Of a stretch of 64,000 bases of DNA, positions 1 to 64,000 are shown one piece after another. The notes under the pieces were generated by a model. That model saw only the letters and a list, made by a program, of their open reading frames with translations, was not told the origin of the DNA and ran no database searches. Where the stretch lies: positions 15,444-79,443 of the forward strand of contig CAYGKV010000003.1 in assembly GCA_964350885.1 (NCBI GenBank). The letters run 5' to 3'. Position numbers and translations under genes: made by a program. The first letter of the stretch is position 1. Each line of letters begins with the position of its first letter. Source of the stretch: an uncultured Candidatus Saccharibacteria bacterium. Its GTDB lineage: Bacteria > Patescibacteriota > Minisyncoccia > Phycocordibacterales > UBA2100.

Positions 1-264
1 GGGGCTGCTGCCTACATAGCACTTGCTGCTATTGGTCCCATTACATTCGCGTCGACGACCTTTTCGGTGTTGACGCGCGGATTTATCGGAGGAGCGTGTG
101 GCATCGGAGCCGCGGCGTTCATCTACTGGCTGCTCGGCAACAGAGAGTTTGCGGAAAACGCAACCGCAATCCATGATCGTTTGTGGCGCGATCGAATAGC
201 GATGTCACCGAAGGTTGCCGTTGTTGCGTCGACCGAAGAGAGTAATCCTGCGAACCCTCAATAA
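1..264 (+). CDS. C-terminal fragment of a hydrophobic (membrane) protein, 5'-truncated by the window edge
   Basis: The open frame runs from base 1 to the stop at 262-264 and is hydrophobic (GAAYIALAAIGPITFA...GIGAAAFIYWLLG); no start codon is needed because it continues upstream. Confidence 0.3.
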   Translation, partial: GAAAYIALAAIGPITFASTTFSVLTRGFIGGACGIGAAAFIYWLLGNREFAENATAIHDRLWRDRIAMSPKVAVVASTEESNPANPQ

Positions 265-271
265 AAATACT

Positions 272-2053
272 ATGGCATCTCACATACGGAATTTCAGCAT
301 CATTGCCCATATTGATCACGGTAAGTCGACGCTTGCGGATCGGATGCTTGAGCTTACGGGTACGATTGAATCCCGTCGCATGCAGGATCAGGTCTTGGAT
401 CGTATGGATTTGGAGCGCGAGCGCGGGATCACCATCAAGATGGCACCCGTTCGGATGAATTGGAAGAAGGGTGGAGAAGAATACGTCTTGAATCTCATCG
501 ATACCCCCGGGCACGTAGATTTTTCGTACGAAGTTTCGCGCGCGCTCACGGCTGTCGAGGGTGTCATTTTGCTTGTTGACGCTACACAGGGCGTGGAGGC
601 ACAGACACTCTCGGTCCTCGGTGTCGCACGGCAATTGAATCGCGTGATCATCCCCATTGTGTCAAAGATTGACGCTCCCAATGCGCGTGTTGAGGACATC
701 AAGAGCGAGCTCGCACTTCTCTTAAAAGTCGATGAATCCACTATTCTTGGGGTTTCTGGCAAAACTGGCGAAGGCGTGGAGGCGCTTCTTGATCGTGTCG
801 TCGAGCTTGTCCCACCACCACAGCATACGGACAAACCGCAGGGACTCATTTTTGATTTCGGATATTCGGATCATCGAGGCATCATTGTGTATTTGCGGGT
901 ATTCGGCGGCTCATTTGCGAAAGGGGATACATTGCGTTTCGTCGCGGCTGATGCGGATTTTACCGCTCTCGAAGTCGGCACACTCTCACCAGAAGAGGTC
1001 CCTCGGCCGGAGCTTCTCGAGGGGGAGATCGGCTATATCGTGACCGGTATCAAAAAGCCTGGAATCGCATCGGTGGGCGATACCGTGACGAGCGTGAAGC
1101 GTCCCGCTCCGGCCCTCGCGGGCTACATGGCACCAACTCCTGTGATCTGGGCGAGCGTGTATCCCGAAAGTCAGGACGACCTCCCGGTCTTGCGGCAATC
1201 GCTCGAAAAGCTGCGCCTCTCGGATTCCTCGCTCTCGTATGAAGAAGAATCGTCAGGAATCATGGGTCGTGGTTTCCGATGCGGTTTCTTGGGGATGTTG
1301 CACCTCGAAATTATAATCGAGCGCTTACGGCGTGAATTCAATCTGGCCCTCGTCGTTACTCAGCCTACCACCGTGTACGAGATCACGAAGATGAACGGTA
1401 CGATCGAGGAAATATATTCACCCGCGAAATTTCCAGATGACGGAACCGCGAAGCTCGTGCGTGAGATATGGGCTGACGTAACGCTCATGACACCGACTGC
1501 GTATATGGGTGGGATTTCGCAGCTCCTCTACGATCACGAAGCCAAGGTGGGCAATACCGAGACAATGCCTGATGGCAAGATAGAGCTCAAGGCGGAGATG
1601 CCGCTCCGGGAGCTTATGCGTGGATTTTTCGACAAACTCAAAAGCGTGTCCTCGGGCTTTGCTTCGCTCTCGTATGAATTGAAAGGAATGCGCCCAGCCG
1701 ATGTAGTGCGACTCGACATTCTTGTCGCCGAAGAGGCCGTGCCGGCATTTGCCCGTATTGTTTCAAAACGTCGCGTACAACATGAAGCCGAGCAATTGGT
1801 GGAAAAGCTAGAGGATCTTTTGCCGCGACAAATGTTTGACCTCAAAATCCAAGCGGTCACTCAGGGCAGGATCATAGCCTCACGCAGGAAATCCGCCATG
1901 CGCAAGGACGTGACAGGCTACTTGTACGGCGGCGACATCACGCGCAAAATGAAATTGCTCGAGAAACAAAAGAAGGGGAAGAAAAAGATGCTCGCCCGCG
2001 GCAAGATCGACATTCCGCACGAAGTGTTTCTGAAAGTCGTCCGAGACAATTGA
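272..2053 (+). CDS. lepA: Elongation factor 4 (LepA), translational GTPase
   Basis: N-terminus MASHIRNFSIIAHIDHGKSTLADR with the G1 motif, DTPGHVDF G3 motif, and a conserved LepA C-terminal domain; 593 aa from the internal ATG at 272. Confidence 0.9.
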   Translation: MASHIRNFSIIAHIDHGKSTLADRMLELTGTIESRRMQDQVLDRMDLERERGITIKMAPVRMNWKKGGEEYVLNLIDTPGHVDFSYEVSRALTAVEGVILLVDATQGVEAQTLSVLGVARQLNRVIIPIVSKIDAPNARVEDIKSELALLLKVDESTILGVSGKTGEGVEALLDRVVELVPPPQHTDKPQGLIFDFGYSDHRGIIVYLRVFGGSFAKGDTLRFVAADADFTALEVGTLSPEEVPRPELLEGEIGYIVTGIKKPGIASVGDTVTSVKRPAPALAGYMAPTPVIWASVYPESQDDLPVLRQSLEKLRLSDSSLSYEEESSGIMGRGFRCGFLGMLHLEIIIERLRREFNLALVVTQPTTVYEITKMNGTIEEIYSPAKFPDDGTAKLVREIWADVTLMTPTAYMGGISQLLYDHEAKVGNTETMPDGKIELKAEMPLRELMRGFFDKLKSVSSGFASLSYELKGMRPADVVRLDILVAEEAVPAFARIVSKRRVQHEAEQLVEKLEDLLPRQMFDLKIQAVTQGRIIASRRKSAMRKDVTGYLYGGDITRKMKLLEKQKKGKKKMLARGKIDIPHEVFLKVVRDN

Positions 2054-2077
2054 TGCGGATTCGCCTCGCCTTTGTCT

Positions 2078-2206
2078 CTACGAAGCGAAGATGTTTACGA
2101 CACCGGGAGCGAAGAAGACAACCATGCCGAGTATTATGATGACGGCGGCGATACTCCAAATGACGCGGAGGGCTTTTTTGGTGCGTTTGTCAAAAAGAAA
2201 GCTCAT
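2078..2206 (-). CDS. Putative 42-aa small membrane protein (not in the ORF track because it is under 60 aa)
   Basis: Minus-strand ORF MSFLFDKRTKKALRVIWSIAAVIIILGMVVFFAPGVVNIFAS: basic N-terminus followed by a single hydrophobic helix. It sits in the lepA-ftsB gap opposite a low-complexity acidic plus-strand ORF. Confidence 0.3.
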   Translation of the reverse strand: MSFLFDKRTKKALRVIWSIAAVIIILGMVVFFAPGVVNIFAS

Positions 2207-2234
2207 CCCATAAATATAATGCTAGGATTGAAAT

Positions 2235-2606
2235 ATGGCAATACGGCAACGGAATAGCGCCGTCCGACTCTTCGGGAGAAGACTCCTTATTCTCGGGCTC
2301 TTTGTTTTGATTCTTGCGATTGCGTGGGGAGACTGGGGTGCATATAAAAAAGAGCGTGAGTCGAGGCTTTTGCGAGCAGAAGCAGAACGGCAGTTACATG
2401 ACATCGCGCAACGACAGACACAGCTATCTAATGACATCCAGAGTCTCCAGACGAGCCGGGGGATGGAGGAGGTGTTGCGCGAGCAATATGCACTCGGTGC
2501 CCCGGGGGAGGACCTTATCGTGATCGTCGAGCAGCCGTCCGTGGAATCAGCTCCCGCGACGACGACGATGTTTGAGACACTTAAAAAAGCGTTCTTCTGG
2601 TGGTAA
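2235..2606 (+). CDS. Septum formation initiator-like (FtsB/DivIC family) membrane protein
   Basis: N-terminal TM helix (LLILGLFVLILAIAW) followed by a coiled-coil (LRAEAERQLHDIAQRQTQLSNDIQSLQ) and the conserved ...EEVLREQYALGAPGEDLIVI tail. Confidence 0.5.
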   Translation: MAIRQRNSAVRLFGRRLLILGLFVLILAIAWGDWGAYKKERESRLLRAEAERQLHDIAQRQTQLSNDIQSLQTSRGMEEVLREQYALGAPGEDLIVIVEQPSVESAPATTTMFETLKKAFFWW

Positions 2607-2617
2607 AGTAGCCAGGC

Positions 2618-2688
2618 GCGGGCGTAGTTCAGTGGTAGAATGAATGCTTCCCAAGCATTAGATGCGGGTTCGATTCCCGCCGCCCGCA
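2618..2688 (+). tRNA. tRNA-Gly (anticodon CCC)
   Basis: Cloverleaf folded by hand: acceptor GCGGGCG/CGCCCGC, D-stem GTTC.., anticodon stem AATGC/GCATT with loop TTCCCAA (U33, CCC, A37), T-arm GCGGG-TTCGATT-CCCGC. Confidence 0.85.
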
Positions 2689-2841
2689 CTGAGTGAACGT
2701 AGTGAATGAAAGCGAGTGGAGCAGAGTGCCTGCGCACTCTGCGTCGGGAATCGAAAAGCGGAGCGATGTCGAGCCAGCAGGCGAGGCCGCGAGCTAGGGT
2801 CGTGCGTCGGCGCAAGTGACGACGAGCGCCGCCCGCCTGAC

Positions 2842-2860
2842 CGATTCCCGCCGCCCGCAC
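2842..2860 (+). repeat. 19-bp exact direct repeat of the tRNA-Gly 3' end (cgattcccgccgcccgcac); putative att-site scar
   Basis: Bases 2671-2689, which cover the tRNA T-loop and acceptor 3' strand, are repeated exactly at 2842-2860. The motif cgccgcccgc also recurs at 2826-2835. Confidence 0.6.
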
Positions 2861-2919
2861 ACTGTGGATAAGTACCTATGATATACTAATCGTCCTTTAT
2901 ACATTTCATAAACAGATTT

Positions 2920-3162
2920 ATGGCAACGAAAGAACCAGTTACTATTTATTCAACTCCGACATGCCACTTCTGCCACATGGCAAAAGATTTTTTCACCGCA
3001 AATAAAATTGCGTTTACTGATTACAATGTCGGTACTGATCTAGCGAAGCGCAAAGAGATGATCGAGAAAAGCGGGCAAATGGGCGTGCCGGTCATTACCA
3101 TCGGTGACAAGCTCATCGTTGGCTTCGACGAGTCGCAACTGCGCGAGCTTCTCGCTGTATAG
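2920..3162 (+). CDS. Glutaredoxin-like protein (NrdH/YruB-type thioredoxin fold)
   Basis: 80 aa with a CHFC active site near the N-terminus (VTIYSTPTCHFCHMAKDFF), a GVPVITIGDKLIVGFD motif and a glutaredoxin-like C-terminus. Confidence 0.7.
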   Translation: MATKEPVTIYSTPTCHFCHMAKDFFTANKIAFTDYNVGTDLAKRKEMIEKSGQMGVPVITIGDKLIVGFDESQLRELLAV

Positions 3163-3270
3163 CTCGTTATTTCGATGGTGTGCTAGAGTTTTGGCACGTC
3201 CTCGTAAGCGAAGCTTACGAGGTCGTCGCTCAGGAAATATGAAAGCGGACTTTCATCTTCTCCCTCGCTA

Positions 3271-3342
3271 GCCCTCGTAGCACAATGGATAGTGCAGACC
3301 CGTCCTAAGGGTACGATTTCGGTCCGATTCCGGACGAGGGCA
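3271..3342 (+). tRNA. tRNA-Arg (anticodon CCT)
   Basis: Acceptor GCCCTCG/CGAGGGC, D-stem GCAC/GTGC, anticodon loop GTCCTAA (U33, CCT, A37), T-arm TTCGG-TCCGATT-CCGGA, discriminator A. Confidence 0.8.
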
Positions 3343-3350
3343 TCTGCTTT

Positions 3351-4085
3351 TTGTCGAGATATAATATATTCATGGAATATCTGGTCGGCACGCTCATGGC
3401 GGGTTTCATCTGGCTTGCTTGTTTTCTGTGGCGAAAAGACCTCCGGCATCAAATGCTTTGGGCGGGCACTCTGTACACTGTAATAATGACGGTCGGTTTT
3501 TTCGCGAGCAAACTGCTGCGTGATGTGCCGGAATATCAAACGATTAATCCGGGGTACTGGTCACCCGAGACGCTCTTTAATCTAAATGCCATAACCGGCG
3601 GTTTTAGCATTGAGGACGTCCTCTTCATGATTTTCTTCGGCGGTATCGCGGGTGTTATGTATGAGTTAGTCGCCAAAACATCGCCCCCGAATGTTCCGGT
3701 TAAACAAGGTATAAAGCTCGCAATACCACTTGCGATTGTCGCTGCAGCTCTCATTTCTCGGACCGGTGTGAATTTGATGTACTCAATAATCATTTTCGGA
3801 TTTGCTGGAGCGTTCGTGATTTGGCTCCAGCGAGTTGATCTCGTATGGCGGTCTTTGGTCGGCGGATTCTCATTTCTCATTGTGTACGTCAGCGTTGGCC
3901 TACTCTTACTTTCTCTGTTTCCGCACTTTATCGAATTTAACTATCATCTTGAAAACGTAAGCGGGATCCTCTTGGTCGGTATTCCGCTCGAAGAATATCT
4001 GTTTGCTTTCGGTTTCGGGAGTATGTGGTCTGTGATTTATCCGTACACTAGCAGTGTAGGCTACAGAATAGATGTTAGAATTTAG
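3351..4085 (+). CDS. Polytopic membrane protein with two lycopene-cyclase-domain-like repeats (fused CrtYcd-like)
   Basis: About 7 predicted TM helices. Two repeats each carry the (I/L)E(D/E)xxF signature of heterodimeric lycopene cyclase domains (GGFSIEDVLFMIFFGG and GIPLEEYLFAFGFG). Confidence 0.4.
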   Translation: MSRYNIFMEYLVGTLMAGFIWLACFLWRKDLRHQMLWAGTLYTVIMTVGFFASKLLRDVPEYQTINPGYWSPETLFNLNAITGGFSIEDVLFMIFFGGIAGVMYELVAKTSPPNVPVKQGIKLAIPLAIVAAALISRTGVNLMYSIIIFGFAGAFVIWLQRVDLVWRSLVGGFSFLIVYVSVGLLLLSLFPHFIEFNYHLENVSGILLVGIPLEEYLFAFGFGSMWSVIYPYTSSVGYRIDVRI

Positions 4086-4087
4086 TT

Positions 4088-4405
4088 ATGGATCCATATC
4101 AAGGACAGCAAGCAGAAATATATAAGCTCGTGCGTGAGAACAACAAAATGCTCCACGCGATGCGACGCAACGCGTTTTGGGGTGGGCTTTTCAAAGTTGT
4201 TATCTACGGGTTCTTTTTGCTTGCTCCGCTGTGGTTCTACTACCAGTATCTATCGCCGGTCGTCAATGAAGCTCTAAAGACGGTAAATCAAATTCAAGGC
4301 ACGGGCGCGAAGGCGCAAGAGCAGCTCGGCGGTTTCCAAGAACTTTTGAAGCAATTGGAGGCAAAAATCCCGTCCTTTATGCGCCCGGGAGCTTCTGCAG
4401 AATAG
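4088..4405 (+). CDS. Hypothetical small membrane protein
   Basis: 105 aa with one or two TM helices (GGLFKVVIYGFFLLAPLWFYY) and a coiled-coil tail; 3 bp downstream of the previous gene. Confidence 0.4.
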   Translation: MDPYQGQQAEIYKLVRENNKMLHAMRRNAFWGGLFKVVIYGFFLLAPLWFYYQYLSPVVNEALKTVNQIQGTGAKAQEQLGGFQELLKQLEAKIPSFMRPGASAE

Positions 4406-4443
4406 TCGAAGAGATAAGTGTGTCGTGATATAGTAATCGCGCC

Positions 4444-4516
4444 GCCTGGGTAGCTCAGTTAGTAGAGCATTCCCCTGAAGAGGGAAGGGTCATCAGTGCA
4501 AATCTGATCCCAGGCA
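4444..4516 (+). tRNA. tRNA-Phe (anticodon GAA)
   Basis: Acceptor GCCTGGG/CCCAGGC, D-arm GCTC-AGTTAGTA-GAGC, anticodon stem TTCCC/GGGAA with loop CTGAAGA (GAA), T-arm ATCAG-TGCAAAT-CTGAT, discriminator A; 73 nt. Confidence 0.8.
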
Positions 4517-4533
4517 CAAATTAAAAAAATGGC

Positions 4534-4562
4534 CGGCCCGGACCTCAATCAGGGCCGGGCCG
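4534..4562 (-). terminator. Rho-independent terminator for the minus-strand gene ending at 4576
   Basis: 8-bp GC stem (ccggcccg/cgggccgg) with a 13-nt loop, followed on the minus strand by a T-run (rc of aaattaaaaaaat). Confidence 0.5.
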
Positions 4563-4575
4563 CAGGGCTAGGCTG

Positions 4576-5103
4576 CTATACATGGTGAGAATAGTTTCGC
4601 AGTGCCTTGACCATGTACCATAAGGAAATCCAAAGTAGTACATAGCCGAAGACAACAAACAACGTGACCTCAAACGCATGGCCGGCAAGTATGACAACCA
4701 CGCCGGTCATTTGTACGATTGTCTTCTTCTTCGCATCGCCGTTTGTGTCGACGTTGAGGAAGAGGGCACGAACGACGAGATAACCTCCGATCAGGAGAAT
4801 CAGCGGGAGGTTGTAGAAGGTATATCCCTCCACTCGCACAATTGCGTAGATGATCGCAATTGCAAATCCCCAATCGGTGTACTGGTCGTAACGGGCCCCA
4901 AACTTGGTAGGGCCGCGTAGCCTGGCGAGATAGCCGTCCGCCGCATCGCTGATTGCTCCAATTAGTGCAAGAACGAAGACGATTTTGCTGTCGTCAGCAT
5001 ATGCGAATATCCCCGCTACACAGAAAACGCGAACGGTTGTGAAGAGATTCGCCCACGTAAAGACCTCTCCACGCCAGGTGGGAGGCTTTTGGGTGTTTGT
5101 CAT
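4576..5103 (-). CDS. CDP-alcohol phosphatidyltransferase family protein (PgsA-like)
   Basis: Signature DGx2ARx8Gx3Dx3D present as DAADGYLARLRGPTKFGARYDQYTDW; multi-TM. Confidence 0.75.
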   Translation of the reverse strand: MTNTQKPPTWRGEVFTWANLFTTVRVFCVAGIFAYADDSKIVFVLALIGAISDAADGYLARLRGPTKFGARYDQYTDWGFAIAIIYAIVRVEGYTFYNLPLILLIGGYLVVRALFLNVDTNGDAKKKTIVQMTGVVVILAGHAFEVTLFVVFGYVLLWISLWYMVKALRNYSHHV

Positions 5104-5184
5104 GATGCCTCCGTTTGGTTGGTTTTTGCAGGATCATTCCCGCCAGCACTTAGCCTAGCGGGCACTCAGACGATGGTCAAGTTT

Positions 5185-5760
5185 CTACAATCCAAGCGTG
5201 TACGTCATCGCGCCGCCGCTTTCCGCGAGCCACTTTGATGTATCGAGCTTCACTTCACGAGATTTTCCCAACTCTTTGTATTTAATCGAATTGTTTTTGA
5301 GCGCGTAGTCGAAGATGTTTTTTGTTATTTCCACATCTTTGAGACAGTACGCGCGGACTTTCTCTATTTCACCGGCTCGCCACCATTGGAGAGATTGTGC
5401 TCCGCTTGCGCTCTTATTTTCTCCGAGTGTCGCTTCAGCGATCGAGTCGAGCTTGAGTCGGCGCCCGAGCGAAGTATGCACCTCTTTCATAATGTCGAGG
5501 CTCTTGATGCGGGTGAGATCGCCCGGGTAGTATTTATTCAAGAGCGGAATGTCGAAATGATCAGAATTGTAGCCGACAAGAATATCGGTGCGCTCGAGAA
5601 TATTCCACAACCGGTGGAGTTCATGTTCGAGATAGCTGGAATATATATTTGTCTCCGAATCGTGAATACCTACAAGAGCGATGGTGAGGTCAGCAGGGTT
5701 TGACGAGCCGATATCGCTCATCCAATTAGCGGTCTCGATATCAAAAACGACGGTTCTCAT
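5185..5760 (-). CDS. RNase H-like 3'-5' exonuclease superfamily protein (PolB-exonuclease-related, COG3298-like)
   Basis: VVFDIETANW with the catalytic DxE, followed by LVGYNSDHFDIPLL (an Exo II-like motif); 191 aa. Confidence 0.5.
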   Translation of the reverse strand: MRTVVFDIETANWMSDIGSSNPADLTIALVGIHDSETNIYSSYLEHELHRLWNILERTDILVGYNSDHFDIPLLNKYYPGDLTRIKSLDIMKEVHTSLGRRLKLDSIAEATLGENKSASGAQSLQWWRAGEIEKVRAYCLKDVEITKNIFDYALKNNSIKYKELGKSREVKLDTSKWLAESGGAMTYTLGL

Positions 5761-5786
5761 ATGGTGCGGTGAGCGCGCGCTCTATA

Positions 5787-7049
5787 TTACCCGAGAGAAG
5801 AAAACAAGTGCTCGGCGATGCGGTCGGCGGGAAGAGTGATCTCGTGGCCGCTTGAGAGATTTTTGATCGTGTAGCGACCCGAATCCCGCTCTTTTGCCCC
5901 GACAGCGATCATAAAGGGGATCTTCATTTTGTCGGCTTGTCGAATCTGATCTCCGACTCGTTTTCCAGAAAAGTTGACGGCGACGGTCACGTCTTCACGC
6001 CGCAGACTCTGTGCGAGCTGTATCGCGTGCGATGTTGCATCTCCCTCTACGACGCAGATCATGAGTTCGGTCGAGGGAGAGTACGCGGGCATGAGGTTGT
6101 GGGTCTCTAGGAAGTCGCGCGCGGTCACATCTCCCATGGCGAAGCCAACGGCAGGAATAGGGTCACCTCCGAAGAGGGAGAGAAGACTGTCGTATCGGCC
6201 ACCTCCGAAGAGTGATCGGCGATTTTTCTCGTCGGTATCGTATACCTCAAAGACCATGCCGGTATAGTAATCGAAGCCACGCGTGATTTTTGTGTCCACC
6301 ACCATGTTGCGCACCCCCATGTGCTCGAGCGTCGTGCGCAATTCCTCGAGGTATGCGGTGGAAGTCGTGAGATCCAATTGCTCGATAATTCTTGACGCCA
6401 TATTAGAACTTCCGACTGAGCGTTCGAGCTGCTTTTCAAAATCCTCAATCTTTGCGCGGCGATCCAAAAGTCGTGTCGTTTCCGCACGGGAAGCGGAGGG
6501 AACGCCGACCGTATCGTAAATCGCGTCGAGGATGCGCCGGTCCGATACTCGTATCTCAAAATTGCGCTCGTCGGCACCGAGACTACGCAAGATGCCGTGC
6601 GCAACGGCGATTACCTCGGCATCTGCTTCCACGCCGGGTATGCCCACGATGTCGGCGTTTAGTTGCCAGTGCTCGCGGAGTCGCCCGTGTTGGGGGCGTT
6701 CGTACCGAAAGACGTTTGGAATCGAGTACCAACGGGCAGGTAGGGGAATTTCTCGTTGTTTGGCCGCGATCATACGCGCAAACGTTGGCGTCATCTCCGG
6801 GCGCAGCGTTACTTCGCGATTACCGCGGTCGGTGAAAGTGTACGTCTGTTCATTCACAATCTCCTCAGACGTCTTGCTCCGGTAAAGCTCTGCCGGCTCC
6901 AAGAGCGATGCGTTGTACTCTTCGTAGCCGAATAGCTCGCAAATTCGCTCCATGTGTTCAAATATATATCGCTGGACGAATTGATCTTCGGGATAAAAAT
7001 CGCGGACCCCCTTGTAGCTCTCGGTAGAAAGCGCATCGCGTTTTGTCAT
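5787..7049 (-). CDS. hisS: Histidine--tRNA ligase
   Basis: Class II aaRS motifs: GVRDFYPED, TFTDRGNREVTLRPEMTPTFARM, the HisRS-specific RWYSIPNVFRYERPQHGRLREHWQ, and a C-terminal anticodon-binding domain. Confidence 0.9.
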   Translation of the reverse strand: MTKRDALSTESYKGVRDFYPEDQFVQRYIFEHMERICELFGYEEYNASLLEPAELYRSKTSEEIVNEQTYTFTDRGNREVTLRPEMTPTFARMIAAKQREIPLPARWYSIPNVFRYERPQHGRLREHWQLNADIVGIPGVEADAEVIAVAHGILRSLGADERNFEIRVSDRRILDAIYDTVGVPSASRAETTRLLDRRAKIEDFEKQLERSVGSSNMASRIIEQLDLTTSTAYLEELRTTLEHMGVRNMVVDTKITRGFDYYTGMVFEVYDTDEKNRRSLFGGGRYDSLLSLFGGDPIPAVGFAMGDVTARDFLETHNLMPAYSPSTELMICVVEGDATSHAIQLAQSLRREDVTVAVNFSGKRVGDQIRQADKMKIPFMIAVGAKERDSGRYTIKNLSSGHEITLPADRIAEHLFSSLG

Positions 7050-7072
7050 AGTGAGTATTATACTCGGCAGAC

Positions 7073-7492
7073 ATGAAAACGGTAGGAGCAGATGTAGAAA
7101 TCAGGCGTTCGAGCCAAGAGACGGGGGACGGGCTTTTCGCGGCAACCGACCTAGAGAAGGGAGATTTCATTGCCGAATACACAGGCGCAAAGATCTCGAC
7201 CGAGCTCGCGGACGCTTCAAAATCTCGGTATCTATTCGAAATCGATAGCGAGTGGACGATAGACGGGGAGGCGAGCTCGAATATCGCGCGCTACATCAAC
7301 CATGCATGCGAGCCGAATGCGGAAGCAGAAATTCACGACGACCATATTCTCATCTCCACCACCCGCGACATCAAAGCGGGAGAGGAAATCACCATTGACT
7401 ACGGAGAGGAATATTTTACCGAATTCATCCGGCCCATGGGGTGCAAGTGCGCGCGGTGTACACGAGATACTGGATTGATCAGAGCGAGCTGA
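7073..7492 (+). CDS. SET-domain protein (putative lysine methyltransferase)
   Basis: NHACEPNAEAE...GEEITIDYGEEYF core followed by a post-SET cysteine cluster CKCARC; 139 aa. Confidence 0.7.
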   Translation: MKTVGADVEIRRSSQETGDGLFAATDLEKGDFIAEYTGAKISTELADASKSRYLFEIDSEWTIDGEASSNIARYINHACEPNAEAEIHDDHILISTTRDIKAGEEITIDYGEEYFTEFIRPMGCKCARCTRDTGLIRAS

Positions 7493-8018
7493 TGATCGTA
7501 TGGACGTATGAGCCGAGTCCGTAGGCAATCGCAGCTGCAACGCCGCCCACGGCAAGCATCTCAAGACCGGCGATAAAAGCATTTTTCTTGATGACGAGTG
7601 AGCGAGCGGATCCGACGAGGAAGAGCGTCACGGCCGTGGCGATTGAGGATACGAGGAAGGTGTGTTCGTCGAAACTCTGTACGAAGAAGGGGATGAGTGG
7701 CAGTGCGCCAATGATGACAAAGGAGATAAAGGTGACTAGCCCGTCCGTGAAGGGTTTGCGCGTTTCAGAACGCGCCGTTTCGAGCGATTGCTCTGATTGG
7801 AGTGAAAGGTATTTGGATGCACCCATCGAGAAGCCGTCCGCAATCAGGTTGGCGATGCCGAGCACGATGATGATCGTTGCGGGGAAGCCCGCTCCGGCCG
7901 CGCCCGAAATAACCGCAAAGGTCGTGATGATACCATCGTTTGCTCCGTAGACGATGTCGCCGATGTAGTAAGCGAGGAGTGTTCTTAACTTGGGTACCAT
8001 CGTGAAAGCGTACCACAC
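7479..8018 (-). CDS. VIT1/CCC1 family membrane protein (putative Fe/Mn transporter)
   Basis: Conserved VYGANDGIITTFAVISG motif and 5 TM helices. Confidence 0.65.
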   Translation of the reverse strand: MWYAFTMVPKLRTLLAYYIGDIVYGANDGIITTFAVISGAAGAGFPATIIIVLGIANLIADGFSMGASKYLSLQSEQSLETARSETRKPFTDGLVTFISFVIIGALPLIPFFVQSFDEHTFLVSSIATAVTLFLVGSARSLVIKKNAFIAGLEMLAVGGVAAAIAYGLGSYVHTIISSL

Positions 8019-8073
8019 GTGACCCCCCCACCCTATGTCTTGCGCGTTTTGGCGCGTGTTCTATACTGCACGC

Positions 8074-8454
8074 ATGAAAAAGGGAGTAATAATTTTCTGG
8101 CTCATCCTCGCCGCCCTCATCGTCGGGGGTTTCGGTGCGTCGACATTTGTACAGGCGCAGCCGGGCAAGCTCGATACATTCGCGCAGTGCTTGAAAGATA
8201 AGGGCGCCGTCTTCTACGGCGCATTTTGGTGCCCGCATTGTCAGAAGACGAAAGCGATGTTTGGTAAGTCCGCCAAGCTCTTGCCGTATGTGGAATGCTC
8301 GACTCCGGATGGTAAGAGTCAGTTACAGATCTGCAAAGATAAAGGGGTTGAAAGTTACCCTACGTGGACGTTCCCGAATGCAACTACGACGCTGACCGGA
8401 GAGCGAACGTTGCAAGATTTGTCACAAGCGAGCGGATGTCCACTCCCGCAGTGA
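8074..8454 (+). CDS. Secreted thioredoxin-fold protein (DsbA/BdbD-like oxidoreductase partner of DsbB)
   Basis: Signal/anchor MKKGVIIFWLILAALIVG, a CPHC active site (FYGAFWCPHCQKTK) and a C-terminal YPTWTF cis-Pro region. It lies immediately upstream of the dsbB-like gene. Confidence 0.55.
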   Translation: MKKGVIIFWLILAALIVGGFGASTFVQAQPGKLDTFAQCLKDKGAVFYGAFWCPHCQKTKAMFGKSAKLLPYVECSTPDGKSQLQICKDKGVESYPTWTFPNATTTLTGERTLQDLSQASGCPLPQ

Positions 8455-8457
8455 GTC

Positions 8458-9006
8458 ATGCCGCTTGAGACGATCAACTACTGGTTGGCGCTCGCGACAC
8501 TCTCGATGCAGGTCGCTGGGGCAGCATTGCTCGCGTTGTATTTTCTCAGAAAGAAATTTGCCGACCTCGAAGACATCGCAGGGCTTCTCTTCACATGGGG
8601 ATTGTGGATTGGATTCCTCGTATCGCTTGCGGCAAGTAGCGTGACAGTCATTCATTCGAGCATTTTTGGTTTGCCGCCGTGCCCACTATGTTGGTGGCAG
8701 CGCGCATTCTTGTATCCCCAAGTGGTTTTATTTGCGCTCGCGCTTTGGAAACGAGATAGAAGCATTGCCGACTACTCAATTGCGTTGTCAGTCGTCGGCC
8801 TCGGGATCGCAATCTACCATCACATACTCCAGATGTTTCCCATGGGCTCACTGCCATGCCCATCGGAAGGGGAAATTAGCTGCGCGCAAATTCTCTTTCT
8901 CGAATTTGGTTACATCACCTATCCAATGATGGCAATCTCGGCATTCGCTTTCCTTATCGTACTTATGCTTTTCGTGCGTGACTCCGCGAAAAACCCCAAA
9001 GCTTGA
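8458..9006 (+). CDS. Disulfide bond formation protein B (BdbC/DsbB family)
   Basis: Four TM helices; first periplasmic Cys pair LPPCPLCWWQRAFLYP (BdbC-like PCxLCWYQR) and a second pair in a later loop (SLPCPSEGEISC). Confidence 0.65.
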   Translation: MPLETINYWLALATLSMQVAGAALLALYFLRKKFADLEDIAGLLFTWGLWIGFLVSLAASSVTVIHSSIFGLPPCPLCWWQRAFLYPQVVLFALALWKRDRSIADYSIALSVVGLGIAIYHHILQMFPMGSLPCPSEGEISCAQILFLEFGYITYPMMAISAFAFLIVLMLFVRDSAKNPKA

Positions 9007-9014
9007 TGTGGTTT

Positions 9015-10139
9015 TTAGAGCACAGGCTCTCGGCCATGTTTCTTGAAGAAATATCCTTCGAGTGAATAGCGGTCATAGCCGTGGAGGAAGAGGGTAATCG
9101 CGAGGCCAAAGAGGATGCCGTGCGGCCATATCAATTCTTGGAAATACAAGAGCGAAAGCGTGAGCCAAAACGCAAGGAAGAGTAGTGTCCAACGGATCGC
9201 AACGCCAAAAATGAGCATGAGGCCGATGATGAATTCAATGATGAGGGCCCCCAAGACGATGAAGAGGGGATCGAACGGGAAAAATCGTACAAGGTCGTGC
9301 TGGATGACCACTTCGAGCGCGAGTTGGCTGTACATGTACTTAGCGTATATTGAAGCGAAGAGCACACCCCATCCCAAGCAAATGCGGAGGAAGGGAAATG
9401 CGTACGGTTGAAGCGTATGAATAAAGCCTGGAGCCCGCACGCTGCGCATTGAATCGAGCGACCATATGCCGCCGCCGAGTATGGCGGTGAGTGCGAACGC
9501 TCCGAGAAAGTCGGTGTAGGTGAATGCGTATATGCCAAGCGTGAAGGCGCTGTAGGCGTAGAGCGCGAGGAGGGCGTACGACACGGGGCGGGTAAAGAGG
9601 CCCACCGTAAGGAGGATCCCGACGACACCGAGCGCATACTGGAAGAGTGTTGTCATGCTCCCAAAGAAGGACGACAAGAATAATTCAGAGCCGTAGATAT
9701 TGCCTGCATACGCAAAAGCGATAACGCAGAGGCCGGTTGTAATGCGGGCGACGGGAAGCGCATAGCGCTTCATCGCAAAGAGCATCGGGTCGAGGCGTTT
9801 CTCCAAGACATGGAAGAACGATGCGGTGATGACGGTCGAGAATACGACGAACGACACGAAGCCCCAGAAGAGAAACTCAAATTCGTTGCCGATGATCGCG
9901 GTGAAGGGGTTGGGCGAGGTCATACTCATCGCCCGAGTGATCGTTGCTGTGTCCAAAACATACACTTCGTGCGCTGAGGCAATAAGTGGAAGGAAGGCGC
10001 CGCTTAGTCCGAGGAACAGTACCCGAGCGAGCGGATGCGTTCTTCGCCGTGTCTCGCAGTGCGTCGGCACGAGAGTCAGCGCTGCGCGAGTACGCGCAGA
10101 CAGCGACGGCGAAGAATGTATCCCGAGCCACTTACCCAT
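9015..10139 (-). CDS. Hypothetical polytopic membrane protein (at least 8 TM); start uncertain
   Basis: Long hydrophobic ORF adjacent to the dsbB pair; no motif I can assign confidently. Confidence 0.35.
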   Translation of the reverse strand: MGKWLGIHSSPSLSARTRAALTLVPTHCETRRRTHPLARVLFLGLSGAFLPLIASAHEVYVLDTATITRAMSMTSPNPFTAIIGNEFEFLFWGFVSFVVFSTVITASFFHVLEKRLDPMLFAMKRYALPVARITTGLCVIAFAYAGNIYGSELFLSSFFGSMTTLFQYALGVVGILLTVGLFTRPVSYALLALYAYSAFTLGIYAFTYTDFLGAFALTAILGGGIWSLDSMRSVRAPGFIHTLQPYAFPFLRICLGWGVLFASIYAKYMYSQLALEVVIQHDLVRFFPFDPLFIVLGALIIEFIIGLMLIFGVAIRWTLLFLAFWLTLSLLYFQELIWPHGILFGLAITLFLHGYDRYSLEGYFFKKHGREPVL

Positions 10140-11781
10140 GTTTGATCATATATTTTTCTATGTCTTCTATTGTACCGCCTACTTTTTTCCCGGGGTTGAG
10201 TATCCCCAGGGGATCGAATATCTTTTTCACCTCGGCGAAGAGCGAGCAGATTTTTTCTCCGTACATAAGGGGGAGGTACGGCGTGCGGATGATGCCATCG
10301 TTGTGTTCCCCTGTAATGGATCCGTGATACTTACCCACGAGCTCGTACACTTTTGGTGAAAGTTCGAGAATTTCTTTGTGATCGTAGGCCCGCCCGAGAT
10401 TCATGAGGGGAATGATGTGGAAATTGCCATCGCCAATGTGTCCGGCAATAGTGTAGAGAAGCTTGTATTTAGAAAGTAGTGATTCCAGCTCGGGGAGAAA
10501 GCGTGGGTAATCGCTCGGATGTACCACAATGTCGTCAATGAAAGGTGCGGCGTAAAGGCCTTTGAGATTTTTTCTCAGAAGTGCAAAACTCTCGCGGCGG
10601 ATGGTCCAGTATTTTGCAGCGGCCGCTTCCGAACGAGCGATTTTTGTGCGTACGGCCAAGCCCTCAAGCGCATCCCGCGTCTCTTCGGCTTTCTGCAGCG
10701 CTTCGTAGGCGGTGTCTTCTGCAAACTCCGCCATCAAGACGAGTTTGGGGACTTTGGACGTGGCGACCAGCCACATTTCGGGAATGAAAGCGAGACCGAG
10801 TTTGATCATCTGAATAATGCCGAAGTGACCGATAATCTGCGGGATGAAACGCACCGCGAGTTTGAATGTCTGGTCGTCGTACGATTCAAACGATTCAGGT
10901 TTGAATTTCAACACCCGTTCTACGATCGTGGGGAGTATGCCGATGTCGGAAAGGAAGACGACAAGCATCGCCCGGTGCTCTTTGGTTTTCACGAGCCCTA
11001 GCTTTGCCTTTGTCACAAGCGCGAGCGTGCCCTGGGAGCCGACGATGAGTTGAGAGAGATCAAATGTATTGTGTTTTTTATTGAACACATCCCACAGAGC
11101 GTATCCGGCGGAATTTTTCGTCACATTGGGTCGTGCCGCTTCTATCTCGCTCGTATGCGCCTGTATGAGCGCATGTGTCTCGCGGTAAATCTTCCCCTCG
11201 AGAGTTTGTTGCGCCTCTTTTGCCGCGAGTTCATGCATCGTGATGGGTTTAAAAGTAGTCTGGCTACCATCGGAGAGTACGACATCGAGTTCGCGTACAT
11301 ACTGGTTGGTTTTGCCATACAGGAGTGTCAGTTCGCCACCGGAATTATTAGCGACCATGCCACCGATGGCACATATGCCACGCGAGGCAGGGTAAGAGGG
11401 CATGATCATGCCGCGCTTTTCGAGCGTGGCTTTTTCAAAGTCGCGGTAATACACGCCGGGCTCGGAGACCGCATAGTCGTCGCCGATTTCGCCAATGCGG
11501 TTCATGTGTTTTGCGAAGACGAGGGAGATGGAATCTGTAAGCGGCCCCCCGGTCATGTCGGTGCCAGCCGAGCGGGCGGCGATAGAAAGGCCAGCTTCTT
11601 TCGATTTATTCTCGCTCACATATTTCACAACTGCCGAGACGTCATCCGCATCCTTGGGGAACACGACAATTGCGGGCTTTCGCTCGAAAATACTTGTGTC
11701 ACGGCTGTACTTCGCACGCACGTTGGCGTCGTCGGAGACGTCACCTTTGATGACGTGCGCAATATCCTCCCACAAATTCAT
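10132..11781 (-). CDS. FAD-linked oxidase (GlcD / D-lactate dehydrogenase family)
   Basis: FAD-binding PCMH-domain motifs (GAGTDMTGGPL, GMVANNSGGELTLLYGKT) and a C-terminal FAD-oxidase domain; 549 aa. Confidence 0.8.
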   Translation of the reverse strand: MNLWEDIAHVIKGDVSDDANVRAKYSRDTSIFERKPAIVVFPKDADDVSAVVKYVSENKSKEAGLSIAARSAGTDMTGGPLTDSISLVFAKHMNRIGEIGDDYAVSEPGVYYRDFEKATLEKRGMIMPSYPASRGICAIGGMVANNSGGELTLLYGKTNQYVRELDVVLSDGSQTTFKPITMHELAAKEAQQTLEGKIYRETHALIQAHTSEIEAARPNVTKNSAGYALWDVFNKKHNTFDLSQLIVGSQGTLALVTKAKLGLVKTKEHRAMLVVFLSDIGILPTIVERVLKFKPESFESYDDQTFKLAVRFIPQIIGHFGIIQMIKLGLAFIPEMWLVATSKVPKLVLMAEFAEDTAYEALQKAEETRDALEGLAVRTKIARSEAAAAKYWTIRRESFALLRKNLKGLYAAPFIDDIVVHPSDYPRFLPELESLLSKYKLLYTIAGHIGDGNFHIIPLMNLGRAYDHKEILELSPKVYELVGKYHGSITGEHNDGIIRTPYLPLMYGEKICSLFAEVKKIFDPLGILNPGKKVGGTIEDIEKYMIKHG

Positions 11782-11808
11782 CCCGCAATTATATCAGTAT
11801 AAAAGAAG

Positions 11809-11831
11809 CGGGCCGCCCGAAAGGCGGCCCG
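11809..11831 (-). terminator. GC hairpin; putative terminator of the minus-strand gene ending at 11852
   Basis: gcgggccgcc-cgaaa-ggcggcccg perfect 9-bp stem; a partial T-run follows on the minus strand. Confidence 0.4.
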
Positions 11832-11851
11832 TAGGTAAAAGCTTATGGAGT

Positions 11852-12320
11852 TCATTCAAACCCCATGCTCCGGAAAAGCGCACGGAGATCAAAGACAAAC
11901 GTGTACCCGGTGGTGCCGAGCTCCGCGTGGCGGGAAATTGCACACCGTGCCACTTCCCGCAGGTTCGTGGTGTCCTTGCCGGGGTTTTCCTCGGCAAGGT
12001 GCGCAATCCAAGCATCCATCGCCTCCGACACAGCCGCACCGTCGGGGGTTTCGCTCCACTGCTTGTCCCACGCCTTCACGAAGGCACACTCGCAGTAGTT
12101 CAGGGCCGGCGGAGGCCGAAAGATCCCAGGATTTCTCGGGGGCCGTTCTTTCGAGGGGTTTACGACAGGCATCTCGCTTCCTTTCTGTGGCTCCGTTTGT
12201 GGGCCACCAGCCCTCACAATCCCACGAACCTTCATTGAAGTCAAAATTCAGGATCTGCGGGAGATTGTGAAGGAGCACTTGTACACATTTTGTGAACATG
12301 ATGTGCACCGTTTCTTTCAT
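11852..12320 (-). pseudogene. Hypothetical gene apparently split across two reading frames (possible frameshift or sequencing error)
   Basis: A protein-like N-half from the ATG at 12320 (MKETVHIMFTKCVQVLLHNLPQILNFDFNEGSWDCEGWWPTNG...) continues in another frame as ...PALNYCECAFVKAWDKQWSETPDG...HLAEENPGKD...FVFDLRALFRSMGFE and ends at 11852. A hairpin lies downstream. Confidence 0.3.
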
Positions 12321-12498
12321 TGACGCTTCATGAGGGAAGTGTAGTGTTGCAGATGGAAATTTGGCGGCGAAACCTCGAATTCCGCTGATTTCGCTGGCTC
12401 TTGACAGAGAAACGGTCCTCATGTATAGATGAGGCCGCATTCGATCTTGCTAAAAGGTCATTATTTAACAGGTTTAGCCATAAAAGCATTAGAAAAGT

Positions 12499-15400
12499 AT
12501 GAATATTAGTATCTTTGGTCGCACGCAGTCCTTGCTCGGTAAGGCGGGATCTATCGTTGTCATATTGACGCTCGCTGTAACTCCTCTTTCACAAGCGTTC
12601 CCTCTCGTGGCGAATGCGTTGGATACGGGCTTCAATTCTCCCAGCGCAACACACACACCGAATTCCTGGGTGAACGGGCTCAACGCAACGTCAAGTAACA
12701 ACATTTATGCAACATCAACAGCAAATGGTAGCGAACAAGGGTATGCCACTTTCGGCATCCCGGCCATCGCTATAGGATCAACGATTGATGGCATTGAAGT
12801 ATCTATTGATGCAAAGGCCGACGACAACGATTGTGATATTGGGGTCAGGCTCTCGTGGGACGGTGGCGCTACCTGGAGTTCTCAGATCGTAAATACGACG
12901 ATAGGAACAAATGAGGATTCCGAGACTTTCGGTGGCCCCTCAAGTCAGTGGGGTCGTGCCTGGGTGGAGGGCGATTTCACAAACTCTAACTTTGTTGTAA
13001 AAATCCAAGCTATCGACGGCGATGGAGCCGCCAATGGATCTAGCGACTGTCAGGCGGCAAGCGATAAGCTGTACGCAGATGTAGTCCAAGCGAAGGTATA
13101 CTATTCTGCACCGGTACTCAATCCCGGCACATCCGTTGTCATCAACACGATTTCCGATCCTATCAGCGGAACGTATACAGCTCCGTTCCCAACGTTCTCT
13201 TGTCCGGCAAACCCGCTCTACAACCCGGTAAGCATCACGGGGAGTGGCACAGGTTCGGCACCTCCAGGCAACATCAGTCAGTACAAAGTACAGATTGATT
13301 GGGGAGATGGGATCATCGAAAACACCGCAACCTCGACATTTACCCCGAATGCCGGGCAGGGGAACTTCTCTTTCGTATTTAATGGTCAGCATACTTATAC
13401 AACCAATGGGAACATGGTGATAAAGGCTCGCCTCTACCACTCGCAGCCACCGGGGGGCGACAACCAGGCTGATGCTGTGATCTCGATCACGACCTGTATC
13501 TTCGTCCCTCCTGCAAATACTGCGGTAGTACTTGTAAACAAAGTCGTGAACGGTGGCCCTGCTGTACCGAGCGACTTCACGCTCAATGTCACCAATGCTA
13601 GCTCAACGCCGAGCTCCTTCAATCCATCAACAGCGACCACGACCGTCGTCATTACTCCAGGCGCGTATTCGATTACCGAGGCTCCAGCAGCGAACTACAC
13701 ACCGACGTATTCGTCTGGATGTTCCGGTACGTTGACGATTGGCTCGACGACGAAATGTCTCGTCACCAATACTTACGTTCCTCCTACCACTGGTATGCTC
13801 ACGCTCGTAAAGCAGGTCACCAATAACAACGGCGGGACAGCTGCTGCAGGCGCATGGACGCTTGCCGCTTCGAGCACCTCGGGCACCACGGTTATTTCTG
13901 GGGTTACGGGCGCGGGTGCGGTAACAAACGCTACGGTCGCTCCGGCCGCATACGACCTCTCAGAGTCAGGCGGACCTTCTGGCTACACAGCTTCTGCATG
14001 GGTCTGCACAGGAACTGGTACACAAAATGATGGAGATACGGTTACACTCGCAGCTGGCCAAAGCGCGACCTGTACCATCACCAACGACGATGTGGCTCCG
14101 GTGCTCACACTCATCAAGAACCTCATCCAAGACGAGGGAGGCGCAGCATTCCATGTCCTTGCTGATTGGCTCCTTTCCGCAAGCAGCACCTCCAACAACA
14201 CACTCACGGCGTTTTCAGGTGCGTCCGGTGTGACGAGCGATAGTACTTTCAAGGCTGGTGTGTACACGCTTGCAGAGTCTGGTCCTTCTGGATACACCGC
14301 GAGCGGCTGGGTATGCCCAAGCGGCAACCTCTCGGGAGCTTCTCTCACCATCGGTCTTGGCGAAAACATCACCTGCACAATCACCAACGACGACATCGCT
14401 CCGACGTTGACTCTCGAAAAGACAGTCGTGAATCTCGACGGTGGTACTGCAGGCGAGTCCGATTTCCAAGGAAAAATTGACGGCTCTGATGTTGCATGGG
14501 ACACACCGATTACACTTACTGCGGGGGCTCACACAGCATCTGAAGCTAGTGGCGTTTCTGGATACTCTGCTTCCGCATGGGGCGGAGATTGTGCTGAAGA
14601 TGGGACGATCACGCTTTCTCCAGGGCAAGATGCGGTCTGTACCATCACCAACGACGACATCGCGCCGGGGCTTACCATTAAGAAAGTAGTCACGACCGAC
14701 AATGGCGGCAATGAGACCTCTGCCGCTTTCCAAGGATATGTAGAAGGCAATCCAGTCGCTTGGAATGACGCGCAGGTACTCGAAGCGGGGACATACACAT
14801 TGAGCGAAGACGCTGTTGCCGGCTATCAGCAATCGGCATGGGTCTGCGTAGGGGGATCTCAAAGCGGAAGCGACATAACGATAGGTGTAGGAGAGACGGT
14901 TGAGTGTACTATCACCAACGATGACATCGCTCCTTCAATCACGCTTATCAAAGAGGTTACCAACGACAACGGTGGTACTGCCGGAGCAAATGATTTCGGT
15001 CTTTCCATTGGTGGTACTTCGGTTGAGTCGGGGGAGACGCTCGCGGTTGATTCCAACGAAGCAATTTCTATCGATGAGCTTGGGCTCGCGGACTACGCTT
15101 TCGCTTCAATTACCGGGGATGAAGGATGTCCATCAGAACTCGGTGGCACAGTAATGCTGGACGAAGGTGAAGACATCACCTGCACTATCATCAACGACGA
15201 CATCGCACCGTCTCTTACACTCAATAAGATTCGCATTAACGATGATGGCGGCACACAAGCGGAGAGCGCATGGACATTGACAGCAACAGGTAATCAAGAG
15301 CCTCCGGTAGTTCTCTCTGGTCCCGGCGCGGCTGGTTCGACAGATGTCGTTTCCGGTGCGACGTTCAAGGCTGGCACATACACGCTCTCCGAGAGCGGTC

Positions 15401-16629
15401 CCGAAGGCTATGCGGCTTCAGCATGGAGCTGTGTCAAGAATGATGGCGACCCTGTCGAGGGAAGCTCGATAGCGCTTGCGATTGGAGACGAAGCTACATG
15501 TACCATCACCAATGACGACAGCGAGGCGGTGCTCAAGATTGTTAAGAACACAATCGGCGGCAACGGCACGTTCGGATTCGACGTCTCAGGAGGCAACGAC
15601 TTTGCCACCACGACGAGCGTCACGACGGTCGAAAATACTGGTTCTGTCGACATCGCGCTCGAAGCCGGCACATATGACGTATCAGAAAACGTCCCTGCCA
15701 ATTGGGATCTCACGAATATGGTCTGTAATGAATCGGGGATTGAGGTCAACAACACTGATTCCGAAGTAATGCTTGGGGTCGGCGATACCGTGACCTGTAC
15801 CTTCACCAACGCATCCACACTCGCCAATGTTTCAGTAGAGAAATCTGTCGACGATGCGTCTCCAGACGCTGGCCAGCAGGTAACCTTCACACTCACAGTT
15901 ACGAACAGTGGTCCGGCTACTGCTACGGATGTTGAAGTTACCGATGTCTTGCCTTCAGGCTTGACCTACGTTTCTGACAACGGCGCGGGTGCTTACGCCA
16001 CTTCAACTGGAATCTGGACAATCGGCACGCTCCTGAGCGGTTCGTCTACGGCCCTGAGTATCGTAGCGACCGTCAACGCGTCGGCCGGACAAACGGTAAC
16101 GAATACCGCATCCGTTACGACCGAGAACACAGATTCTGACACTGAAAACAACACCGACGGTGTGTCTATAACAGTCAATACTCCTCCAGCTCCTCCTTCG
16201 GGTGGTGGCGGTGGCGGCGGAGGCGGAGGTGGTGGCCTAAACAATCCTATCTACGGTGTACCAGGGCAAGTCTTGGGCGCAGCGACATCAACGCTTCCCG
16301 AGCTCCCTGCAGGTTGTTCAGCACTTCTCAACACCTACATGCGCATGAATAAGAGCAATAACTCCGCATCTGAAGTCGCGAAACTCCAGCAATTCTTGAA
16401 CGACACCATGAAGGCGGGGCTTCCTGTCACGGGCTTCTTCGGATCCGCGACCGATAAGGCGGTACGCGCATTCCAAACGGCAAATTCCGAGCAAGTTCTC
16501 GCACCGTGGGGATTGAAAGCGCCGACAGGATTCGTGTACAAGACGACTCAGCGCTGGATCAACCTCCTCCACTGCCAGTCGCTCAACATTCCAATGCCCA
16601 CGGATCTCACCCCGTACCGAGGCGAATAA
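12499..16629 (+). CDS. Giant cell-surface adhesin-like protein: signal peptide, ~9 tandem prealbumin-like (SpaA/SdrD-B-type) repeats, DUF11 domain, poly-Gly linker, C-terminal peptidoglycan-binding (PG_binding_1) domain
   Basis: 1376 aa. The signal is MNISIFGRTQSLLGKAGSIVVILTLAVTPLSQA. A unit containing G.YTLSE.GP.GY.AS.W.C...TCTITNDDIAP recurs every ~90-105 aa. DUF11 is recognised by NVSVEKSVDDASPDAGQQVTFTLTVTNSGPATATDVEVTDVLPSGLTYV. A G12 run follows, then LQQFLN...GLPVTGFFGSATDKAVRAFQ. Confidence 0.8.
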   Translation: MNISIFGRTQSLLGKAGSIVVILTLAVTPLSQAFPLVANALDTGFNSPSATHTPNSWVNGLNATSSNNIYATSTANGSEQGYATFGIPAIAIGSTIDGIEVSIDAKADDNDCDIGVRLSWDGGATWSSQIVNTTIGTNEDSETFGGPSSQWGRAWVEGDFTNSNFVVKIQAIDGDGAANGSSDCQAASDKLYADVVQAKVYYSAPVLNPGTSVVINTISDPISGTYTAPFPTFSCPANPLYNPVSITGSGTGSAPPGNISQYKVQIDWGDGIIENTATSTFTPNAGQGNFSFVFNGQHTYTTNGNMVIKARLYHSQPPGGDNQADAVISITTCIFVPPANTAVVLVNKVVNGGPAVPSDFTLNVTNASSTPSSFNPSTATTTVVITPGAYSITEAPAANYTPTYSSGCSGTLTIGSTTKCLVTNTYVPPTTGMLTLVKQVTNNNGGTAAAGAWTLAASSTSGTTVISGVTGAGAVTNATVAPAAYDLSESGGPSGYTASAWVCTGTGTQNDGDTVTLAAGQSATCTITNDDVAPVLTLIKNLIQDEGGAAFHVLADWLLSASSTSNNTLTAFSGASGVTSDSTFKAGVYTLAESGPSGYTASGWVCPSGNLSGASLTIGLGENITCTITNDDIAPTLTLEKTVVNLDGGTAGESDFQGKIDGSDVAWDTPITLTAGAHTASEASGVSGYSASAWGGDCAEDGTITLSPGQDAVCTITNDDIAPGLTIKKVVTTDNGGNETSAAFQGYVEGNPVAWNDAQVLEAGTYTLSEDAVAGYQQSAWVCVGGSQSGSDITIGVGETVECTITNDDIAPSITLIKEVTNDNGGTAGANDFGLSIGGTSVESGETLAVDSNEAISIDELGLADYAFASITGDEGCPSELGGTVMLDEGEDITCTIINDDIAPSLTLNKIRINDDGGTQAESAWTLTATGNQEPPVVLSGPGAAGSTDVVSGATFKAGTYTLSESGPEGYAASAWSCVKNDGDPVEGSSIALAIGDEATCTITNDDSEAVLKIVKNTIGGNGTFGFDVSGGNDFATTTSVTTVENTGSVDIALEAGTYDVSENVPANWDLTNMVCNESGIEVNNTDSEVMLGVGDTVTCTFTNASTLANVSVEKSVDDASPDAGQQVTFTLTVTNSGPATATDVEVTDVLPSGLTYVSDNGAGAYATSTGIWTIGTLLSGSSTALSIVATVNASAGQTVTNTASVTTENTDSDTENNTDGVSITVNTPPAPPSGGGGGGGGGGGGLNNPIYGVPGQVLGAATSTLPELPAGCSALLNTYMRMNKSNNSASEVAKLQQFLNDTMKAGLPVTGFFGSATDKAVRAFQTANSEQVLAPWGLKAPTGFVYKTTQRWINLLHCQSLNIPMPTDLTPYRGE
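13500..15820 (+). repeat. Intragenic tandem repeats (~265-320 bp period, about 9 units) inside the adhesin gene
   Basis: The codon block acctg(t/c)ac(c/a)atcaccaacgacgacatcgc(t/g)ccg (TCTITNDDIAP) recurs at 14071, 14371, 14635, 14902, 15178 and 15496, with degenerate copies at about 13760 and 15790. Confidence 0.8.
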
Positions 16630-16645
16630 GTGACGCGTCTCTCGC

Positions 16646-16676
16646 AAAAAACCGCCCTCCACAGAGGGCGGTTTTG
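16646..16676 (+). terminator. Rho-independent terminator after the adhesin gene
   Basis: aaaaaccgccctc-cacaga-gggcggtttt hairpin followed by a T-run. Confidence 0.6.
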
Positions 16677-16705
16677 CGTGTGGAGAGGTGTGAGAGAATG
16701 GAGAG

Positions 16706-17797
16706 GTGAGAAAAAAGAACCGAAACGTTTCTCGGCTCCGTTCGTTGTTGCCTCGTGGTAAGCGGGAGCGCAGACGTATAGAGCTTTTAGGCGGACTCGC
16801 GATGGGTGTTTTCTCGGCGCTCGTTGTATCCATCTTCGTAGCCTCTTCCATCGATCGCTATCTCGTCAGCTCGAATCAGTATGCATCCGTGATCGCGGGA
16901 GTGCTCGTAGATCTGACGAACGGAGACAGGGCGCAGAATAATTTACACACGCTTACGATGAGTACGGCGCTTGTTGCAGTCGCTCAAGCGAAGGCAAATG
17001 ACATGGCGGCGAAGAGCTATTTCGCGCATGTCTCTCCCGAGGGGCTCGACCCGTGGCACTGGTTTAAGCAGGCAGACTACGCTTTTGATTACGCGGGAGA
17101 AAATCTCGCAGTCGACTTCTCCGATTCGGTCGACGTGGAGCGGGCGTGGATGAATTCGCCGACACACCGCGAAAACATTCTCAACCCGAAATTCACCGAG
17201 ATCGGCATCGCTACCGCTGAGGGGATATTTCAAGGGCGCTCCACGACCTTCGTGGTGCAGGCATTTGGCACGCCATCAGAATCTGGTATCCAGCGTACAG
17301 TTATTGCCGTCAGTATTCCTGAGAGTCCAAACGAAACGGCGCTCGCCACCTCAGCTCCCCCGACGGTTCTCGGTGAGACACAGCAGCCTACGACTCCGGC
17401 CCCGATAGAGAAAAAATTAGTGCAGACGATTCAACCGAAAGAGGTCGAAGTTCTCGGGACTACGATCGAGACGAATACGCCCACGCCCAGCGCACCCACG
17501 CTCGCTGCGAGTGTAGAATCCTCGCCCGATTATGCGCCGATCTGGGCGCACCTTGCGACCTCACCGCGGAGCATGTTGCAGTACGCGTATTGGATACTCG
17601 CATTTTTGATAGTTGTCGCACTCGGGATTGCAACAGGGTTTGAATTGCACATCCACCATATTCGCAAAGCAACCTCCGCGGGCATCATGCTTTCTTTCAT
17701 GCTAGTGATGTTTCTTGCTGCCAATGTATTCGTCTTTACGAGCCCCACCCTCACGCCACAGGCGAGCATGGCCGCGGCTGCCGCGGGAGCGCATTAA
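16706..17797 (+). CDS. CAP/SCP (PR-1-like, YkwD-type) domain protein with N- and C-terminal TM segments
   Basis: CAP signatures AKSYFAHVSPEG...AGENLAV...VERAWMNSPTHRENIL.PKFTEIGIA; a Thr/Pro-rich linker; a C-terminal hydrophobic helix (YWILAFLIVVALGIATG). The true start is possibly the ATG at 16802. Confidence 0.7.
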   Translation: MRKKNRNVSRLRSLLPRGKRERRRIELLGGLAMGVFSALVVSIFVASSIDRYLVSSNQYASVIAGVLVDLTNGDRAQNNLHTLTMSTALVAVAQAKANDMAAKSYFAHVSPEGLDPWHWFKQADYAFDYAGENLAVDFSDSVDVERAWMNSPTHRENILNPKFTEIGIATAEGIFQGRSTTFVVQAFGTPSESGIQRTVIAVSIPESPNETALATSAPPTVLGETQQPTTPAPIEKKLVQTIQPKEVEVLGTTIETNTPTPSAPTLAASVESSPDYAPIWAHLATSPRSMLQYAYWILAFLIVVALGIATGFELHIHHIRKATSAGIMLSFMLVMFLAANVFVFTSPTLTPQASMAAAAAGAH

Positions 17798-17830
17798 CCC
17801 GCCTTGACGGGGGAGGGGGGAAGACGTACC

Positions 17831-18658
17831 ATGAAAGCGTTAATCGTAATCTCTTTTGCTATGAATAATGTCATTCGCACAGCACTTCCAACCGCCATCT
17901 TGGGCGCCGTCCTCCTCTTTGGTGTAGCAATCGCAGAAGCGAGTCATTCATGGGGGAGCTACCATTGGGCACGTCAATCGAATCCATTCACTCTCAAGCT
18001 CGGCGATAATGTATCGTCCGCGTGGGATTCGTATCTCACCACGACGTCAACCGAGTGGAGTCTTTCGAGCGTTCTCGATACGACCATTGTCACGGGGCTT
18101 GCCGGTAGGAATTGCAAAGCGACTACGGGACGCGTCGAGGTGTGCAACAGTAGATACGGCCAAAATGGCTGGCTTGGGCTCGCTCAGATTTGGATTTCTG
18201 GGACGCATATCACCAAGGGCTTGGCAAAGATGAATGACACCTATTTCAGTATGGCGCAGTACAACAACGCCGATGAAAAGCTTCATGTAATGTGCCAGGA
18301 AGTCGGCCACACCTTTGGTCTTGGTCACACGAGCGAAGATGGCACCTCGCAAGGGACGTGCATGGACTATTCGGATAGCCCGAGTAGCACGCTTCCAAAC
18401 CAGCACGACTACGACCAACTTGCGGCCATCTACGCGCATCTCGATTCCTTCAACTCTTTTAGCAGCGCCTTCTCTAGCGTGCGTGGCGCATCTGCCGAAG
18501 CACAGAGCGGAGATTTCGAGGACGCATCGGAGTGGGGTAAAGAGATCCATCGTTCAGCTAACGGTCGCTCGTCCGTGTTTGAGCGCGATCTTGGTAATGG
18601 CAACAGGCTCCTGACGCACATCTACTGGGCCGAGCCGCGCGGGCACCATCACGAATAG
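17831..18658 (+). CDS. Secreted metzincin-like protein (M43/cytophagalysin-like) with atypical QExxHxxGxxH site
   Basis: Signal peptide MKALIVISFAMNNVIRTALPTAILGAVLLFGVAIAEA; LHVMCQEVGHTFGLGHTSEDG (Gln where the first zinc-binding His is expected); a downstream Met-turn candidate GTCMDYSD. Confidence 0.55.
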   Translation: MKALIVISFAMNNVIRTALPTAILGAVLLFGVAIAEASHSWGSYHWARQSNPFTLKLGDNVSSAWDSYLTTTSTEWSLSSVLDTTIVTGLAGRNCKATTGRVEVCNSRYGQNGWLGLAQIWISGTHITKGLAKMNDTYFSMAQYNNADEKLHVMCQEVGHTFGLGHTSEDGTSQGTCMDYSDSPSSTLPNQHDYDQLAAIYAHLDSFNSFSSAFSSVRGASAEAQSGDFEDASEWGKEIHRSANGRSSVFERDLGNGNRLLTHIYWAEPRGHHHE

Positions 18659-18739
18659 TCGCATGTAAGGTTTGCGCCATTCACTCTGTTTTCTCTCGGA
18701 GTCTGTTTTTGTTGGTTGGCCCGCCAAGGTCGAGAATTC

Positions 18740-18785
18740 GAAGGTTCAACCTTCAACGAACAGTCCCGTTGAAGGTTGAGCCTTC
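18740..18785. repeat. Nested palindrome / 19-bp inverted repeat
   Basis: gaaggttcaaccttcaacg-(8 nt)-cgttgaaggttgagccttc, with each arm itself palindromic (gaaggtt.aaccttc). Confidence 0.5.
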
Positions 18786-18985
18786 TACCGCTCCATAACA
18801 TCTCTCGCTCGTGCCGCAGTGGGGGCACTCCTTAACGCCTCTGCGCTCAACTCAAGTCTTGAAGTAGCCGACGTGATCTCGATCTTCAACGCAGCAAATC
18901 CCTCAGGCGACTTCGAGGCGGCCAAGGCGCAGTACACGTTCCCAGAGAACTGCCCACTCAATTAACAACTAACAATTATTAGTCC

Positions 18986-19012
18986 AAAAACCGCTCAACA
19001 GAGCGGTTTTTG
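18986..19012 (+). terminator. Rho-independent terminator with no annotated upstream gene (orphan, possibly an sRNA end)
   Basis: aaaaaccgctc-aaca-gagcggttttt. Confidence 0.55.
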
Positions 19013-19144
19013 GGTGTAAGGGGATATGCACAGGTAATCCACTATTACAGCACGCCATCCACATGCAATTTTCATGTAAGCGGAGTAAACTTCACGATGG
19101 AATTATCAATATTTATTAGTGCGCAATAATAGAAAATAATATTT

Positions 19145-20620
19145 ATGAAAAAAACACTTACAAAGTTTGCTCTCGCGACAGCGCTCTTGGTCCCGTTCGC
19201 GTTCGCTGCGCCCGCCTCGGCCGCAACGGTCTGGGATACAACGGGAAGTTATGTAGTGGGGTTCCAGCTCACCGGTGACCCGACAGTTTACGCTCACGAC
19301 GCCGTTCTTTCACAGGACGCGTTCGATGCCGTAACGGGGTCCGGCGGGTATCCTGCAGGTGGACCATATGGGTACGCATGGACTATTACCGGCGGCACGG
19401 TCGTGGATGACACCATAAGTCTTGCCATGTCGTATACGCTTGGCGCTGTCTGCGATATGACGATGATCGGTACGATTGCACTGGATGGGTCTATGAGTGG
19501 AACGTGGTCAGATAATTGCGGAGGCCCGCGCACGGGTACATGGTCAACCACAAGTGGGGCCGCAGTCAGCACAAGTCCTGAAGTGCATATCTTCAAGTAT
19601 GTTGATGGCGTTCAGGCCACTGCGGCCAATGCCGATAGTTCCGCGTTTCCGATGCTGACGACTTTCAACTCCAGCGTGTATGGCCTTGTCACGGACGCTC
19701 CGTTCACCCTAAGTCCGACCGGATGGGCAGTTAGCGACGATCCGTACGAAGCCTCGTACCTTGGCGGAGCTGCGGGTGACGATTACGCGACACGCGAAGT
19801 CCTTACGACTTCGATTGTAGGCGCATCGTGTGACGGCTCGAAAGACTTCAGACTAATCGGGTATTCAACTGGTGGCTCGCTCGCCGCGGCTGAGGCGGCA
19901 GGCCCCAGCGCTACCGAGCCAAGCTTCACTAATCTCCAGAGTGACAAGTACGTTATCGTGTGGAACAGCAAATGTGTTCCAAGCGTGCCGGTAATTACGT
20001 CGCCATCGAACAACATGTGCGTAACCTCCGCTAATCAGCAGTTGATTGACTGGACAAATTCTACCGGAGGTGTAAATCCTATTACCTACCAGTATCAGGC
20101 GTTCTCTGATTCTGCTTATACCGCCTCTGTTTATGACAGCGGTATGACCTTGGCCTCATCACAGATTCCAACCCCAGGCACTCCAGCCGGAACCTACTAC
20201 ATCAGGGTTAGGGCACAGGATGGCAATGGAACCCTCAGCGATTGGAGCAATGGGTCATCAAATCCGTACAAAATCGTTGTAGGCCCCGACACCTTCACAT
20301 GGAGTCAGCTGCTGTCCCCGCTGAACATTTCTGGTAAGACATACAATACCGGAAGTACCATCCCCGTTAAGGTCCAGATAAAAGACGGGTGCGGCGTCGG
20401 AGTAAACAAGGGATTGCCGACACTAACGATAAAAGACAGTTCGTCGGCGACGGTGTCAACCGGCCCCTTTAGGTTCGATTCTTCGGCAGGACAGTATATC
20501 TTCAACTGGAGCACTAAAGTCCCCACGATGCTCCCAACGGGAACTTATACGATCACCGTTGACTCTCTTGCCGGCGTTACCGATCCGGCACCCACAACTG
20601 CAGCTATCCTGGTTAAGTAA
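19145..20620 (+). CDS. Secreted hypothetical protein (491 aa) whose C-terminal ~100-aa domain is shared with the LCAT-like lipase
   Basis: Sec signal MKKTLTKFALATALLVPFAFAAPASA. The C-terminus ...GSTIPVKVQIKD...SSAGQYIFNWSTKVPTMLPTGTYTITV parallels ...GSTVPVKFQLKN...GTSQQYIYNWSTKGLMPGYWYRIYAQL at the C-terminus of the 30346..33282 ORF. Confidence 0.6.
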   Translation: MKKTLTKFALATALLVPFAFAAPASAATVWDTTGSYVVGFQLTGDPTVYAHDAVLSQDAFDAVTGSGGYPAGGPYGYAWTITGGTVVDDTISLAMSYTLGAVCDMTMIGTIALDGSMSGTWSDNCGGPRTGTWSTTSGAAVSTSPEVHIFKYVDGVQATAANADSSAFPMLTTFNSSVYGLVTDAPFTLSPTGWAVSDDPYEASYLGGAAGDDYATREVLTTSIVGASCDGSKDFRLIGYSTGGSLAAAEAAGPSATEPSFTNLQSDKYVIVWNSKCVPSVPVITSPSNNMCVTSANQQLIDWTNSTGGVNPITYQYQAFSDSAYTASVYDSGMTLASSQIPTPGTPAGTYYIRVRAQDGNGTLSDWSNGSSNPYKIVVGPDTFTWSQLLSPLNISGKTYNTGSTIPVKVQIKDGCGVGVNKGLPTLTIKDSSSATVSTGPFRFDSSAGQYIFNWSTKVPTMLPTGTYTITVDSLAGVTDPAPTTAAILVK

Positions 20621-20632
20621 GGAACAATTATC

Positions 20633-20668
20633 AGCCCAAAACCCCGCCCATGTGGCGGGGTTTTGGGT
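20633..20668 (+). terminator. Rho-independent terminator
   Basis: cccaaaaccccgccc-atgt-ggcggggttttggg. Confidence 0.6.
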
Positions 20669-20755
20669 TGGGGACAGCTGCGTAGGAGGGAAGGGAGAGC
20701 GGCGGTACTATTCAAGCAGTAGTCTTATTATGTTTCCTATTATTTTTATAACCAT

Positions 20756-21292
20756 ATGAACAAATGGGTACTCGGTGCGATAGCTTTGGTGGTGATCGGT
20801 GGAGGGTTTGCGGTTCTTAATCAGAACGGTTCAAGCATCGACTCTCTGGCAGCAGCCGGTGGCGCGTTTGATCAGTACGGCTACAACGACAAGGCGCGCA
20901 TTTTTAATGGCCTTGCAGACGGAGTGGACAGGAATCTTGATGGCATGGTATGGGGGAGTCCGACCTATGCGAAGGACAGACTCGTAATGAAGTGGAACGC
21001 TGCATGGGACGCCTGCAACGCCGCAGGCAACAACTCCGAGAGCGCATGCTCGACGGCGTGGCTGGACAACGAATGGAATGGCGCTGCGGGCGGCTCGGGC
21101 GAGGTCTGGCACTACAAAATAATCTGGGTCGGCCCAGACGGACCTGCAAGTAAGTACTGGAAGCCGGGCGGATACTCGGTGTGGGGTAATTATGAGGTCT
21201 TGATGGATCAGGGGGTCGTTCTCGGAGACAGCGGCGCGGTGCATACGTGGTTTACGCGCTCGACACCCAACGGCTACGGTGCCAAGAAATAA
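20756..21292 (+). CDS. Membrane-anchored extracytoplasmic hypothetical protein
   Basis: N-terminal anchor MNKWVLGAIALVVIGGGFAV followed by a Trp/Gly-rich soluble domain; a terminator hairpin lies at 21329-21352. Confidence 0.5.
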   Translation: MNKWVLGAIALVVIGGGFAVLNQNGSSIDSLAAAGGAFDQYGYNDKARIFNGLADGVDRNLDGMVWGSPTYAKDRLVMKWNAAWDACNAAGNNSESACSTAWLDNEWNGAAGGSGEVWHYKIIWVGPDGPASKYWKPGGYSVWGNYEVLMDQGVVLGDSGAVHTWFTRSTPNGYGAKK

Positions 21293-21465
21293 GACTGTTT
21301 CGTTTCTCTCTGATCGGATAGTCCGAGACCCCGCCAAAAGGCGGGGTTTTGGTGCTAGAATGTCGGATCGGCGGTAGGTGTAAGGAAAGTCTGGGCGGGT
21401 CGTCTTATCTTTGTGCCCAAATTAGTCGTTTATTAATTATTAGACCACAAAACTATTCATTAACT

Positions 21466-22695
21466 ATGTCAAAATTCAACAAGACAATAGCGATGGTGCT
21501 CGTAATGAGCGTCATGGTGCCGAGCCTCGCGTTCGCCCAGACCACATCCACCAGCAGCATCCAGGCGCTTCTCGATCAGATGAAGGCGCTTCAAGCGCAG
21601 ATCATTGGGTTGCAGCAGCAGCAAAAGACTCTCGTCCAGCAACAGCAGACGAATATCCAGAATCTCGTCCAGACGCTCAGACAGGGCGACAGGGGAGAGA
21701 ACGTGAGAATTCTTCAGCAGCTTCTCGCGCAGGATCCGACCATCTTCCCTGAAGGTACGGTATCAGGCTTCTTTGGCCCGCTCACTGAAAAGGCCGTCAA
21801 GCGATTCCAGCAAAAGCACGGTATTGAGCAGGCGGGCAACGTCGGCCCCAAGACCCTGAAGAAGCTCAACGAACTCTTCTTCGGCAAGTCCGGTAAAAGT
21901 CACGATGATAATAAAGGCAAGGGTAATGAAGACGACGACGACGAGGAGAACGACCACGGTAGCGGCTCTATCGTGATCTGTCACTTCTCACGTGGTGATT
22001 CTTCTTCAAAGACGATCAGCGTCGGGGGCAAGGCATATGCTGCGCACCTGAAGCACGGCGACGTACTCGGAACTTGTACGGGAGGTGGCAATCCTTCGAC
22101 ACCCGACACGATTGCACCGATCATCTCGAATGCAGTGATCTCAGCGATCACCAGCACGAGCGCTTCTGTATCGTGGAATACCAACGAACAAGCAACGAGC
22201 AAGGTCTACTACTCGACGACCACGCCGGTCAACCTCGCGACCGCACTCACCGTGAACAACGGATCTCGTGTAATGAATCGTACGCTCTCGCTCACCGGTC
22301 TTATCCCGAGCACGACGTACTTCTACGTTCTCGAGTCCAAGGACTACGCCAACAACACGGCGACGACCTCGACCGCGAGCTTCACGACGGCCGCAGCTCC
22401 CGACACAACTGCTCCGGTAATTTCCGGAACATCAGTCTCGGCTATCGCTACCACCACCGCAACGGTGTCGTGGACGACCAACGAAGCAGCGACAGGGAAG
22501 GTCTACTACTCGACTACTTCGCCAGTCAACCTCGGGACCGCGCTCACCATGAGCAACGGCTCCCTCACGACGGGCCACACGTTTGTTCTCACGAGCCTCG
22601 CAGGAGCGACGACGTATTACTACGTCCTCGAGTCCAAGGATGCTGCCAACAACACGGCAACGACCTCGACCGCGAGCTTCGTAACGACGAACTAA
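21466..22695 (+). CDS. Secreted protein: Q-rich coiled-coil, PG_binding_1 domain, acidic linker, two fibronectin-III-like repeats
   Basis: Signal MSKFNKTIAMVLVMSVMVPSLAFA; a QQQ-rich segment; GDRGENVRILQQLLAQ...GFFGPLTEKAVKRFQQKHG; DDDDEEND; then two ~99-aa repeats (...SVSWNTNEQATSKVYYSTT.PVNL.TAL...YFYVLESKD.ANNTATTSTASF). Confidence 0.6.
   Translation: MSKFNKTIAMVLVMSVMVPSLAFAQTTSTSSIQALLDQMKALQAQIIGLQQQQKTLVQQQQTNIQNLVQTLRQGDRGENVRILQQLLAQDPTIFPEGTVSGFFGPLTEKAVKRFQQKHGIEQAGNVGPKTLKKLNELFFGKSGKSHDDNKGKGNEDDDDEENDHGSGSIVICHFSRGDSSSKTISVGGKAYAAHLKHGDVLGTCTGGGNPSTPDTIAPIISNAVISAITSTSASVSWNTNEQATSKVYYSTTTPVNLATALTVNNGSRVMNRTLSLTGLIPSTTYFYVLESKDYANNTATTSTASFTTAAAPDTTAPVISGTSVSAIATTTATVSWTTNEAATGKVYYSTTSPVNLGTALTMSNGSLTTGHTFVLTSLAGATTYYYVLESKDAANNTATTSTASFVTTN
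22106..22692 (+). repeat. Two tandem ~297-bp intragenic repeats encoding FN3-like modules
   Basis: The protein repeats DT(I/T)AP(I/V)IS...ASF(T/V)T are nearly identical twice. Confidence 0.7.
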
Positions 22696-22826
22696 TCGTC
22701 CAAAAATCGTAGCAGGGAAGCGCCGCGCTAGTCGCGGCGCTTTCTGTTGCCATTTTCAGGGTTTTATCGTACTATGCGGATTCGCCCACGGTACCGTAGA
22801 ATCCCTTCATTTGAGCCATAAAAACC

Positions 22827-24164
22827 ATGAAATTCAGCGATATTCGCATCAAGAGGGTCGCTTCGGCCGCGCAATCTGTGGCCTCCCATGCTGTGGCAGC
22901 GGGTACCGTTGCCGCTGAGACCGTTGCGAGCGCTGCATACATAACCTTTCCTGACGGCGACGTGCTCGGGCAAGAGTTGCGGAAAGGCGCTTCGCTCTCC
23001 GTTATAAAACTTGTCGATGCACTTATTCAGTGTGCGTATAGCGCGCGTGCATCTGATGTGCATCTCGATCCGCGGGCGGATGGTGTTACTGTCCGATTGC
23101 GTGTAGACGGCGTCTTGAAGGACGTGCAAAAAATCCCAACGCATATTCACAGCGAAGTTATTTCGCGCCTCAAGATCCTCTGCGGATTGCGTACCGACGA
23201 GCACCAAGCGGCGCAAGACGGGCGCTTCAAGGTATCGCTCGAAGATGGGGCAAGTGTCGATGTGCGTACCTCCATCGTGCCGACGTACTACGGTGAGAAT
23301 GCTGTGTTGCGTCTTCTCTCCGATCAGGCTGAGGAATTTACGCTCGATACGCTCGGATTTACACCGGAAAATCGTGCGAAGATCTTGCACGCCATCCAGA
23401 GACCTTTTGGTATGATACTTGCGACCGGCCCCACGGGAAGCGGGAAGACCACGACGCTCTACACACTTGTGAAAATGCTCAATAAGCCGGACGTATCGGT
23501 CATCACCATCGAAGATCCTATTGAGTACTCTGTTTCCGGGATCAATCAGATACAGGTCAACAACCGCACCGGGCTCACGTTTGCCAACGGCTTGCGCTCG
23601 CTCCTCCGCCAAGATCCCAACGTCATCATGGTCGGCGAGATCCGCGATATGGAGACGGCAGGCCTTGCGGTCAATACCGCACTTACCGGCCACCTTATTC
23701 TCTCCACCTTGCACACCAACGATGCGCCGACGACATTGCCACGTCTGCTCGACATGAAAGTCGAACCGTACCTCATCGCTTCCACCGTGAACATCGCGAT
23801 AGGTCAGCGGCTCGTGAGGAAAATTTGTACTCACTGCAAAGAGGAACACAAACTCTCTGAGGCAGAAGCAAAAAGCCTCTCCGAGGTCATGCCCAAAGAT
23901 CTTCTGGCACAGCACTCCACATTCTATTCGGGCAAGGGGTGCGACGCGTGCGGCAACACGGGCTACAAGGGCCGCGCAGGCTTGCACGAGGTCATGGTCA
24001 TTGATGCCCCCATCCGCGAAGCGATACTCCGCAAAGCCTCGGCGTCTGAGATCCGCGACATCGCGCTCCAACAGGGGATGAAATCGATCGTGGTGGATGG
24101 TTTTTACAAAGCGGCACACGGTATCACGACCATTGAAGAAGTGCTGCGCATGCGCTATGAGTAA
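22827..24164 (+). CDS. pilB: Type IV pilus assembly ATPase PilB / GspE family
   Basis: Walker A ILATGPTGSGKTTTLY, Asp and His boxes, and a tetracysteine motif CTHCKEEH...CDACGNTG. Confidence 0.85.
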   Translation: MKFSDIRIKRVASAAQSVASHAVAAGTVAAETVASAAYITFPDGDVLGQELRKGASLSVIKLVDALIQCAYSARASDVHLDPRADGVTVRLRVDGVLKDVQKIPTHIHSEVISRLKILCGLRTDEHQAAQDGRFKVSLEDGASVDVRTSIVPTYYGENAVLRLLSDQAEEFTLDTLGFTPENRAKILHAIQRPFGMILATGPTGSGKTTTLYTLVKMLNKPDVSVITIEDPIEYSVSGINQIQVNNRTGLTFANGLRSLLRQDPNVIMVGEIRDMETAGLAVNTALTGHLILSTLHTNDAPTTLPRLLDMKVEPYLIASTVNIAIGQRLVRKICTHCKEEHKLSEAEAKSLSEVMPKDLLAQHSTFYSGKGCDACGNTGYKGRAGLHEVMVIDAPIREAILRKASASEIRDIALQQGMKSIVVDGFYKAAHGITTIEEVLRMRYE

Positions 24165-25365
24165 GTACACAAAAATCCGTGATGCCGCCGACGCGCGCCT
24201 CCTCAAAATGTTGCGGCCCTTCGCGAAGATTTCCTCGAAGCGCCCGGCAGAAGGGAAGTCGCGTACCACGCGCATCCACAAGGACTCCGTTCCCGAAAAG
24301 AAGCGTCCCTCGATGTTGCGTTTCCCGATACAGGACCAGATCTTTTTCGCCAAGCGATTGGGGATGATATTGCGCGCTGGCATGCCGATTATGGAAGGGC
24401 TCCACATGCTCGGGAGCGAGACACGCACGGGCTCGGCGAAATACATATTCCAGAGCCTTATCATCGATGTATCCAACGGCCAGCCGCTCTCCTCGGGGCT
24501 TGGTAAGTTCCAGCGCATTTTCGGAGAATTTTGCATCAATATCGTGAAAGTGGGGGAGAGCTCGGGCACTCTGCACGAAAATCTCGACTACCTTGCCGAA
24601 GAACTCAAAAAGAAACAGACGTTGAGGCGCAAGGTCATCGGCGCTCTCATGTATCCCGCGGTCATCGTCTTTGCGACGGTCGGCATCACGGTCATGCTCA
24701 CGGTCTATATCTTCCCCAAGATAATTCCCATTTTCCAAAGCGTGAAAGCCACGCTCCCGCTCTCGACGCGCATGCTCATCGTCATTTCCAGTTTTTTGAG
24801 CACCTGGGGCTGGTGGCTTCTTGGCGGACTGTTTGTATTTGTGATCGGATTCGTTGTGCTGATGAGAATGGTTCCGCTCTTCCACCTGTGGATGGACGTG
24901 ATTCTCTTGCGCATCCCGCTTTTGGGAAAATTATCTTCATATTACAATCTCGCCAACAGCGCGCGCACGCTCTCGCTACTTCTCAAGAGCGATGTGGGGG
25001 TGGTGCCCGCGATGGAGCTCGTAGCGGCAAGTACACGCAATCACGTGTATCGTCGAGCTCTGTACAAGGCCGCGGAGCACATCACTAAGGGACAAAAAAT
25101 CTCTTTGCAACTGCAGAGTTCACCGCGTCTCTTTCCACCCCTCATGACACAAATGGTCTTGGTAGGTGAATCAACTGGCAATCTCAGCGGCTCGCTCATG
25201 TTTCTTTCTGACATGTACGAAGAGCAGATAGATGAACTCACCAAGAACCTAACGACTCTTATCGAGCCAGTTCTCATGATCGTGATGGGGCTTCTCGTCG
25301 GATTTATCGCAATTTCTATCATTACCCCCATCTACTCCATCACGCAAAGCCTCACGCCACAATGA
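24157..25365 (+). CDS. pilC: Type IV pilus inner-membrane platform protein PilC / GspF family
   Basis: Two T2SS-F domains and 3 TM helices; the start ATG at 24157 overlaps the pilB stop (ATGAGTAA). Confidence 0.85.
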   Translation: MSKYTKIRDAADARLLKMLRPFAKISSKRPAEGKSRTTRIHKDSVPEKKRPSMLRFPIQDQIFFAKRLGMILRAGMPIMEGLHMLGSETRTGSAKYIFQSLIIDVSNGQPLSSGLGKFQRIFGEFCINIVKVGESSGTLHENLDYLAEELKKKQTLRRKVIGALMYPAVIVFATVGITVMLTVYIFPKIIPIFQSVKATLPLSTRMLIVISSFLSTWGWWLLGGLFVFVIGFVVLMRMVPLFHLWMDVILLRIPLLGKLSSYYNLANSARTLSLLLKSDVGVVPAMELVAASTRNHVYRRALYKAAEHITKGQKISLQLQSSPRLFPPLMTQMVLVGESTGNLSGSLMFLSDMYEEQIDELTKNLTTLIEPVLMIVMGLLVGFIAISIITPIYSITQSLTPQ

Positions 25366-25865
25366 TGCATATGAATGTAATGGGAAGACAAAGGGGGGTA
25401 ACTTTTTTTGAAGTACTCATTGTTATGGGCATCTTTGCGCTGGTTAGTAGTTTCGCTCTTCTGGTCAGTATGCAAAGTTATCGAAGCGCAAATTTTCGTT
25501 CCGACCGCAATCTTCTGGTCGCAGCGCTCCAGCGTGCTCGCGCACAATCCATGAACAACGTGTGCCTCGGCACTGTCTGCACTGATGGAAAAGCGCACGG
25601 TGTCGCCATCCAGCCAATCGATCACCTGGATTCTTTCGTCGTATTTCAGACTTCAAGTGGAGGTGGGTACACAGGGCGGGCTTCTTCCGACATAGCGCAT
25701 GACGCGATATTTCCTGTAAACCCGAATTCCGTCATCACGCAAACCACGATCGTATTTACGCAACTTTCTGGTACTGCTCCCGCATCCGTTATAGAAATCG
25801 ACCAAGCGGGATATGATTCTGACGTCCACGTCGAAACGAATGGCCGGATTTGGTGGACAATTTAA
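25362..25865 (+). CDS. Prepilin-type N-terminal cleavage/methylation domain protein (minor pilin)
   Basis: RG|VTFFEVLIVMGIFALV: Gly at -1, Glu at +5, followed by a hydrophobic helix. Confidence 0.6.
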   Translation: MMHMNVMGRQRGVTFFEVLIVMGIFALVSSFALLVSMQSYRSANFRSDRNLLVAALQRARAQSMNNVCLGTVCTDGKAHGVAIQPIDHLDSFVVFQTSSGGGYTGRASSDIAHDAIFPVNPNSVITQTTIVFTQLSGTAPASVIEIDQAGYDSDVHVETNGRIWWTI

Positions 25866-25868
25866 TGT

Positions 25869-27383
25869 ATGAATCGCGGATTTTCCATTATTGAACTCCT
25901 CATCGCGATGTCGTTGGCCACGATAGTCATGAGCGGTGTTGTGGTCGGCACGGTGGGAAGCGTCGGGAGCTTCGGCTCTGCGATAGGGGGTAAGCAGACA
26001 GTCGTGAGCGATGGTGAGATCAACACCATGGCACTCCACAAAGCGCAGGATCTCATCGAAGGGGCTGCTGCAGTAGCGCGTACAAATTATTCCGCGGTCA
26101 TTCCGACGACCGCCGTCGATTCCTCGGGAGGCCTAACATATACGAAGACACTCACCATTCCCACGGCATATGCCACACAGTGTTCGCAGAGTATCGCGAG
26201 CACCGTGTCTTGGAGCGCCACCTACGGCCGCACGCTCTGGGTCGGCGCGACAACCACCATTACAAATATTCCTGAGATGCTCGCACTCGGGGGTGATTGC
26301 GCGATCACACCACCACCCATCGGCGGATGGAATCCACCTCATATCTATGCGTACGACACTTTTTCTGGCAAACCAACTGCACTGGACGCGCTGGAGCATA
26401 TAGCATATATGGGCGAAGATAACTCACCCTGGCTACGTATTGCCGATGCGCGCACTGTACCTCTTCCAATTCCGCACAACGGCGATTTATTTATTCCTCT
26501 TCCATACGCCAATAACTTCAACTCGACTGGCAAAGTCCTCGATCAGATAAATGATGTTGACGTGTATAAACATGAAGCTAGTGGGAAAGTGTACGCATTT
26601 GTCGCCACAGCAAGCACGACAGCGCAACTTGTGGTGATTGACGTTACAGATATTCAGAATCCCACCATTGCCGTTAACGGTACCGGTATTCTTGCCAAAC
26701 GGAACCTTACCGATGTTACCGCAACTGATTCAACAGCGTGGGGTTGGCGCGTTTATTACTACAACGGAAAGCTATATATAACTGCACGAGAGACGGCGGG
26801 CCCCGAACTACATATCTTCGATGTCACGGATCCAAGAGACCCGACGGAAATTGGACGGAAAGAATTAAATACTACCGTAAATGACTTTGTGATAAGCAAT
26901 GGCCTCGGATATTTTGCGGTTCAAAGCGATGCGACAGGTCCGCTGCGGGTTTATAACGTGGCTACTCCGACGGGTATCACCGAAGTCGTTGGTGCGCGGG
27001 GCAACATTGCTGGAACTGAGAATGGGTTATCGATATTTTTGATCGGTCCTCGCCTCTATTTCGGCCGTCAAAAAAATTCCGGCCCTGAATTTTATATGTT
27101 AGACGCAAGTAGCCCTCTCACGGCATCAGGAGGGTTGCCGATTCTCGCATCGAAAGAGATTGGAGACGACGTAACTGATTTGCGAGTTGTTGGTCCGTTT
27201 GCATTTGCAGCCGTTAAGCACGCAAACGAAGAGTTTCAAGTATGGCCTTCGGACCTTTCGGGGCCCGCTATCAACATCTACAACTTCGGAAACGTCATCA
27301 ACGCAGGATTTGATTATAATAATGAGTGGTTTTTTGTCACTGGCGGATCGACTCCTAATTTTAAAATACTTTACAGTCCTTGA
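25869..27383 (+). CDS. Pilin-like protein fused to an LVIVD-repeat beta-propeller (candidate pilus tip adhesin)
   Basis: N-terminus MNRG|FSIIELLIAMSLATIV (class III signal). The C-terminal ~330 aa carry repeated LVVIDVTDIQNP / LHIFDVTDPRDP / LRVYNVATP / FYMLDASSP motifs. Confidence 0.6.
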   Translation: MNRGFSIIELLIAMSLATIVMSGVVVGTVGSVGSFGSAIGGKQTVVSDGEINTMALHKAQDLIEGAAAVARTNYSAVIPTTAVDSSGGLTYTKTLTIPTAYATQCSQSIASTVSWSATYGRTLWVGATTTITNIPEMLALGGDCAITPPPIGGWNPPHIYAYDTFSGKPTALDALEHIAYMGEDNSPWLRIADARTVPLPIPHNGDLFIPLPYANNFNSTGKVLDQINDVDVYKHEASGKVYAFVATASTTAQLVVIDVTDIQNPTIAVNGTGILAKRNLTDVTATDSTAWGWRVYYYNGKLYITARETAGPELHIFDVTDPRDPTEIGRKELNTTVNDFVISNGLGYFAVQSDATGPLRVYNVATPTGITEVVGARGNIAGTENGLSIFLIGPRLYFGRQKNSGPEFYMLDASSPLTASGGLPILASKEIGDDVTDLRVVGPFAFAAVKHANEEFQVWPSDLSGPAINIYNFGNVINAGFDYNNEWFFVTGGSTPNFKILYSP

Positions 27384-27384
27384 T

Positions 27385-27867
27385 ATGAACCGCGGATTCA
27401 CGCTCATCGAGACGCTCGTCTACCTCGCGCTCTTCGCGCTTATTATCGGCGGCTTGGTTGTTACCACCTACCTTCTCTTCCAAACGAGCGATCGCTACCA
27501 GACCCGTGCGACGATGCAAGAAGAGAAAAATTTTATACTCGCGAAAATCACGTGGGCCCTCTCACAAGCTCGGTCTGTGTGTGATCCAGCAGCTAATACC
27601 TCGGGCACGACGCTCTCTGTCGTTACTCTCGGTGGGACGTGCTCTCCTCCAGACATCACGGTCGCTCTTTCGGGGTCAGATGTACAGTGGGGAGGCGTGG
27701 CGCTCAACAATGCGAGCGTGCGCGTGGATCGTCTTCTATTCATTCACACCTACGCAGGAGGTAGCAATCCCGATAGTGTCGAGGTAGGGCTTACGATAAG
27801 CGCCAACACCCCGACAGGCATGCAGATTTCTGAGAGAGCTTCGACGACGCGCTACATACGAAAATGA
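27385..27867 (+). CDS. Prepilin-type pseudopilin
   Basis: MNRG|FTLIETLVYLALFALIIGG. Confidence 0.6.
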   Translation: MNRGFTLIETLVYLALFALIIGGLVVTTYLLFQTSDRYQTRATMQEEKNFILAKITWALSQARSVCDPAANTSGTTLSVVTLGGTCSPPDITVALSGSDVQWGGVALNNASVRVDRLLFIHTYAGGSNPDSVEVGLTISANTPTGMQISERASTTRYIRK

Positions 27868-28331
27868 AACGCCAAGAACACGAGAGAGGGTTTATTGCGC
27901 TGATGTCGGTCATGGTCATTTCAGCTGTTTTGTTGGTGCTCTTGTTTACTCTCGGCGCGTCCTCGTTCCTGAATCGTTTTGATGTGCTTGATTCCCAAAA
28001 CAAACGGGTGAGCCTCGCACTCGCGGAAGCATGCGTGAATATGGCAATGATCAATATCGCACAAGATTCTGATTACGGTATCACGCCATCGTTACCATCT
28101 GCTGGTGAATGCGTGGGGGTGTCGGACGCATGTGTCTCTGGATCAAAAAAGATCTGCAAAATCTGCCAAGTTACGATTGTGGGCAGCGAAAAAGAAATTA
28201 TTACTCGTGCCGCCTATGGAGGCACGTACACCAATCTCAGAATACGAGGCACCCTTGGCTCCACCAACTTTTCAGTGAGCCGGTGGGAGGAATTTACCCC
28301 TTATTCTGGGTCATGTACTACAACACCGTAA
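27864..28331 (+). CDS. Pilin-like protein lacking Glu+5 (PilX/GspK-like minor pilin)
   Basis: ERG|FIALMSVMVISAVLLVLLF with Met at position +5; overlaps the upstream stop by 4 bp. Confidence 0.5.
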   Translation: MKRQEHERGFIALMSVMVISAVLLVLLFTLGASSFLNRFDVLDSQNKRVSLALAEACVNMAMINIAQDSDYGITPSLPSAGECVGVSDACVSGSKKICKICQVTIVGSEKEIITRAAYGGTYTNLRIRGTLGSTNFSVSRWEEFTPYSGSCTTTP

Positions 28332-28407
28332 GCCCTTGCGCGCCCCTGGGGAGCATGGTATAAAGCACGTCTTACGAGCAGATTAATAATTTAAGCGCTC
28401 ATAACCT

Positions 28408-28875
28408 ATGTTTAATAACAAGTCAAAGGTGGGTAATAAAGGGTTTACCCTCATCGAAATCCTCGTGGTTATCGCAATAATCGCGATACTTGCTGCAATC
28501 GTACTCGTGGCTATCAATCCAGCCAAACGCTTCGAAGACGCGCGCAACAGCCAGCGAAAGGCCAATGTCGAGGCAATCTTGAGTGCTATTCAGCAAAATA
28601 TGGTTGATAACATCGGCATAACAACCTGTACGACGATCACAGCCACTCCACAGAACATCGCGTCATCAGGTGGTGTAGATCTTACTGGTTGCTTGGCTCC
28701 GTACCTCGCAGTCTTACCAGTCGACCCAAAGACTGGTACTTGGAATGCAGGACCACCACTAGTCTACGACACAAAATACTCAGTGTCGCAGAACGCCACT
28801 ACCAAGCAGATTACCGTTACAGCCCCAGCTGCTGTTACTGATGGTGTACCAGCGGGAATCTCAATCACTCGCTAA
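28408..28875 (+). CDS. Type IV major pilin (PilA-like)
   Basis: KG|FTLIEILVVIAIIAILAAIVLVAINP, the canonical N-terminus; 155 aa; followed by a strong terminator. Confidence 0.75.
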   Translation: MFNNKSKVGNKGFTLIEILVVIAIIAILAAIVLVAINPAKRFEDARNSQRKANVEAILSAIQQNMVDNIGITTCTTITATPQNIASSGGVDLTGCLAPYLAVLPVDPKTGTWNAGPPLVYDTKYSVSQNATTKQITVTAPAAVTDGVPAGISITR

Positions 28876-28895
28876 ATTCTCTCAGCGACGACCCA

Positions 28896-28931
28896 CAAAA
28901 ACCCCGCTCCGCAAGGACGGGGTTTTTGTTT
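28896..28931 (+). terminator. Rho-independent terminator of the pilus operon
   Basis: cacaaaaaccccg-ctccgcaagga-cggggtttttgtttt. Confidence 0.6.
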
Positions 28932-28960
28932 TCCCCCACATCCGATTTATACCCCCCCTT

Positions 28961-29000
28961 CATACACACAACCCCCACGGTCGTAGGTCTCGTATGTAGG
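28961..29000. repeat. Conserved hairpin repeat, copy 1 (core ACAACCCCCACGGTCGTAGG)
   Basis: catacacacaacccccacggtcgtaggtctcgtatgtagg: the core is shared with the copies at 29101 and 29765; the arms are imperfectly complementary. Confidence 0.55.
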
Positions 29001-29006
29001 CAGAAT

Positions 29007-29070
29007 AAAAGGGGAAAAATGAAAAGAAGAGGGAGAGAATAGAAAAGAGGGGCGAAAGGTGAAGGAAGAA
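29007..29070 (+). repeat. Polypurine (A/G) tract, about 64 nt and over 90% purine
   Basis: aaaaggggaaaaatgaaaagaagagggagagaatagaaaagaggggcgaaaggtgaaggaagaa. Confidence 0.5.
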
Positions 29071-29100
29071 TGTTGGAGGGCCTCAATATGTCCTCCAGCA

Positions 29101-29150
29101 AAATACACACAACCCCCACGGTCGTAGGAGTTGTATGTATTTTGTGTGAT
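29101..29150. repeat. Conserved hairpin repeat, copy 2, 12 bp upstream of the regulator start
   Basis: aaatacacacaac-ccccacggtcgtaggA-gttgtatgtattttgtg: a 10-bp stem at 9/10 with a 16-nt loop containing the conserved core. Confidence 0.6.
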
Positions 29151-29161
29151 ACGATTTTGGC

Positions 29162-29752
29162 ATGGGAACTCTTGAAAAAGAGGCGTACGCCATTCGTCGC
29201 CGTGGATACTTGCAGAATGCAGTACTCGCAACCGTCGGCATTGCGGGTATCTTGGCAGTCGCTGTGGTGGCGCCCAATACGCTACAGCTTCTCGGAAAGT
29301 TTGGGCCTCTAAAAAGATTTAATGAACAAGCGCGCTCGACGGCAAGCCGTCTCGCGCGCAAAGGATTTATCACGTTTGTCGAGATCAACGGCAGGAAATG
29401 CCTGCGGATTACGGAGGCAGGGAAGCGCGAGCTGGAGAGGGTGGAAAGAGAAGCGCTGTTGCGCGCCGGCCCCATAAGGCCGAAGCGGTGGGATCGTCGC
29501 TGGCGTATGGTCGTTTTCGATATTCCAGAAAAACGTCGTCGCACACGCGACAGGCTTCGAGAGATGGTATCTTCGTATGGCTTTTTGAGATTGCAGGATA
29601 GTGTGTGGGTGCACCCCTACGATTGCGAAGACGTCATCACACTCTTAAAGGCTGATCTCGGGGTGGGGAAGGACGTGCTGTACGCTATTGTGGAGAAAAT
29701 AGAAAACGACACGTGGATCCGTAAGCACTTCAAACTCCCTCTCTCTTCGTAA
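29162..29752 (+). CDS. Membrane-tethered winged-helix regulator with a PaaX-middle-domain / Cas2-like fold C-terminus
   Basis: A TM helix (LQNAVLATVGIAGILAVAVVAP); a wHTH (LARKGFITFVEINGRKCLRITEAGKREL); then WDRRWRMVVFDIPEKRRRTRDRLREMVSSYGFLRLQDSVWVHP, which aligns with E. coli PaaX WDGKWLLLLSEG...QLIWQGFGALAPSLMASP and with the Cas2 VxxYDV..KRR..L pattern. This call rests on recalled sequences, not a search. Confidence 0.55.
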   Translation: MGTLEKEAYAIRRRGYLQNAVLATVGIAGILAVAVVAPNTLQLLGKFGPLKRFNEQARSTASRLARKGFITFVEINGRKCLRITEAGKRELERVEREALLRAGPIRPKRWDRRWRMVVFDIPEKRRRTRDRLREMVSSYGFLRLQDSVWVHPYDCEDVITLLKADLGVGKDVLYAIVEKIENDTWIRKHFKLPLSS

Positions 29753-29764
29753 CCCCTCCCGCAT

Positions 29765-29812
29765 CACACATACATACAACCCACACGGTCGTAGGTCTTG
29801 TGTGTATGTGTG
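29765..29812. repeat. Conserved hairpin repeat, copy 3, 13 bp downstream of the regulator stop
   Basis: cacacatacatacaaccc-acacggtcgtagg-tcttgtgtgtatgtgtg. Confidence 0.6.
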
Positions 29813-29907
29813 AATTTTCTCAATCCAAACAACTGTCCAAGCAGGAGTCCAAGAAAACGGATGACTATCTGTTTCGCAGGCGGTGCCATATCCTGGAGAG
29901 GACTCCT

Positions 29908-30336
29908 TCAGTGGCTGGAACGGAAAAAAGCTTTCACGACAATAAAAAGCGAGATTAGAAAATAGACGGCAAACAAAATGCCGATAAAAAGAGCTATTAG
30001 CGAACTCCCCATCGCGCTTGCAATGCCCAAACTACTCCCGCCAGTCTCGTTTGTAAGCCAGAGTACCACAGCTATCATTGAGGGTATCCACCATCTTGAA
30101 AAACGAAACCAAGTTAGAAAAACGGGATTTGGTAGAAAGAAAAAGATAGGCGTTAGAAGGACTAAGGGAAGCAAGGGAGACAGTCCGAGGACAGTATATT
30201 GACAAAGATTAATCGGGTACCCGCTCTCAAGTCGGTAGAGACAAGAGTATCCCGGACGCATTTCAAAGAGAATTATAAGAACGATCGTTATGAGAGCGGC
30301 AATGCCAACCAGAAAGACAGTTCTCTTGCTTAGCAT
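29908..30336 (-). CDS. Hypothetical membrane protein (4 TM)
   Basis: 142-aa hydrophobic ORF with hydrophobicity-consistent codon usage. Confidence 0.4.
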   Translation of the reverse strand: MLSKRTVFLVGIAALITIVLIILFEMRPGYSCLYRLESGYPINLCQYTVLGLSPLLPLVLLTPIFFFLPNPVFLTWFRFSRWWIPSMIAVVLWLTNETGGSSLGIASAMGSSLIALFIGILFAVYFLISLFIVVKAFFRSSH

Positions 30337-30345
30337 ACTTCCATT

Positions 30346-33282
30346 TCATCTTAACCCAATTATGACTGAATAAGTCTTACCATCCTCCAACTGTGCATAA
30401 ATACGATACCAGTACCCGGGCATTAAACCCTTTGTGCTCCAGTTATAAATGTACTGCTGGCTCGTGCCGTCCCATCGGTACGAAGTGCCACTCGTGCCGG
30501 CAACTGCGTACACGGGCTCGTCCACGGGTGCGTTCAGTGGCGAGAGTCTGACTGGAGTTATCCAAACGGGTGAAGCTGATGATTGAATAGGAGTGCCAGC
30601 GGTATTTTTGAGTTGAAACTTCACAGGTACGGTACTGCCGCCCTTAAACACGCTCGGCGTGAGTGCGGGGTTAATCGTAGGGTCATCGATGGGCTGTAGG
30701 AATCCGGTCCACAGATATTCTATTTTGAGCGTTCCTGCCACAAACTCCGTGAATTCGTAGTCATGTGAGGTAAGAGTGCCGATAGTGCATGTGATGGGGT
30801 AGATTCCAACCAGGCTCGCGCTGGTCGCCGTCGTTGAGCAACGCGCGCTTCCCGCGACGTCGTTGCTTGAGGGTGTGTCATCGCCGACGAATCCGCTCAG
30901 TGTCCACGTGAGAGGTGGAATTACTCCACCGATCATCATCGTCTTGTTGGCAGTCGTTAGAGTTAGTTTCGGTTTTGGTAGCACTACGGTGTCGTCCAGC
31001 TTAGGCACCACAATGTGCTCAACAATGCCGTCGCCGTTTTTGTCGATGAGGAGTGGATTTTCTTCAGACAGATCGATCGATGTCTCTATCGAGACGATGG
31101 TGTCGGGCGTCGTTGGCATATCTTTCCATGTGCTGCTTGCAACGACCGTATCACCTCGGAGCTGCTCAGCGCGGAAGGTGAAGGTGCCTGTCTCGTAGCC
31201 ATCCATCGTGATATGAAGCGAGGAGGTGGCATCTGTGAAAAGATATTTCACGTCACCGAACTCTGTGTAATACGTGCCGGGGATTTGTTCTTCCACCTGG
31301 CCGGTAGTCGTTGAAATGCCAGTGTGACGGCCCTGATTGTCGAATAGATCGAGCGTGAGCGGGGAGTGAAGGGAGTAGCGGAGGCGAGTGCCAGGGAACG
31401 AGGGCGATTCAGTGGTCAGGTATGAGTAATTTGAAATCGGCGACAGCTCATTTGTAACTGTATCGGAAATAAATGACAGCAGTTCCTGTATCTCGAGAAT
31501 ATCTGCATGACCGAAAGAGAGGAGGCCACCGAGTGTGGCAATCGGATGATGTTTGTTGTAGTCGTAGATGTTTGCCCAATAATTCACCGCACCTGCGGCA
31601 GCGCTCCACAAAGCGCTTGGCACAACCACGGTGCCATCGCCATCAATTGTGAAATTTGCTTCGGGCTTCACGCCCGCACCTTTTTGTTTGTATGTAATTC
31701 CGCTCACGGTCGTTGGCACGCCCCATCCGGCTATTTGGATCAAGTCTATTCCTGTTGGAGGAACCCAGTTGTCGAGATTGGCATGCAACGTTTCCGCTGC
31801 CGACAGGAGCGAATCGCTCATCTGGATGGGCTGATCTTTGTCACCCGTCTGGGAGTCGCCTCTCCCATAGGTATCGGTGAGAAATTGATGCAATGCGGGT
31901 CCTGAGTGGATTTCGTTTCCATACCTTGCTATCCAATCTGTCAGTGATGCATCGAATGTAACGACTGGATCATCCACATATGTGAAGTAATTGGCGGATG
32001 GTAGTAATTGATAGAACATTGGGGACGTACTTGCAAAAGTACGCACTGTCTCTTCAGAAAGAATGAACGAAATCACATCGGCAGGGAGCCCTTGATCATA
32101 TCCATGCAGTCCGGCAGCCACGGCCATCGGTGTACCTGCCTGCGGCACGGCCACAAAAATCATTTTGTCGATGAGGTCAGAAGCTTCTGCGCCAAGTACT
32201 TCGGTGAGTTGTTTGGCAAGTAATCCGCCGTTGGAGTGCGCTATGACTGTTACCTTCCCAGATTTTGAAGAGCCAGCGAGTCTCCGCAATTCCTGAATGA
32301 CGTACGGAGTGGATGTGGCGCGTTGGTTACCGGAATAATACAGCTTTCCACCCACCTCGTTTCCATACGCGAGGATGTCGTCGAGGGAGAGCCGCCAGTC
32401 GTAGGCCATGGGTTGCCAATCGTTTATATGGCCCTGATCTTTCAAGTCATCCATTTTTGAGATAAAGGACAGGTATATATTTTTGCCGGTCGGGAGTTCA
32501 TCAAGCACGTCGCCGATCTTTGTGTAGATCTCGGGATGGGCACTCGAACCGTCAGCGCTCATGAAGAGGTCTTGCACGTCGCCATTGTTGAGTGGCTCCC
32601 ACAGCTTTTGTTCAGGAACTTCGACTACCTGCGGTCGATACAAGCGGCTCGATTCGATACCGGGCAAGAAGAGCACGTTGGAAAAACAGTTTTGTGTGCA
32701 GAGCATTGGGGCCGGGCCGGGTTGGCCAGAAACCACGAAGTACCCCATCGTGGATGTCCCGTAGAAGGTTACGCCCGAACCCCCAACTTTCGATATCCGT
32801 AATGACGCGTGATCATAGACCAGGGGCAACGTCGTCGAAGCCGCTGCAGCAGCAGGGTTTCCTGCATCATCAGCTTGTCGGTAATTAAACAGACGGGGAG
32901 TAATTCCGGTAAATGGCGGAACGGCTACGGTCGTTTGGTACTGCTGTCCGGGTACACTCCAATTGTTGGTATTGGGGCAGGGCTTCGTCTCGGCCGCGTC
33001 AAGCCAACACAGAAGTCGGAGGCCTGCACGGTTAAACGGTGCAAAGAACGGGAATGTCCGATCGTCAAGGGCTATAATTTCGACGGTGTCTACTCGTGAA
33101 CCTCCGAGCGTGTTTGGGAGTGCAATTTGCCAGTAATTTCCAGTAGTGGTGATGGTTGTATAGATCTGTGAGCGATCTGTTTGCGAGAGTAGAACGTCGG
33201 CAAATGTATCGAGGGGGGATGCGAGCAGAACAAAAATTGTACCGAGGAGAGGGGAGGCGATACGCGACTGCGCGAGTCTCAT
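30346..33282 (-). CDS. Large secreted LCAT-like (lecithin:cholesterol acyltransferase / PF02450-type) alpha/beta-hydrolase lipase with shared C-terminal domain
   Basis: Signal MRLAQSRIASPLLGTIFVLLASPLDTFA; an LCAT N-motif VLFLPGIESSRL; the YDWRLS hallmark; a nucleophile elbow VTVIAHSNGGLLA (AHSxG as in Bacillus LipA); and the shared C-terminal domain ending ...QQYIYNWSTKG... Confidence 0.65.
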   Translation of the reverse strand: MRLAQSRIASPLLGTIFVLLASPLDTFADVLLSQTDRSQIYTTITTTGNYWQIALPNTLGGSRVDTVEIIALDDRTFPFFAPFNRAGLRLLCWLDAAETKPCPNTNNWSVPGQQYQTTVAVPPFTGITPRLFNYRQADDAGNPAAAAASTTLPLVYDHASLRISKVGGSGVTFYGTSTMGYFVVSGQPGPAPMLCTQNCFSNVLFLPGIESSRLYRPQVVEVPEQKLWEPLNNGDVQDLFMSADGSSAHPEIYTKIGDVLDELPTGKNIYLSFISKMDDLKDQGHINDWQPMAYDWRLSLDDILAYGNEVGGKLYYSGNQRATSTPYVIQELRRLAGSSKSGKVTVIAHSNGGLLAKQLTEVLGAEASDLIDKMIFVAVPQAGTPMAVAAGLHGYDQGLPADVISFILSEETVRTFASTSPMFYQLLPSANYFTYVDDPVVTFDASLTDWIARYGNEIHSGPALHQFLTDTYGRGDSQTGDKDQPIQMSDSLLSAAETLHANLDNWVPPTGIDLIQIAGWGVPTTVSGITYKQKGAGVKPEANFTIDGDGTVVVPSALWSAAAGAVNYWANIYDYNKHHPIATLGGLLSFGHADILEIQELLSFISDTVTNELSPISNYSYLTTESPSFPGTRLRYSLHSPLTLDLFDNQGRHTGISTTTGQVEEQIPGTYYTEFGDVKYLFTDATSSLHITMDGYETGTFTFRAEQLRGDTVVASSTWKDMPTTPDTIVSIETSIDLSEENPLLIDKNGDGIVEHIVVPKLDDTVVLPKPKLTLTTANKTMMIGGVIPPLTWTLSGFVGDDTPSSNDVAGSARCSTTATSASLVGIYPITCTIGTLTSHDYEFTEFVAGTLKIEYLWTGFLQPIDDPTINPALTPSVFKGGSTVPVKFQLKNTAGTPIQSSASPVWITPVRLSPLNAPVDEPVYAVAGTSGTSYRWDGTSQQYIYNWSTKGLMPGYWYRIYAQLEDGKTYSVIIGLR

Positions 33283-33396
33283 ACGGCATGTATACCACAC
33301 CGACGTTTTTCGGTGCTCGTGTCCCTGTGGATTGCCGACGTACACACCGAACCTACGCTATAGCGTAGGTTCGGTGTTTTCATTGCACAGGAATAA

Positions 33397-34155
33397 TTAT
33401 GTGGCGCACGCGAGGAGAAGATCGTTGATTACTTTGAGGGTTTCGGACGGACCGGAGACCTCGTGCGTCTGGATGCCAGTTTTGATAACGACCTCGTCGT
33501 TGCCGCCGGGGTAGAGCGCATCGCCTACATAGAGCATTTCGGAAGTCGGGATGCCAAGCTTTTTCGAGAACCAGTTTACTCCATACGCTTTGTTGATTCC
33601 CTTGTGCGTGATGTCTATCGTGGTCATGCCGCCCATCAGTATTTCAAACTGCGGGATCTTCTTTTCGAGGACGACTTTGAGTTTTTTTCGTTTTTCTTGG
33701 TCGGGATCCCATGCCGCTTTTTCTTCATACGATGCCTGTAGTCCAATAGTAGCAAGCGCTATCTGCGCATCGCGGTCGATGATTTCGGGCGCGTGTTCGG
33801 GATGTTTTCCAAGGACGCCGGTCTCCGCGAGCGCCTCGTTGATCGCGGTGCGTATCGTCGCGCGATCGCTCACGGAAAGCCCGAGACTGTATGCGATGCT
33901 CCAGGCGCCGTTCTCCCAGGTGTAGCACTCGGCGGTGCTGTTGGGGAAAATATAGAATTGAGAAATGTGCGGAGAGTGTTCAAGGTAGGAGATAAATTGA
34001 TCTTTAATGCGCGGAAAACCGGCGGCGCTCATGATGGCAATCGGTATGAGCTCCAGTAGTTTTCCAAGCCTGTCTACCATCTCCGGCTTGGGCGGTTGAA
34101 AGCTCTCTGCCAGTGTGTCGTCGAGGTCGAATATGGCGACACGGGGACAATTCAT
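33397..34155 (-). CDS. HAD-IIB family hydrolase (eukaryotic phosphomannomutase-like)
   Basis: DxD motif VAIFDLDDTLA and the HAD motif IV YVGDALYPGGNDE; 252 aa. Confidence 0.7.
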   Translation of the reverse strand: MNCPRVAIFDLDDTLAESFQPPKPEMVDRLGKLLELIPIAIMSAAGFPRIKDQFISYLEHSPHISQFYIFPNSTAECYTWENGAWSIAYSLGLSVSDRATIRTAINEALAETGVLGKHPEHAPEIIDRDAQIALATIGLQASYEEKAAWDPDQEKRKKLKVVLEKKIPQFEILMGGMTTIDITHKGINKAYGVNWFSKKLGIPTSEMLYVGDALYPGGNDEVVIKTGIQTHEVSGPSETLKVINDLLLACAT

Positions 34156-34193
34156 CCAGAGAGCGTACCACGAACGTGATAAAATAATAGTAC

Positions 34194-35396
34194 GTGAAAA
34201 CGCGCATTCTCATGTTTGGGTGGGAGTTTCCTCCGTACAACAGCGGAGGTTTGGGCGTTGCGTGTTTGGGGCTTACCAAAGCACTCTCCGATATCGGCAT
34301 CCAGGTGATTTTTGTCATGCCGAAAAAGCTCGACATCCAAACGCCGTGGGCGCGCATGATATTTGCTGAGACGGGCATAGAAGGTCATGCGGTCAATTCG
34401 ATTTTGAAACCATATCTTACGAGCGGAAGCTACGGTCGGGAGAAGGAGGGAATCTACGGCGAGAATCTATTGAGTGAAGTGCGTCGGTATGCCAGCCTCG
34501 CTGTCGACATCGCCCGCGAGGAGCACTACGATGTTATTTATGCCCACGACTGGCTTTCTTTTGGCGCAGGAATCGAAGCTAAGCGCGTTACCCATAAGCC
34601 GCTCATCGTGCATGTGCACGCGACAGAGTTTGATCGCTGCGGGGGGATGGGGGGAATAAATCCCGACGTGTTTGCAATCGAGAAAGAGGGGATGGAAGCG
34701 GCAGATTGCGTCATCGCCGTCTCTGAACTCACCAAGAATATTATTGTAAAAGAGTATGGCATCCCCGCCCAGAAAGTGCGCGTGGTATACAACGGCATCG
34801 ACGATACTACGGCCCCCTCGGGCAGCGGATCGTTGTCACGTTTGCGATCGCTGAAGGCGTCGGGGTACCGGCTCGTCCTCTTCATCGGTCGTATAACTCT
34901 TCAGAAAGGTCCGGATTATTTCTTGCGCGCGGCGAAGCGGGTGCTCGAACACAACTCGCAGGTTCTCTTCATTCTTTCGGGTACTGGTGACATGGAGAAT
35001 GAGGCAATGCATCTTGCCGCGGAACTGGGAATCGCTGGGCAGGTATTTTTCACTGGTTTTCTTGAGGGATACGAACGGCATGAGGTGTACAAAGCGGCAG
35101 ATCTTTTCGTGATGCCTTCGGTTTCCGAGCCGTTTGGCATCACCGCGCTTGAAGCGATGCGATTGGGGACACCAGTGCTCATGTCTAAGCAGTCGGGAGT
35201 CTCGGAAGTCGTGCGGCATGCACTCAAGGTTGATTTTTGGGATGTTGATGAGATGGCCAACAAAATTCTCTCTGTGGTCGGTCATCCGGGATTGCGCGAA
35301 GCGCTCGCACAAAACGCAGCCAAAGAAGCCGAACGACTCACATGGTCAGACGCTGCGCAAAAAGTGGGGGGAATTGTGCAAGAGCTAGTCGGTTAG
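34194..35396 (+). CDS. GT4-family glycosyltransferase (glycogen synthase-like)
   Basis: N-terminus MFGWEFPPYNSGGLGVACLGL; the GT-B C-terminal domain LVLFIGRITLQKG...FVMPSVSEPFGITALEAM (EX7E). Confidence 0.8.
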   Translation: MKTRILMFGWEFPPYNSGGLGVACLGLTKALSDIGIQVIFVMPKKLDIQTPWARMIFAETGIEGHAVNSILKPYLTSGSYGREKEGIYGENLLSEVRRYASLAVDIAREEHYDVIYAHDWLSFGAGIEAKRVTHKPLIVHVHATEFDRCGGMGGINPDVFAIEKEGMEAADCVIAVSELTKNIIVKEYGIPAQKVRVVYNGIDDTTAPSGSGSLSRLRSLKASGYRLVLFIGRITLQKGPDYFLRAAKRVLEHNSQVLFILSGTGDMENEAMHLAAELGIAGQVFFTGFLEGYERHEVYKAADLFVMPSVSEPFGITALEAMRLGTPVLMSKQSGVSEVVRHALKVDFWDVDEMANKILSVVGHPGLREALAQNAAKEAERLTWSDAAQKVGGIVQELVG

Positions 35397-35421
35397 GTGG
35401 TAGAATAATGGCATTAACCGC

Positions 35422-36618
35422 ATGAAATCGGTCTGCTTTTATTTTCAAGTGCATCAGCCGTATCGCGTGAAGCGGTATCGGATTTTTGACGTGGGGAATG
35501 ATCCGGAATATTTCAATGATCGCGGTGAGAGTAATCTCAACAACAGGAAAATCATCGAGAAAGTAGCCCGCAAATCATACATTCCGACGACGGCGCTCAT
35601 CTTGGAGCTCTTGAAGCGGCACCCGGAGTTTCGCGTGAGCTTCTCCTTTTCCGGTATTGCGCTCGAGCAGCTCGAACGGTACGCGCCTGAGGCGATATCA
35701 CTCTTCAAGCAGGTGATCGATACCGGACAAGCGGAGGTCTTGGGTGAGACGTACTATCACACGCTCGCTTTTTTCTACTCACCTATAGAATTCGAGCAAC
35801 AAGTTACTAAGCATCGAGAAATCATACGCCGCTTGTTTGGTGTGCGGCCGCGCGTCTTCCGCAACACAGAACTCTCGTATCGCAATGATGTAGGCGAATG
35901 GGCAGATCGGAGTGGCTACGCAGGCGTGATCGCCGAAGGGTGGGATCCAGTGCTCGGGTGGCGCAGCCCCAACTACGTGTACAAGGCGAAGGGGGCGCAG
36001 AATACGCGCTTACTTCTCAAAAATTACAGACTCTCCGATGACGTAGCGTTTCGTTTTTCTTCACGCGATTGGTCCGAGTGGCCGCTCACAGCGGAGAAGT
36101 TTGGTGCGTGGCTCGGTGGTGCCGAGGGCGATACGGTGAATCTCTTTATGGATTATGAGACGTTTGGAGAACACCAGTGGGAGGAGACCGGCATCTTTGA
36201 ATTTTTGGAAAAACTTCCCGCAGAACTCGCAAAAAATCCTGGCGTGGATTGGAAGACCCCCTCGGAAGTCATCACGAGTTATGAGTCGCATGATGAGGTG
36301 GATGTGCCACACATCCTTACCTGGGCAGATACCGATCGCGATTTGACGGCATGGGTGGGGAATCCGATGCAGAAGGCAGCTATAGAAAACATCTACGCGC
36401 TTGAAAATGATGTGCGGGCGGGGAACGATCACAAACTCCTTGAAGATTGGCGGAAGCTCCAGACATCGGATCATTTCTACTATATGTGCACGAAATGGTT
36501 TGCCGACGGCGATGTGCACGCCTACTTCTCGCCGTACGAATCCCCGTACGATGCCTACATCGCATACATGAACGCGCTTTCTGATTTGCGTTTGCGCGTT
36601 GGGCAGCGAAAAGGCTGA
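35422..36618 (+). CDS. Glycoside hydrolase family 57 protein
   Basis: GH57 N-terminal signature CFYFQVHQPYR, and catalytic-region conservation (GETYYHTLAFFYSP). Confidence 0.8.
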   Translation: MKSVCFYFQVHQPYRVKRYRIFDVGNDPEYFNDRGESNLNNRKIIEKVARKSYIPTTALILELLKRHPEFRVSFSFSGIALEQLERYAPEAISLFKQVIDTGQAEVLGETYYHTLAFFYSPIEFEQQVTKHREIIRRLFGVRPRVFRNTELSYRNDVGEWADRSGYAGVIAEGWDPVLGWRSPNYVYKAKGAQNTRLLLKNYRLSDDVAFRFSSRDWSEWPLTAEKFGAWLGGAEGDTVNLFMDYETFGEHQWEETGIFEFLEKLPAELAKNPGVDWKTPSEVITSYESHDEVDVPHILTWADTDRDLTAWVGNPMQKAAIENIYALENDVRAGNDHKLLEDWRKLQTSDHFYYMCTKWFADGDVHAYFSPYESPYDAYIAYMNALSDLRLRVGQRKG

Positions 36619-36620
36619 GT

Positions 36621-38606
36621 ATGTCGCGCTCTATTGTCTTGTCGAACGGTGAGCTATGCGTTGCGCTCGACAACTTCGCCGAAGTGCGAGATATCTATTA
36701 CCCGCACGTGGGGCTCGAAGATCATGTGCGTGGGCACTATGTGCATCGCGTGGGGGTCTGGGTGGATGGGCGCGTGAGTTGGCTCTCGGGTGACTCTGCA
36801 TGGGAGATCAGCGTCTCATGTGAAGAGGATGCGCTTGCGGCGGTTATTCATGCGCGAAATTCACAACTTGGTGTAGAGCTTGCGTTTACCGATGTGGTGT
36901 ACAACGAACGCCCGATTTTTATCCGACGGGTGCGGATTACCAACACATCGGATCAGAATCGCGAGATAAAGTTGTATTTTGCGCACGAATTTGAGATATA
37001 CAAATCACACGGGAGTGACACCGCGTATTTTGATCCCCAGTCGCATACGATAATCCATTACAAAGGCGAGCGTGCTTTTCTCATCGGTGCCACGCTCGAC
37101 AGTTTTCCGTTCGATGACTACACGACAGGCCGCGTAAATTTTCACGGTCTTGAAGGTTCCTTCCGCGATGCCGAAGATGGAGTTCTCTCGAAAAATCCGA
37201 TTGAGCACGGACCGGCCGACTCGGTCATCGGGCTCGGTGCTTTGTACCAGGCGGGTCAATCTCGGACTTGTTACTACTCAATCGTGGCAGCCAAATCCAT
37301 CGAGAGCGCCCACGATTTGCATCAGTTTTTAATCAAGAAAACGCCAGAACACCTCATCCAATCGACGACGAGTTTTTGGAATGCCTGGGTGCATTCGTAT
37401 GATTGGCATTTTTATGGACTTTCGAAAGAGCATGTCGCGTTGTTTCGGCGCTCCCTCATGTATATGCGCGCGCACGTCGATATAGACGGCGGTGTCATCG
37501 CTTCGACCGATTCCGACATGCTGCAATATGGATTAGACACCTACTGCTACGTCTGGCCGCGCGATGGCGCGTTTGTAGCGATGTCGCTCGATGCTGCAGG
37601 ACAGAGTAATTCTTCGCGGCGTTTTTTTGAGTTTTGTAAGGGAGTGATAACGAGGGAGGGGTATTTCATGCACAAATACCTGCCAGACAAATCTCTCGGA
37701 TCGTCTTGGCATCCGTGGATTCGGGATGGACAGCAACAGCTCCCCATACAGGAGGATGAGACAGCGCTCGTGATTTACGCGCTCTACGAACACTACAAAC
37801 GCAGTCACGATTTGGAATTCGTCGAGTCTGTCTACAGCATGCTCGTCGAAAAACCGGCGAATTTTCTTGTTGAATATCGGGATACCGCGACCAAGCTTCC
37901 TAAGCCCTCGTACGATCTCTGGGAGCGTTTGCGCGGATGCTCCACATTTACTGCGGCGAGCGTCTATGGCGCGCTTGTCGCCGCTGCGGAACTTTCAAAA
38001 GTATTGGGCAAAAACTCTCATGAGGTGCGGTACCGTAAGGCTGCTTCTGAAGTACGCGAGGCGATCATAAAGTATTTGTGGGACGAAAAGAGCGGGTCGT
38101 TTGTGAAGTTGGTGAATTGGGGGGACAAGGGATTGGAGTATGACAGGACGCTCGACATTTCAAGCGTCTACGGAATCTTCATGTTTGACATACTGCCGGC
38201 AGGTGACAAAAAACTCGCTCGCGCATTTGAAAATACTGTTCGCGTGCTCACTCACGGTGTCTCGGTGGGCGGTGTAGCTCGGTTTGAAAATGATGATTAC
38301 TATCGCGTCGCGGGCCCTTCGCCCGGGAATCCCTGGGTTATCACAACCCTGTGGTGGGCAGAATATCTGATTGCGAATGCGCGTACTGAGGCGGATTTGA
38401 ATCGCGTGCGCGAGATTTTCTCGTGGGTGGTGCGGTACGCGCAGCCCTCGGGCGTGCTTTCGGAGCAACTCAATCCGCAAACTGGTGAGCAGGTCTGCGC
38501 CGCACCTCTTACATGGGCGCACGCCTCGTATGTCGCCGTCGTTCTCAAATATCTCGATAAGGTAGAAAAATTGGGTTTTTGTAAGGACTGCAATCCCGCT
38601 CCATAA
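36621..38606 (+). CDS. Glycoside hydrolase family 15 (glucoamylase/glucodextranase-like)
   Basis: Archaeal/bacterial GH15 layout: an N-terminal beta-sandwich and an (alpha/alpha)6 domain with WPRDGAF and LWER.RG motifs; 661 aa. Confidence 0.8.
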   Translation: MSRSIVLSNGELCVALDNFAEVRDIYYPHVGLEDHVRGHYVHRVGVWVDGRVSWLSGDSAWEISVSCEEDALAAVIHARNSQLGVELAFTDVVYNERPIFIRRVRITNTSDQNREIKLYFAHEFEIYKSHGSDTAYFDPQSHTIIHYKGERAFLIGATLDSFPFDDYTTGRVNFHGLEGSFRDAEDGVLSKNPIEHGPADSVIGLGALYQAGQSRTCYYSIVAAKSIESAHDLHQFLIKKTPEHLIQSTTSFWNAWVHSYDWHFYGLSKEHVALFRRSLMYMRAHVDIDGGVIASTDSDMLQYGLDTYCYVWPRDGAFVAMSLDAAGQSNSSRRFFEFCKGVITREGYFMHKYLPDKSLGSSWHPWIRDGQQQLPIQEDETALVIYALYEHYKRSHDLEFVESVYSMLVEKPANFLVEYRDTATKLPKPSYDLWERLRGCSTFTAASVYGALVAAAELSKVLGKNSHEVRYRKAASEVREAIIKYLWDEKSGSFVKLVNWGDKGLEYDRTLDISSVYGIFMFDILPAGDKKLARAFENTVRVLTHGVSVGGVARFENDDYYRVAGPSPGNPWVITTLWWAEYLIANARTEADLNRVREIFSWVVRYAQPSGVLSEQLNPQTGEQVCAAPLTWAHASYVAVVLKYLDKVEKLGFCKDCNPAP

Positions 38607-38624
38607 AATGATACAATCTCGAAT

Positions 38625-39212
38625 ATGACATTCGAACCGTTCGCCTCGCGATCACACAAAAAGATGCAAGAGGTGCTTATGGACCCTGCAGCCTCGGGGC
38701 CGGCAATCCACTACTACATGATCCGCGGTGGCAAAAAGAAGCGCAACATCACGGTGTGGGAAGCAGGGACGGTCGGCGGTGAATACATCAAAACATATGG
38801 CCACTACCATGTGGGCGAATTGGACGAGACGTACTGGATCGTGCAAGGCGAAGGCATCGCGCTCTTGCAAAAGATGGTCGTGGAGAATGGCGTGTCGCAG
38901 CCAGAAAAAATAGAGGAATTTAAGGCTATCAAAGTGAATGCAGGGGATTCCGTGTACATGCCGACTGGGTACGGTCATCTCGTCGTAAACACTGGCGCAG
39001 AGTGGCTTGTGACCGCAGATGATAGCCCCGTAGAGGGGGCGGGTGATTCAGCTTCGATGCCCGGTCATGCGGATTATGAGGCGGTCAAAAAGATGCGTGG
39101 CTTTGCATACTATGTCGTTGAAAAAAACGGCGGGCCGACGCTCATACGAAACCCACTGTACAAAGAGATACAAAAAACTGATTTTGGTGGCGTTGCTGTT
39201 GCCAGCGCATAA
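38625..39212 (+). CDS. Cupin-type glucose-6-phosphate isomerase (archaeal cPGI-like)
   Basis: A cupin metal site GHYHVGELDETYW...GDSVYMPTGYGHLVVNTG resembling Pyrococcus cPGI; sits in the sugar cluster. Confidence 0.6.
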   Translation: MTFEPFASRSHKKMQEVLMDPAASGPAIHYYMIRGGKKKRNITVWEAGTVGGEYIKTYGHYHVGELDETYWIVQGEGIALLQKMVVENGVSQPEKIEEFKAIKVNAGDSVYMPTGYGHLVVNTGAEWLVTADDSPVEGAGDSASMPGHADYEAVKKMRGFAYYVVEKNGGPTLIRNPLYKEIQKTDFGGVAVASA

Positions 39213-39221
39213 TTTTTTACG

Positions 39222-40004
39222 ATGTTCATCGTCACAGATATCGGAGGGACCAACATGCGTGTTGCCGCGACCTCGGCCAACTCGTTGGATGAAATAAAGA
39301 AAGTCCCGACGCCTCAGGATCTTACTGATGGGATCACAGCGCTCGTTGCGCTCGCCCGTGAATGTGCCGGAGGAGAGAAAATCACGGCGCTTGCGGGTTG
39401 TGTGGCGGGGAGCGTGAGTGATGAGGGTGTTATGTCAGACGCGCGCAATCTACGCGCTTGGGAGGGCGCAAATATTGTAAAGAAACTTTCGGAAGAGTTT
39501 GGTGTTTCTGTGCGTATCGTAAACGACGCGGCGCTTGCGGGTCTCGGCGAGGCATTTGCGGGGGCGGGCAAGGGCGCGACACGCCTCGCGTATATCACCG
39601 TCTCGACAGGTGTAGGAGGCGGGCTGATCGTTGATGGGAAAATTGCCGCTGCGGGTGGCATCGCCGGCATCAAAGTCGGTGGCGTGGACCTTGAAGACCT
39701 TGTCTCCGGCACGGCCGTGACAAAGAAATTCGGAATTCACCCCAAAGACCTTAATTCACTTGAAGAGCGCAATAAACTTGCAAATACCCTTGCGGAAGGG
39801 CTTCGAATTCTCGTCGAGAAGTGGGCACCGGACACCATTGTCCTCGGCGGATCGATGATTGTAGGCGTGAACCCCATCCCGATTTCACGTGTACAAGAAT
39901 CACTCGGCAAACTTCTTCAGAATCCACCGGTCATGAAAATGGCAGAGCTTGGCGATAATGGCGGTCTCTGGGGTGGCCTCGCTCTTCTCAGGCAACAGGA
40001 GTAG
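39222..40004 (+). CDS. ROK/BadF-type sugar kinase (putative glucokinase)
   Basis: ASKHA N-terminus FIVTDIGGTNMRVA with GVGGGLIVDG and a glycine-rich C-terminus. Confidence 0.6.
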   Translation: MFIVTDIGGTNMRVAATSANSLDEIKKVPTPQDLTDGITALVALARECAGGEKITALAGCVAGSVSDEGVMSDARNLRAWEGANIVKKLSEEFGVSVRIVNDAALAGLGEAFAGAGKGATRLAYITVSTGVGGGLIVDGKIAAAGGIAGIKVGGVDLEDLVSGTAVTKKFGIHPKDLNSLEERNKLANTLAEGLRILVEKWAPDTIVLGGSMIVGVNPIPISRVQESLGKLLQNPPVMKMAELGDNGGLWGGLALLRQQE

Positions 40005-40605
40005 TGCTTTTTCGTTGTTTGGAAAATTCGAGTATCAATGGCACACAGGTAGCGATAATGATGAGAATGATAATTGGGGTTAAATATTTTTCGATGCCAG
40101 GGATTTTCTCTCCCAAATAGTAGCCGAGAAACGTAACTCCTGAGCCCCATGCGAGAGCGCCGGCGATGTTGTATACGATGAACGTTCGGTAATTCATACC
40201 GACGATGCCCGCCACGATCGGCGTGAAGGTGCGAACGATAGGTACGAACCTCGCGAGGACGATTGCGAGTACTCCGTGTCGCTCATAAAATATTCTTGCC
40301 CGCTCCAGATGTTCTTTATGGAAGAATTTAGAATTTTGCCACTCAAAGAGCCGCACGCCGACTTTTGCGCCAAACCAGTAGCCTACGTTGTCCCCGAGAA
40401 TCGCCGCAATAGTGAGAAGAGGAATAAGGATCCACACGTTGAATATCCCTTGCGAGGCGAGTAGTCCGGCCGTGAAGAGCATTGAGGCTCCGGGGAGGAA
40501 AAAGCCAAAGGGCACGCCTGACTCAAGGAACACCGCGGAAAACAGGCCGGGGTAACCGACAAACTGTATCAAGCTAACAAGCGAAAATTCAGGCATTCCG
40601 AGCAT
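39988..40605 (-). CDS. DedA/SNARE-associated (VTT-domain) membrane protein
   Basis: LESGVPFGFFLPGASMLFTAG...ILARFVPIVRTFTPIVAG, the typical DedA core. Confidence 0.8.
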   Translation of the reverse strand: MLGMPEFSLVSLIQFVGYPGLFSAVFLESGVPFGFFLPGASMLFTAGLLASQGIFNVWILIPLLTIAAILGDNVGYWFGAKVGVRLFEWQNSKFFHKEHLERARIFYERHGVLAIVLARFVPIVRTFTPIVAGIVGMNYRTFIVYNIAGALAWGSGVTFLGYYLGEKIPGIEKYLTPIIILIIIATCVPLILEFSKQRKSTTPVA

Positions 40606-40696
40606 TATAGCCTAGCGAAGCGAGCGAAACGAGAGCTTGCTCTCGTTTCCGAGCGAGCGACGGCTAAACGAGCAAAGCGAGTATACAGTAGTTGGT

Positions 40697-42016
40697 TTAC
40701 ACAAACGATTCGGGAATGGGGAACTTGGCGCACATGGTGCGGATTTCTTCACGAATTAGAGCGAGCTTCTTTGCGTCGCTTTTGTTTTTCATTACGTCCA
40801 CCATAAGCTCCGCGACACGCGCGCTTTCTTTCTCTGTAAACTTGCGGGTCGTGATCGCTGGAGTACCGAATCGGATACCCGAAGGGTCCATCGGCTTGCG
40901 TGTGTCATCCGCAATCGAATTTTTATTGAGTGTAATGCCCGCGTGATCGAGTAGGGTCTCGGCCTCTTGCCCCGGAATGCCGAGCGAGCCGAATACATCA
41001 GCGAGGATGAGGTGATTGCTCGTGCCACCGGTAAGCATTCGGATGTTGTTGGCTTTGAATACGGCTTCCATCGCTTTTGCGTTCTTCAAGATTTGTGCGG
41101 CATACGTCTTAAATTCTGGCTGGAGCGCTTCACCGAATGCGATGGCCTTGCCGGCGATGTTGTTCATATGCGGACCGCCCTGGAGACCGGGAAAAACCAT
41201 CTTGTCGATCTTCTTTCCTATCTCCTCGCTTTCGCGCGTGAGTATGAGGCCGCCGCGCGGGCCGCGGAGCGTCTTGTGGGTGGTCGAGGTCATTACATCG
41301 AAGCCGAAATCAAACGGACTCTTCACTGCTTTCCCTGCGATTAGTCCCGCAATGTGCGCGATGTCCATCACGGCGTACGCTCCGACTTCCCGAGCGATCT
41401 CGACAAATTTTGCATAGTTGAGTTCGCGCGGATAGGCCGAGAATCCTGCGAGCACGATCTTTGGTTTATTCTCCTTGGCAACGCGCAACATCTCGTCGTA
41501 ATCAATTTCGCCAGTCTCTACATCTTTCATCTTGTAGCGAACGAAATTGAATATTTTGGTGAGATAAGTGACGGGGTGGCCGTGCGTGAGGTGGCCGCCA
41601 TGCGAGAGATCCATGCCAAGCACGGTGTCGCCGGGATTCAGGAGTGCAAAATACATGGCGATGTTGGCATTCGCTCCGCCGAGTGTCTGCACATTGGCGT
41701 AAGCGCAATTGAAAAGCTTCTTGGCGCGCTCGATCGCAAGCGTCTCTACCTCGTCGGTGTACGTCTGGCCGCCATAGTAGCGCTTACCCGGGTATCCTTC
41801 GGAATATTTATTGGTGAGGCACGAGCCGTTGGCTTCGCGCACAGCTTTCGAGACATAATTTTCAGACGGAATGAGCTCGAGCCCTTCCGCTTCGCGTTTC
41901 TCTTCGCCTTCGAGAGCTGCAAATATTTCCGGATCTTGTTTTTGTATGTGTGAATAGTCCATAGGGGGTTTATAAAGAGAATAATGGGTTGCGTAGTGAC
42001 TTAGATCATACGTCAA
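40697..42016 (-). CDS. glyA: Serine hydroxymethyltransferase
   Basis: LIPSENYVSKAVREA, the PLP-lysine motif STTHKTLRGPRGG, and a GFSAYPR motif. The start may be the internal ATG at 41962. Confidence 0.9.
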   Translation of the reverse strand: MTYDLSHYATHYSLYKPPMDYSHIQKQDPEIFAALEGEEKREAEGLELIPSENYVSKAVREANGSCLTNKYSEGYPGKRYYGGQTYTDEVETLAIERAKKLFNCAYANVQTLGGANANIAMYFALLNPGDTVLGMDLSHGGHLTHGHPVTYLTKIFNFVRYKMKDVETGEIDYDEMLRVAKENKPKIVLAGFSAYPRELNYAKFVEIAREVGAYAVMDIAHIAGLIAGKAVKSPFDFGFDVMTSTTHKTLRGPRGGLILTRESEEIGKKIDKMVFPGLQGGPHMNNIAGKAIAFGEALQPEFKTYAAQILKNAKAMEAVFKANNIRMLTGGTSNHLILADVFGSLGIPGQEAETLLDHAGITLNKNSIADDTRKPMDPSGIRFGTPAITTRKFTEKESARVAELMVDVMKNKSDAKKLALIREEIRTMCAKFPIPESFV

Positions 42017-42630
42017 TTAGATAGCATCGATTGTACGGCATTCTGGACCTGCGTCCAGACCTCTTCAAGCGGCTTGTCGGCATCGATGATAAAAGGAGTG
42101 CCGAATTCGTTGATGTGTTTTCGGAGGCCTTCTCTCACGCGCGTGTGAAAATCGAGTGTCTCGTTGTCGAAACGAGTGGGCTCTTCGGGGCGCGAGTGTA
42201 CGCGCGCAATTCCGATTTCGGGCGATACATCAAGGAGGATGCAGGCATCGGGCACGCACCCCTGCAAAATTTCCTTTGAAACAGCATTATAGAGTTGCAG
42301 AAGCTCAGGATGCTCGCGCCCATATATCTGGTAGGCGATAGAGGAGAGGCCGAATCGATTGGAAATCACCATTTTTCCGGCCTCGAGGGCGGGACGTATC
42401 ACCTCATTCACAAGTTCTGCTCGCCCTGCGAGAAAGAGCAGAAGTTCTGCGCGTACGTCGATGCCTTTCGTCTCATTGGACATCAGCAGCACCCGTATAC
42501 GCTCACCAAGCGGTGTGCCTCCTGGGTCTTGTGTGTAGACTGCGCCAGGGAATTGTACCTTGAGTCGTTCTCCGACCGTCGTCTTTCCCGAACCCTCGCC
42601 GCCCTCAAGTGCAATGAATTTTCCGCGCAT
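42013..42630 (-). CDS. tmk: Thymidylate kinase
   Basis: P-loop GKFIALEGGEGSGKTT with DRY-like and lid regions. Confidence 0.85.
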   Translation of the reverse strand: MRGKFIALEGGEGSGKTTVGERLKVQFPGAVYTQDPGGTPLGERIRVLLMSNETKGIDVRAELLLFLAGRAELVNEVIRPALEAGKMVISNRFGLSSIAYQIYGREHPELLQLYNAVSKEILQGCVPDACILLDVSPEIGIARVHSRPEEPTRFDNETLDFHTRVREGLRKHINEFGTPFIIDADKPLEEVWTQVQNAVQSMLSN

Positions 42631-42633
42631 ACT

Positions 42634-43134
42634 TCATTCTACATCGGCAAACTGCTCTCCGATTATGTTGTCGGGACTAGATTTGTTGAAAAGTCTTTCG
42701 CTATCTTTGAGTAAATACACGTTTTCTACTCCCGCTTCGATAATTGCATTCCAACAGGGCTCGCAGCACCACCAATGGCCCCAGAGGTAGAGATCGGACC
42801 CGAGGGTTTCGTGGTTGTGTTTGAGTGCATCGGCGATTGCCCGCGGCTCGCTATGGTTTTTTGGGTGGCAGCCCTCACAGAGCTCGTAGCCGTGCCCGGT
42901 CGGGATTCCACGCTTCACGCGCTCGCAGCCGTGTTCGGTGTGGTAGGTGCTTCCATTCGCGCCGCGTCCGATTATCTCGCCGTTTGTAACGAGCACAGAG
43001 CCTGTTTTTACCGCATCGTCCAAGGAGTGTTTTTGAGCATGGTTTTTTGCCTCCAGCATGAATGAATTGTCCAGCTCAACGTATGTGAACTTGCGGCCAA
43101 TAGGGAGGTAGGGGTACTCAATACTAGTCGACAT
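42634..43134 (-). CDS. dCMP deaminase (ComEB-like cytidine/deoxycytidylate deaminase)
   Basis: Zinc motifs H(S)E...PCxxC: HSEPRAIADA and CCEPCWNAI. Confidence 0.8.
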   Translation of the reverse strand: MSTSIEYPYLPIGRKFTYVELDNSFMLEAKNHAQKHSLDDAVKTGSVLVTNGEIIGRGANGSTYHTEHGCERVKRGIPTGHGYELCEGCHPKNHSEPRAIADALKHNHETLGSDLYLWGHWWCCEPCWNAIIEAGVENVYLLKDSERLFNKSSPDNIIGEQFADVE

Positions 43135-43169
43135 GGCACAAATGTATCACACCGCTATAATGCATCCCT

Positions 43170-44006
43170 ATGACCCGCTTTGATGAGACATACCAAGGAT
43201 TACTGAAGGAGATTCTTGCAGAGGGAATAGAGCAGACGAGCGCTCGCAACAGCCATGCGACGATCGCGGTGCCGGGCCTTCACTTCTCGCACGACATCGG
43301 GAAAGACGGTTTCCCACTCCTCACGCTCCGCAAAATTCCCGTCAAGATGTTTGTTGCCGAACAGGTATGGTTTATCGCCGGCTTGCGCAAGCCCGCGGAT
43401 TTTTTGGGCGACTACACCAAGATTTGGGATAGCTTCACAAATCCTGGAGGAGTCGTTACGGTGGCATATGGGTATCGGTGGCGCAAACATTTTGGCCGCG
43501 ATCAGCTTGGGCTACTGGTCAAGCTGTTGAAAGAAGATCCAAGCTCTCGACACGGAGTCGTTGTCACGTGGGATCCGACAGAAGATGGATTGGGCGGCAC
43601 GAAGAAAGCAAACGTTCCGTGTCCCTACACGTTTACCGTGAATATCATCGGTGGTCGGCTGCATCTCCACAACATGGTTCGTTCCAACGACATGGTGCTC
43701 GGATTTCCATCGGACGTTGCGGGATTTGCGCTCCTGCAAATCATCCTTGCGCAGAAACTCGGGGTTGAGCCGGGCATCTATTCGCACTCGATATCCAACG
43801 CACACATTTGGGACAATCAGTACGATGCGGCGCGTGAGCTCGTGAGCCGCACCAACGCGCATAAGCCGATCCGCATCGCCCTCCCCAAAAACGTCTTTGA
43901 TCGCGCGGAGAAGAAAGATAGAAAGTTGGTGGATGAAATAACAAACCCTATTGCTGCGCAATACAATCCGCTTCCGCAAATCGCGGGAATGCAAATCGTG
44001 TTGTAG
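43170..44006 (+). CDS. thyA: Thymidylate synthase (ThyA)
   Basis: FPLLTLRKIP, the active-site Cys in VPCPYTFTVNI, DMVLGFPSDVAGFALLQ, and a typical C-terminus. Confidence 0.9.
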   Translation: MTRFDETYQGLLKEILAEGIEQTSARNSHATIAVPGLHFSHDIGKDGFPLLTLRKIPVKMFVAEQVWFIAGLRKPADFLGDYTKIWDSFTNPGGVVTVAYGYRWRKHFGRDQLGLLVKLLKEDPSSRHGVVVTWDPTEDGLGGTKKANVPCPYTFTVNIIGGRLHLHNMVRSNDMVLGFPSDVAGFALLQIILAQKLGVEPGIYSHSISNAHIWDNQYDAARELVSRTNAHKPIRIALPKNVFDRAEKKDRKLVDEITNPIAAQYNPLPQIAGMQIVL

Positions 44007-44018
44007 ACTGTACGACCT

Positions 44019-44654
44019 ATGTCCATCCTCACCAAGGACGAGATTCTCGCGCGAGTCAAAACGGGCAACATCGCTTTTCTACCCGGCCTCGATCGATTTC
44101 AGCTACAGATGCACGCCGTTGATCTACGACTCGGCTTCACATTTCTCATTCCCAAGGTCTGGAAGATGACGCCGAAGGGGAGACAAGCCCTGAGCATTGA
44201 TCCACTGAAGGATCATGGGCCGGAGTATTTTGATGTGATCGAGCTTGAGCAGGGCCAATGCTTTGAGCTCTTGCCGCAAGAATATGTTCTTGTCTCCACG
44301 TTTGAGACGATCAAGGTGCCAAACGACTTGATGGCTGTCTTGTATCCGCGCTCATCGGTCAATCGCAAAGGACTTTCCGTCGATCTCACGGGCATTATTG
44401 ATTCCGGATACGAAGGGCCTCTTACGCTTCCCATACGCAACAATACACGCTCCCAGACCATCCAACTCCACCCCGGTGAGCGATTTTGCCAGCTCGTCTT
44501 TGAAGAGCTTGCACACAAAGTCGAGCCGCGGAAATCGAGATGGCACCAAAAAGATGTCGTAGAGAAAGGAAAAAAAGAAAAGGGTGCCGAAATGAAACTC
44601 GTGTTTAGCGGTGAACTCAAAAAATTGAAAAAAGATTTCTCAGCTCTCGAATAA
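44019..44654 (+). CDS. dcd: dCTP deaminase / dUTPase-superfamily protein
   Basis: Dcd-type N-terminus ILTKDEI and the dUTPase-like motif LTGIIDSGYEGPLTLPIRN. Confidence 0.8.
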   Translation: MSILTKDEILARVKTGNIAFLPGLDRFQLQMHAVDLRLGFTFLIPKVWKMTPKGRQALSIDPLKDHGPEYFDVIELEQGQCFELLPQEYVLVSTFETIKVPNDLMAVLYPRSSVNRKGLSVDLTGIIDSGYEGPLTLPIRNNTRSQTIQLHPGERFCQLVFEELAHKVEPRKSRWHQKDVVEKGKKEKGAEMKLVFSGELKKLKKDFSALE

Positions 44655-44656
44655 TT

Positions 44657-45151
44657 ATGGCAAAGGTTTGCGCGGTTGTGGCAATCGGGAAGAAGCGAGA
44701 GATTGGGAAAGAGGGGAAGCTGCTGTGGCATATTCCGGACGACCTGAGACGCTTTAAGCGATTGACGCTTGGGCATCCGATTATTTTGGGTCGTAAGACT
44801 TTTGAATCGATCGTCGAGTATTTGGGCAAGCCTCTTCCGGATCGCACAAATATTGTAGTAACGCGCGATCCGAAGTGGGGCTATGAAGGAGTTATCGCCG
44901 TCCCTTCACTAGAAGAGGCAATAAAGAAGGCGAGAGAGCTCGATTCGATAGAGATTCATATTGGCGGAGGTGCAGAGATTTACAAGCAAGCACTACCGCT
45001 GATCGACAAGCTGTATCTCACGCTCATCGACGCTGAAGGCGAAGCCGATACCTTTTTTCCACCCTATGAGACCGAGTTCACAAAAAAAGTATTTGAAGAG
45101 ACGCACGAATGGAACGGCTTGAAATACCGATGGGTGGATCTTGAACGGTAA
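44657..45151 (+). CDS. folA: Dihydrofolate reductase
   Basis: AIGKKREIGKEGKLLWHIPDDLRRFKRLTLGHPIILGRKTFESI, the canonical DHFR motifs. Confidence 0.85.
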   Translation: MAKVCAVVAIGKKREIGKEGKLLWHIPDDLRRFKRLTLGHPIILGRKTFESIVEYLGKPLPDRTNIVVTRDPKWGYEGVIAVPSLEEAIKKARELDSIEIHIGGGAEIYKQALPLIDKLYLTLIDAEGEADTFFPPYETEFTKKVFEETHEWNGLKYRWVDLER

Positions 45152-45153
45152 AC

Positions 45154-46581
45154 TCACGGCAATCCTGCTTCTCGGAACTTTTTTTCCAGGGCAAGGAAGT
45201 GCTCTTTGAGTGTAGGGAATAATTGCAGAATCGGCTCCGCTTTTTTTCGCACATCTTCGCGATGCATCACATTCATATGTGACAATTTGCTTCGGGTTTC
45301 TGGATCATAAATGTAAAGCTGTGCCTCAAACATGTCGAGCCCTTTTATGAACCATGAATTTCCTATGAATGGTAGCCGCTCCCGGTCTTCTTCGTATTTT
45401 GTTAGTCTTCGTTCGAACATTTTGTTGAAACCGCCTGCGCGCGGCGCGTAATCATAAGCAATATCTATTCCTGCGTCCCACTCTTCTTGGGCATGTTTCT
45501 CTGTCTTCATCGAAGTGATCGTATCGCTCGTTATGGCTTCCGGAGCATCATGAGCCAAAATTGTTTCGTCTCCTTCTCGAGAATCAAGTATTCGTGGGTT
45601 TGTTCGTGCTCGTGATACGGAAAGTGTTTGTTGAGCGAAGTCTTTTTTGACTGCGCCTAGGAGGTAACGTTTGAGAAAAAGGAGCGCCGACGTGTGCTCG
45701 GTCACGGTATCGTGGTGGTCATCTTGTGGTTTGGGAGCTTGCCCGAAGCGCAACTTTCGTTTAAGACTCTGGAGCCGTAAGAGCCGCACGTTCTCGTCGT
45801 TTACATCTATTTTGGAAGGATCTCCGAAGTCGGGTGCGTTTTGAATAAAGATATTTTGCATCGTCTCAGGTCTCGTGATTTCATTGGTATACACTCGGGA
45901 TGGTGCGAAATATTCTTTTCTGTGGAATAGCCGTTCTATTCGATCGTAAAATTCCCGAACCGGAGGAAATTCTCGACAAAAGGTAGATACACGTTCTCGG
46001 TAGTCTTCGATCGCGTACCCTTTTCCAGCCACCAATTCTTTGCGCAGATGAGGTGGTCGGGAAAGAACATACAACATGGTTTCAAGTCCGTTTAAGGCAT
46101 TCACAAAACGTGCTTCAGGCGTCTCTTGTCCTAAGTATTCAGCGTAGGCATTGAAGAGCTCGCTGTTAAAGGAATTTCGGCGCGGAAGTTCCCCAAAGAT
46201 CTTTGCAGTATCAATAATCTCGTCTCGTTTTTGTCCAGGAGTTCTTTGGATCGGTGGAACGGAAGAGAAATTACTTATGTGGCCGATGTCGTGTGCGAGG
46301 ACCATATCAGAAACGCGTTCGTAGTCGAGTTTTGTCCCTTGTTGATCAATGAGCGGGAGGAAGTAGTGCGTTAGATATGCCGTCATCGCGATATGATCGC
46401 CGACGGATTCGCTTGTATTTTCAGGCAACTTGTCGACATCTTCTGGATTATTGGGATCTTTTGCGCGCAAGCGGCGCGTGAGTTCATATATGCCAAGCAC
46501 AGCCTTTATTTCTTCTGCCAAAGGAATCTTTTCTCGAGACTCTATATCGCGAAAGGGCTGCTTAGGCATTTCTTGTGACAT
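45154..46581 (-). CDS. Tandem HD-domain hydrolase (two YfbR-like 5'-deoxynucleotidase-type domains)
   Basis: Two HD signatures: LAHDIGHISNF and ILAHDAPEAITSDTI (HDxxE). The start was chosen at MSQEMPKQ (46581) rather than the Arg-rich upstream extension. Confidence 0.55.
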   Translation of the reverse strand: MSQEMPKQPFRDIESREKIPLAEEIKAVLGIYELTRRLRAKDPNNPEDVDKLPENTSESVGDHIAMTAYLTHYFLPLIDQQGTKLDYERVSDMVLAHDIGHISNFSSVPPIQRTPGQKRDEIIDTAKIFGELPRRNSFNSELFNAYAEYLGQETPEARFVNALNGLETMLYVLSRPPHLRKELVAGKGYAIEDYRERVSTFCREFPPVREFYDRIERLFHRKEYFAPSRVYTNEITRPETMQNIFIQNAPDFGDPSKIDVNDENVRLLRLQSLKRKLRFGQAPKPQDDHHDTVTEHTSALLFLKRYLLGAVKKDFAQQTLSVSRARTNPRILDSREGDETILAHDAPEAITSDTITSMKTEKHAQEEWDAGIDIAYDYAPRAGGFNKMFERRLTKYEEDRERLPFIGNSWFIKGLDMFEAQLYIYDPETRSKLSHMNVMHREDVRKKAEPILQLFPTLKEHFLALEKKFREAGLP

Positions 46582-46589
46582 AGATTTTA

Positions 46590-47681
46590 TTATTGTGCCA
46601 TACTTTTCAGCACTTTGAGATATAGATTTTCCACTATTTTTTGTTGAGCTTTGCCGCCTTTGACATAGTGATCGAGGCCGGGGGCGGCGTTGATTTCGAG
46701 TATCCAGTATGTGCGAGGTTTTTCGTGGATATCGCCGTCTACCATAAGATCCACTCCACACAAGCGAAGGCCCATATCTTTCGTGAGCTTGATCGCGATC
46801 TTTTTGAATGCAGGGTGGATGTGTTTCGTCACATCGATCGAATCGCCGCCGGAAGAGAGATTTGCGTTGTCCAAAAGGAATATTCGCTCGCCGCGTTTTG
46901 GAATCGTCGTCAAGGCCCGGCCTTGGTGTTTGAGCTTGTTTACGATACGCGGGTCATTAATTTTGATGCGTGTATCACGACTTGAGGCAATAAACGCGCG
47001 GGCTTTTTTCGCGAGAAGTTGTCGAATGGTCGAGCGGCCATCGCCCACTACATTGAGTGGGATGCGTTCATATGCGGAGATGATCTCATTGTCCAAGACG
47101 ACGACGCGGTAATCCTTGCCCCGAACGGCTTGTTGGACCAAAGCTACTTTGTCGTTCTTGAAAATGGACCGAAGTGCGCGGAAGAATTCTTGCTTGCTGT
47201 GAACGAGAGAAACACCAACGCCCTGGCTCCCGCTATTTGGTTTTACTATGACCGGAAATCCATTCTTTTTTGCGTAGCGGTATGCCGCACCAATGTCACG
47301 CTTTGAGCCTATCGCAGCGCACCACTCATCAGAATAGAAAGATTTGCCAGGAATGGTTGGGTACCCCATGCGGCGCATGAAGAACGTTGCATAGTCTTTG
47401 TCCTTTGAAATATCTGCAGAGCCGACGGGGTTCAGATCGAGTGTGTTGTAGCGGAAGTATCGATTTTTGCCGTTTTTATAGTGTATCTGTCCCGCGATGT
47501 TCCATTCCGGTTCGAGTACGACCCTTGCTCCAATTTTGGGCGCAAGACGCTGGAGCATTTTTGCGAGGACAAGACTTTCGGGCTTTCTCTTCATGTGCGG
47601 TATCATGGCACAATCGGACATATTGCCTGTATTGACAATCCGTACGAAAGTAGTATCATGAACCATGGTAAATCGAATCAT
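46590..47681 (-). CDS. ATP-grasp domain protein (RimK / cyanophycin-synthetase-N-like)
   Basis: ATP-grasp core FPVIVKPNSGSQGVGVSLV...RVVVLDNEII...YWILEINAAPGL; its start region overlaps the purL start divergently. Confidence 0.6.
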   Translation of the reverse strand: MIRFTMVHDTTFVRIVNTGNMSDCAMIPHMKRKPESLVLAKMLQRLAPKIGARVVLEPEWNIAGQIHYKNGKNRYFRYNTLDLNPVGSADISKDKDYATFFMRRMGYPTIPGKSFYSDEWCAAIGSKRDIGAAYRYAKKNGFPVIVKPNSGSQGVGVSLVHSKQEFFRALRSIFKNDKVALVQQAVRGKDYRVVVLDNEIISAYERIPLNVVGDGRSTIRQLLAKKARAFIASSRDTRIKINDPRIVNKLKHQGRALTTIPKRGERIFLLDNANLSSGGDSIDVTKHIHPAFKKIAIKLTKDMGLRLCGVDLMVDGDIHEKPRTYWILEINAAPGLDHYVKGGKAQQKIVENLYLKVLKSMAQ

Positions 47682-50613
47682 CGTCTCCTCAAAGATTCCC
47701 GATGCCAGAGCACAGAGCTACCTCCACACTCTGCAGACCAGGTTTCCTGAAAGCGGCTTGAAGGCCGCTTCTCTCATACAAGTCTATACAGTCGATGCGC
47801 GATGCTCTACCGCTGAACTGGAAAAAGCTGCCCAGCGACTTGCAAATCCGATCACCGAACGCTACATACTCGGTAATATTCTTGAGCCGGAATCATACGC
47901 CTTCGCGATCGAGATCGGGTATCTACCCGGCGTTACCGACAATGTAGGAAGGACTGCGCAAGAGACCATCGAGGATTCGATCGACAGGAAATTTGCAGAA
48001 GGCGAACATGTGTATGCATCGGTCATCTTGTTTCTCGAAGGTGATATGCGGGAAGGTGAGGCCGCCCGGTTTGCGCGTGAGCTTCACAACCCCCTTATCG
48101 AACGAGCCAAGATTTTTTCATACGAACACAACGAGTTTCCAATAGAGGTCCCCAAAGTGACGCTCCAGAAAGCCAAAATCGGCACTATCGAAGTGGATTT
48201 GAATGTTCCCGACGAAGAACTCATGAAGATTGGCAAGCAGGGGATTGCGAACATCAATGGCACACGCCGCGGTCCGCTCGCGCTCTCGCTTCGCCAGCTC
48301 AAAGTAATACGGGATCATTTCATAAGACAAAAAAGGAGTCCGACCGATATCGAATTGGAATCGCTTGCCCAGGCATGGTCGGAGCACTGCAAACACACGA
48401 TCTTTGCCGATCCCTTGGACGAAGTGAAAGAGGGGATTTACAAACGCTACATAAAAGGCGCGACGGAAAAGATACGGAAACAAAAAGGCAAAAAGGATTT
48501 TTGCGTGTCGGTGTTTAAAGACAACTCCGGCGCGATTGCGTTTGACGAAAAATACCTTGTCACGCACAAAGTAGAAACCCACAATTCTCCTTCAGGACTC
48601 GATCCTTTTGGTGGATCGGTGACCGCGATCGTTGGTGTGAATCGTGATTGTCTGGGGTTTGGGCTTGGTGCGAAACCAATCGCCAACGTCTACGGTTTTT
48701 GTGTTGCCGATCCAAATGATTCTACCGAGCTGTACCGCGATATTGGCAAAACGCAGCCACTCTTGCCCGCCCGGCGGATTCTCGAAGGAGTGATTCACGG
48801 TGTGAATGCAGGTGGCAACCAAAGCGGGATCCCCACCCCACTCGGATTTATCGCGGTGGACCCGAGCTACCGTGGCAAGCCACTCGTTTTTGGCGGCACG
48901 GTCGGTCTCGTTCCCCGAAAGAAAGGTTCGAAGAAATTGTATGAGAAAAAGGCGAAGCCAGGAGATTACATCGTGATGCTCGGTGGTCGCGTCGGGCTCG
49001 ACGGCATTCATGGGGCAACCTTCTCTTCCGAGTCTCTCTCGGGGGGCTCTCCCGCTACCGCAGTACAAATCGGGGATCCTATTACGCAAAAGAAGCTCTC
49101 GGATGTGCTTATCCGCGAGGCGCGCGACAAGGGACTCTATTCGAGCATCACCGACGATGGCGCGGGCGGACTTTCGGGTTCGGTGGGCGAAATGGCGCGC
49201 GAGAGCGGCGGGGCGGCTGTCGACATCGAGAAAGTCCCGCTGAAATATCCGGGCCTCGCCCCGTGGCAAATATGGATCTCCGAATCACAGGAGCGCATGA
49301 CGCTCGCAGTACCCAAGGTGAAGTGGGTGGCATTCAAGAAGATTTGTGATCGGCACGATGTGGAGGCGACGCGCATCGGGGAATTCACGAAATCAAAGCG
49401 ATGTATCGTCCGTTCCAACAAAAAGAACATTTTGGATATTTCACTCGACTTTTTGCACGAAGGTCGACCTATCGAACAGCAAAAGAGTATCGAACCAAAA
49501 CGCATTCCATTAGCCGCGAAGGATATCTCGGAAGAGTCAGCGCAGGCGCTTCTGCGCATGCTTTCGGGGCCAAATGTGGGTTCCATCGCTTTTGTATCCC
49601 AGCAATACGATCACGAGGTGCAGGGCACATCGGTCACAAAGCCGCTGCATGGTCGCGGTCGGGTGAATGCAGATGCGGCAGTTTTGCAACCATTGCCGGA
49701 TTCAGAAAAGGGGATCGTGCTCTCGCATGGGTACACACCGTGGTACTCGGTGATCGATACATACGCGATGGCTGCAGCGGCGATCGACACGGCAGTGCGC
49801 AACTCGATCGCCGCAGGTGCATCGCGCGATTACCTCGCAATTCTCGACAACTTCTGCTGGTCGTCTTCGGAGACACCCGAGCGTTTGTATGAGTTGAAAC
49901 GGGCAGCAAAGGCCTGTTACGACGTAGCAGTCGCGTACGGCACCCCTTTTATTTCAGGCAAGGATAGTATGTTCAACGATTTCCGCGGATACACTGAGGA
50001 TGGAAAGCTTATTCACATCGCGGCACTTCCCACACTTCTCGTTTCTGCGATCGGTGTTATTCCCGATGTCGAGGAATCTATGACCATTGATTTCAAGTGT
50101 GTCGGTGATTTGGTCTACGTCATTGGCGAGACCCACGACGAGCTTGGTGCATCCGAGTACTTCCAGATATCGGGATTTACGAAATCCCGATATGGAAAAG
50201 TGCCGGTCGTTGATATAAAAAAGAACGCAAAGGTCTACGACGCGGTGTCTAGGGCAATACAAAAGGGTTTTGTCGCATCTGCGATCGGTGTTGGCCGCGG
50301 CGGACTCGCCGTGGCGCTTTCAAAGTCGGCTATCGCAGGACAGCTAGGCACACAAGTCGATCTCACAAAGCTTCCCGGCAACGCGGAAACCCCAGAAGCG
50401 ATTCTTTTTTCTGAAAGTCAGGGCCGTTTCGTCGTTTCTGTACCTCGGAGCGTGCAGAAAGAATTCGAGAACATGTTCAAAGGCATAGCACTCTCGAACG
50501 TCGGGGAAGTCGTACAGGCGGCGTCTGTCTCCATCGCACTGCCGCAGGAAAAGGTTGAGCTTTCGCTTTCCACGTTGACCGAGAGCTATAGGTCGTTCTT
50601 CAAGAATTGGTAA
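47665..50613 (+). CDS. purL: Phosphoribosylformylglycinamidine synthase PurL with an N-terminal PurS-like extension (PurS-PurL fusion)
   Basis: 982 aa. The PurL AIRS-like domains are present (GIPTPLGFIAVDP, SITDDGAGGLS). The ~200-aa N-terminal extension resembles PurS / the lgPurL N-domain. Confidence 0.8.
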   Translation: MVNRIIVSSKIPDARAQSYLHTLQTRFPESGLKAASLIQVYTVDARCSTAELEKAAQRLANPITERYILGNILEPESYAFAIEIGYLPGVTDNVGRTAQETIEDSIDRKFAEGEHVYASVILFLEGDMREGEAARFARELHNPLIERAKIFSYEHNEFPIEVPKVTLQKAKIGTIEVDLNVPDEELMKIGKQGIANINGTRRGPLALSLRQLKVIRDHFIRQKRSPTDIELESLAQAWSEHCKHTIFADPLDEVKEGIYKRYIKGATEKIRKQKGKKDFCVSVFKDNSGAIAFDEKYLVTHKVETHNSPSGLDPFGGSVTAIVGVNRDCLGFGLGAKPIANVYGFCVADPNDSTELYRDIGKTQPLLPARRILEGVIHGVNAGGNQSGIPTPLGFIAVDPSYRGKPLVFGGTVGLVPRKKGSKKLYEKKAKPGDYIVMLGGRVGLDGIHGATFSSESLSGGSPATAVQIGDPITQKKLSDVLIREARDKGLYSSITDDGAGGLSGSVGEMARESGGAAVDIEKVPLKYPGLAPWQIWISESQERMTLAVPKVKWVAFKKICDRHDVEATRIGEFTKSKRCIVRSNKKNILDISLDFLHEGRPIEQQKSIEPKRIPLAAKDISEESAQALLRMLSGPNVGSIAFVSQQYDHEVQGTSVTKPLHGRGRVNADAAVLQPLPDSEKGIVLSHGYTPWYSVIDTYAMAAAAIDTAVRNSIAAGASRDYLAILDNFCWSSSETPERLYELKRAAKACYDVAVAYGTPFISGKDSMFNDFRGYTEDGKLIHIAALPTLLVSAIGVIPDVEESMTIDFKCVGDLVYVIGETHDELGASEYFQISGFTKSRYGKVPVVDIKKNAKVYDAVSRAIQKGFVASAIGVGRGGLAVALSKSAIAGQLGTQVDLTKLPGNAETPEAILFSESQGRFVVSVPRSVQKEFENMFKGIALSNVGEVVQAASVSIALPQEKVELSLSTLTESYRSFFKNW

Positions 50614-50614
50614 T

Positions 50615-51388
50615 ATGAAAAAGAAACCACATGTAATTATATTTTCCGGCTATGGCCTCAACACCGAGGACGAGACGAAGTCTGTGTTTGAGAAAGCGGG
50701 TGCCACCGCCGAGATTATTCATCTCAATGACATAATCGCTAACCCATCGGTTCTCAAGAAAGCGCAGATACTGGTCTTCGGAGGTGGTTTCGCATATGGC
50801 GATGATACTGGCGCTGGCAAAGCGTACGGCAACAGGGTGAAGCAGCATCTTGGAAAAGAGATCGAGCAATTTCTCGCGCGCGACACGCTCCTCCTCGGCA
50901 TTTGTAACGGTTTCCAGATCATTACGAACGCCGGTATTTTGCCAGGCGCACTTATCGCAAACGATATCCCGCGATACAACGCTCGGTGGGTGGACCTTGA
51001 AGTTACGGGAGAGAGTCCGTGGCTCAGAGGGATTAAGGCACTGAGTATCCCGATTGCTCACGGCGAGGGAAAGTATTACGCGCCCGAAGAAACCCTATCC
51101 AAGCTCAAATCTGACGGTGGAGTTGCGCTCAAGTATGTGGAGGGGGAAACATCGAGACATTTCGACATGTCCGCAAACCCGAATGGTTCTCTTGAGAATA
51201 TCGCGGGCATTACCGGGTACAAGGGCCGCGTCCTTGGGCTCATGCCGCATCCCGAACGCGCCGTGCGCTTCACCCAGCTTCCGCATTGGACGCTCCTTCG
51301 CGAAGAGTACTCACGGCAAGGTAAGCCTTTGCCGCAGGAAGGGCCGGGTCTGCAATTATTCAGAAATGCGGTGCAATACTTTTTATGA
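50615..51388 (+). CDS. purQ: FGAM synthase glutaminase subunit PurQ
   Basis: Class I glutamine amidotransferase with Cys in LLLGICNGFQII and a His/Glu near the C-terminus. Confidence 0.85.
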   Translation: MKKKPHVIIFSGYGLNTEDETKSVFEKAGATAEIIHLNDIIANPSVLKKAQILVFGGGFAYGDDTGAGKAYGNRVKQHLGKEIEQFLARDTLLLGICNGFQIITNAGILPGALIANDIPRYNARWVDLEVTGESPWLRGIKALSIPIAHGEGKYYAPEETLSKLKSDGGVALKYVEGETSRHFDMSANPNGSLENIAGITGYKGRVLGLMPHPERAVRFTQLPHWTLLREEYSRQGKPLPQEGPGLQLFRNAVQYFL

Positions 51389-52488
51389 TGAAAACTGTTG
51401 GCATCGTGGGTGGGGGGCAGCTTGGCAAAATGCTTGCCGAAGCCGCGAAGCCTCTTGGGCTTCGGATGGTCGTCCTTGATCCCACACCAAATTGTCCCGC
51501 TGCACAGGTGGCGGACAAGCACGTCGTTGGAGATTTCAGGGATCACGATACTGTCGTTGCCTTTGCAAAAGAGGCCGACGTCCTCACGTTTGAAATCGAA
51601 TCCGCCAATGCGCAAGCCTTGGAAGAGCTTGTCTCGCGCGGGTTTCCCGTGCATCCGACACCGACTACGCTCGCGATCATTAAAGACAAGTTAAGGCAGA
51701 AAAGATTTCTCACAGAACACGGAATTTCGGTCGCACCTTTTGCACAAGTAGATGATGCAGAGACGCTCGGGTATCCATACATACTCAAGGCACGCTCAGG
51801 AGGTTTCGACGGTCGCGGCAATGCGTTGGTAGAAAAGAAGGAAGATCTTCCAGCGGCATGGGAAAAGATAGGAAATGTGCCCGCATATGCCGAAGGCCTC
51901 GTGTCGTTCGATAAAGAACTCGCGATTGTCGCCGCTCGCACAACATCTGGCGAGATACAGGTCTATCCACTCGTCGAAACCATACACAAAGATCACATCT
52001 GCCACATGGTGCTGGCACCCGCTCCGGTCAACGAGAGTATTGTACGGAAAGCACATGCGGTCGCGGAGAAAGTCCTCCAGGCGTTCGATGGCGCTGGAGT
52101 CTTCGGTATCGAGATGTTCTTGGTGGGTGGAGATGTGTTGGTGAACGAGATCGCGCCGCGCGTTCACAATAGCGGTCACTTCTCTATTGAGGGGAGTATC
52201 ACCTCGCAATTCGAGAATCATATGCGCGCGGTAGCAGGGCTACCGCTTGGAAGTACCGACATGAAGGCTCCGGCGGCCGTCATGATAAATATACTGGGGG
52301 GACGAAATGGGCCGGCTACGCCGAGTGGTGTCGAGGAAGCGCAAAAGATTCCGGGTGTGGGCGTGCACATGTATGGTAAAGTTGAGACGCGCATCGGTCG
52401 CAAAATGGGCCATCTGACAGCGGTCGGTAATACGCTCGAAGAGGCAAAAGCGGCGGCCGAACAAGCATTTACATTAATTTCAATATGA
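51385..52488 (+). CDS. purK: N5-carboxyaminoimidazole ribonucleotide synthase PurK
   Basis: ATP-grasp with the N-terminus [14 protein letters not shown]. Confidence 0.85.
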
Positions 52489-53057
52489 ACACACCGCTCG
52501 TTGGCACATTCGAATCTGGTGATCTCAGTACCTCCTCACCTGCGCTCGTCGGCATCATCATGGGCTCGGATTCGGATCTCGCTGTCATGCAGGAGGCGGC
52601 GAAGATTCTTGAAGAATTTGGAGTATCTCACGAGATCACTGTCGTTTCCGCACACCGCACACCCGACAGGCTCTCTGAATACGCGAAAAATGCAGAGGGG
52701 CGCGGACTCAAGGTCATCATCGCTGGTGCTGGAGGTGCTGCACATTTGCCCGGTATGGCAGCCGCGTACTGTGCACTCCCCGTGATCGGTGTGCCAATTT
52801 CCACAAAAGCTCTGAAGGGTATTGATTCGCTCCTCTCTATCGCGCAAATGCCGCCGGGGGTTCCCGTTGCGACCGTTGCCATTAACGGTGCCAGGAACGC
52901 TGGAATTCTCGCCGCTGAGATCCTCGGCGCACACGATATGGATATTCGTGCGAAAGTGCGCGCATACAAAATGAAGATGGAAGCAGATGTGTTGGAGAAG
53001 GTCACCAAGCTCGAAGAAATGGGTTACGAGAAGTATCTTGGAGGCGGATCAGTATGA
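52485..53057 (+). CDS. purE: N5-CAIR mutase PurE
   Basis: [11 protein letters not shown]...[24 protein letters not shown]. Confidence 0.9.
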
Positions 53058-54097
53058 CCGATAAGAAACTATCGTATAAGACCGCCGGTGTAGACATTGA
53101 CGCGGCAAATGATACGAAGCGAGAGATGGTCTCCATACTTGAAAGCGCTGACGCGCGCGTCATGAACAGGCTCGGTGCGTTCGCGACACTTTTCGACGGT
53201 TCATTTCCCGACTACAAACATCCGGTGCTAGTGTTTAAGACTGAAGAACCTGGTTCGAAACAAAAGCTTGCTCTGCAAAACGAAAGCGTCGAGACAATTT
53301 GTTATGATCTCATCAACCATTTGGTGAACGACGCCATAGTGATGGGCGCCAAACCGCTTTCGGTACAAGATTGCATCGTTTGCGGGAAAATGGAAAAGGA
53401 AACCATTCTGAAAATAGTGTCGGCCCTTTCCGCAGCATGCAAAAAGAACGAGTGCGTCCTTACCGGCGGCGAGACATCCGAACAGCCCGGCGTCGTCGAG
53501 GAGGGAACGTATATTTTGACCGCGAGTATCGTCGGCGTTGTGGATAAAGAAAACATTATCGATGGTTCGAAGATACAGGAAGGGGACGCTGTCTTGGCAC
53601 TCGCTTCGAGCGGGATACATACCAATGGATTTTCCCTCGTGCGGAAGATTCTAAAAGAATCTCCGGCGATTATGAATGAGGAAGTGGAGGGCATGCCTTT
53701 TATGAAAAATATATTGACGCCGCACCGGGCTTACTACGCGTGCTTGAAAGATGTATTCAGAAATGCGGGGCTCGTCGGGTTGGCACATATTACCGGAGGG
53801 GGAATACAAGAAAATCTCAACCGAGTACTCCCAAATACCTTAAACGCCGAGATTGATCTCGGGAAAATTAGAATACTTCCGATATTCAAGATACTTAAAA
53901 AATTCGGTGATTTGAGCGACTCGGACATGCTCAGAACTTTCAATATGGGCGTTGGCATGGCGGTTGTCGTGAAGCCTGACTTTGCCGAAGAGGCGATTGC
54001 GCACTTCAGGCATTCAGGCGTCCCCGCATACTCTATAGGCTCTATTACGAAGGGTGAAAAGAGCGTTGATTTCGTAGGTGGTCTGCAGTGGGGTTGA
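53054..54097 (+). CDS. purM: Phosphoribosylformylglycinamidine cyclo-ligase PurM
   Basis: [13 protein letters not shown]-terminus and the AIRS N/C domains. Confidence 0.85.
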
Positions 54098-54127
54098 CAA
54101 GACATCTTGGGGGGTGTATAATACACT

Positions 54128-55063
54128 ATGAATGAAGTACTAAAAGAAACACATTTTTCGTCCCTCGGCGAGAAGAAAATAGGAAAGGTGCGCGATATCT
54201 ACATTCAGCCCGAGCGGCTGATTTTGGTTACAACAGATCGCCATTCCTCCTTTGACCGTATCATTGCGCACATACCGTGGAAGGGACAGGTATTGAATCA
54301 GATAAGTGCGTGGTGGTTTGAGCAGACGAAGGATATTGTGCCGAATCATGTACTCGCAGTGCCCGATCCAAATGTTACTGTCGCGAAAAGGATGAAAATA
54401 GTGCCAATAGAAGCCGTGGTGCGAGGTTATCTCACAGGAGTGACGGATACAGCGATTTGGACACGATACCAAAACGGTGTGCGCACGTTTGGCAATATGG
54501 CGTTGGCTGATGGCTTGAAGAAGAACATCAAACTACCGCATCCCGTATTTGACCCCACGACCAAAGAGGATACGCATGATAGGACAATTTCTCAAGAACA
54601 GATGGTTGCAGAACGGCTCATTTCCGCAGAGCTTCTCGAAAAAGTAAAACATACGGCGACGGCACTCTTTTTGCGAGGTCAGAAGGTGGCGGCTAAGCGT
54701 GGTCTTATTCTCGTCGACACGAAGTATGAATTTGGCACGGACGAAAAAGGAAATCTTGTTTTGATAGACGAAATACACACGCCCGATTCTTCGCGTTACT
54801 GGCAAATCGAAGGGTACGAAGAGAGTCTCGCCAAGGGCAGTGAGCCCAAAAGTTTCGACAAAGAATTTTTACGTCTGTGGTTTAAGGAGCACTGCGATCC
54901 GTACAAAGATGCGGTATTGCCAGAAGCACCTCAGGAGCTTGTGGAAGAGCTCTCGCGGCGGTACATTCAGATGTATGAACAAATTACCGGTACACAATTC
55001 ATACCCGGCGAGACGCCCGTGCTTTCGCGCATGGAGCGCAATTTAAAATCATATGCCGCTTGA
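54128..55063 (+). CDS. purC: SAICAR synthetase PurC (long form)
   Basis: GKVRDIY...LILVDTKYEFG...DTPDSSRYW. Confidence 0.85.
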   Translation: MNEVLKETHFSSLGEKKIGKVRDIYIQPERLILVTTDRHSSFDRIIAHIPWKGQVLNQISAWWFEQTKDIVPNHVLAVPDPNVTVAKRMKIVPIEAVVRGYLTGVTDTAIWTRYQNGVRTFGNMALADGLKKNIKLPHPVFDPTTKEDTHDRTISQEQMVAERLISAELLEKVKHTATALFLRGQKVAAKRGLILVDTKYEFGTDEKGNLVLIDEIHTPDSSRYWQIEGYEESLAKGSEPKSFDKEFLRLWFKEHCDPYKDAVLPEAPQELVEELSRRYIQMYEQITGTQFIPGETPVLSRMERNLKSYAA

Positions 55064-56447
55064 AGCACTTACCGCAATCACATCTGTAGACGGTCGGTAC
55101 CGTGGAATGGTGGAGGGGTTGGCGGAATATTTTAGCGAGTACGCACTCATTCGTGCCCGTGTGCGTGTCGAGTGCGCGTATCTCGTCGCGCTGTCGGAGA
55201 ATCCAGGTACGGGGATGAGGCAGCTTACCGCAGAGGAGCGAGGCATGTTGGAAAATATCGCGACGGTCTCCTTAGAGGATGCGCACATAGTGAAGAAAAT
55301 AGAAAAAGAGGGCTACGACGGGATAGCGGCGACCAATCATGACGTGAAGGCGGTGGAATATTTCATTAAGGGAAAGTTGGCGAAGACGTCGCTCGCGAAC
55401 GTTTCCGAGTGGACGCATTTTGCGCTTACCTCAGAAGACATAAACAGCGTCGCGTACGGATTGCTTTTGCGAGACGCTTTGGAAAAGGTCGTCTTGCCCG
55501 CACTTGCCGATATCCGCACACATCTGGACGCACTCGCACGCGAGCATGCTATAACGCCTATGCTTGCACGCACGCACGGCCAGCCTGCTTCACCGACTAC
55601 GTTTGGAAAGGAAATGAGAGTCTTTGAAGCGCGTATCGCGCGGCAACTTGTGGGACTTACGAAATCCCACATCTTAGTGAAATTTGGCGGAGCGACAGGT
55701 AACTACAACGCGCACATGGTTGCGGTTCCGGATGTTGATTGGCAAGCGTTTGCACAGAAGTTTATTGTGGGTCTCAGTGGCGAAAATACTATCTCTATCG
55801 AATTGAATCCGGTCACAACGCAGAGCGAGCCGCACGACACCTATGCGGAGCTTTTCGACAATCTTCGCCGCATCAATACGATTCTCGTCGATCTTTCTCA
55901 AGATATGTGGCGCTACATCAGCGATGGGTGGCTTTCTCAGAAGACGAAAGAAGGAGAAGTGGGATCTTCGGCAATGCCGCACAAGGTCAATCCTATTGAT
56001 TTTGAAAATGCGGAGGGGAATCTAGGTGTTGCGAATGCATTGTTTGGACATTTCTCACTCAAGCTCCCGATTTCACGCTTGCAGCGCGACCTCTCGGACT
56101 CGACTGTACTGCGCACGTTTGGCACTGCATTTGCCCACTCACTTATCGGTTATCAAGCGCTTTCCCGAGGCCTGGGGAAGGTGAGTGTCAACACGGAGAC
56201 AATGTTAGAAGCGCTCCAATCACATCCCGAGGTAATCGCGGAGGCAATACAGACTGTCCTCCGGAAAGAAGGGGTTGAAGTGCCCTACGAGCAACTCAAG
56301 ATGCTTACGCGCGGAAGGAAAGTATCGCTAGAAGATTTCGCAAAGTTTATTGACGGTCTCGACATCGATGAGAAAGTGAAGATGCACCTAAAAGGAATCC
56401 GACCAGAAAACTACATCGGCCTTGCGTCAGAAATTGCTGGGAAATAG
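55053..56447 (+). CDS. purB: Adenylosuccinate lyase PurB
   Basis: SPLDGRY-like N-terminus (TSVDGRY) and the fumarate-lyase signature GSSAMPHKVNP. Confidence 0.9.
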   Translation: MPLEALTAITSVDGRYRGMVEGLAEYFSEYALIRARVRVECAYLVALSENPGTGMRQLTAEERGMLENIATVSLEDAHIVKKIEKEGYDGIAATNHDVKAVEYFIKGKLAKTSLANVSEWTHFALTSEDINSVAYGLLLRDALEKVVLPALADIRTHLDALAREHAITPMLARTHGQPASPTTFGKEMRVFEARIARQLVGLTKSHILVKFGGATGNYNAHMVAVPDVDWQAFAQKFIVGLSGENTISIELNPVTTQSEPHDTYAELFDNLRRINTILVDLSQDMWRYISDGWLSQKTKEGEVGSSAMPHKVNPIDFENAEGNLGVANALFGHFSLKLPISRLQRDLSDSTVLRTFGTAFAHSLIGYQALSRGLGKVSVNTETMLEALQSHPEVIAEAIQTVLRKEGVEVPYEQLKMLTRGRKVSLEDFAKFIDGLDIDEKVKMHLKGIRPENYIGLASEIAGK

Positions 56448-56454
56448 TAGTGCG

Positions 56455-56703
56455 CTACTCGGTTGACTCGTCTTTCAATAGACCTCGTTCTTTTAGATAA
56501 AATTCTGCTGCGAAGAAGCAGAAGCTCGGATTCTCGATCCAGTTTTGTGGGCCTTCAAACCAATCTCGATACATATCAAGTGGCACCGTTCCTTTACCAC
56601 GTTCAAAAATTCTACGCGCTGTTGCCTTTTCTTCATCTGACATACTCACCACCCGTGGATGGTCATGTAGCGATTTGTAGGTTTCTCGTACAATTCCGTC
56701 CAA
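56455..56703 (-). CDS. Hypothetical small protein (82 aa)
   Basis: A compact ORF with balanced composition downstream of the poly-C tract. Confidence 0.35.
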   Translation of the reverse strand: MDGIVRETYKSLHDHPRVVSMSDEEKATARRIFERGKGTVPLDMYRDWFEGPQNWIENPSFCFFAAEFYLKERGLLKDESTE

Positions 56704-56765
56704 CTTTTCTAGACGTTTTTCAGCCTTGATTGTCTCCGACGTTCGAAACTTTATTATGTTGCTTT

Positions 56766-56775
56766 CCCCCCCCCC
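56766..56775. repeat. Homopolymeric C10 tract (G10 on the minus strand) in an intergenic/promoter region
   Basis: gctttCCCCCCCCCCtctcctcc lies between the ABC permease 3' end and the start of the small minus-strand ORF. Confidence 0.7.
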
Positions 56776-56807
56776 TCTCCTCCTTCACTGCTCATGTTTC
56801 TATAATA

Positions 56808-57584
56808 TCATTGCCGCAGTCCTAGGCCAGTGCGGATGAGGTACCATGCAAAGGCGACGAGGGCGGCAATGAGGCTGAAGAGTACCGCGATACAGATGGC
56901 GAGCGGGACATCAGAAATGCCCATGAATCCGTAACGGAATCCGTTGACGAGGTAAAAGATCGGGTCGGCATAGGTGAGCGTGCCCCAGAAACCGGGAAGT
57001 GAATGCGCTGAATAAAAGACACCCCCCAGGTATACGAGTGGCGTGAGGACGAATGTGGGAAAGATGGTAATGCCGTCGAAATTCTTCGCATAGATGCCAT
57101 TTACCAACCCCGCGAGTGAAAACAAGACGCTCGAGAGGACGAGGAAGAGAGCGATGACGAAAATGTTGGTGAGCGGTGGTACAGCAAAGAACATCGAGAC
57201 GAGAAGCACAAGGCTTCCAATGATGGTGCCGCGCACGACACCTCCTGCGACGAAGCCCGCTATCAGGACCCACGGGGGAGTGGGGGAGACGAGAATCTCG
57301 TCGATGTTGCGCGAGAAAAATTTTGCTTGGAAGAATGTGGTAGCGACGTTGGTAAATGAATTTGTAACGACCGCCAGCATCACGAGGCCCGGGACGACGA
57401 ACTGGATGTATGAGAAGCCATTGATCTCACCAATCTGTTCGCCCAAAACCTTTCCAAAGACGAGAAAGTACAGCACCGATGTAATGATGGATGGCAAAAA
57501 CGTCTGGGGCCAGATACGGAAAATACGCACGACATCCTTGCGCAGGATGGTGTAAAACGATGTCCACATTTCTGCAGAATTCAT
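56808..57584 (-). CDS. ABC-2 type transporter permease
   Basis: A 6-TM ABC-2 family pattern, translationally coupled to the upstream ATPase. Confidence 0.75.
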   Translation of the reverse strand: MNSAEMWTSFYTILRKDVVRIFRIWPQTFLPSIITSVLYFLVFGKVLGEQIGEINGFSYIQFVVPGLVMLAVVTNSFTNVATTFFQAKFFSRNIDEILVSPTPPWVLIAGFVAGGVVRGTIIGSLVLLVSMFFAVPPLTNIFVIALFLVLSSVLFSLAGLVNGIYAKNFDGITIFPTFVLTPLVYLGGVFYSAHSLPGFWGTLTYADPIFYLVNGFRYGFMGISDVPLAICIAVLFSLIAALVAFAWYLIRTGLGLRQ

Positions 57585-57585
57585 A

Positions 57586-58350
57586 TTATGTATTTTTTTC
57601 TGAGGTAAGCCTCACAAACACTTCTTCCAGCCGTCCTCCGCGATAACCGTCTGCTGGTGCCGTGCCATCATGGAGCGCGAGCACTTCATCCATCGTGCCT
57701 TTGGCAACGATCTCACCTTTGTTGATGATCGCGACATGCTTGCATAGTTGCTCGGCTTCTTCGAGGTAGTGCGTCGTGAGGAGGATGGTGACGCCCTTCG
57801 CATTGATTCCGCGCAGATAATCCCACATGCCGCGGCGTAACTCGACATCCACGCCCGCGGTCGGCTCGTCGAGTATGAGAAAGCGCGGCTCGTGCACCAA
57901 GGCACGCGCGATCATAAGCCTGCGCTTCATGCCGCCGGAGAGCGTTATTGATCTCATGTTTCGTTTGTCTCCGATGCCTAAGTCCTGCAAAAGCTTATCA
58001 GCGCGTGGGAGTGCCTCGCTACGGGGAATACCATAATATCCGGCTTGATTCACTACGATATCTATACATTTCTCAAACGGATTGAAATTGACTTCTTGCT
58101 GCACGACACCGATGTGCGCCTTCACGCCGTCGGGGTTTTCCTCGATGTTTTCGCCGAAGATCTCGACCGTGCCGCCCGTCTTATTCACAAGACCGACAAC
58201 GACTCCAATAATCGTCGTTTTCCCGGCACCATTGGGGCCGAGGAGTGCAAAAAAGTCTCCCTGTTGCACCTCAAGTGATGCCCCCTTGAGCGCCACCGTA
58301 CCGTTGCTGTACGTTTTTGTGAGGTTGTTGATTGAGAGCGCTGATTGCAT
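57586..58350 (-). CDS. ABC transporter ATP-binding protein
   Basis: Walker A GPNGAGKTT, the signature LSGGMKRRL, and Walker B ILDEPT. Confidence 0.85.
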   Translation of the reverse strand: MQSALSINNLTKTYSNGTVALKGASLEVQQGDFFALLGPNGAGKTTIIGVVVGLVNKTGGTVEIFGENIEENPDGVKAHIGVVQQEVNFNPFEKCIDIVVNQAGYYGIPRSEALPRADKLLQDLGIGDKRNMRSITLSGGMKRRLMIARALVHEPRFLILDEPTAGVDVELRRGMWDYLRGINAKGVTILLTTHYLEEAEQLCKHVAIINKGEIVAKGTMDEVLALHDGTAPADGYRGGRLEEVFVRLTSEKNT

Positions 58351-58361
58351 GGCGTTGCGTA

Positions 58362-59102
58362 CTATACCAGATTGCCTTGGATAAAATCGAACGCCTCATC
58401 TGGATTTTTTACCGCATGGATCGGGATTATGTCGATCACCGTCTCGTCGTTGCCGCCGTGGAATAGCGCGTCGCCCACATACACGCAATCTTCTTTTCTC
58501 CATCCTTCTTTTTCGATCAGGCGCGTAACATTGAAGCCTTTGTGTTTGCCGGCGATTGTAAAGTCAAAGGTGGTTGTACCACCGGGGCGCACGTCAACAC
58601 CAATTCCTCGGAGATGAGCCACATCTTCTTTGTGTCGAGCTAGGATCTCAAGCCGTTTTTTCGCCCCTGGATCAAACGCTTCCTTCTTGCTTACGTCTTC
58701 ATGATGTCCGAGCAAACTGTAGGAAACCTGACTCCCACGATCTTCAACAAGATCGTTTTCATCTTTGACCAACAAAGCCACTTCATCATGAATGGCGCGA
58801 ACGAAAGAGAGAATCGCCGTTTTTTGTTCGGACGAAAATTGTTCGGCCCAGAGCACCTCGCCGCTTTTGGAGATCGCATAGTTTCCTGATTGAGACAAGA
58901 CGAAATACTTGCCATCAAAATGCGGCGGTATTTGCTTCTTGATTTGCGAAAGTTGGCCGCCTGTGATTACCGCGACGTCTTTTTTGTCACATAGCATCGC
59001 GAATAATTTCTGATGGTCTTCCGCCATGAGCGTACGGCTGCGCGTGAGCGTGCCATCGAGATCAAAAAAGAAATGCTTTGGCGTCATGTTCGATTCTCCC
59101 AA
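58362..59102 (-). CDS. HAD-IIB hydrolase (phosphomannomutase-like), paralog of 33397..34155
   Basis: FFFDLDGTLT, motif IV YVGDALFHGGNDE. Confidence 0.7.
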   Translation of the reverse strand: MGESNMTPKHFFFDLDGTLTRSRTLMAEDHQKLFAMLCDKKDVAVITGGQLSQIKKQIPPHFDGKYFVLSQSGNYAISKSGEVLWAEQFSSEQKTAILSFVRAIHDEVALLVKDENDLVEDRGSQVSYSLLGHHEDVSKKEAFDPGAKKRLEILARHKEDVAHLRGIGVDVRPGGTTTFDFTIAGKHKGFNVTRLIEKEGWRKEDCVYVGDALFHGGNDETVIDIIPIHAVKNPDEAFDFIQGNLV

Positions 59103-59659
59103 TACGCCGCCGACGCGCTGATGTAATCGGCGACGCGGCGCTCGGCAGCCGCTACAAAACGAGTGACAAGTGGTTCACGCTCGTTTTCATCGGATCCGTT
59201 TTTCAGCCATGTTTCCAGCAATTCAATCTGTGATTGGTCTGAAAGTACAAGTCTTCGGCCTTTGGCCGCCGCACGCAAAAGCGTAGGGCCGCCGATATCC
59301 GTTTTCTCAATGACGGCCGCCGGAGTTGAGAGTGGGTCGGCGATTGTTTTCTCGAGCGGATAGAGCGTTACGTATACCAGATCAATGGGAGTAATGTTGA
59401 GTTTCTGTAATTCCTCAAAATCTGCAGGTGTGGCGGCAAGGAGGCCGGCATGAAGTTCGCGCGAGAGCGTAACGACGCGGTGGCCGAGAATGGGCGGCCC
59501 GACGATTTCGGCGACATCGCGGCAGGGGACGTTGTTCTCGTTCAAGTATTTTGCAGTACCCGCCGAGCCGAGGAGCGCCCATCCACTGTCGCTAAGAAGC
59601 TTACCCAGCCTCAACAGCGCCTCGTCTTTTTCGTAGGATGCCAAAAGGGCTGTTTTCAT
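59084..59659 (-). CDS. Stand-alone IMP cyclohydrolase (PurH N-terminal MGS-like domain) protein
   Basis: ALLASYEKDEALLRLGKLLSDSGWALLGSAGTAKYL...ILGHRVVTLSRELHAGLLA parallels the PurH IMPCH domain (ALLSVSDK...STGGTAK...MDGRVKTLHP...GGIL). No AICAR transformylase domain follows. Confidence 0.55.
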   Translation of the reverse strand: MKTALLASYEKDEALLRLGKLLSDSGWALLGSAGTAKYLNENNVPCRDVAEIVGPPILGHRVVTLSRELHAGLLAATPADFEELQKLNITPIDLVYVTLYPLEKTIADPLSTPAAVIEKTDIGGPTLLRAAAKGRRLVLSDQSQIELLETWLKNGSDENEREPLVTRFVAAAERRVADYISASAAYWENRT

Positions 59660-59710
59660 GGATGGATTCTATCACACCGTCCTATTTTTTATGCTATTCT
59701 TGTGGTTATT

Positions 59711-60151
59711 ATGAGAGATGGGAAGAAAGTGGGAATTACTGCGGGGGCCTTCGATTTGTGCCACGCGGGGCACATGCTGATGTTTAAGGAGGCGAAGACT
59801 GTGTGCGATTATCTCATAGTTGCGCTCCACTCCGATCCAGCGATTGATCGGCCTGACACCAAAAACAAGCCGATCATGTCTATCGATGAGCGAAGAATCA
59901 TTCTGGAGGGGATCAAATACATCGACGAGATCATCGTCTATGACACGGAGGCAGACCTACTGAAAATCTTAAGCGACAACAAGATCGGCATCGACATCCG
60001 CATTTTGGGTGAGGAATACAAAGACAAGCAATTCACCGGCCGCGACCTACCTTTGCCAGTGTATTTCAATTCCCGCGATCACGGTTATTCCACGACCGAA
60101 CTGCGTGATCGAGTCTACGAAGCTGAGCTCAAGAAGCGTTCGGAGGTGTAA
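59711..60151 (+). CDS. Cytidylyltransferase-like nucleotidyltransferase (TagD / RfaE-domain-II-like)
   Basis: The (H/T)xGH motif in GITAGAFDLCHAGHMLMFKEA; 146 aa. Confidence 0.7.
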   Translation: MRDGKKVGITAGAFDLCHAGHMLMFKEAKTVCDYLIVALHSDPAIDRPDTKNKPIMSIDERRIILEGIKYIDEIIVYDTEADLLKILSDNKIGIDIRILGEEYKDKQFTGRDLPLPVYFNSRDHGYSTTELRDRVYEAELKKRSEV

Positions 60152-60310
60152 AACGAGCGAGCCAAATAGCCGTTTTTTTGGCGGGAAAGGTGGTGGTGGA
60201 TAACTCACTGGCGTAGTTTGAGGGGAGGTACATACTGCAGGGGTGTAATCTATCAAAAGGTCGAGCCTGCCCGCGAAGGCAGGTTTACTAGCCAATTTCT
60301 CTTCAAAAAT

Positions 60311-60544
60311 ATGAAAAATTTGCACATGGTAAGCTGGATCCTCGTCATGGTAGGAGCTGTAAACTGGGGTCTCGTAGGTCTCGGAGGCTTCATGGGAGGC
60401 GAGTGGAACGTTGTGGGTATGCTACTCGGTGCCTGGCCTCAGGTTGAGTGGCTTGTCTACGTCCTTGTAGGCGCTGCTGCAGTGTACGAGATTGTGAAGC
60501 ACAAGGGTATATGTAAGGATTGCGGTTCAGGCGGAGCGATGTAA
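60311..60544 (+). CDS. DUF378-family small membrane protein
   Basis: ILVMVGAVNWGLVGLGGF..., the characteristic DUF378 (YuzA-like) motif; a GC hairpin lies at 60575-60597. Confidence 0.6.
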   Translation: MKNLHMVSWILVMVGAVNWGLVGLGGFMGGEWNVVGMLLGAWPQVEWLVYVLVGAAAVYEIVKHKGICKDCGSGGAM

Positions 60545-60672
60545 ATCGCGTTTCTAGAGAGCTTGGGGTCGCCACGCCCTTGCGTGGCGACCCCTCTGGC
60601 TGTGCCACACGAGGAGATGGCGCTATTTATGGGGAGGGGTATACTAAAAGGCATACTAGTAATCAATAATCT

Positions 60673-60930
60673 ATGGTCAGAAAAGCAAATCCTGCATTAT
60701 TAAAGCCGATGAATCTCTCTGCAGAGCTTGAGGCGGTCACAGGGAAGGGGCCTATGGCTCGGGGCCAGGTTGTGAAGAAGCTTTGGGAATACATCAAGAA
60801 GCACGATCTTCAGAATCCGAAGAATAAGCGCAACATCTTGGCTGATGACAAGCTGAAGCCGATTTTTGGTGGAAAGGGTGAGGTTACGATGTTTGAGATG
60901 ACCAAGCTCGTCTCCGCGCACTTGAAGTAG
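60673..60930 (+). CDS. SWIB/MDM2-domain protein
   Basis: LSAELEAVTGKGPMARGQVVKKLWEYIKKHDLQNPKNKRNILADDKLKPIFG, the canonical SWIB motif; a terminator lies at 60953-60985. Confidence 0.7.
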   Translation: MVRKANPALLKPMNLSAELEAVTGKGPMARGQVVKKLWEYIKKHDLQNPKNKRNILADDKLKPIFGGKGEVTMFEMTKLVSAHLK

Positions 60931-60978
60931 TTGATACCAAATTGTTGGAAGGAAACGCCGGCTTAGAGCCGGCGGTTT

Positions 60979-61662
60979 TCATTTTCCCAAACGCCGCTCG
61001 CGTGTACCATACTCGCGAACGACAGTCTCGAGGTCTTCCTTGGTGAATTCGGGCCAGTATTTCTTCACAAAAAACAACTCGCTGTACGCGCCCTGCCACA
61101 GAAGGAAGTTGGAGATTCGCTGATCGCCCCCCGTCCGGATGATGAGATCGGGATCCGGCATATCCTGCGTCCACAAGTGTTTTGAAAGAGATTCTTCCGT
61201 TATAGGGCCATCGGTGGTCGCCGCTTGTGCCGCATGCACGATTTCTGCTTTGCTTCCGTATGAAATGCAGATCCACAATGTGTGTGCGGGGTTCTCCGGA
61301 CTGTTTTTCTCTGCCTCGTGCATTGCCTCTTGCAAAGACAGAGGGCAGCGTTCTCTTTGTCCAACAAAATGCACAGCGACGTTCATCCTCTTGAATTTTG
61401 CAAGACCTTCGCGTGCCATGTTCTCAAAAATCTTCATCAAGTATCCCACTTCTTCTTGCGATCGTTCCCAATTCTCCGTGGAGAACGCATAGATAACCAT
61501 GTGCTGAATGCCAAGGTCTTTTGCAGCGCGCGCGATGGTCTCCACGTTATCCATACCTCTCTTGTGGCCCTCGAATGTGGAAAGTCCGTTTTCTTTTGCC
61601 CACCGACGGTTGCCGTCGAGGATGATCGCTATGCATTTTGGGACATTGTGCACATCGATCAT
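60979..61662 (-). CDS. uppS: Isoprenyl transferase (undecaprenyl diphosphate synthase)
   Basis: HIAIILDGNRRWA-like CIAIILDGNRRWAKE, FSTENWERS, and the C-terminal RERRLG. Confidence 0.9.
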   Translation of the reverse strand: MIDVHNVPKCIAIILDGNRRWAKENGLSTFEGHKRGMDNVETIARAAKDLGIQHMVIYAFSTENWERSQEEVGYLMKIFENMAREGLAKFKRMNVAVHFVGQRERCPLSLQEAMHEAEKNSPENPAHTLWICISYGSKAEIVHAAQAATTDGPITEESLSKHLWTQDMPDPDLIIRTGGDQRISNFLLWQGAYSELFFVKKYWPEFTKEDLETVVREYGTRERRLGK

Positions 61663-61668
61663 AAAAAA

Positions 61669-61941
61669 TTAGTAGGCAATCTTGAAACCATCGAATGTCT
61701 TGGTGCGGTCACGCCATTCATGTTCCACGCCATCGACGCGTGAGAGGATCGATCCGCGATGGAGTGTCTCAAGAAATTTCTCGAGAGCGTTTCTCTCACC
61801 TTGGGCCACCACCTCGACCGCCCCATCGGGTCGGTTGTACACAAACCCCGTGAGGCCGAGCTTACGCGCGGTGCGCCGAGTGAAATCCCTGAACATAACA
61901 AGCTGTACGCGGCCTCGGACGATTGCATGAAGCTCGCTCAT
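61669..61941 (-). CDS. acyP: Acylphosphatase
   Basis: VRGRVQLVMFRDFTRRTARKLGLTGFVYNRPDGAVEV, the two acylphosphatase signatures. Confidence 0.85.
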   Translation of the reverse strand: MSELHAIVRGRVQLVMFRDFTRRTARKLGLTGFVYNRPDGAVEVVAQGERNALEKFLETLHRGSILSRVDGVEHEWRDRTKTFDGFKIAY

Positions 61942-61986
61942 CGCGCAACAATACCACTTTCTTCCGACGACGTGTATTCTGAAGGT

Positions 61987-62820
61987 ATGAGCTGCTTTGC
62001 GCCCGGCAAGATCATCCTATCCGGCGAATACGCCGTGCTTTTTGGGTATGCGGGCATCGCGATTCCTTCGTCTCTAGGGGTCGAGGCTGTATTTGAGATC
62101 GATCCGGCTTGCGAGCGGGTCGAGATACTCGCTGAAGGGCGTGACGCACGATCAATCTCGTATACAGAGAAGATCGCCACTCTCGCGCAGAAAGATGCCG
62201 ATCTTCGCGGACGACTCACGGTCCATTCCGATCTTCCGCTTGGGAAGGGAATGGGATCTTCGACCGCGCTCATTATTGCCGTCGTGCGCGCGCTTCTCGG
62301 TGATGATGCACGCGAAGTGGCACTCCAGATCGAAGATACATTAAATCCTGGGCATAGCGGTCTGGATTTTGCGACTATCTGGGGAAACGCCCCCCTCCTT
62401 TTTCGTAAAGGAGATGTCCCACACAAGATAAGGTTGCAATCAGATCTATTGCGAGAATCGGTGCTTATTGATACAGGATTTCCGAGCGAATCCACCACAG
62501 AGCTTGTGGCGTGGGTGCGTGGTCGTGAATCGGAGATCCGAGAGCCGCTGAAAATCATCGGGGAATGCACACAGCGGCTCGCCTCCGGCGAGCCGCTCCT
62601 CGACGTGATGCGAGATCATCACAAAGCACAGGTGGCGCTCGGTGTCGTACCGGAGAGCGTGCAGGAGTTAGTCGCTGCGATAGAAAAAATCGGCGGCTCT
62701 GCTAAAGTCATTGGTGCTGGCGGCCGCACCGGCGGCGCGGGGATGGTCTTGGCGCTTGGGAATCAGCAAAAAATAATGGAAATTGCAAATCAAAGGCGTA
62801 TGCCCGCAAGTATTCTCTAA
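61987..62820 (+). CDS. mvk: Mevalonate kinase (GHMP kinase)
   Basis: APGKIILSGEYAVLFG and the GHMP motif LPLGKGMGSSTA. The start was chosen at MSCFAPGK to avoid overlapping acyP. Confidence 0.75.
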   Translation: MSCFAPGKIILSGEYAVLFGYAGIAIPSSLGVEAVFEIDPACERVEILAEGRDARSISYTEKIATLAQKDADLRGRLTVHSDLPLGKGMGSSTALIIAVVRALLGDDAREVALQIEDTLNPGHSGLDFATIWGNAPLLFRKGDVPHKIRLQSDLLRESVLIDTGFPSESTTELVAWVRGRESEIREPLKIIGECTQRLASGEPLLDVMRDHHKAQVALGVVPESVQELVAAIEKIGGSAKVIGAGGRTGGAGMVLALGNQQKIMEIANQRRMPASIL

Positions 62821-62823
62821 AAT

Positions 62824-63819
62824 ATGTCTATTCGCGCCTTCTCCGCACCAAACATCGCTCTCATAAAATACTGGGGTAATCGTAATGAAGAATTGCGTCT
62901 CCCTGCTGCTGATTCACTCTCGATTACCCTTGATCAGCCGGGAGTTGAGGTAGCGGTCGGCCACTCCGAGCGTTTTTCCGCGCGTAGTATACAGGCTGAT
63001 GGTATTGAACGAACACTCTCGGAGAAGGAGAGTAGGAGACTAGAGAATCATTTTCTTCTCACAAAGAAATATCTTGCCGACATCGGCCCCCACCAGGTGT
63101 TCCCAGACTCTGTTTCGATCGAAATTTGCTCGAAGATTCCTTCTGGCATTGGTCTCGCATCATCTTCCGCAGTCTTTAGCGCTCTTGCGGAGGCGTATGC
63201 AGGGTTTGTAAAAGAAATCTCTCGGCGTGACGTGAGTATTATTGCTCGTCTCGGATCCGGGTCGGCAAGCCGGGGCGTTTTTGGCGGATTCGTGGCAATT
63301 ATCGCGGGAGATGGAGTGGGCATCAACACTTCGTATGCTGAACAGGTAGCACCAGAGGATCACTGGAAATTATGGGATGTCATTATTGTGCCGTCGCGTG
63401 CGGAGAAAGAGACAGGGTCCACTGAAGGTCATGCTCTTGCGCACACGAGCCCGCTTTTTGAGGCGCGCCTTCGCGAGATCCCGGTGCGCCAAGAGGCGTG
63501 CAGAGATGCAATTCTGAAGAAAGATTTTGAGAAACTTCAAAGAGTTTCCGAAGAGGATTGTCTCGACATGCATGCGGTCATGGCCTCAAGCTCTCCACCA
63601 CTCCGGTATCTTTCGGAGGAAACGCATCGCATCGTTCGCGAGATCAAAGAGCTTCGAACCAGTGAGCATTTGGCTGTTCTCTACACTATGGATGCTGGCC
63701 CTACGGTGCATCTGATCTGCGAAGAAAGCGCCCTGCCGTCCGTGCGCGCATATGCCAACAATCAGTCGGGCTGCACGGTCTTTGAGGCTAGAATAGGAGG
63801 CGGAAGTCATTTGATTTAG
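62824..63819 (+). CDS. mvaD: Diphosphomevalonate decarboxylase
   Basis: APNIALIKYWGNRNEELRLPAADSLS and the GHMP motif PSGIGLASSSA. Confidence 0.85.
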   Translation: MSIRAFSAPNIALIKYWGNRNEELRLPAADSLSITLDQPGVEVAVGHSERFSARSIQADGIERTLSEKESRRLENHFLLTKKYLADIGPHQVFPDSVSIEICSKIPSGIGLASSSAVFSALAEAYAGFVKEISRRDVSIIARLGSGSASRGVFGGFVAIIAGDGVGINTSYAEQVAPEDHWKLWDVIIVPSRAEKETGSTEGHALAHTSPLFEARLREIPVRQEACRDAILKKDFEKLQRVSEEDCLDMHAVMASSSPPLRYLSEETHRIVREIKELRTSEHLAVLYTMDAGPTVHLICEESALPSVRAYANNQSGCTVFEARIGGGSHLI

Positions 63820-63836
63820 TATTTGCATATGAACCT

Positions 63837-64000
63837 TCGTGATGTATCTCCAGACATGAATCCGCTTGATCGGGTACAGGAGCGTCGCGATCGGATTGAA
63901 AAAGAGTTGGGGGTCGCTCTTGATTACGTTGCTGTTAGATCAGAACAAATTGGTACGGCGGACGAAAAAAACTGCGAGCAGATGTTTGGGGCGATACCCG
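63837..64000 (+). CDS. 5' fragment of a gene continuing past the window (in the mevalonate operon context)
   Basis: MNLRDVSPDMNPLDRVQERRDRIEKELG...; too short to assign. Confidence 0.3.

Follow-up and report, generated by a model that had tools for sequence, protein, structure and literature searches.

We identified a secreted, metzincin-like protein of 265 amino acids, encoded on the forward strand of the window (the whole 64,000-nt stretch of DNA analyzed here), in which glutamine occupies the position of the first metal-binding histidine. This residue, Gln146, is the conserved normal state of a very large bacterial family. A zinc ion held by three His, or by two His and an Asp, is the defining feature of metzincins. 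In the reading that we favor, with somewhat better than even confidence, the protein is an active secreted metzincin-fold metalloendopeptidase with Gln146 as a metal ligand, and QExxHxxGxxH is the normal motif of its family. Our searches of the accessible literature, which included few subscription journals, turned up no account of a bacterial metzincin with QExxH.

The coding sequence, delimited using the open reading frame (ORF) listing and homologs, spans positions 17861-18658 (+) including the stop codon and lies within a 284-aa ORF at 17804-18658 (+). ATG 17861 is the likely start codon, preferred because its product is identical to database protein P0001 (265 aa, 100% identity) and because the starts of most homologs align there. 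Alternative upstream starts on the same strand are ATG 17831, with a GGAGG 14 nt upstream, and TTG 17804. Residue numbers refer to the 265-aa protein throughout; numbering of the 284-aa ORF is obtained by adding 19. Two flanking elements, both matched to consensus only, comprise a promoter-like site (TTGACG, a 17-nt spacer and TACCAT; 17804-17832, +) and, 25 nt past the stop codon, a terminator-like hairpin with a T run behind it (18683-18702, +).

The protein is predicted to be exported on the basis of a signal peptide and an A-x-A site. The signal peptide, as read from the sequence, covers residues 1-27 (MNNVIRTALPTAILGAVLLFGVAIAEA; 17861-17941, +) and ends in A-E-A, with predicted cleavage before Ser28; a lipobox Cys is absent. 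Residues A25 and A27, at positions -3 and -1 relative to cleavage, are conserved in the homolog alignment, and an AlphaFold2 model contains a low-confidence N-terminal helix at residues 5-20, within the signal peptide. The predicted mature protein begins with the conserved segment SHSWGSYHWAR (residues 28-38; 17942-17974, +). Homolog alignments showed W31, Y34, H35 and W36 to be invariant, with a His as the second residue past the predicted cleavage site, and this X-His-S-W-G-x-Y-H-W-A-R N terminus has the highest conservation outside the active site. A predicted catalytic domain with metzincin topology in AlphaFold2 and Foldseek analyses occupies residues 28-195 (17942-18445, +). It is followed by a Ser/Ala/Thr-rich low-complexity linker (residues 196-224; 18446-18532, +), apparent in both alignment and model, which varies in length among homologs and is modeled with low confidence. 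The C terminus forms a three-stranded beta module according to the model and alignments (residues 225-256; 18533-18628, +; strands 227-231, 237-245 and 248-256), with a pLDDT of about 90 and conserved W225, G226, T252 and W256.

The extended motif QEVGHTFGLGH is encoded in frame by CAG GAA GTC GGC CAC ACC TTT GGT CTT GGT CAC at 18296-18328 (+) and contains Gln146, Glu147, His150, Gly153 and His156. Gln146 itself (CAG, 18296-18298, +) stands where HExxHxxGxxH has its first metal-binding His and directly follows Cys145 (TGC, 18293-18295, +), a residue that is invariant in the homolog alignments. Downstream, TGC ATG GAC TAT at 18359-18370 (+) encodes the Met-turn CMDY (Cys167, Met168, Asp169 and Tyr170). 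The first-pass annotation had reported this motif in a secreted protein with CMDY downstream, and the sequence reading and signal peptide agree with it. Its Met-turn assignment also holds, with Met168 present in 363 of 365 Gln-type members, but the spacing of 13 residues that it gave does not, Met168 being 12 and Cys167 11 residues past the third His (His156). The motif is more than a chance match, since it lies where the predicted active-site helix (137-150) ends, with a Gly turn, the last His of the motif and the Met-turn coming next, all within a model of metzincin topology and with residues that are invariant in homologs. A second xExxHxxGxxH match, AEASHSWGSYH at residues 25-35, was dismissed as accidental because its Glu is not conserved.

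Structure prediction, suggested in the first-pass annotation, yielded a confident AlphaFold2 model (pLDDT 86, pTM 0.84; built from a 120-sequence alignment, with no metal placed by AlphaFold2). The model comprises a strand at 43-50, a helix at 53-66, strands at 72-78, 91-97, 104-113 and 116-125, the active-site helix at 137-150 carrying Gln146, Glu147 and His150, and a C-terminal helix at 181-190, with Gly153, His156 and Met168 in the loop between the two last-named helices. This order of secondary-structure elements is that of a canonical metzincin, and the predicted structure contains the five-stranded sheet, active-site helix and C-terminal helix that define the fold. Met168 is likewise placed as expected for a metzincin Met-turn, downstream of the putative third ligand. 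Against the defining motif HExxHxxGxxH/D, 10 of the 11 positions agree, the first ligand being the one that fails. When the model was compared to the PDB using Foldseek, the top 50 matches were all metzincins (probability 0.96-1.0), among them MMP-1, -2, -3, -8 and -13, karilysin, myroilysin, serralysins, astacins and archaemetzincin. Matches to matrix metalloproteinase (MMP) catalytic domains had E values from 1e-4, probabilities of about 1.0 and target-normalized TM scores of 0.53-0.59.

Sequence-based classification was less specific. In Pfam and NCBIfam searches with the query, no model reached its threshold, and NCBIfam gave noise only. Peptidase_M43 (PF05572) scored 16.9 bits versus a cut-off of 23 and matched 24 of 120 members at E<=0.01, while Peptidase_M10 (PF00413) scored 17 bits versus 24 and matched 56 of 120; for two relatives (P0068 and P0082), a precomputed PF00413 match is on record. 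Among the reprolysin-like models PF13688, PF13574, PF13583 and PF13582, the best was Reprolysin_5 (19.3 bits versus 27; 72 of 120 members at E<=0.01), and Reprolysin_2 recurred below threshold in 58 of 120 members at E<=0.01. Peptidase_M11 (PF05548) matched neither the query at E<=10 nor any of the 120 relatives at E<=0.01. With every Pfam score below the gathering threshold or absent, we rejected membership of M43, M10, M12B and M11. The M43/cytophagalysin-type label initially given to the motif was, therefore, dropped, as reprolysin-like and M10 models score similarly and also below threshold. That all Pfam metzincin matches remain below their gathering scores counts against our favored explanation. 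Searches of PDB sequences with the single protein or a profile returned marginal matches around the motif only, with adamalysins at E = 0.06-0.26 in the profile search (1kuf, E = 0.06). Wherever a source gives a relative a name, that name is 'hypothetical protein'. On sequence and model evidence, we take the protein to be a divergent, predicted metzincin-fold member of an undescribed and unnamed bacterial family.

We then consider whether Gln146 might be an artifact. CAG is one transversion away from CAT or CAC, and the first-pass annotation had raised the possibility that the Gln reflects faulty sequencing or assembly, or that a canonical HExxH protease recently changed His to Gln in this strain. 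Three other assemblies (Logan ERR3094295 and ENA ERZ27247817 and ERZ27247830) contain an identical 798-nt gene with CAG at this position. A homology search returned at least 7,998 proteins at E<=0.001, and in the nearest 120 homologs (54-76% identity) plus the query, Gln146 is invariant (121 of 121 sequences), as are E147, H150, G153, L154, H156, C167, M168, D169 and Y170 in the nearest 120. Across sampled relatives with a readable motif, residue 146 is Gln in 469 of 487 (~96%) and His in 18; His is thus not uniform among orthologs. An exhaustive profile search over 1.84 billion cluster representatives detected 2,778 clusters (50% identity) at E<=0.001 and 571 at E<=1e-30, with about 132 Gln and 15-16 His at residue 146 in the best 150 clusters. 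Looking for a large His-type sister clade, we seeded searches with two His-type members and found none; their neighbors were almost all Gln-type (115 of 118 and 111 of 111).

Codon usage at the site points in the same direction. Of the best 80 genome loci, 79 have a readable motif (36-72% GC; one of the three genome-scan patterns contained CQE). In these, Gln146 is encoded by CAG in 52 and CAA in 27, with CAC or CAT in none. For Gly149 and Gly153, all four third bases are in use in these loci, and for His150, His156, Cys145 and Glu147, both synonymous forms occur. The use of both Gln codons and no His codon at saturated synonymous sites indicates that Gln itself is under purifying selection and that the one transversion needed for His is disfavored by selection. 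Together with the identical assemblies and the homologs, the occurrence of CAA or CAG in 79 of 79 readable loci refutes an error or strain mutation, to which we assign a negligible probability.

A conserved Gln could also mark an inactive pseudo-protease that retains the fold as a binding module, for example, as an adhesin, a decoy or a metal-binding or peptide-binding protein. The missing canonical first ligand is compatible with this possibility, as are the absence of an evident propeptide or latency device, an uncommon situation for a secreted protease that is active, and gene neighbors encoding surface proteins (SpaA/DUF11, CAP-domain, MG2-like and peptidoglycan (PG)-binding) that recur loosely in relatives. 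The remaining active-site residues argue otherwise. Among Gln-type members, the predicted general base Glu147 is kept in 368 of 369, His150 in 369 of 369, His156 in 367 of 369 and Tyr170, a possible fifth ligand, in 332 of 363; residue 168 is Met in all but the two sequences with Ile. Such near invariance of Glu, two His, Met and Tyr over several hundred sequences from several phyla speaks against a dead protease, as pseudo-enzymes normally lose these residues. One family member, P0186, has done so: it is truly degenerate (CHGIGRSLGLGN) and shows what decay looks like in this family. An active enzyme with an identical motif form also exists in the alga Volvox carteri. We, therefore, consider loss of activity, which the first-pass annotation had offered as one option, improbable. 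An unusual ligation in a catalytically altered enzyme, another of its options, is the one that the conservation pattern and the algal analogy favor. We infer that the protein cleaves peptides.

The rare His-type members provide further information about residue 146. They are scattered, each having Gln-type nearest neighbors, and a neighbor-joining tree combined with Fitch parsimony suggested at least nine Gln/His changes and a Gln root, although this tree is rough, being midpoint-rooted and built on a sample centered on the query. By alignment count of residue 168, His-type members carry Leu (13) or Met (6) at the Met-turn. In the larger sample of 487, the Gln-types comprise 468 sequences with Met and one with Ile and the His-types 13 with Leu and five with Met. 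This covariation of residues 146 and 168, pairing Gln with Met and His with Leu, yields a Fisher p of 5e-18 in a statistic that ignores phylogeny. Residue 146 also covaries with A108 on the predicted beta strand 104-113, which is mostly Thr in His-types; G120 is mostly Ala in His-type members, and Y170 and H182 are less conserved there. The coupled changes at the Met-turn, A108 and G120 argue that residue 146 belongs to a co-evolving cluster around the putative metal site, and a requirement for Met seems to be specific to the forms with Gln. The role of the Met-turn residue in metzincins is still debated. The Gln-plus-Met and His-plus-Leu forms would, thus, offer a natural experiment on metal selectivity and on the function of the conserved Met.

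In the mechanism that we propose, the Gln146 carboxamide would replace the first His imidazole as a ligand of the catalytic metal, with His150, His156 and possibly Tyr170 as co-ligands. Glu147 would serve as the general base acting on the metal-bound water, and Met168 would support the metal site from below. The family has four invariant Cys residues, C85, C95, C145 and C167. The last two stand immediately before Gln146 and Met168, respectively, and a likely Cys145-Cys167 disulfide would staple the Met-turn to the active-site helix, leaving Cys85 and Cys95 as a second pair. In the model, Gln146 and His150 both lie on the predicted active-site helix. The coupling of Gln with Met and His with Leu and the covariation with A108 fit a set of residues grouped about a single metal site. 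Exchange of a nitrogen donor for a neutral oxygen donor should alter the metal preference or Lewis acidity of the site. Gln is a rare and weak metal ligand, which counts against the ligand assignment.

Further His residues that are invariant or nearly so (H29, H35, H116, H182 and H193) suggest a different arrangement, in which the protein is a zinc peptidase and Gln146 is a second-shell residue hydrogen-bonded to water, substrate or Met168, the missing ligand being supplied by Tyr170, Asp169, H35, H116, H182, H193 or H29. The strongly conserved mature N terminus with its His fits this arrangement, as does the Tyr two residues past Met, a spacing at which astacins and serralysins have their fifth zinc ligand. 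Conversely, the extra His residues are equally conserved in both types (in His-types, H35 in 19 of 19 and H116 and H193 in 18 of 19 each), and a search of the alignments for a compensating His specific to Gln-types found none, the extra conserved His being common to both. In addition, the model places residue 146 at the exact helical position of the metzincin first ligand (i, i+4 with His150), and the Met-turn covariation puts it within the site. We regard a zinc enzyme with second-shell Gln as rather unlikely. The five extra His may instead form a second, structural site. It is also noted that these five conserved residues could supply a ligand in place of Gln146, an observation that counts against our favored explanation.

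A precedent for Gln as first ligand, not cited in the first-pass annotation, is VMP3 from Volvox carteri. This M11 protein is reported to be an active QEXXHXXGXXH enzyme that prefers copper over zinc (Heitzer & Hallmann, J Biol Chem 2002, 277:28280; as described in 10.1101/2020.06.30.165720). VMPs carry an M11 domain, and VMP3 is the one natural enzyme reported to have Gln in place of the first ligand. Quantum-mechanical modeling of MMP-8 H197Q suggested that Cu(II) coordination is more stable in the mutant. VMP3 and the 265-aa protein share the motif form and secretion to the extracellular space, a motif resemblance only rather than shared membership; VMP3 differs in being a eukaryotic, green-algal protein with a hydroxyproline-rich module. 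While the Gln form is described as exceptional in Volvox, it is the rule (~96% of sampled members) in the bacterial family. In the absence of a detectable sequence relationship to M11, the Gln state most likely arose independently in VMP3 and in the bacterial proteins. By analogy, we infer a metal preference unlike that of zinc metzincins, and copper may be the preferred metal, as in VMP3. Since the family is not detectably related to VMP3, this analogy is one of motif alone. Many of the hosts are anaerobic groundwater Patescibacteria, in whose habitats Cu(II) is scarce, and this scarcity weakens the case for copper.

Comparison to characterized metzincin groups placed the protein apart from each of them. 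The best structural matches are matrixins (M10A: MMP-1, -3, -8 and -13) and karilysin (Foldseek E of 1e-4 to 5e-4, probability 1.0), which have the same strand and helix order and a weakly aligning C-terminal helix (LPxQxDxDxxxAIY). However, matrixins carry HExxHxxGxxH with His and the Met-turn ALMYP rather than CMDY, and the 265-aa protein lacks a Cys-switch propeptide and has, in addition, a beta module at its C terminus and two pairs of conserved Cys residues. Astacins (M12A) and serralysins (M10B), both among the structural matches, share the M-x-Y type of Met-turn. Unlike these, the protein has Gln at the first ligand position and neither the astacin extension HExxHxxGxxHExxRxDRD nor a serralysin RTX domain, and it showed no significant sequence similarity to either group. 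Adamalysins and reprolysin-like proteins (M12B; Reprolysin_2 to Reprolysin_5) provide the best sequence-profile likeness around the motif, including the Cys just before the Met-turn, over about 30-50 residues and with a score of 19 versus 27 bits. Snapalysin (M7), the Streptomyces small neutral protease, is a small secreted bacterial metzincin with HExxHxxGxxD plus Tyr; it substitutes the third ligand, not the first, and no similarity to it was detected in our sequence and structure searches.

A genome scan located relatives in at least 591 species genomes, mainly of Patescibacteria, to which the nearest relatives of the 265-aa protein are also assigned by label. The best 80 loci comprise 49 from Patescibacteria/CPR (Saccharibacteria, Nomura-, Kaiser-, Gottesman- and Woesebacteria and others), 12 from metagenome-assembled genomes labeled Gammaproteobacteria or Pseudomonadota, six from Acidobacteriota, four from Actinomycetota including the cultured Nocardioides gansuensis WSJ-1, four from Chloroflexota and five from other or unclassified sources. 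More tentatively, and at well below even confidence, we propose for this cross-phylum family (at least about 8,000 clusters at 90% identity, dominant in Patescibacteria) that Gln is ancestral and selected as the first ligand, is obligatorily paired with the Met-turn Met and has arisen independently of the algal precedent, with a non-zinc metal (copper, or Fe, Mn, Co or Ni) or distinct coordination chemistry. The family would be a large departure from the three-His rule, one that spans phyla and is under strong selection. The algal exception at the first ligand concerns one enzyme, which is reported to have switched to copper. In this huge, unannotated bacterial family, Gln at that position is the rule. 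If correct, our interpretation would establish the first prokaryotic metzincin family with a non-canonical ligand. It would also identify a major secreted enzyme of ultra-small episymbiotic bacteria; the family appears from its sequence distribution to be among the most widespread secreted enzymes of Patescibacteria, whose host interactions are poorly understood. With N. gansuensis, the family has a cultured carrier in which the hypothesis can be tested directly.

In the window, the gene stands in a run of genes for secreted and surface proteins. Its neighbors encode a SpaA/DUF11 protein of 1,376 aa that includes a PG-binding domain, a membrane protein with a CAP domain, an MG2-like protein and a PG-binding/fn3-like (Pur_ac_phosph_N) protein, with a PilC-like gene of a type IV pilus or type 2 secretion system (T2SS) nearby. 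We searched the best 80 loci for a conserved operon partner and for metal-homeostasis genes; no partner was found, and no metal-homeostasis neighbor recurs. A MerR regulator lies upstream in the Nocardioides locus alone. Loose recurrence in these loci was observed for SpaA-like giant proteins (15), CAP-domain proteins (8), PilB-like proteins (8) and PilC-like proteins (5), and the gene neighbors suggest a role at the cell surface.

Outside the active site, the homologue alignment places the highest conservation of the 265-aa metzincin-like family protein at its mature N-terminus (residues 25-38; window 17933-17974), where the cleavage site and the segment behind it read A-x-A / [S/N/T]-H-[S/A]-W-G-x-Y-H-W-A-R. 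The predicted signal cleavage leaves His at mature position 2, and an N-terminal X-His arrangement is able to bind Cu(II), for example in the peptide GHK. The stretch AEASHSWGSYH of the window's family protein also fits the pattern xExxHxxGxxH, but only by chance. At the opposite end, the protein closes with a His-rich tail, RGHHHE, whose His residues stand at 262-264 (window 18644-18652) and which may serve as an accessory metal-binding tail; His occurs in 7-11 sequences at these three positions of the 121-sequence alignment.

Variation at the active site itself included both duplicated and decayed members. Two relatives, P0272 and P0159, are His-type proteins (HExxH, with His at residue 146) in which Leu replaces the Met-turn Met168, and their genes lie in tandem at positions 2079-3794 of a 3.9-kb Logan contig (SRR20217185; locus L082). 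The rare HExxH forms thus include at least some duplicated paralogues. In a further family member, P0186, the site has decayed to CHGIGRSLGLGN, with the Glu and both His residues gone, and it appears to be a true pseudo-enzyme, or else a pseudogene, inside the family.

The family gene in the window stands beside genes for secreted or surface proteins. The gene immediately upstream (window 16706-17797) encodes a CAP/SCP-domain protein that has a membrane segment at its C-terminus; a protein of this kind was also encoded close to the family gene at 8 of the best 80 related loci, as well as in each of the three other assemblies of the window's organism. This upstream gene is preceded by one for a giant secreted protein of 1,376 aa (window 12499-16629) containing eight SpaA_2 prealbumin-like repeats together with SpaA_4 and DUF11 domains, ~13 consecutive Gly and a PG_binding_1 domain at the C-terminus. 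Giant proteins resembling it were encoded near the family gene at 15 of the same 80 loci. In cultured Nocardioides gansuensis WSJ-1 (locus L049), a MerR-family regulator gene (5071-5586) is located directly upstream of the family gene (~5935-6687) on the same strand. Cys residues within and beyond the dimerisation helix of this regulator (…GGANCAG…, …AAECRTDLSCCVP…) suggest, as a sequence pattern, a metal-sensing MerR protein. Among the best 80 related loci, a MerR regulator adjoining the family gene was found at this locus only.

Elsewhere, the window encodes enzymes of de novo purine biosynthesis, namely an FGAM synthase-like protein (AIRS/AIRS_C/FGAR-AT linker; 47665-50613) and adenylosuccinate lyase (55053-56447). 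Nucleotide biosynthesis is generally described as missing from Patescibacteria; should the organism belong to that group, the presence of these genes would be unusual. ARAGORN called a tRNA-Arg(CCT) at 3271-3342; at its gathering threshold the Rfam tRNA model reported the Gly and Phe tRNAs but not this one. On the minus strand, positions 30346-33345 encode a 999-aa protein with an LCAT-like lipase/acyltransferase region and an MBG (YGX-type) domain, another large enzyme that is probably extracellular.

Follow-up and report, generated by a model that had tools for sequence, protein, structure and literature searches.

The window analysed here, a 64-kb stretch of DNA, encodes two exported proteins that end in a related domain. 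Gene A (P0290; 19145..20620, plus strand, from the ORF list) encodes a beads-on-a-string protein of 491 aa, for which a Pfam scan returned only sub-threshold Ig-like and MG2 matches. A Sec signal peptide is predicted from the sequence and a hydrophobicity heuristic at 19145..19222 (plus strand; aa 1-26, ending in APASA and followed by A), and the Sec-type N-terminus reads MKKTLTKFALATALLVPFAFAAPASA before that A. The C-terminus is a short PxKF-like domain at 20291..20617 (plus strand; aa 383-491), with the stop codon directly after it. A protein identical to A is present in public collections on a 102,306-bp metagenomic contig that also encodes B, and the nearest relatives of that contig are MAGs of Saccharibacteria and other Patescibacteria.

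Gene B (P0150; 30346..33282, minus strand, from the ORF list and the public gene call) encodes an LCAT-like lipase. Public gene calls start the protein at MRLAQS and give it 978 aa, one residue fewer than the 979 of the sequence-only reading, and an in-frame GTG upstream at 33345 offers an alternative start that would extend the gene to 30346..33345 (minus strand) and the protein to 999 aa. The N-terminus, flagged as signal-peptide-like, carries a signal peptide predicted from sequence and the same heuristic at 33199..33282 (minus strand; MRLAQSRIASPLLGTIFVLLASPLDTFA followed by D). In the 999-aa numbering, the LCAT-type alpha/beta-hydrolase core with its AHSNGG nucleophile elbow occupies aa 291-452 (31990..32475, minus strand; PF02450, 34 bits at a cutoff of 21), an MBG_2 (YGX-type) domain occupies aa 794-873 (30727..30966, minus strand; PF18676, 51.4 bits, E 1.6e-13), and directly after it a canonical PxKF domain (NF038114) fills aa 877-999 (30349..30717, minus strand), ending in IGLR and the stop codon. 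The Pfam scan also reports DUF7379, and the last 120 residues have no Pfam match. PG_binding_1 domains occur in nearby genes at 12499-16626 and 21349-22692 and are absent from A and B.

Identity and spread of the shared domain

The C-termini of A and B are almost certainly members of one family, PxKF (NCBIfam NF038114, short name 'rightmost'), in which B carries the canonical form of ~120 residues and A a divergent variant of ~105 residues. B resembles the curated family throughout, matching the whole model at residues 880-999 (105.8 bits, E 1.6e-30, model positions 1-113 of 113) with the PVKF motif and the C-terminal placement in common. A differs from it in several respects: residues 390-459 score 28.0 bits (E 2e-6) against a curated cutoff of 35 bits, so that NF038114 alone would not name A; the ~20-residue central loop insertion with its VDE motif is missing; the last strand is different; and the PxKF strand, GSTVPVKFQ in B, reads GSTIPVKVQ in A, a change of F to V that leaves P and K intact.

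Homology between the two copies had been proposed from the sequence alone, and our comparisons uphold it. In BLASTP, A 384-458 and B 877-972 are 26 % identical (E 1e-6). With an HMM from which A had been left out, A obtains 36.6 bits, and the runner-up among the 924 six-frame pieces of the window stays at 6.7 bits. A profile of five A-type sequences aligned by hhalign to a PxKF profile lacking A-type members gives a probability of 99.6 % (E 7e-24), and the reciprocal HMM, built from those five sequences alone, matches the terminal domain in nearly all of 79 PxKF loci from genomes and nothing else. The A-less HMM, hhalign and the reciprocal A-type HMM together rule out chance similarity. The motifs originally quoted for the pair, GST[IV]PVK[VF]Q and QYI[FY]NWSTK, are confirmed, and no further domain separates either copy from the stop codon. 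The short version in A also recurs C-terminally in four proteins elsewhere (P0291, P0292, P0293 and P0298), which were recovered by a search with full-length A; a word-indexed search with its C-terminus alone returned no relatives. These A-type relatives score between 26.6 and 42.3 bits against NF038114 and thus straddle the curated cutoff, P0291 being the highest at 42.3 bits. The window holds only the two copies in A and B, and what is new here is the addition of two members to NF038114, of which one, the short variant, escapes the curated threshold.

The family itself is large. A profile search of 1.84 billion representatives clustered at 50 % identity found 12,926 at E<=1e-3 and 4,581 at E<=1e-10, thousands of copies that rule out a private duplication of the domain and confirm the wider family that the first description had anticipated. 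The best 79 loci in species-representative genomes, a taxon sample biased toward sequences near B, come from Patescibacteria (Saccharibacteria, Paceibacteria, Nomura-, Adler- and Lloydbacteria), Actinomycetota (Microbacterium, Kribbella, Nocardioides, Cryobacterium, Actinokineospora and others) and Chloroflexota. The B domain is 48-70 % identical to the copies in these loci and 50-57 % identical to those in Actinomycetota and Chloroflexota, and several CPR MAGs hold at least two PxKF paralogues per genome. Cultured carriers include Nocardioides kongjuensis (WP_246319502.1), Cryobacterium gelidum (WP_134550199.1) and Microbacterium sp. E-13. Essentially all named genome loci belong to single-membrane lineages. 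One contig is labelled 'Omnitrophica', yet its neighbours are CPR-type, and a relative on a MAG fragment of 1.1 kb bears the label Nitrososphaera, the name of an archaeon that has no peptidoglycan. A tblastn search of plasmids gave no PxKF match.

RefSeq already names relatives 'PxKF domain-containing protein', and this naming, together with the spread over three phyla, means that PxKF is neither new nor specific to CPR bacteria. The suggestion that the domain might be a CPR lineage-specific tag with no known equivalent therefore falls on both counts: the copies in Actinomycetota and Chloroflexota rule out a 'CPR-specific' domain, and the family is already curated as NF038114. No function is described for NF038114, a full-text literature search found no paper on PxKF, and a literature search on Saccharibacteria lipases returned nothing informative.

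Terminal placement, export and passengers

The position of the domain is exceptionally constant, and our analysis documents how strict it is. Both window copies are the last domain and run to the stop codon. Among complete genome copies the stop codon falls 0-1 residues after the domain in 82 of 83, a more divergent metagenome sample has the domain terminal in 78 of 79, and ~146 of the best 150 representatives (117-2351 aa) end with it. The strictly C-terminal placement originally proposed thus holds for ~98-99 % of copies. The metagenome exception, L128, is an apparently genuine internal copy, and terminal placement is therefore not structurally obligatory. Two of the exceptions among the best 150 representatives, P0097 and P0196, were set aside because their Arg/Pro/Ala-rich tails look like read-through or frameshift artefacts. 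Conservation extends to the very end of the protein, where the family C-terminus follows the pattern V-x-[IV]-G-L-[RK] and the final residue is R or K in 245 of 256 copies.

Carriers of the domain are mainly exported. By the hydrophobicity heuristic, 83 of 113 representatives with an initial methionine have a signal-peptide-like N-terminus, the remainder being mainly fragments, in agreement with the expectation that the domain would occur on signal-peptide proteins. What precedes the domain varies widely. LCAT lipases account for 28 of 50 representatives scanned, in a passenger sample biased toward sequences near B, and MBG_2, Big_13, Big_3_3, RCC1, beta-helix and SpaA_2 domains also occur. 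OmpL47-type barrels occur among the passengers in Actinomycetota, and P0293 is a 'choice-of-anchor C' protein that ends in the A-type domain. The claim that the passengers are mutually unrelated is borne out by this range. Of the sequence-only reading as a whole, then, the parts concerning placement, export and family membership stand, and those concerning lineage specificity and novelty do not.

Fold and conserved residues

The shared domain had been described as a C-terminal beta-sandwich, and the AF2 models of both copies agree in being all-beta. The B domain is modelled with seven strands at a pLDDT of 85.5, and the A domain, at a pLDDT of 93.8, has the same strand order. Foldseek places the A model closest to the macroglobulin (MG) domains of A2M, C5 and C3 (TM 0.6-0.74), with TM 0.67-0.74 and an rmsd of 3.4 to human A2M MG2 (2p9r), TMq 0.71 to Salmonella A2M (4u4j) and TMq 0.62 to C5 MG4 (6rpt). 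The B model finds only generic Ig-like matches at E >= 0.025. Likeness to the MG2-type domains of PF01835 thus lies in the fold of A, at a sequence identity of 13-19 % and in agreement with a weak, sub-threshold sequence match (28.7 bits for A, gathering threshold 32.8; no match for B), and the setting differs, in that MG domains form internal tandem arrays in protease-trapping proteins whereas PxKF is a single terminal module. Among PDB sequences a profile search returned no significant relative, its one match being the GH9 Ig-like module 3k4z (E 0.45). On these models PxKF is predicted to be a non-catalytic macroglobulin/Ig-like beta-sandwich, the MG-type structural matches suggesting a fold that serves for binding or as a scaffold rather than for catalysis.

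The family alignment is invariant at P9, G27, S28, T29, P31, K33, N92, T95 and D112. The first-strand Pro, G-S-T-x-P-x-K and N-W-x-T are invariant in both the canonical and the A-type form, and the A-type variant does not keep D112 or a near-invariant acidic residue. Judging by which strands they fall on and how residues alternate there, S28, T29, K33, Q35, Q88, N92 and T95 would form one contiguous site, probably spread over the adjacent strands B and E and the loop leading into strand B.

The strength of this conservation, also documented here, is apparent within single proteins. Across 15 CPR lipase orthologues the mean identity to B is 55-64 % for PxKF, 38-58 % for the LCAT core and 11-19 % for the N-terminal 200 residues, and extracellular sandwich domains seldom retain more than 50 % identity between phyla. 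That PxKF is more conserved than the catalytic core to which it is attached, and is 50-70 % identical across phyla, is more easily explained by a conserved ligand than by a role as spacer alone.

Possible envelope retention and competing explanations

Our best guess, held tentatively and at a little under an even chance, is that PxKF is a non-covalent envelope retention or docking module. Passengers would be exported via Sec, the signal peptide would be removed and the terminal PxKF domain would fold, and the folded domain could then hold its passenger, here the lipase or the beads-on-a-string protein, at the cell envelope through non-covalent contacts with an envelope component that is itself widely conserved. 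Contact would be made by an invariant cluster of polar and aromatic residues carried on the loop before strand B, on strand B itself (G-S-T-x-P-x-K-F-Q) and on the adjacent strand E (Q-Y-x-Y-N-W-x-T). The domain would thereby act in the manner of WxL, SLH or dockerin modules, rather than as a cleaved signal. With WxL, SLH, GW and dockerin modules the likeness would be one of action, a folded module that serves diverse exported proteins and has no membrane anchor; they have no sequence relation to PxKF and are less strictly terminal and less conserved across phyla. Terminal position, export, the varied passengers, sequence constraint, the predicted fold and single-membrane hosts all appear to favour retention, as does the lack of another anchor, in that the signal peptides of A and B look cleavable and Pfam and NCBIfam recognise no wall-binding or anchor domain in either protein. 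Against it stand the internal copy L128, the relative labelled Nitrososphaera and the lack of any likeness to known wall-binding domains, A and B having no match to PG_binding_1, LysM, SLH, WxL and other such models in Pfam and NCBIfam.

The most serious competitor, although we think it unlikely, turns the binding surface outward. PxKF would then be a target- or substrate-binding tip that delivers the passenger to a host-cell surface, in the case of epibiotic CPR bacteria, or to a polymer or lipid interface. Saccharibacteria are epibionts of Actinobacteria, and it is consistent with such a role that actinobacterial copies are 50-57 % identical to B, that CPR copies sit mainly on LCAT-type lipases (the 28 of 50 scanned representatives), that numerous carriers are adhesin-like repeat proteins, and that MG/Ig-like folds are frequent among binding modules. 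However, a highly similar domain occurs on unrelated passengers in free-living Actinomycetota and Chloroflexota, and glycoside hydrolase passengers, which would be expected of a carbohydrate-binding module, are essentially absent among the 50 representatives scanned. Furthermore, there is no obvious reason why a module for an external ligand should be last in ~98-99 % of its carriers.

A true sorting signal, by which dedicated machinery would translocate, cleave or covalently attach the passenger as PorU and PorV do, seems to us improbable. Its appeal lies in the near-exclusively terminal placement with a conserved last residue, in signal peptides on carriers with heterogeneous passengers, in the fact that several CPR MAGs encode two or more paralogues, and in the A-type copy that ends P0293, whose choice-of-anchor C family (TIGR04362) is presumably named for alternative C-terminal anchors. 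PxKF also resembles the C-terminal domains of the T9SS (TIGR04183 type A and TIGR04131 type B) in being a C-terminal beta-sandwich on diverse passengers with signal peptides and an often basic last residue, but it is longer and far more conserved, and its host lineages, in which there is no outer membrane to be crossed, are distinct from the T9SS-bearing diderms of the Bacteroidota type. TIGR04183 and TIGR04131 do not match either PxKF region, the one trace of TIGR04183 (E 0.1) lying at A 334-361, outside the domain. Nor is there an LPXTG- or PEP-CTERM-type match: PxKF C-termini have no hydrophobic helix, the proteins ending in a beta-strand, so that the tripartite LPXTG/PEP-CTERM/PGF-CTERM pattern is not found. 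Sorting domains are moreover typically far less conserved, and the sequence upstream of PxKF shows neither a conserved linker nor a conserved cleavage motif.

The gene neighbourhood also weighs against dedicated machinery. Clustering of the neighbours of the 79 loci revealed no PxKF-specific partner gene and no recurrent processing enzyme. The family that does recur is a multi-pass membrane protein of 76-162 aa encoded directly downstream, which by script count follows 21 of 38 LCAT-type genes and 0 of 34 non-LCAT genes. Because it tracks the LCAT passenger, this small membrane protein belongs to the lipase and not to the PxKF domain. All 38 lipase loci derive from Patescibacteria-type MAGs.

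It is likewise doubtful that PxKF is purely structural, a terminal cap, folding nucleus or oligomerisation module with no specific ligand, perhaps with a cross-link between the Lys of PxKF and the Asn of NW. MG/Ig-like domains are usually scaffolds, PxKF directly adjoins stalk-like MBG, OmpL47 or Big modules without a linker, and the invariant K and N would sit on strands expected to be adjacent, with aromatics flanking them and the near-invariant acidic residue probably close by. It is rare, however, for a cap or spacer to keep 50-70 % identity between phyla or to exceed its own enzyme in conservation; the acidic residue and D112 are lost in the A-type variant, and Foldseek found no CnaA/CnaB isopeptide-domain likeness for the A or B model. 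An ester-bond or isopeptide domain seems unlikely, there being neither an invariant His nor a Cna-like fold match.

A broader proposition, speculative and in our judgment rather unlikely, is that CPR bacteria, Actinomycetota and Chloroflexota, all with a single membrane, share in PxKF a general means of C-terminal surface display, a monoderm counterpart to the T9SS C-terminal domain. A conserved envelope receptor or processing factor would recognise the folded domain and so decide which exported proteins are retained, and in epibiotic CPR bacteria the system could place LCAT-type lipases at the host contact. Little is understood of CPR envelopes and of the CPR proteins that contact the host. 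If PxKF is indeed a retention or sorting module, the proteins displayed on the surface of CPR bacteria, and of many Actinobacteria and Chloroflexi, would be picked out by a single HMM. Secreted LCAT-type lipases would then be marked as surface enzymes, which CPR bacteria may need in order to harvest host lipids. Two further features of the neighbourhoods were observed. A histidine-kinase-like cluster lies near some PxKF loci, 16 in all and of mixed phyla, and is not PxKF-specific. At one further LCAT locus, L060, which lies outside the count of 21 of 38, the gene for the small membrane protein and the last part of the lipase gene overlap.

Modular composition of gene A

The exported protein encoded by gene A is a mosaic of shuffled modules, because its relatives match its N-terminal and middle parts but differ in their C-terminal ends. 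The portion ahead of the PxKF-like domain spans residues 1-380 (window 19145-20290). Coverage across 77 relatives peaks at residues ~120-300, with the N-terminal and middle parts common to up to ~70 of them, and falls to 4 across the PxKF domain. Only these four of the 77 share the PxKF-like end, and the alternative C-terminal ends found among relatives comprise SdrD B-like repeats, RTX calcium-binding repeats, SpaA-like domains and a beta-helix.

A small membrane protein downstream of LCAT-type lipase genes

Downstream of the LCAT-type lipase gene in the window lies a gene for a small multi-pass membrane protein (29908-30336, minus strand). Members of this family are 76-162 aa long, have no Pfam match and share the motif ...SLITY[KR]MR[DE]E[VI]F..W..FA.WW[VI]P...; further examples occur at PxKF loci L001 (10377-11335), L007 (6781-8253), L009 (936-1946) and L039 (4839-5844). 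By scripted count, the gene follows the lipase in 21 of the 38 LCAT loci and was found downstream of no non-LCAT PxKF gene; L060, an additional LCAT locus with an overlapping small membrane gene, falls outside those 21. The intervening gap is 4-40 bp, and some LCAT loci carry two to three copies in tandem. The protein may serve as a lipase partner or as a self-protection (immunity-like) protein.

PxKF fragments and an internal copy

Several CPR genomes carry orphan 3' PxKF-domain fragments immediately downstream of a full-length lipase gene, as at L010 (10831-11091 and 11675-11974), L015 (10876-11043) and L037 (10820-11119). L014 (17034-17657 plus 17882-18112) additionally has a 207-aa MBG+PxKF ORF (P0009) that lacks a passenger, with a truncated copy of the small membrane gene after it. 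The orphan fragments and this ORF look like leftovers of events in which the end of the gene and its downstream partner were duplicated in tandem.

The sole convincing internal PxKF copy seen is at metagenome locus L128 (contig Ga0209062_1007247, 1578-1823), where the domain occupies residues 518-619 of an open frame exceeding 929 aa and ~310 residues lie C-terminal to it.

Genes surrounding A and B

Gene A is flanked on both sides by a run of exported-protein genes (12499-22695). This run encodes a 1,376-aa protein in which DUF11 and eight SpaA_2 prealbumin-like domains are combined with PG_binding_1 at the C-terminus; a member of the CAP family; a protein resembling zinc metalloproteases (HTFGLGH); an exported protein of 178 aa without a family; and a protein combining PG_binding_1 with fibronectin-III. 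At 25362-28875 there is a cluster of short genes whose products carry type IV pilin-like N-terminal methylation motifs; in L003 and other Saccharibacteria loci, these genes show synteny with the PxKF lipase gene. The interval 2618-4517 contains three tRNA genes within 2 kb (Gly-CCC, Arg-CCT and Phe-GAA).

What the first reader, a model, noticed from the sequence alone, without database searches (positions are those of the whole stretch)
28931..29830. Membrane-tethered wHTH + Cas2-like/PaaX-middle-domain regulator bracketed by three copies of a conserved hairpin repeat
Seen: three copies of an imperfect hairpin whose loop core ACAACCC(CC/ACA)CGGTCGTAGG is conserved (28961-29000, 29101-29150, 29765-29812), while the stem arms co-vary only loosely. 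Copy 2 ends 12 bp before the start codon of the 29162..29752 gene and copy 3 begins 13 bp after its stop. The window has no other hit to the core. The encoded protein combines a TM helix, a winged helix and a C-terminal segment (WDRRWRMVVFDIPEKRRRTRDRLREMVSSYGFLRLQDSVWVHP) that by memory aligns both to the PaaX middle domain and to the Cas2/VapD ferredoxin-like N-terminus. Inference: the repeats are operators of a self-contained regulatory module, a structured small RNA, or a miniature mobile unit carrying the regulator. A membrane-anchored PaaX/Cas2-fold regulator with no paa, cas1 or array context has no obvious described function.
Basis: partly seen in the sequence, partly recalled or inferred. 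Interest (0 to 1): 0.7.

Follow-up and report, generated by a model that had tools for sequence, protein, structure and literature searches.

The report
Self-regulating PaaX-like gene with flanking operators
A small DNA-binding protein gene, common in ultra-small Patescibacteria and often mislabelled "Cas2", is bracketed in almost every genome by matching 38-bp palindromes that are most likely its own binding sites, so it looks like a self-contained autoregulatory module whose wider job is still unknown.

Summary
Three copies of a 37-38-nt imperfect palindrome (28962-28999, 29103-29140, 29770-29807) bracket a 196-aa gene (29162-29752). The protein has a PadR/PaaX-type winged helix, a PaaX_M/Cas2-like domain and a very hydrophobic N-terminal stretch.

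The same layout recurs in about 80 orthologous loci from other genomes. Upstream and downstream copies match within a genome and differ between genomes.

The site has two parts: an almost invariant C-N4-G centre, and outer arms at half-site positions 10-19. Its length matches the E. coli PaaX operator, TGATTC-N27-GAATCA.

It behaves as double-stranded DNA rather than as an RNA hairpin:
- symmetry runs through the centre;
- there is no G·U excess on the sense strand;
- there are no T-runs after the copies;
- the asymmetric centre flips orientation.

The upstream copy overlaps the promoter in two registers (dyad 18 or about 40 nt before the ATG). A -10 box ends 6-7 nt before the start codon, which implies a leaderless mRNA.

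Protein residues co-vary with operator bases.

Best reading: an autoregulated PaaX-like repressor without an effector domain, with twin flanking operators. The role of the downstream copy, membrane anchoring and any wider regulon remain unresolved. It is not CRISPR, REP/MITE or a terminator.

The parts
28895..28929 (+). Canonical intrinsic terminator of the upstream pilin gene: a perfect 12-bp stem followed by a T-run. It marks the upstream boundary of the module and shows what terminators look like in this genome.
   Evidence: (I8)
28962..28999 (.). Copy 1: distal upstream palindrome (dyad 28980|81), with a degenerate right arm. It is the weakest of the three by the family matrix.
   Evidence: combined score 16.4, below the shuffle maximum of 20.9
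29000..29098 (+). Spacer between copies 1 and 2: a purine-rich tract followed by a small hairpin (about 29073-29096). The relative L002 carries one more palindrome-plus-spacer unit here.
29103..29140 (.). Copy 2: promoter-proximal operator. The dyad at 29121|22 lies 40 nt before the ATG, so the site covers about -60 to -22 of the inferred promoter.
   Evidence: 27.9
29147..29155 (+). Extended -10-like element TGATACGAT. It ends 6 nt before the ATG, which implies a leaderless transcript starting at or next to 29162.
   Evidence: family-wide spacing (TANNNT ends 6-7 nt before the start codon in 50 of 66 loci)
29162..29752 (+). Gene for the 196-aa protein. Its parts are an N-terminal charged tail (1-17), a charge-free hydrophobic stretch (about 18-45), a recognition helix and wing (50-83), a linker helix (85-101) and a PaaX_M/Cas2-like ferredoxin-type domain (114-190).
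29770..29807 (.). Copy 3: downstream operator copy. The dyad at 29788|89 lies 36 nt after the stop, in the gap between convergent genes.
   Evidence: 23.0
33342..33379 (.). Candidate fourth site: a near-perfect palindrome ACACCGAACCTACGCTATAGCGTAGGTTCGGTGT of the family's TATA-centre type. It lies 79 nt upstream of the ATG (33281, minus strand) of a 978-aa LCAT/MBG_2 protein gene. Whether the same protein binds it is unknown.
   Evidence: (27.7)

Best explanation
The palindromes are double-stranded DNA operators of the protein encoded between them. That protein is a two-domain PaaX-like regulator without an effector domain: a winged helix plus a Cas2-like dimerisation domain.

Proposed binding mode (inferred): a dimer sits on each 38-bp site. 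The Cas2-like dimer lies over the C-N4-G centre and the two winged helices reach the outer arms about 15 bp to either side.

The promoter-proximal copy overlaps the core promoter of a leaderless gene, so binding there most likely represses the gene's own transcription, as PaaX does at Px.

The copy just after the stop codon binds the same protein. Its role is inferred only. It may strengthen repression by looping the roughly 650-bp gene between two occupied operators. Alternatively it may act as a protein roadblock that insulates the gene from neighbouring transcription.

Shown here: the repeats; their family-wide conservation on both flanks; their bipartite symmetric anatomy; their fixed relation to the -10 box; their near-absence elsewhere; and the fold of the protein.

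Inferred: that this protein is the binder; the sign of regulation; leaderless initiation; looping or roadblock; and membrane anchoring.
For: 1. Conservation on both flanks. In 58 dereplicated orthologous loci, the upstream and downstream flanks of the same locus align with a median score of 25, against 9 for flanks from different loci. 41 of 58 exceed the 99th percentile of the cross-locus scores.

2. Anatomy of 134 distinct sites. C-N4-G is present in 130. The central 4-mer is self-complementary in 52 of 134, against 6% by chance. Complementarity is 0.81-0.99 at half-site positions 2-4 and 0.71-0.93 at positions 10-19. It drops to 0.41-0.63 at positions 5-9 and to chance level beyond position 20.

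3. Geometry. The 38-bp length matches the E. coli PaaX operator TGATTC(N27)GAATCA, and PaaX represses its own promoter Px by steric hindrance (PMC9493321).

4. Relation to the promoter. The dyad-to-ATG distance clusters at 18 and at 38-42 nt, about two helical turns apart. A TANNNT box ends 6-7 nt before the start codon in 50 of 66 loci, and a Shine-Dalgarno-like motif is present in only 5 of 66.

5. Restriction to the gene. A family matrix finds 130 hits next to the gene and 3 elsewhere in 222 kb. Searching each locus with its own palindrome gives one credible distant copy in 234 kb.

6. Protein-DNA co-variation.
- Residue 126 is R with G/C-type centres (32 of 36) and K with TATA-type centres (19 of 23), across about 10 class switches on a neighbour-joining tree.
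- D130 tracks DNA positions 4-5.
- Residue 55, at the start of the recognition helix, tracks arm positions 15 and 17.

Against: No binding data exist; the link between protein and site rests on association and co-variation, and phylogeny partly confounds the co-variation.

A regulator whose only detectable sites flank its own gene has no evident output.

No known PaaX-type system has an operator immediately after the stop codon, and its purpose here is conjecture. Centre-to-centre distances show no helical phasing, although phasing is not expected for 650-bp loops.

In the -40 register the site sits where class II activators bind, so activation cannot be excluded for that class.

If the hydrophobic segment is a type II signal anchor, the DNA-binding domains would lie outside the cell and the model would fail. 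Flank charges favour a C-terminus-inside topology in only 78 of 120 homologues.
Confidence: 0.68

Rival explanations
1. The palindromes act as RNA or single-strand hairpins. They would be terminators or insulators on both sides of the gene, or mRNA elements bound or cut by the Cas2-like (VapD/Cas2 RNase-type) domain.
For: Copies 2 and 3 fold strongly, at -20.8 to -32.1 kcal/mol with z-scores of -4 to -7.7. The downstream copy lies in the 3' untranslated region, right after the stop, in most loci. Some Cas2 and VapD proteins are RNases (my own knowledge).
Against: - T-runs follow only 4 of 70 downstream copies, while this genome has canonical terminators with T-runs, such as 28895-28929.
- 62% of mismatches are non-wobble. 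G:T on the sense strand is not enriched (96, against 143 A:C), and downstream copies show 58 against 61.
- Symmetry runs through the 'loop': TATA, GGCC, CATG and ATAT centres account for 51 of the 52 self-complementary central 4-mers among 134 sites (one TTAA).
- Half-site positions 5-9 are poorly complementary.
- The asymmetric centre occurs as GGTC 38 times and GACC 31 times, regardless of strand.
- The upstream copy lies upstream of, or across, the inferred start site.
- The better folding on the minus strand seen in the window is not general.
Confidence: 0.1
2. The unit is, or was, a small mobile or recombining cassette. The palindromes would be recombination or transposition ends, and the wHTH-Cas2-like protein the end-recognising factor.
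For: - The gene is bracketed by repeats.
- Neighbours are not conserved across the family: upstream neighbours lie on the + strand 26 times and the - strand 25 times, and the pilin neighbour is seen only in close relatives.
- The number of palindrome-plus-spacer units differs between the window (2 upstream) and L002 (3).
- In L049 a 110-nt duplication that includes the palindrome brackets an insert carrying a tRNA.
- In the window, the two-gene block that L002 lacks lies between copy 3 and the 33342-33379 palindrome.
Against: - The position after the type IV pilus operon is kept in the window, L002, L003 and L006, at 60-84% protein identity.
- There is one gene copy in 64 kb.
- No recombinase or transposase domain is present.
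- The tight, register-specific integration with the -10 box is a regulatory signature, not an end signature.
- The two palindromes bracketing the extra block have different centres.
Confidence: 0.07
3. The palindromes are operators of a different, unlinked factor. The encoded protein would be membrane-anchored with its domains outside the cell and would do something else, for example handle nucleic acids at the cell surface next to the pilus or DNA-uptake genes.
For: A charge-free hydrophobic run preceded by RRR/KKK looks like a signal anchor, and in 27 of 120 homologues the N-terminal flank is the more positive one. In this lineage the gene follows a type IV pilus operon. The domain keeps Cas2-like signature residues, and NCBIfam cas2 scores 31 bits against a cut-off of 24.5.
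Against: The palindromes are tied to this gene in about 80 genomes whatever the neighbours. Residues 126, 130 and 55 co-vary with operator bases. The pilus linkage is confined to close relatives. The C-terminal flank is the more positive one in 78 of 120.
Confidence: 0.08

Closest known systems
PaaX, repressor of the phenylacetate catabolon (E. coli W, PDB 8a39; TIGR02277)
   Same: It has an N-terminal winged helix followed by the Cas2-like central domain (Pfam PF20803, E 1.5e-20). It is the best Foldseek match over 184 columns. Its operator is a long palindrome of the same length (TGATTC-N27-GAATCA, 39 bp, against 38 bp here) that overlaps its own promoter and mediates autorepression.
   Different: The window protein has no C-terminal PaaX_C effector domain; it ends at residue 196. 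It scores 46 bits against the TIGR02277 cut-off of 264.55. No paa genes are nearby. Its site has a conserved C-N4-G centre as well as arms. A second operator lies just after the stop codon. The N-terminal part is hydrophobic. Its operator sequences are different and evolve fast.
CRISPR-associated Cas2 (TIGR01573 / PF09827)
   Same: The beta1-alpha1-beta2 part of the domain matches Cas2 models. It retains the FD(I/V) aspartate and the Q-S-V-W motif positions. Many members are named Cas2 in NCBI.
   Different: It is fused to a winged helix. There is no CRISPR array in 64 kb and no cas1 among the ten neighbouring ORFs scanned (22827-35393). The match covers only 38 residues. Pfam is just below its cut-off (23.0 against 23.8). 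The domain more probably dimerises and contacts DNA than acts in spacer acquisition.
PadR-family winged-helix repressors (e.g. Rv3488, B. subtilis PadR)
   Different: Dimerisation here would be through a Cas2-like domain rather than the PadR C-terminal helix. The site is much longer and bipartite. Helices 1-2 are replaced by a charge-free hydrophobic stretch.
Repressors that use an auxiliary operator downstream of the promoter for looping (LacI O1/O2, GalR OE/OI, DeoR)
   Same: Two copies of the same operator bracket the regulated promoter and transcription unit (my own knowledge of these systems).
   Different: Here the second site lies beyond the stop codon of the regulator's own gene and the loop would enclose the whole gene. 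Neither looping nor tetramerisation has been shown.

Membership tests
PaaX (phenylacetate catabolon repressor, TIGR02277) | N-terminal winged helix plus central Cas2-like domain (PF20803) | tested here: met
PaaX (phenylacetate catabolon repressor, TIGR02277) | C-terminal PaaX_C effector domain and full-length equivalog score | tested here: not met
   The protein is 196 aa long with no PaaX_C hit. TIGR02277 scores 46.1 bits against a cut-off of 264.55, matching profile positions 33-139 of 279 only.
PaaX (phenylacetate catabolon repressor, TIGR02277) | Association with paa catabolic genes | tested here: not met
   The neighbours are pilins, T2SSE/F, an LCAT-like protein, a PMM-like protein and glycosyltransferases. 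Neighbours vary across the family.
PaaX (phenylacetate catabolon repressor, TIGR02277) | Palindromic operator of about 39 bp overlapping its own promoter | tested here: met
   There is a 38-bp palindrome whose dyad lies 18 or about 40 nt before the ATG. The PaaX site is TGATTC(N27)GAATCA (PMC9493321). Only the geometry is shared; the sequence differs, and binding was not tested.
CRISPR-Cas adaptation protein Cas2 | Match to Cas2 sequence models | tested here: inconclusive
   TIGR01573 scores 31 bits against a cut-off of 24.5. Pfam PF09827 scores 23.0 against 23.8. Only residues 115-152 match.
CRISPR-Cas adaptation protein Cas2 | Linked cas1 and a CRISPR array | tested here: not met
   The window has no array-like direct repeats. 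The neighbours scanned are not cas genes. PADLOC hits are to the Cas2 models only, for this one protein.
Dispersed repeats (REP / MITE) | Many copies at unrelated loci in the genome | tested here: not met
   The core occurs only at the three sites in 64 kb. There are 3 distant hits against 130 gene-adjacent hits in 222 kb of orthologous loci. Whole genomes could not be scanned.
Rho-independent terminators | G+C-rich stem followed by a T-run | tested here: not met
   At least 6 T in 8 nt follow only 4 of 70 downstream copies. Canonical terminators exist nearby for comparison.
Membrane-anchored transcription factors | A transmembrane segment, with the DNA-binding domain on the cytoplasmic side | tested here: inconclusive
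   The 19-aa Kyte-Doolittle mean is at least 1.67 in all 120 homologues (median 2.16). The charge-free run has a median length of 29 aa. The C-terminal flank is the more positive in 78 of 120. However, AlphaFold builds the stretch as helices 1-2 of the winged helix at pLDDT 42-64. No dedicated TM predictor or topology assay was available.

The most novel reading that the evidence does not exclude
The protein is truly membrane-anchored and acts only in cis. It would be made from a leaderless mRNA and inserted co-translationally, and would then clamp the two operators that flank its own gene. That would pin this chromosomal locus to the membrane, giving a minimal self-encoded chromosome-membrane tether or insulated domain in ultra-small cells, rather than controlling a regulon. 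The Cas2-fold dimer would read the operator centre base-specifically (R126 with G/C centres, K126 with TATA centres), a DNA-reading role not described for this fold.
Probability: 0.12. Interest if true: 0.75.

Novelty: new variant of a known kind. Interest (0 to 1): 0.5.

Why it matters
Patescibacteria have very few transcription factors and almost none has been characterised. This family is large: 435 clusters at 50% identity with E of 1e-30 or better. Its architecture is uniform, and it is routinely mislabelled 'CRISPR-associated endonuclease Cas2' because it passes NCBI's cas2 cut-off. That mislabelling inflates apparent CRISPR content in these genomes.

The comparative data yield a ready-made operator model: a 38-bp bipartite palindrome with candidate specificity residues 126, 130 and 55. 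This can be tested directly by EMSA or DAP-seq.

It would also give a first handle on promoter architecture in this group, namely the -10 box and leaderless starts.

The twin-operator layout and the possible membrane anchor are unusual. They would be worth an experiment, but they are not yet evidence of a new mechanism.

Tried and rejected
1. An exact search for the core (ACAACCCNCACGGTCGTAGG) in 185,579 species genomes found only the 84%-identity relative's MAG.

2. Rfam gave no family at the locus, only two tRNAs elsewhere.

3. RNA reading. The window's copies fold better on the minus strand, which suggested an antisense RNA. Across 134 sites the A:C excess is confined to upstream copies (82 against 38) and absent downstream (61 against 58). 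I attribute the upstream excess to A/T-rich promoter elements embedded in the right arm.

4. Helical phasing of the 613-734-bp operator-to-operator distance gave Rayleigh p of 0.33 or higher at periods of 10-11.3 bp, which is uninformative.

5. There is no GC-skew switch at the locus, so no origin or terminus signal.

6. There is no second family member in the window by tblastn or by a profile search.

7. A strict palindrome finder with a mismatch penalty missed many imperfect sites. I replaced it with symmetry counts and a position matrix.

8. Sequence search of the PDB gave only weak hits, the best being 3kfw at E 0.013. Fold search was needed.

9. The AFDB fold library was unavailable.

10. 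Literature searches for PaaX or Cas2-like proteins in Patescibacteria or the Candidate Phyla Radiation found nothing.

11. Integron attC idea, considered and dropped without a formal test. In attC sites the outer ends are conserved and the centre varies. Here the centre is the most conserved part.
Full report
**Observation**

The window holds three copies of a 37-nt repeat, at 28962-28998, 29103-29139 and 29770-29806, with 89-92% identity. The exact core ACGGTCGTAGG occurs only there. With one mismatch allowed, shuffles give a mean of 0.71 matches and none reaches the 5 observed.

Each copy is an imperfect palindrome. Copies 2 and 3 pair further outward, to 29099-29144 and 29764-29813. The copies bracket an ORF at 29162-29752. 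The pilin gene upstream ends at 28875 and has its own canonical terminator with a T-run at 28895-28929. Downstream genes converge on the minus strand.

**The protein**

- Pfam gives PaaX_M (the 'PaaX central Cas2-like domain') at E 1.5e-20. Cas2 falls just under its cut-off.
- NCBIfam's cas2 model is passed (31 bits against 24.5) through a 38-residue match. This explains why sources name relatives 'CRISPR-associated endonuclease Cas2'.
- The PaaX equivalog model is far from met, at 46 bits against 264.55.
- Two AlphaFold runs give a confident ferredoxin-like domain (residues 114-190, pLDDT 78-95). Residues 1-53 are poorly modelled. The secondary-structure order is that of a winged helix.
- Foldseek's only strong PDB hit is E. 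coli PaaX, 8a39 (E 1.2e-6, 184 columns).
- The window has no CRISPR array, and the ten neighbouring ORFs scanned (22827-35393) include neither cas nor paa genes.
- The family is large and uniform in length. It has 871 hits in the 90%-identity clustered database. In the 50%-identity library, 435 representatives reach E of 1e-30 or better, almost all 180-200 aa long. Named members come from Kaiserbacteria, Paceibacterota and Patescibacteria.

**Comparative result**

I fetched the two closest relatives (84% identity, L002 and L003) and 80 metagenomic loci with orthologues of 46-62% identity. Printing the flanks showed a long palindrome in nearly every locus, both just upstream of the ATG and just after the stop.

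Upstream and downstream copies of one genome resemble each other, while the arms differ greatly between genomes. In 58 dereplicated loci, the same-locus upstream-versus-downstream local alignment score has a median of 25. Cross-locus pairs have a median of 9. 41 of 58 same-locus scores exceed the 99th percentile of the cross-locus pairs.

A conservative automatic criterion finds a site on both sides in 52 of 70 loci. Most of the remainder are visible by eye or were removed as duplicates.

L002 has three upstream copies and one downstream copy. L003 has one of each, and its upstream copy has the asymmetric centre inverted.

**Anatomy of the site**

Across 134 distinct sites aligned on their dyads:

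- Position 3 of the half-site is G in 98%, so C-N4-G is present in 130 of 134 sites.
- The central 4-mer is TATA in 40, GGTC in 38, GACC in 31 and GGCC in 6.
- 52 of 134 central 4-mers are self-complementary, against 6% by chance.
- Complementarity between the two halves is 0.81-0.99 at positions 2-4, only 0.41-0.63 at positions 5-9, 0.71-0.93 at positions 10-19, and at chance level beyond position 20.

The element is therefore a 38-bp bipartite palindrome with a centre and two outer arms, often TATCCACA...TGTGGATA. In this lineage the arms are ATACACACAA...TTGTGTGTAT.

The E. coli PaaX operator is TGATTC(N27)GAATCA, 39 bp long, and PaaX represses its own promoter by steric hindrance (review PMC9493321).

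**DNA site or RNA hairpin?**

The window's copies fold well as RNA, and better on the minus strand. This does not generalise.

- Of 633 non-complementary pairs, 62% are non-wobble.
- G:T on the sense strand (96) is not enriched over A:C (143).
- Downstream copies show 58 against 61.
- The A:C excess is confined to upstream copies. There the right arm has to accommodate A/T-rich promoter elements; this explanation is my inference.
- Symmetry extends through what would be the loop.
- Positions 5-9 would form an internal loop.
- The asymmetric centre occurs in both orientations (38 GGTC, 31 GACC).
- T-runs follow only 4 of 70 downstream copies.

These features fit a 2-fold-symmetric protein on duplex DNA.

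**Relation to the promoter**

The dyad-to-ATG distance clusters sharply at 18 nt (21 sites at 17-19) and at 37-42 nt (24 sites). The two registers are about two helical turns apart.

A TANNNT hexamer ends 6-7 nt before the start codon in 50 of 66 distinct upstream regions, and 4-9 nt before it in 57 of 66. Shine-Dalgarno-like motifs occur in only 5 of 66. I infer that transcription starts at or next to the start codon, giving a leaderless mRNA.

This arrangement also seems frequent among other genes of the window, at 15 of 57 ORFs. In the window the element is TGATACGAT at 29147-29155.

In the -18 register the site covers the -10 box and the start, which can only repress. In the -40 register, which applies to the window, it covers about -60 to -22. 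Repression is likely by analogy, but activation is not excluded.

**Restriction to the gene**

- Searching each locus with its own palindrome found one credible copy more than 400 nt from the gene in 234 kb. It is in L049 and belongs to a 110-nt duplication around an insert that carries a tRNA.
- A family matrix combined with a symmetry score gave 130 gene-adjacent hits and 3 distant hits in 222 kb.
- Neighbouring genes are not conserved across the family. The pilus-operon linkage holds only for close relatives.
- The conserved unit is therefore palindrome(s), gene, palindrome(s).

**The fourth site in the window**

The same matrix, built without the window and its close relatives, scores a fourth site at 33342-33379 as highly as copy 2 (27.7 against 27.9; shuffle maximum 20.9). 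The site is a near-perfect palindrome with the family's TATA-type centre.

It lies 79 nt upstream of the ATG of a 978-aa LCAT/MBG_2 gene. At the homologous promoter, L003 has a different palindrome. That palindrome is shared with an adjacent ArsR-like gene that the window lacks.

Whether the PaaX-like protein binds the window's fourth site is open. Its arms resemble the gene-flanking copies (GTAGGT...GTGTGTA), but they are set 2 bp further from the dyad on each side.

**Protein-DNA co-variation**

- Residue 126 lies in the basic start of helix 1 of the Cas2-like domain. It is R in 32 of 36 proteins with G/C-type centres and K in 19 of 23 with TATA-type centres.
- On a neighbour-joining tree the centre class changes about 10 times and residue 126 about 12 times, mostly together. 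There are exceptions: L009, L038, L042, L080, L058 and L082.
- D130 tracks DNA positions 4-5.
- Residue 55, at the start of the recognition helix, is Y with GGATA-type arms and E or D with GTGTAT-type arms.

Phylogeny partly confounds these associations. Still, the pattern fits a dimer centred on the dyad, with the Cas2-like domain contacting the centre and the winged helix contacting the arms.

**The hydrophobic segment**

All 120 homologues have a 19-residue window with a Kyte-Doolittle mean of at least 1.67 (median 2.16). The run free of D, E, K and R has a median length of 29 residues. The C-terminal flank is the more positive in 78 homologues, the N-terminal flank in 27. This supports a transmembrane anchor with the DNA-binding part in the cytoplasm.

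**Mechanism**

The best-supported reading is an autoregulated PaaX-like repressor that lacks an effector domain, with identical operators on both flanks of its own leaderless gene.

- Shown: the repeats, their conservation, anatomy, promoter register and exclusivity, and the fold.
- Inferred: that this protein binds them; repression; leaderless initiation.
- Conjecture: the downstream copy serves looping or a roadblock. Centre-to-centre distances (613-734 bp) show no helical phasing, which is uninformative at this length.

**Rivals**

The rivals, in order of weight, are RNA hairpin or terminator, recombining cassette, and operators of an unlinked factor with an extracytoplasmic protein. They are weighed in the structured fields.

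**Comparison and novelty**

The module works like PaaX at Px, but the protein is not a PaaX equivalog and not a CRISPR Cas2. I found no paper describing this family.

I rate it a new variant of a known kind. It is a widespread, mislabelled Patescibacteria regulator with an unusually clear operator that co-evolves with the protein. It also has an unexplained second operator after the stop codon.

Noticed in passing
window 33342-33379: A near-perfect palindrome, ACACCGAACCTACGCTATAGCGTAGGTTCGGTGT, of the same family type but with a TATA centre. It lies 79 nt upstream of the ATG of the 978-aa LCAT/MBG_2 gene on the minus strand. It is the most symmetric long palindrome in the 64 kb (18 of 19 pairs).
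   Followed up: partly
L003 5150-5185 and 5525-5560 (minus strand): At the homologous LCAT promoter the relative carries a different palindrome (CGGCCTATTCGCGCGAATAGGCCG). It is repeated upstream of an adjacent 88-aa HTH_20 (ArsR-like) gene that is absent from the window. This looks like a regulator and operator swap at one promoter.
   Followed up: partly
window 29000-29098: A purine-rich tract of about 70 nt and a small hairpin (TGGAGGGCC...GTCCTCCA, about 29073-29096) lie between copies 1 and 2. L002 has one extra palindrome-plus-spacer unit here, and the hairpin stem differs there while still pairing.
   Followed up: partly
window 33281-33300 (minus strand), and 15 of 57 ORF starts in the window: A TANNNT box 5-8 nt upstream of the start codon is common in this genome (15 of 57 ORFs), while Shine-Dalgarno-like motifs are rare (8 of 57). 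An example is TGGTATACA-N6-ATG at the LCAT gene. This suggests widespread leaderless initiation.
   Followed up: partly
L049 3088-3200 and 3660-3775: A 110-nt direct duplication that includes the downstream palindrome brackets an insert of about 460 nt carrying a tRNA gene.
   Followed up: partly
window 14070-15571: Six tandem repeats of about 265-320 nt lie inside the 1376-aa ORF 12499-16629. It is a repetitive, probably surface, protein.
   Followed up: no
window 22827-28875: A type IV pilus-like operon (T2SSE ATPase, T2SSF platform and several N_methyl pilins) lies immediately upstream. The same order is seen in L002, L003 and L006 but not in more distant orthologous loci.
   Followed up: partly
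L080 4652-4689: A family-type palindrome, TATTCTTATGTATACCCTATAGGATGCAGATAAGAATA, lies 1.6 kb from the gene. It sits about 95 nt upstream of a GH57-like gene on the opposite strand, a position similar to the window's fourth site.
   Followed up: no
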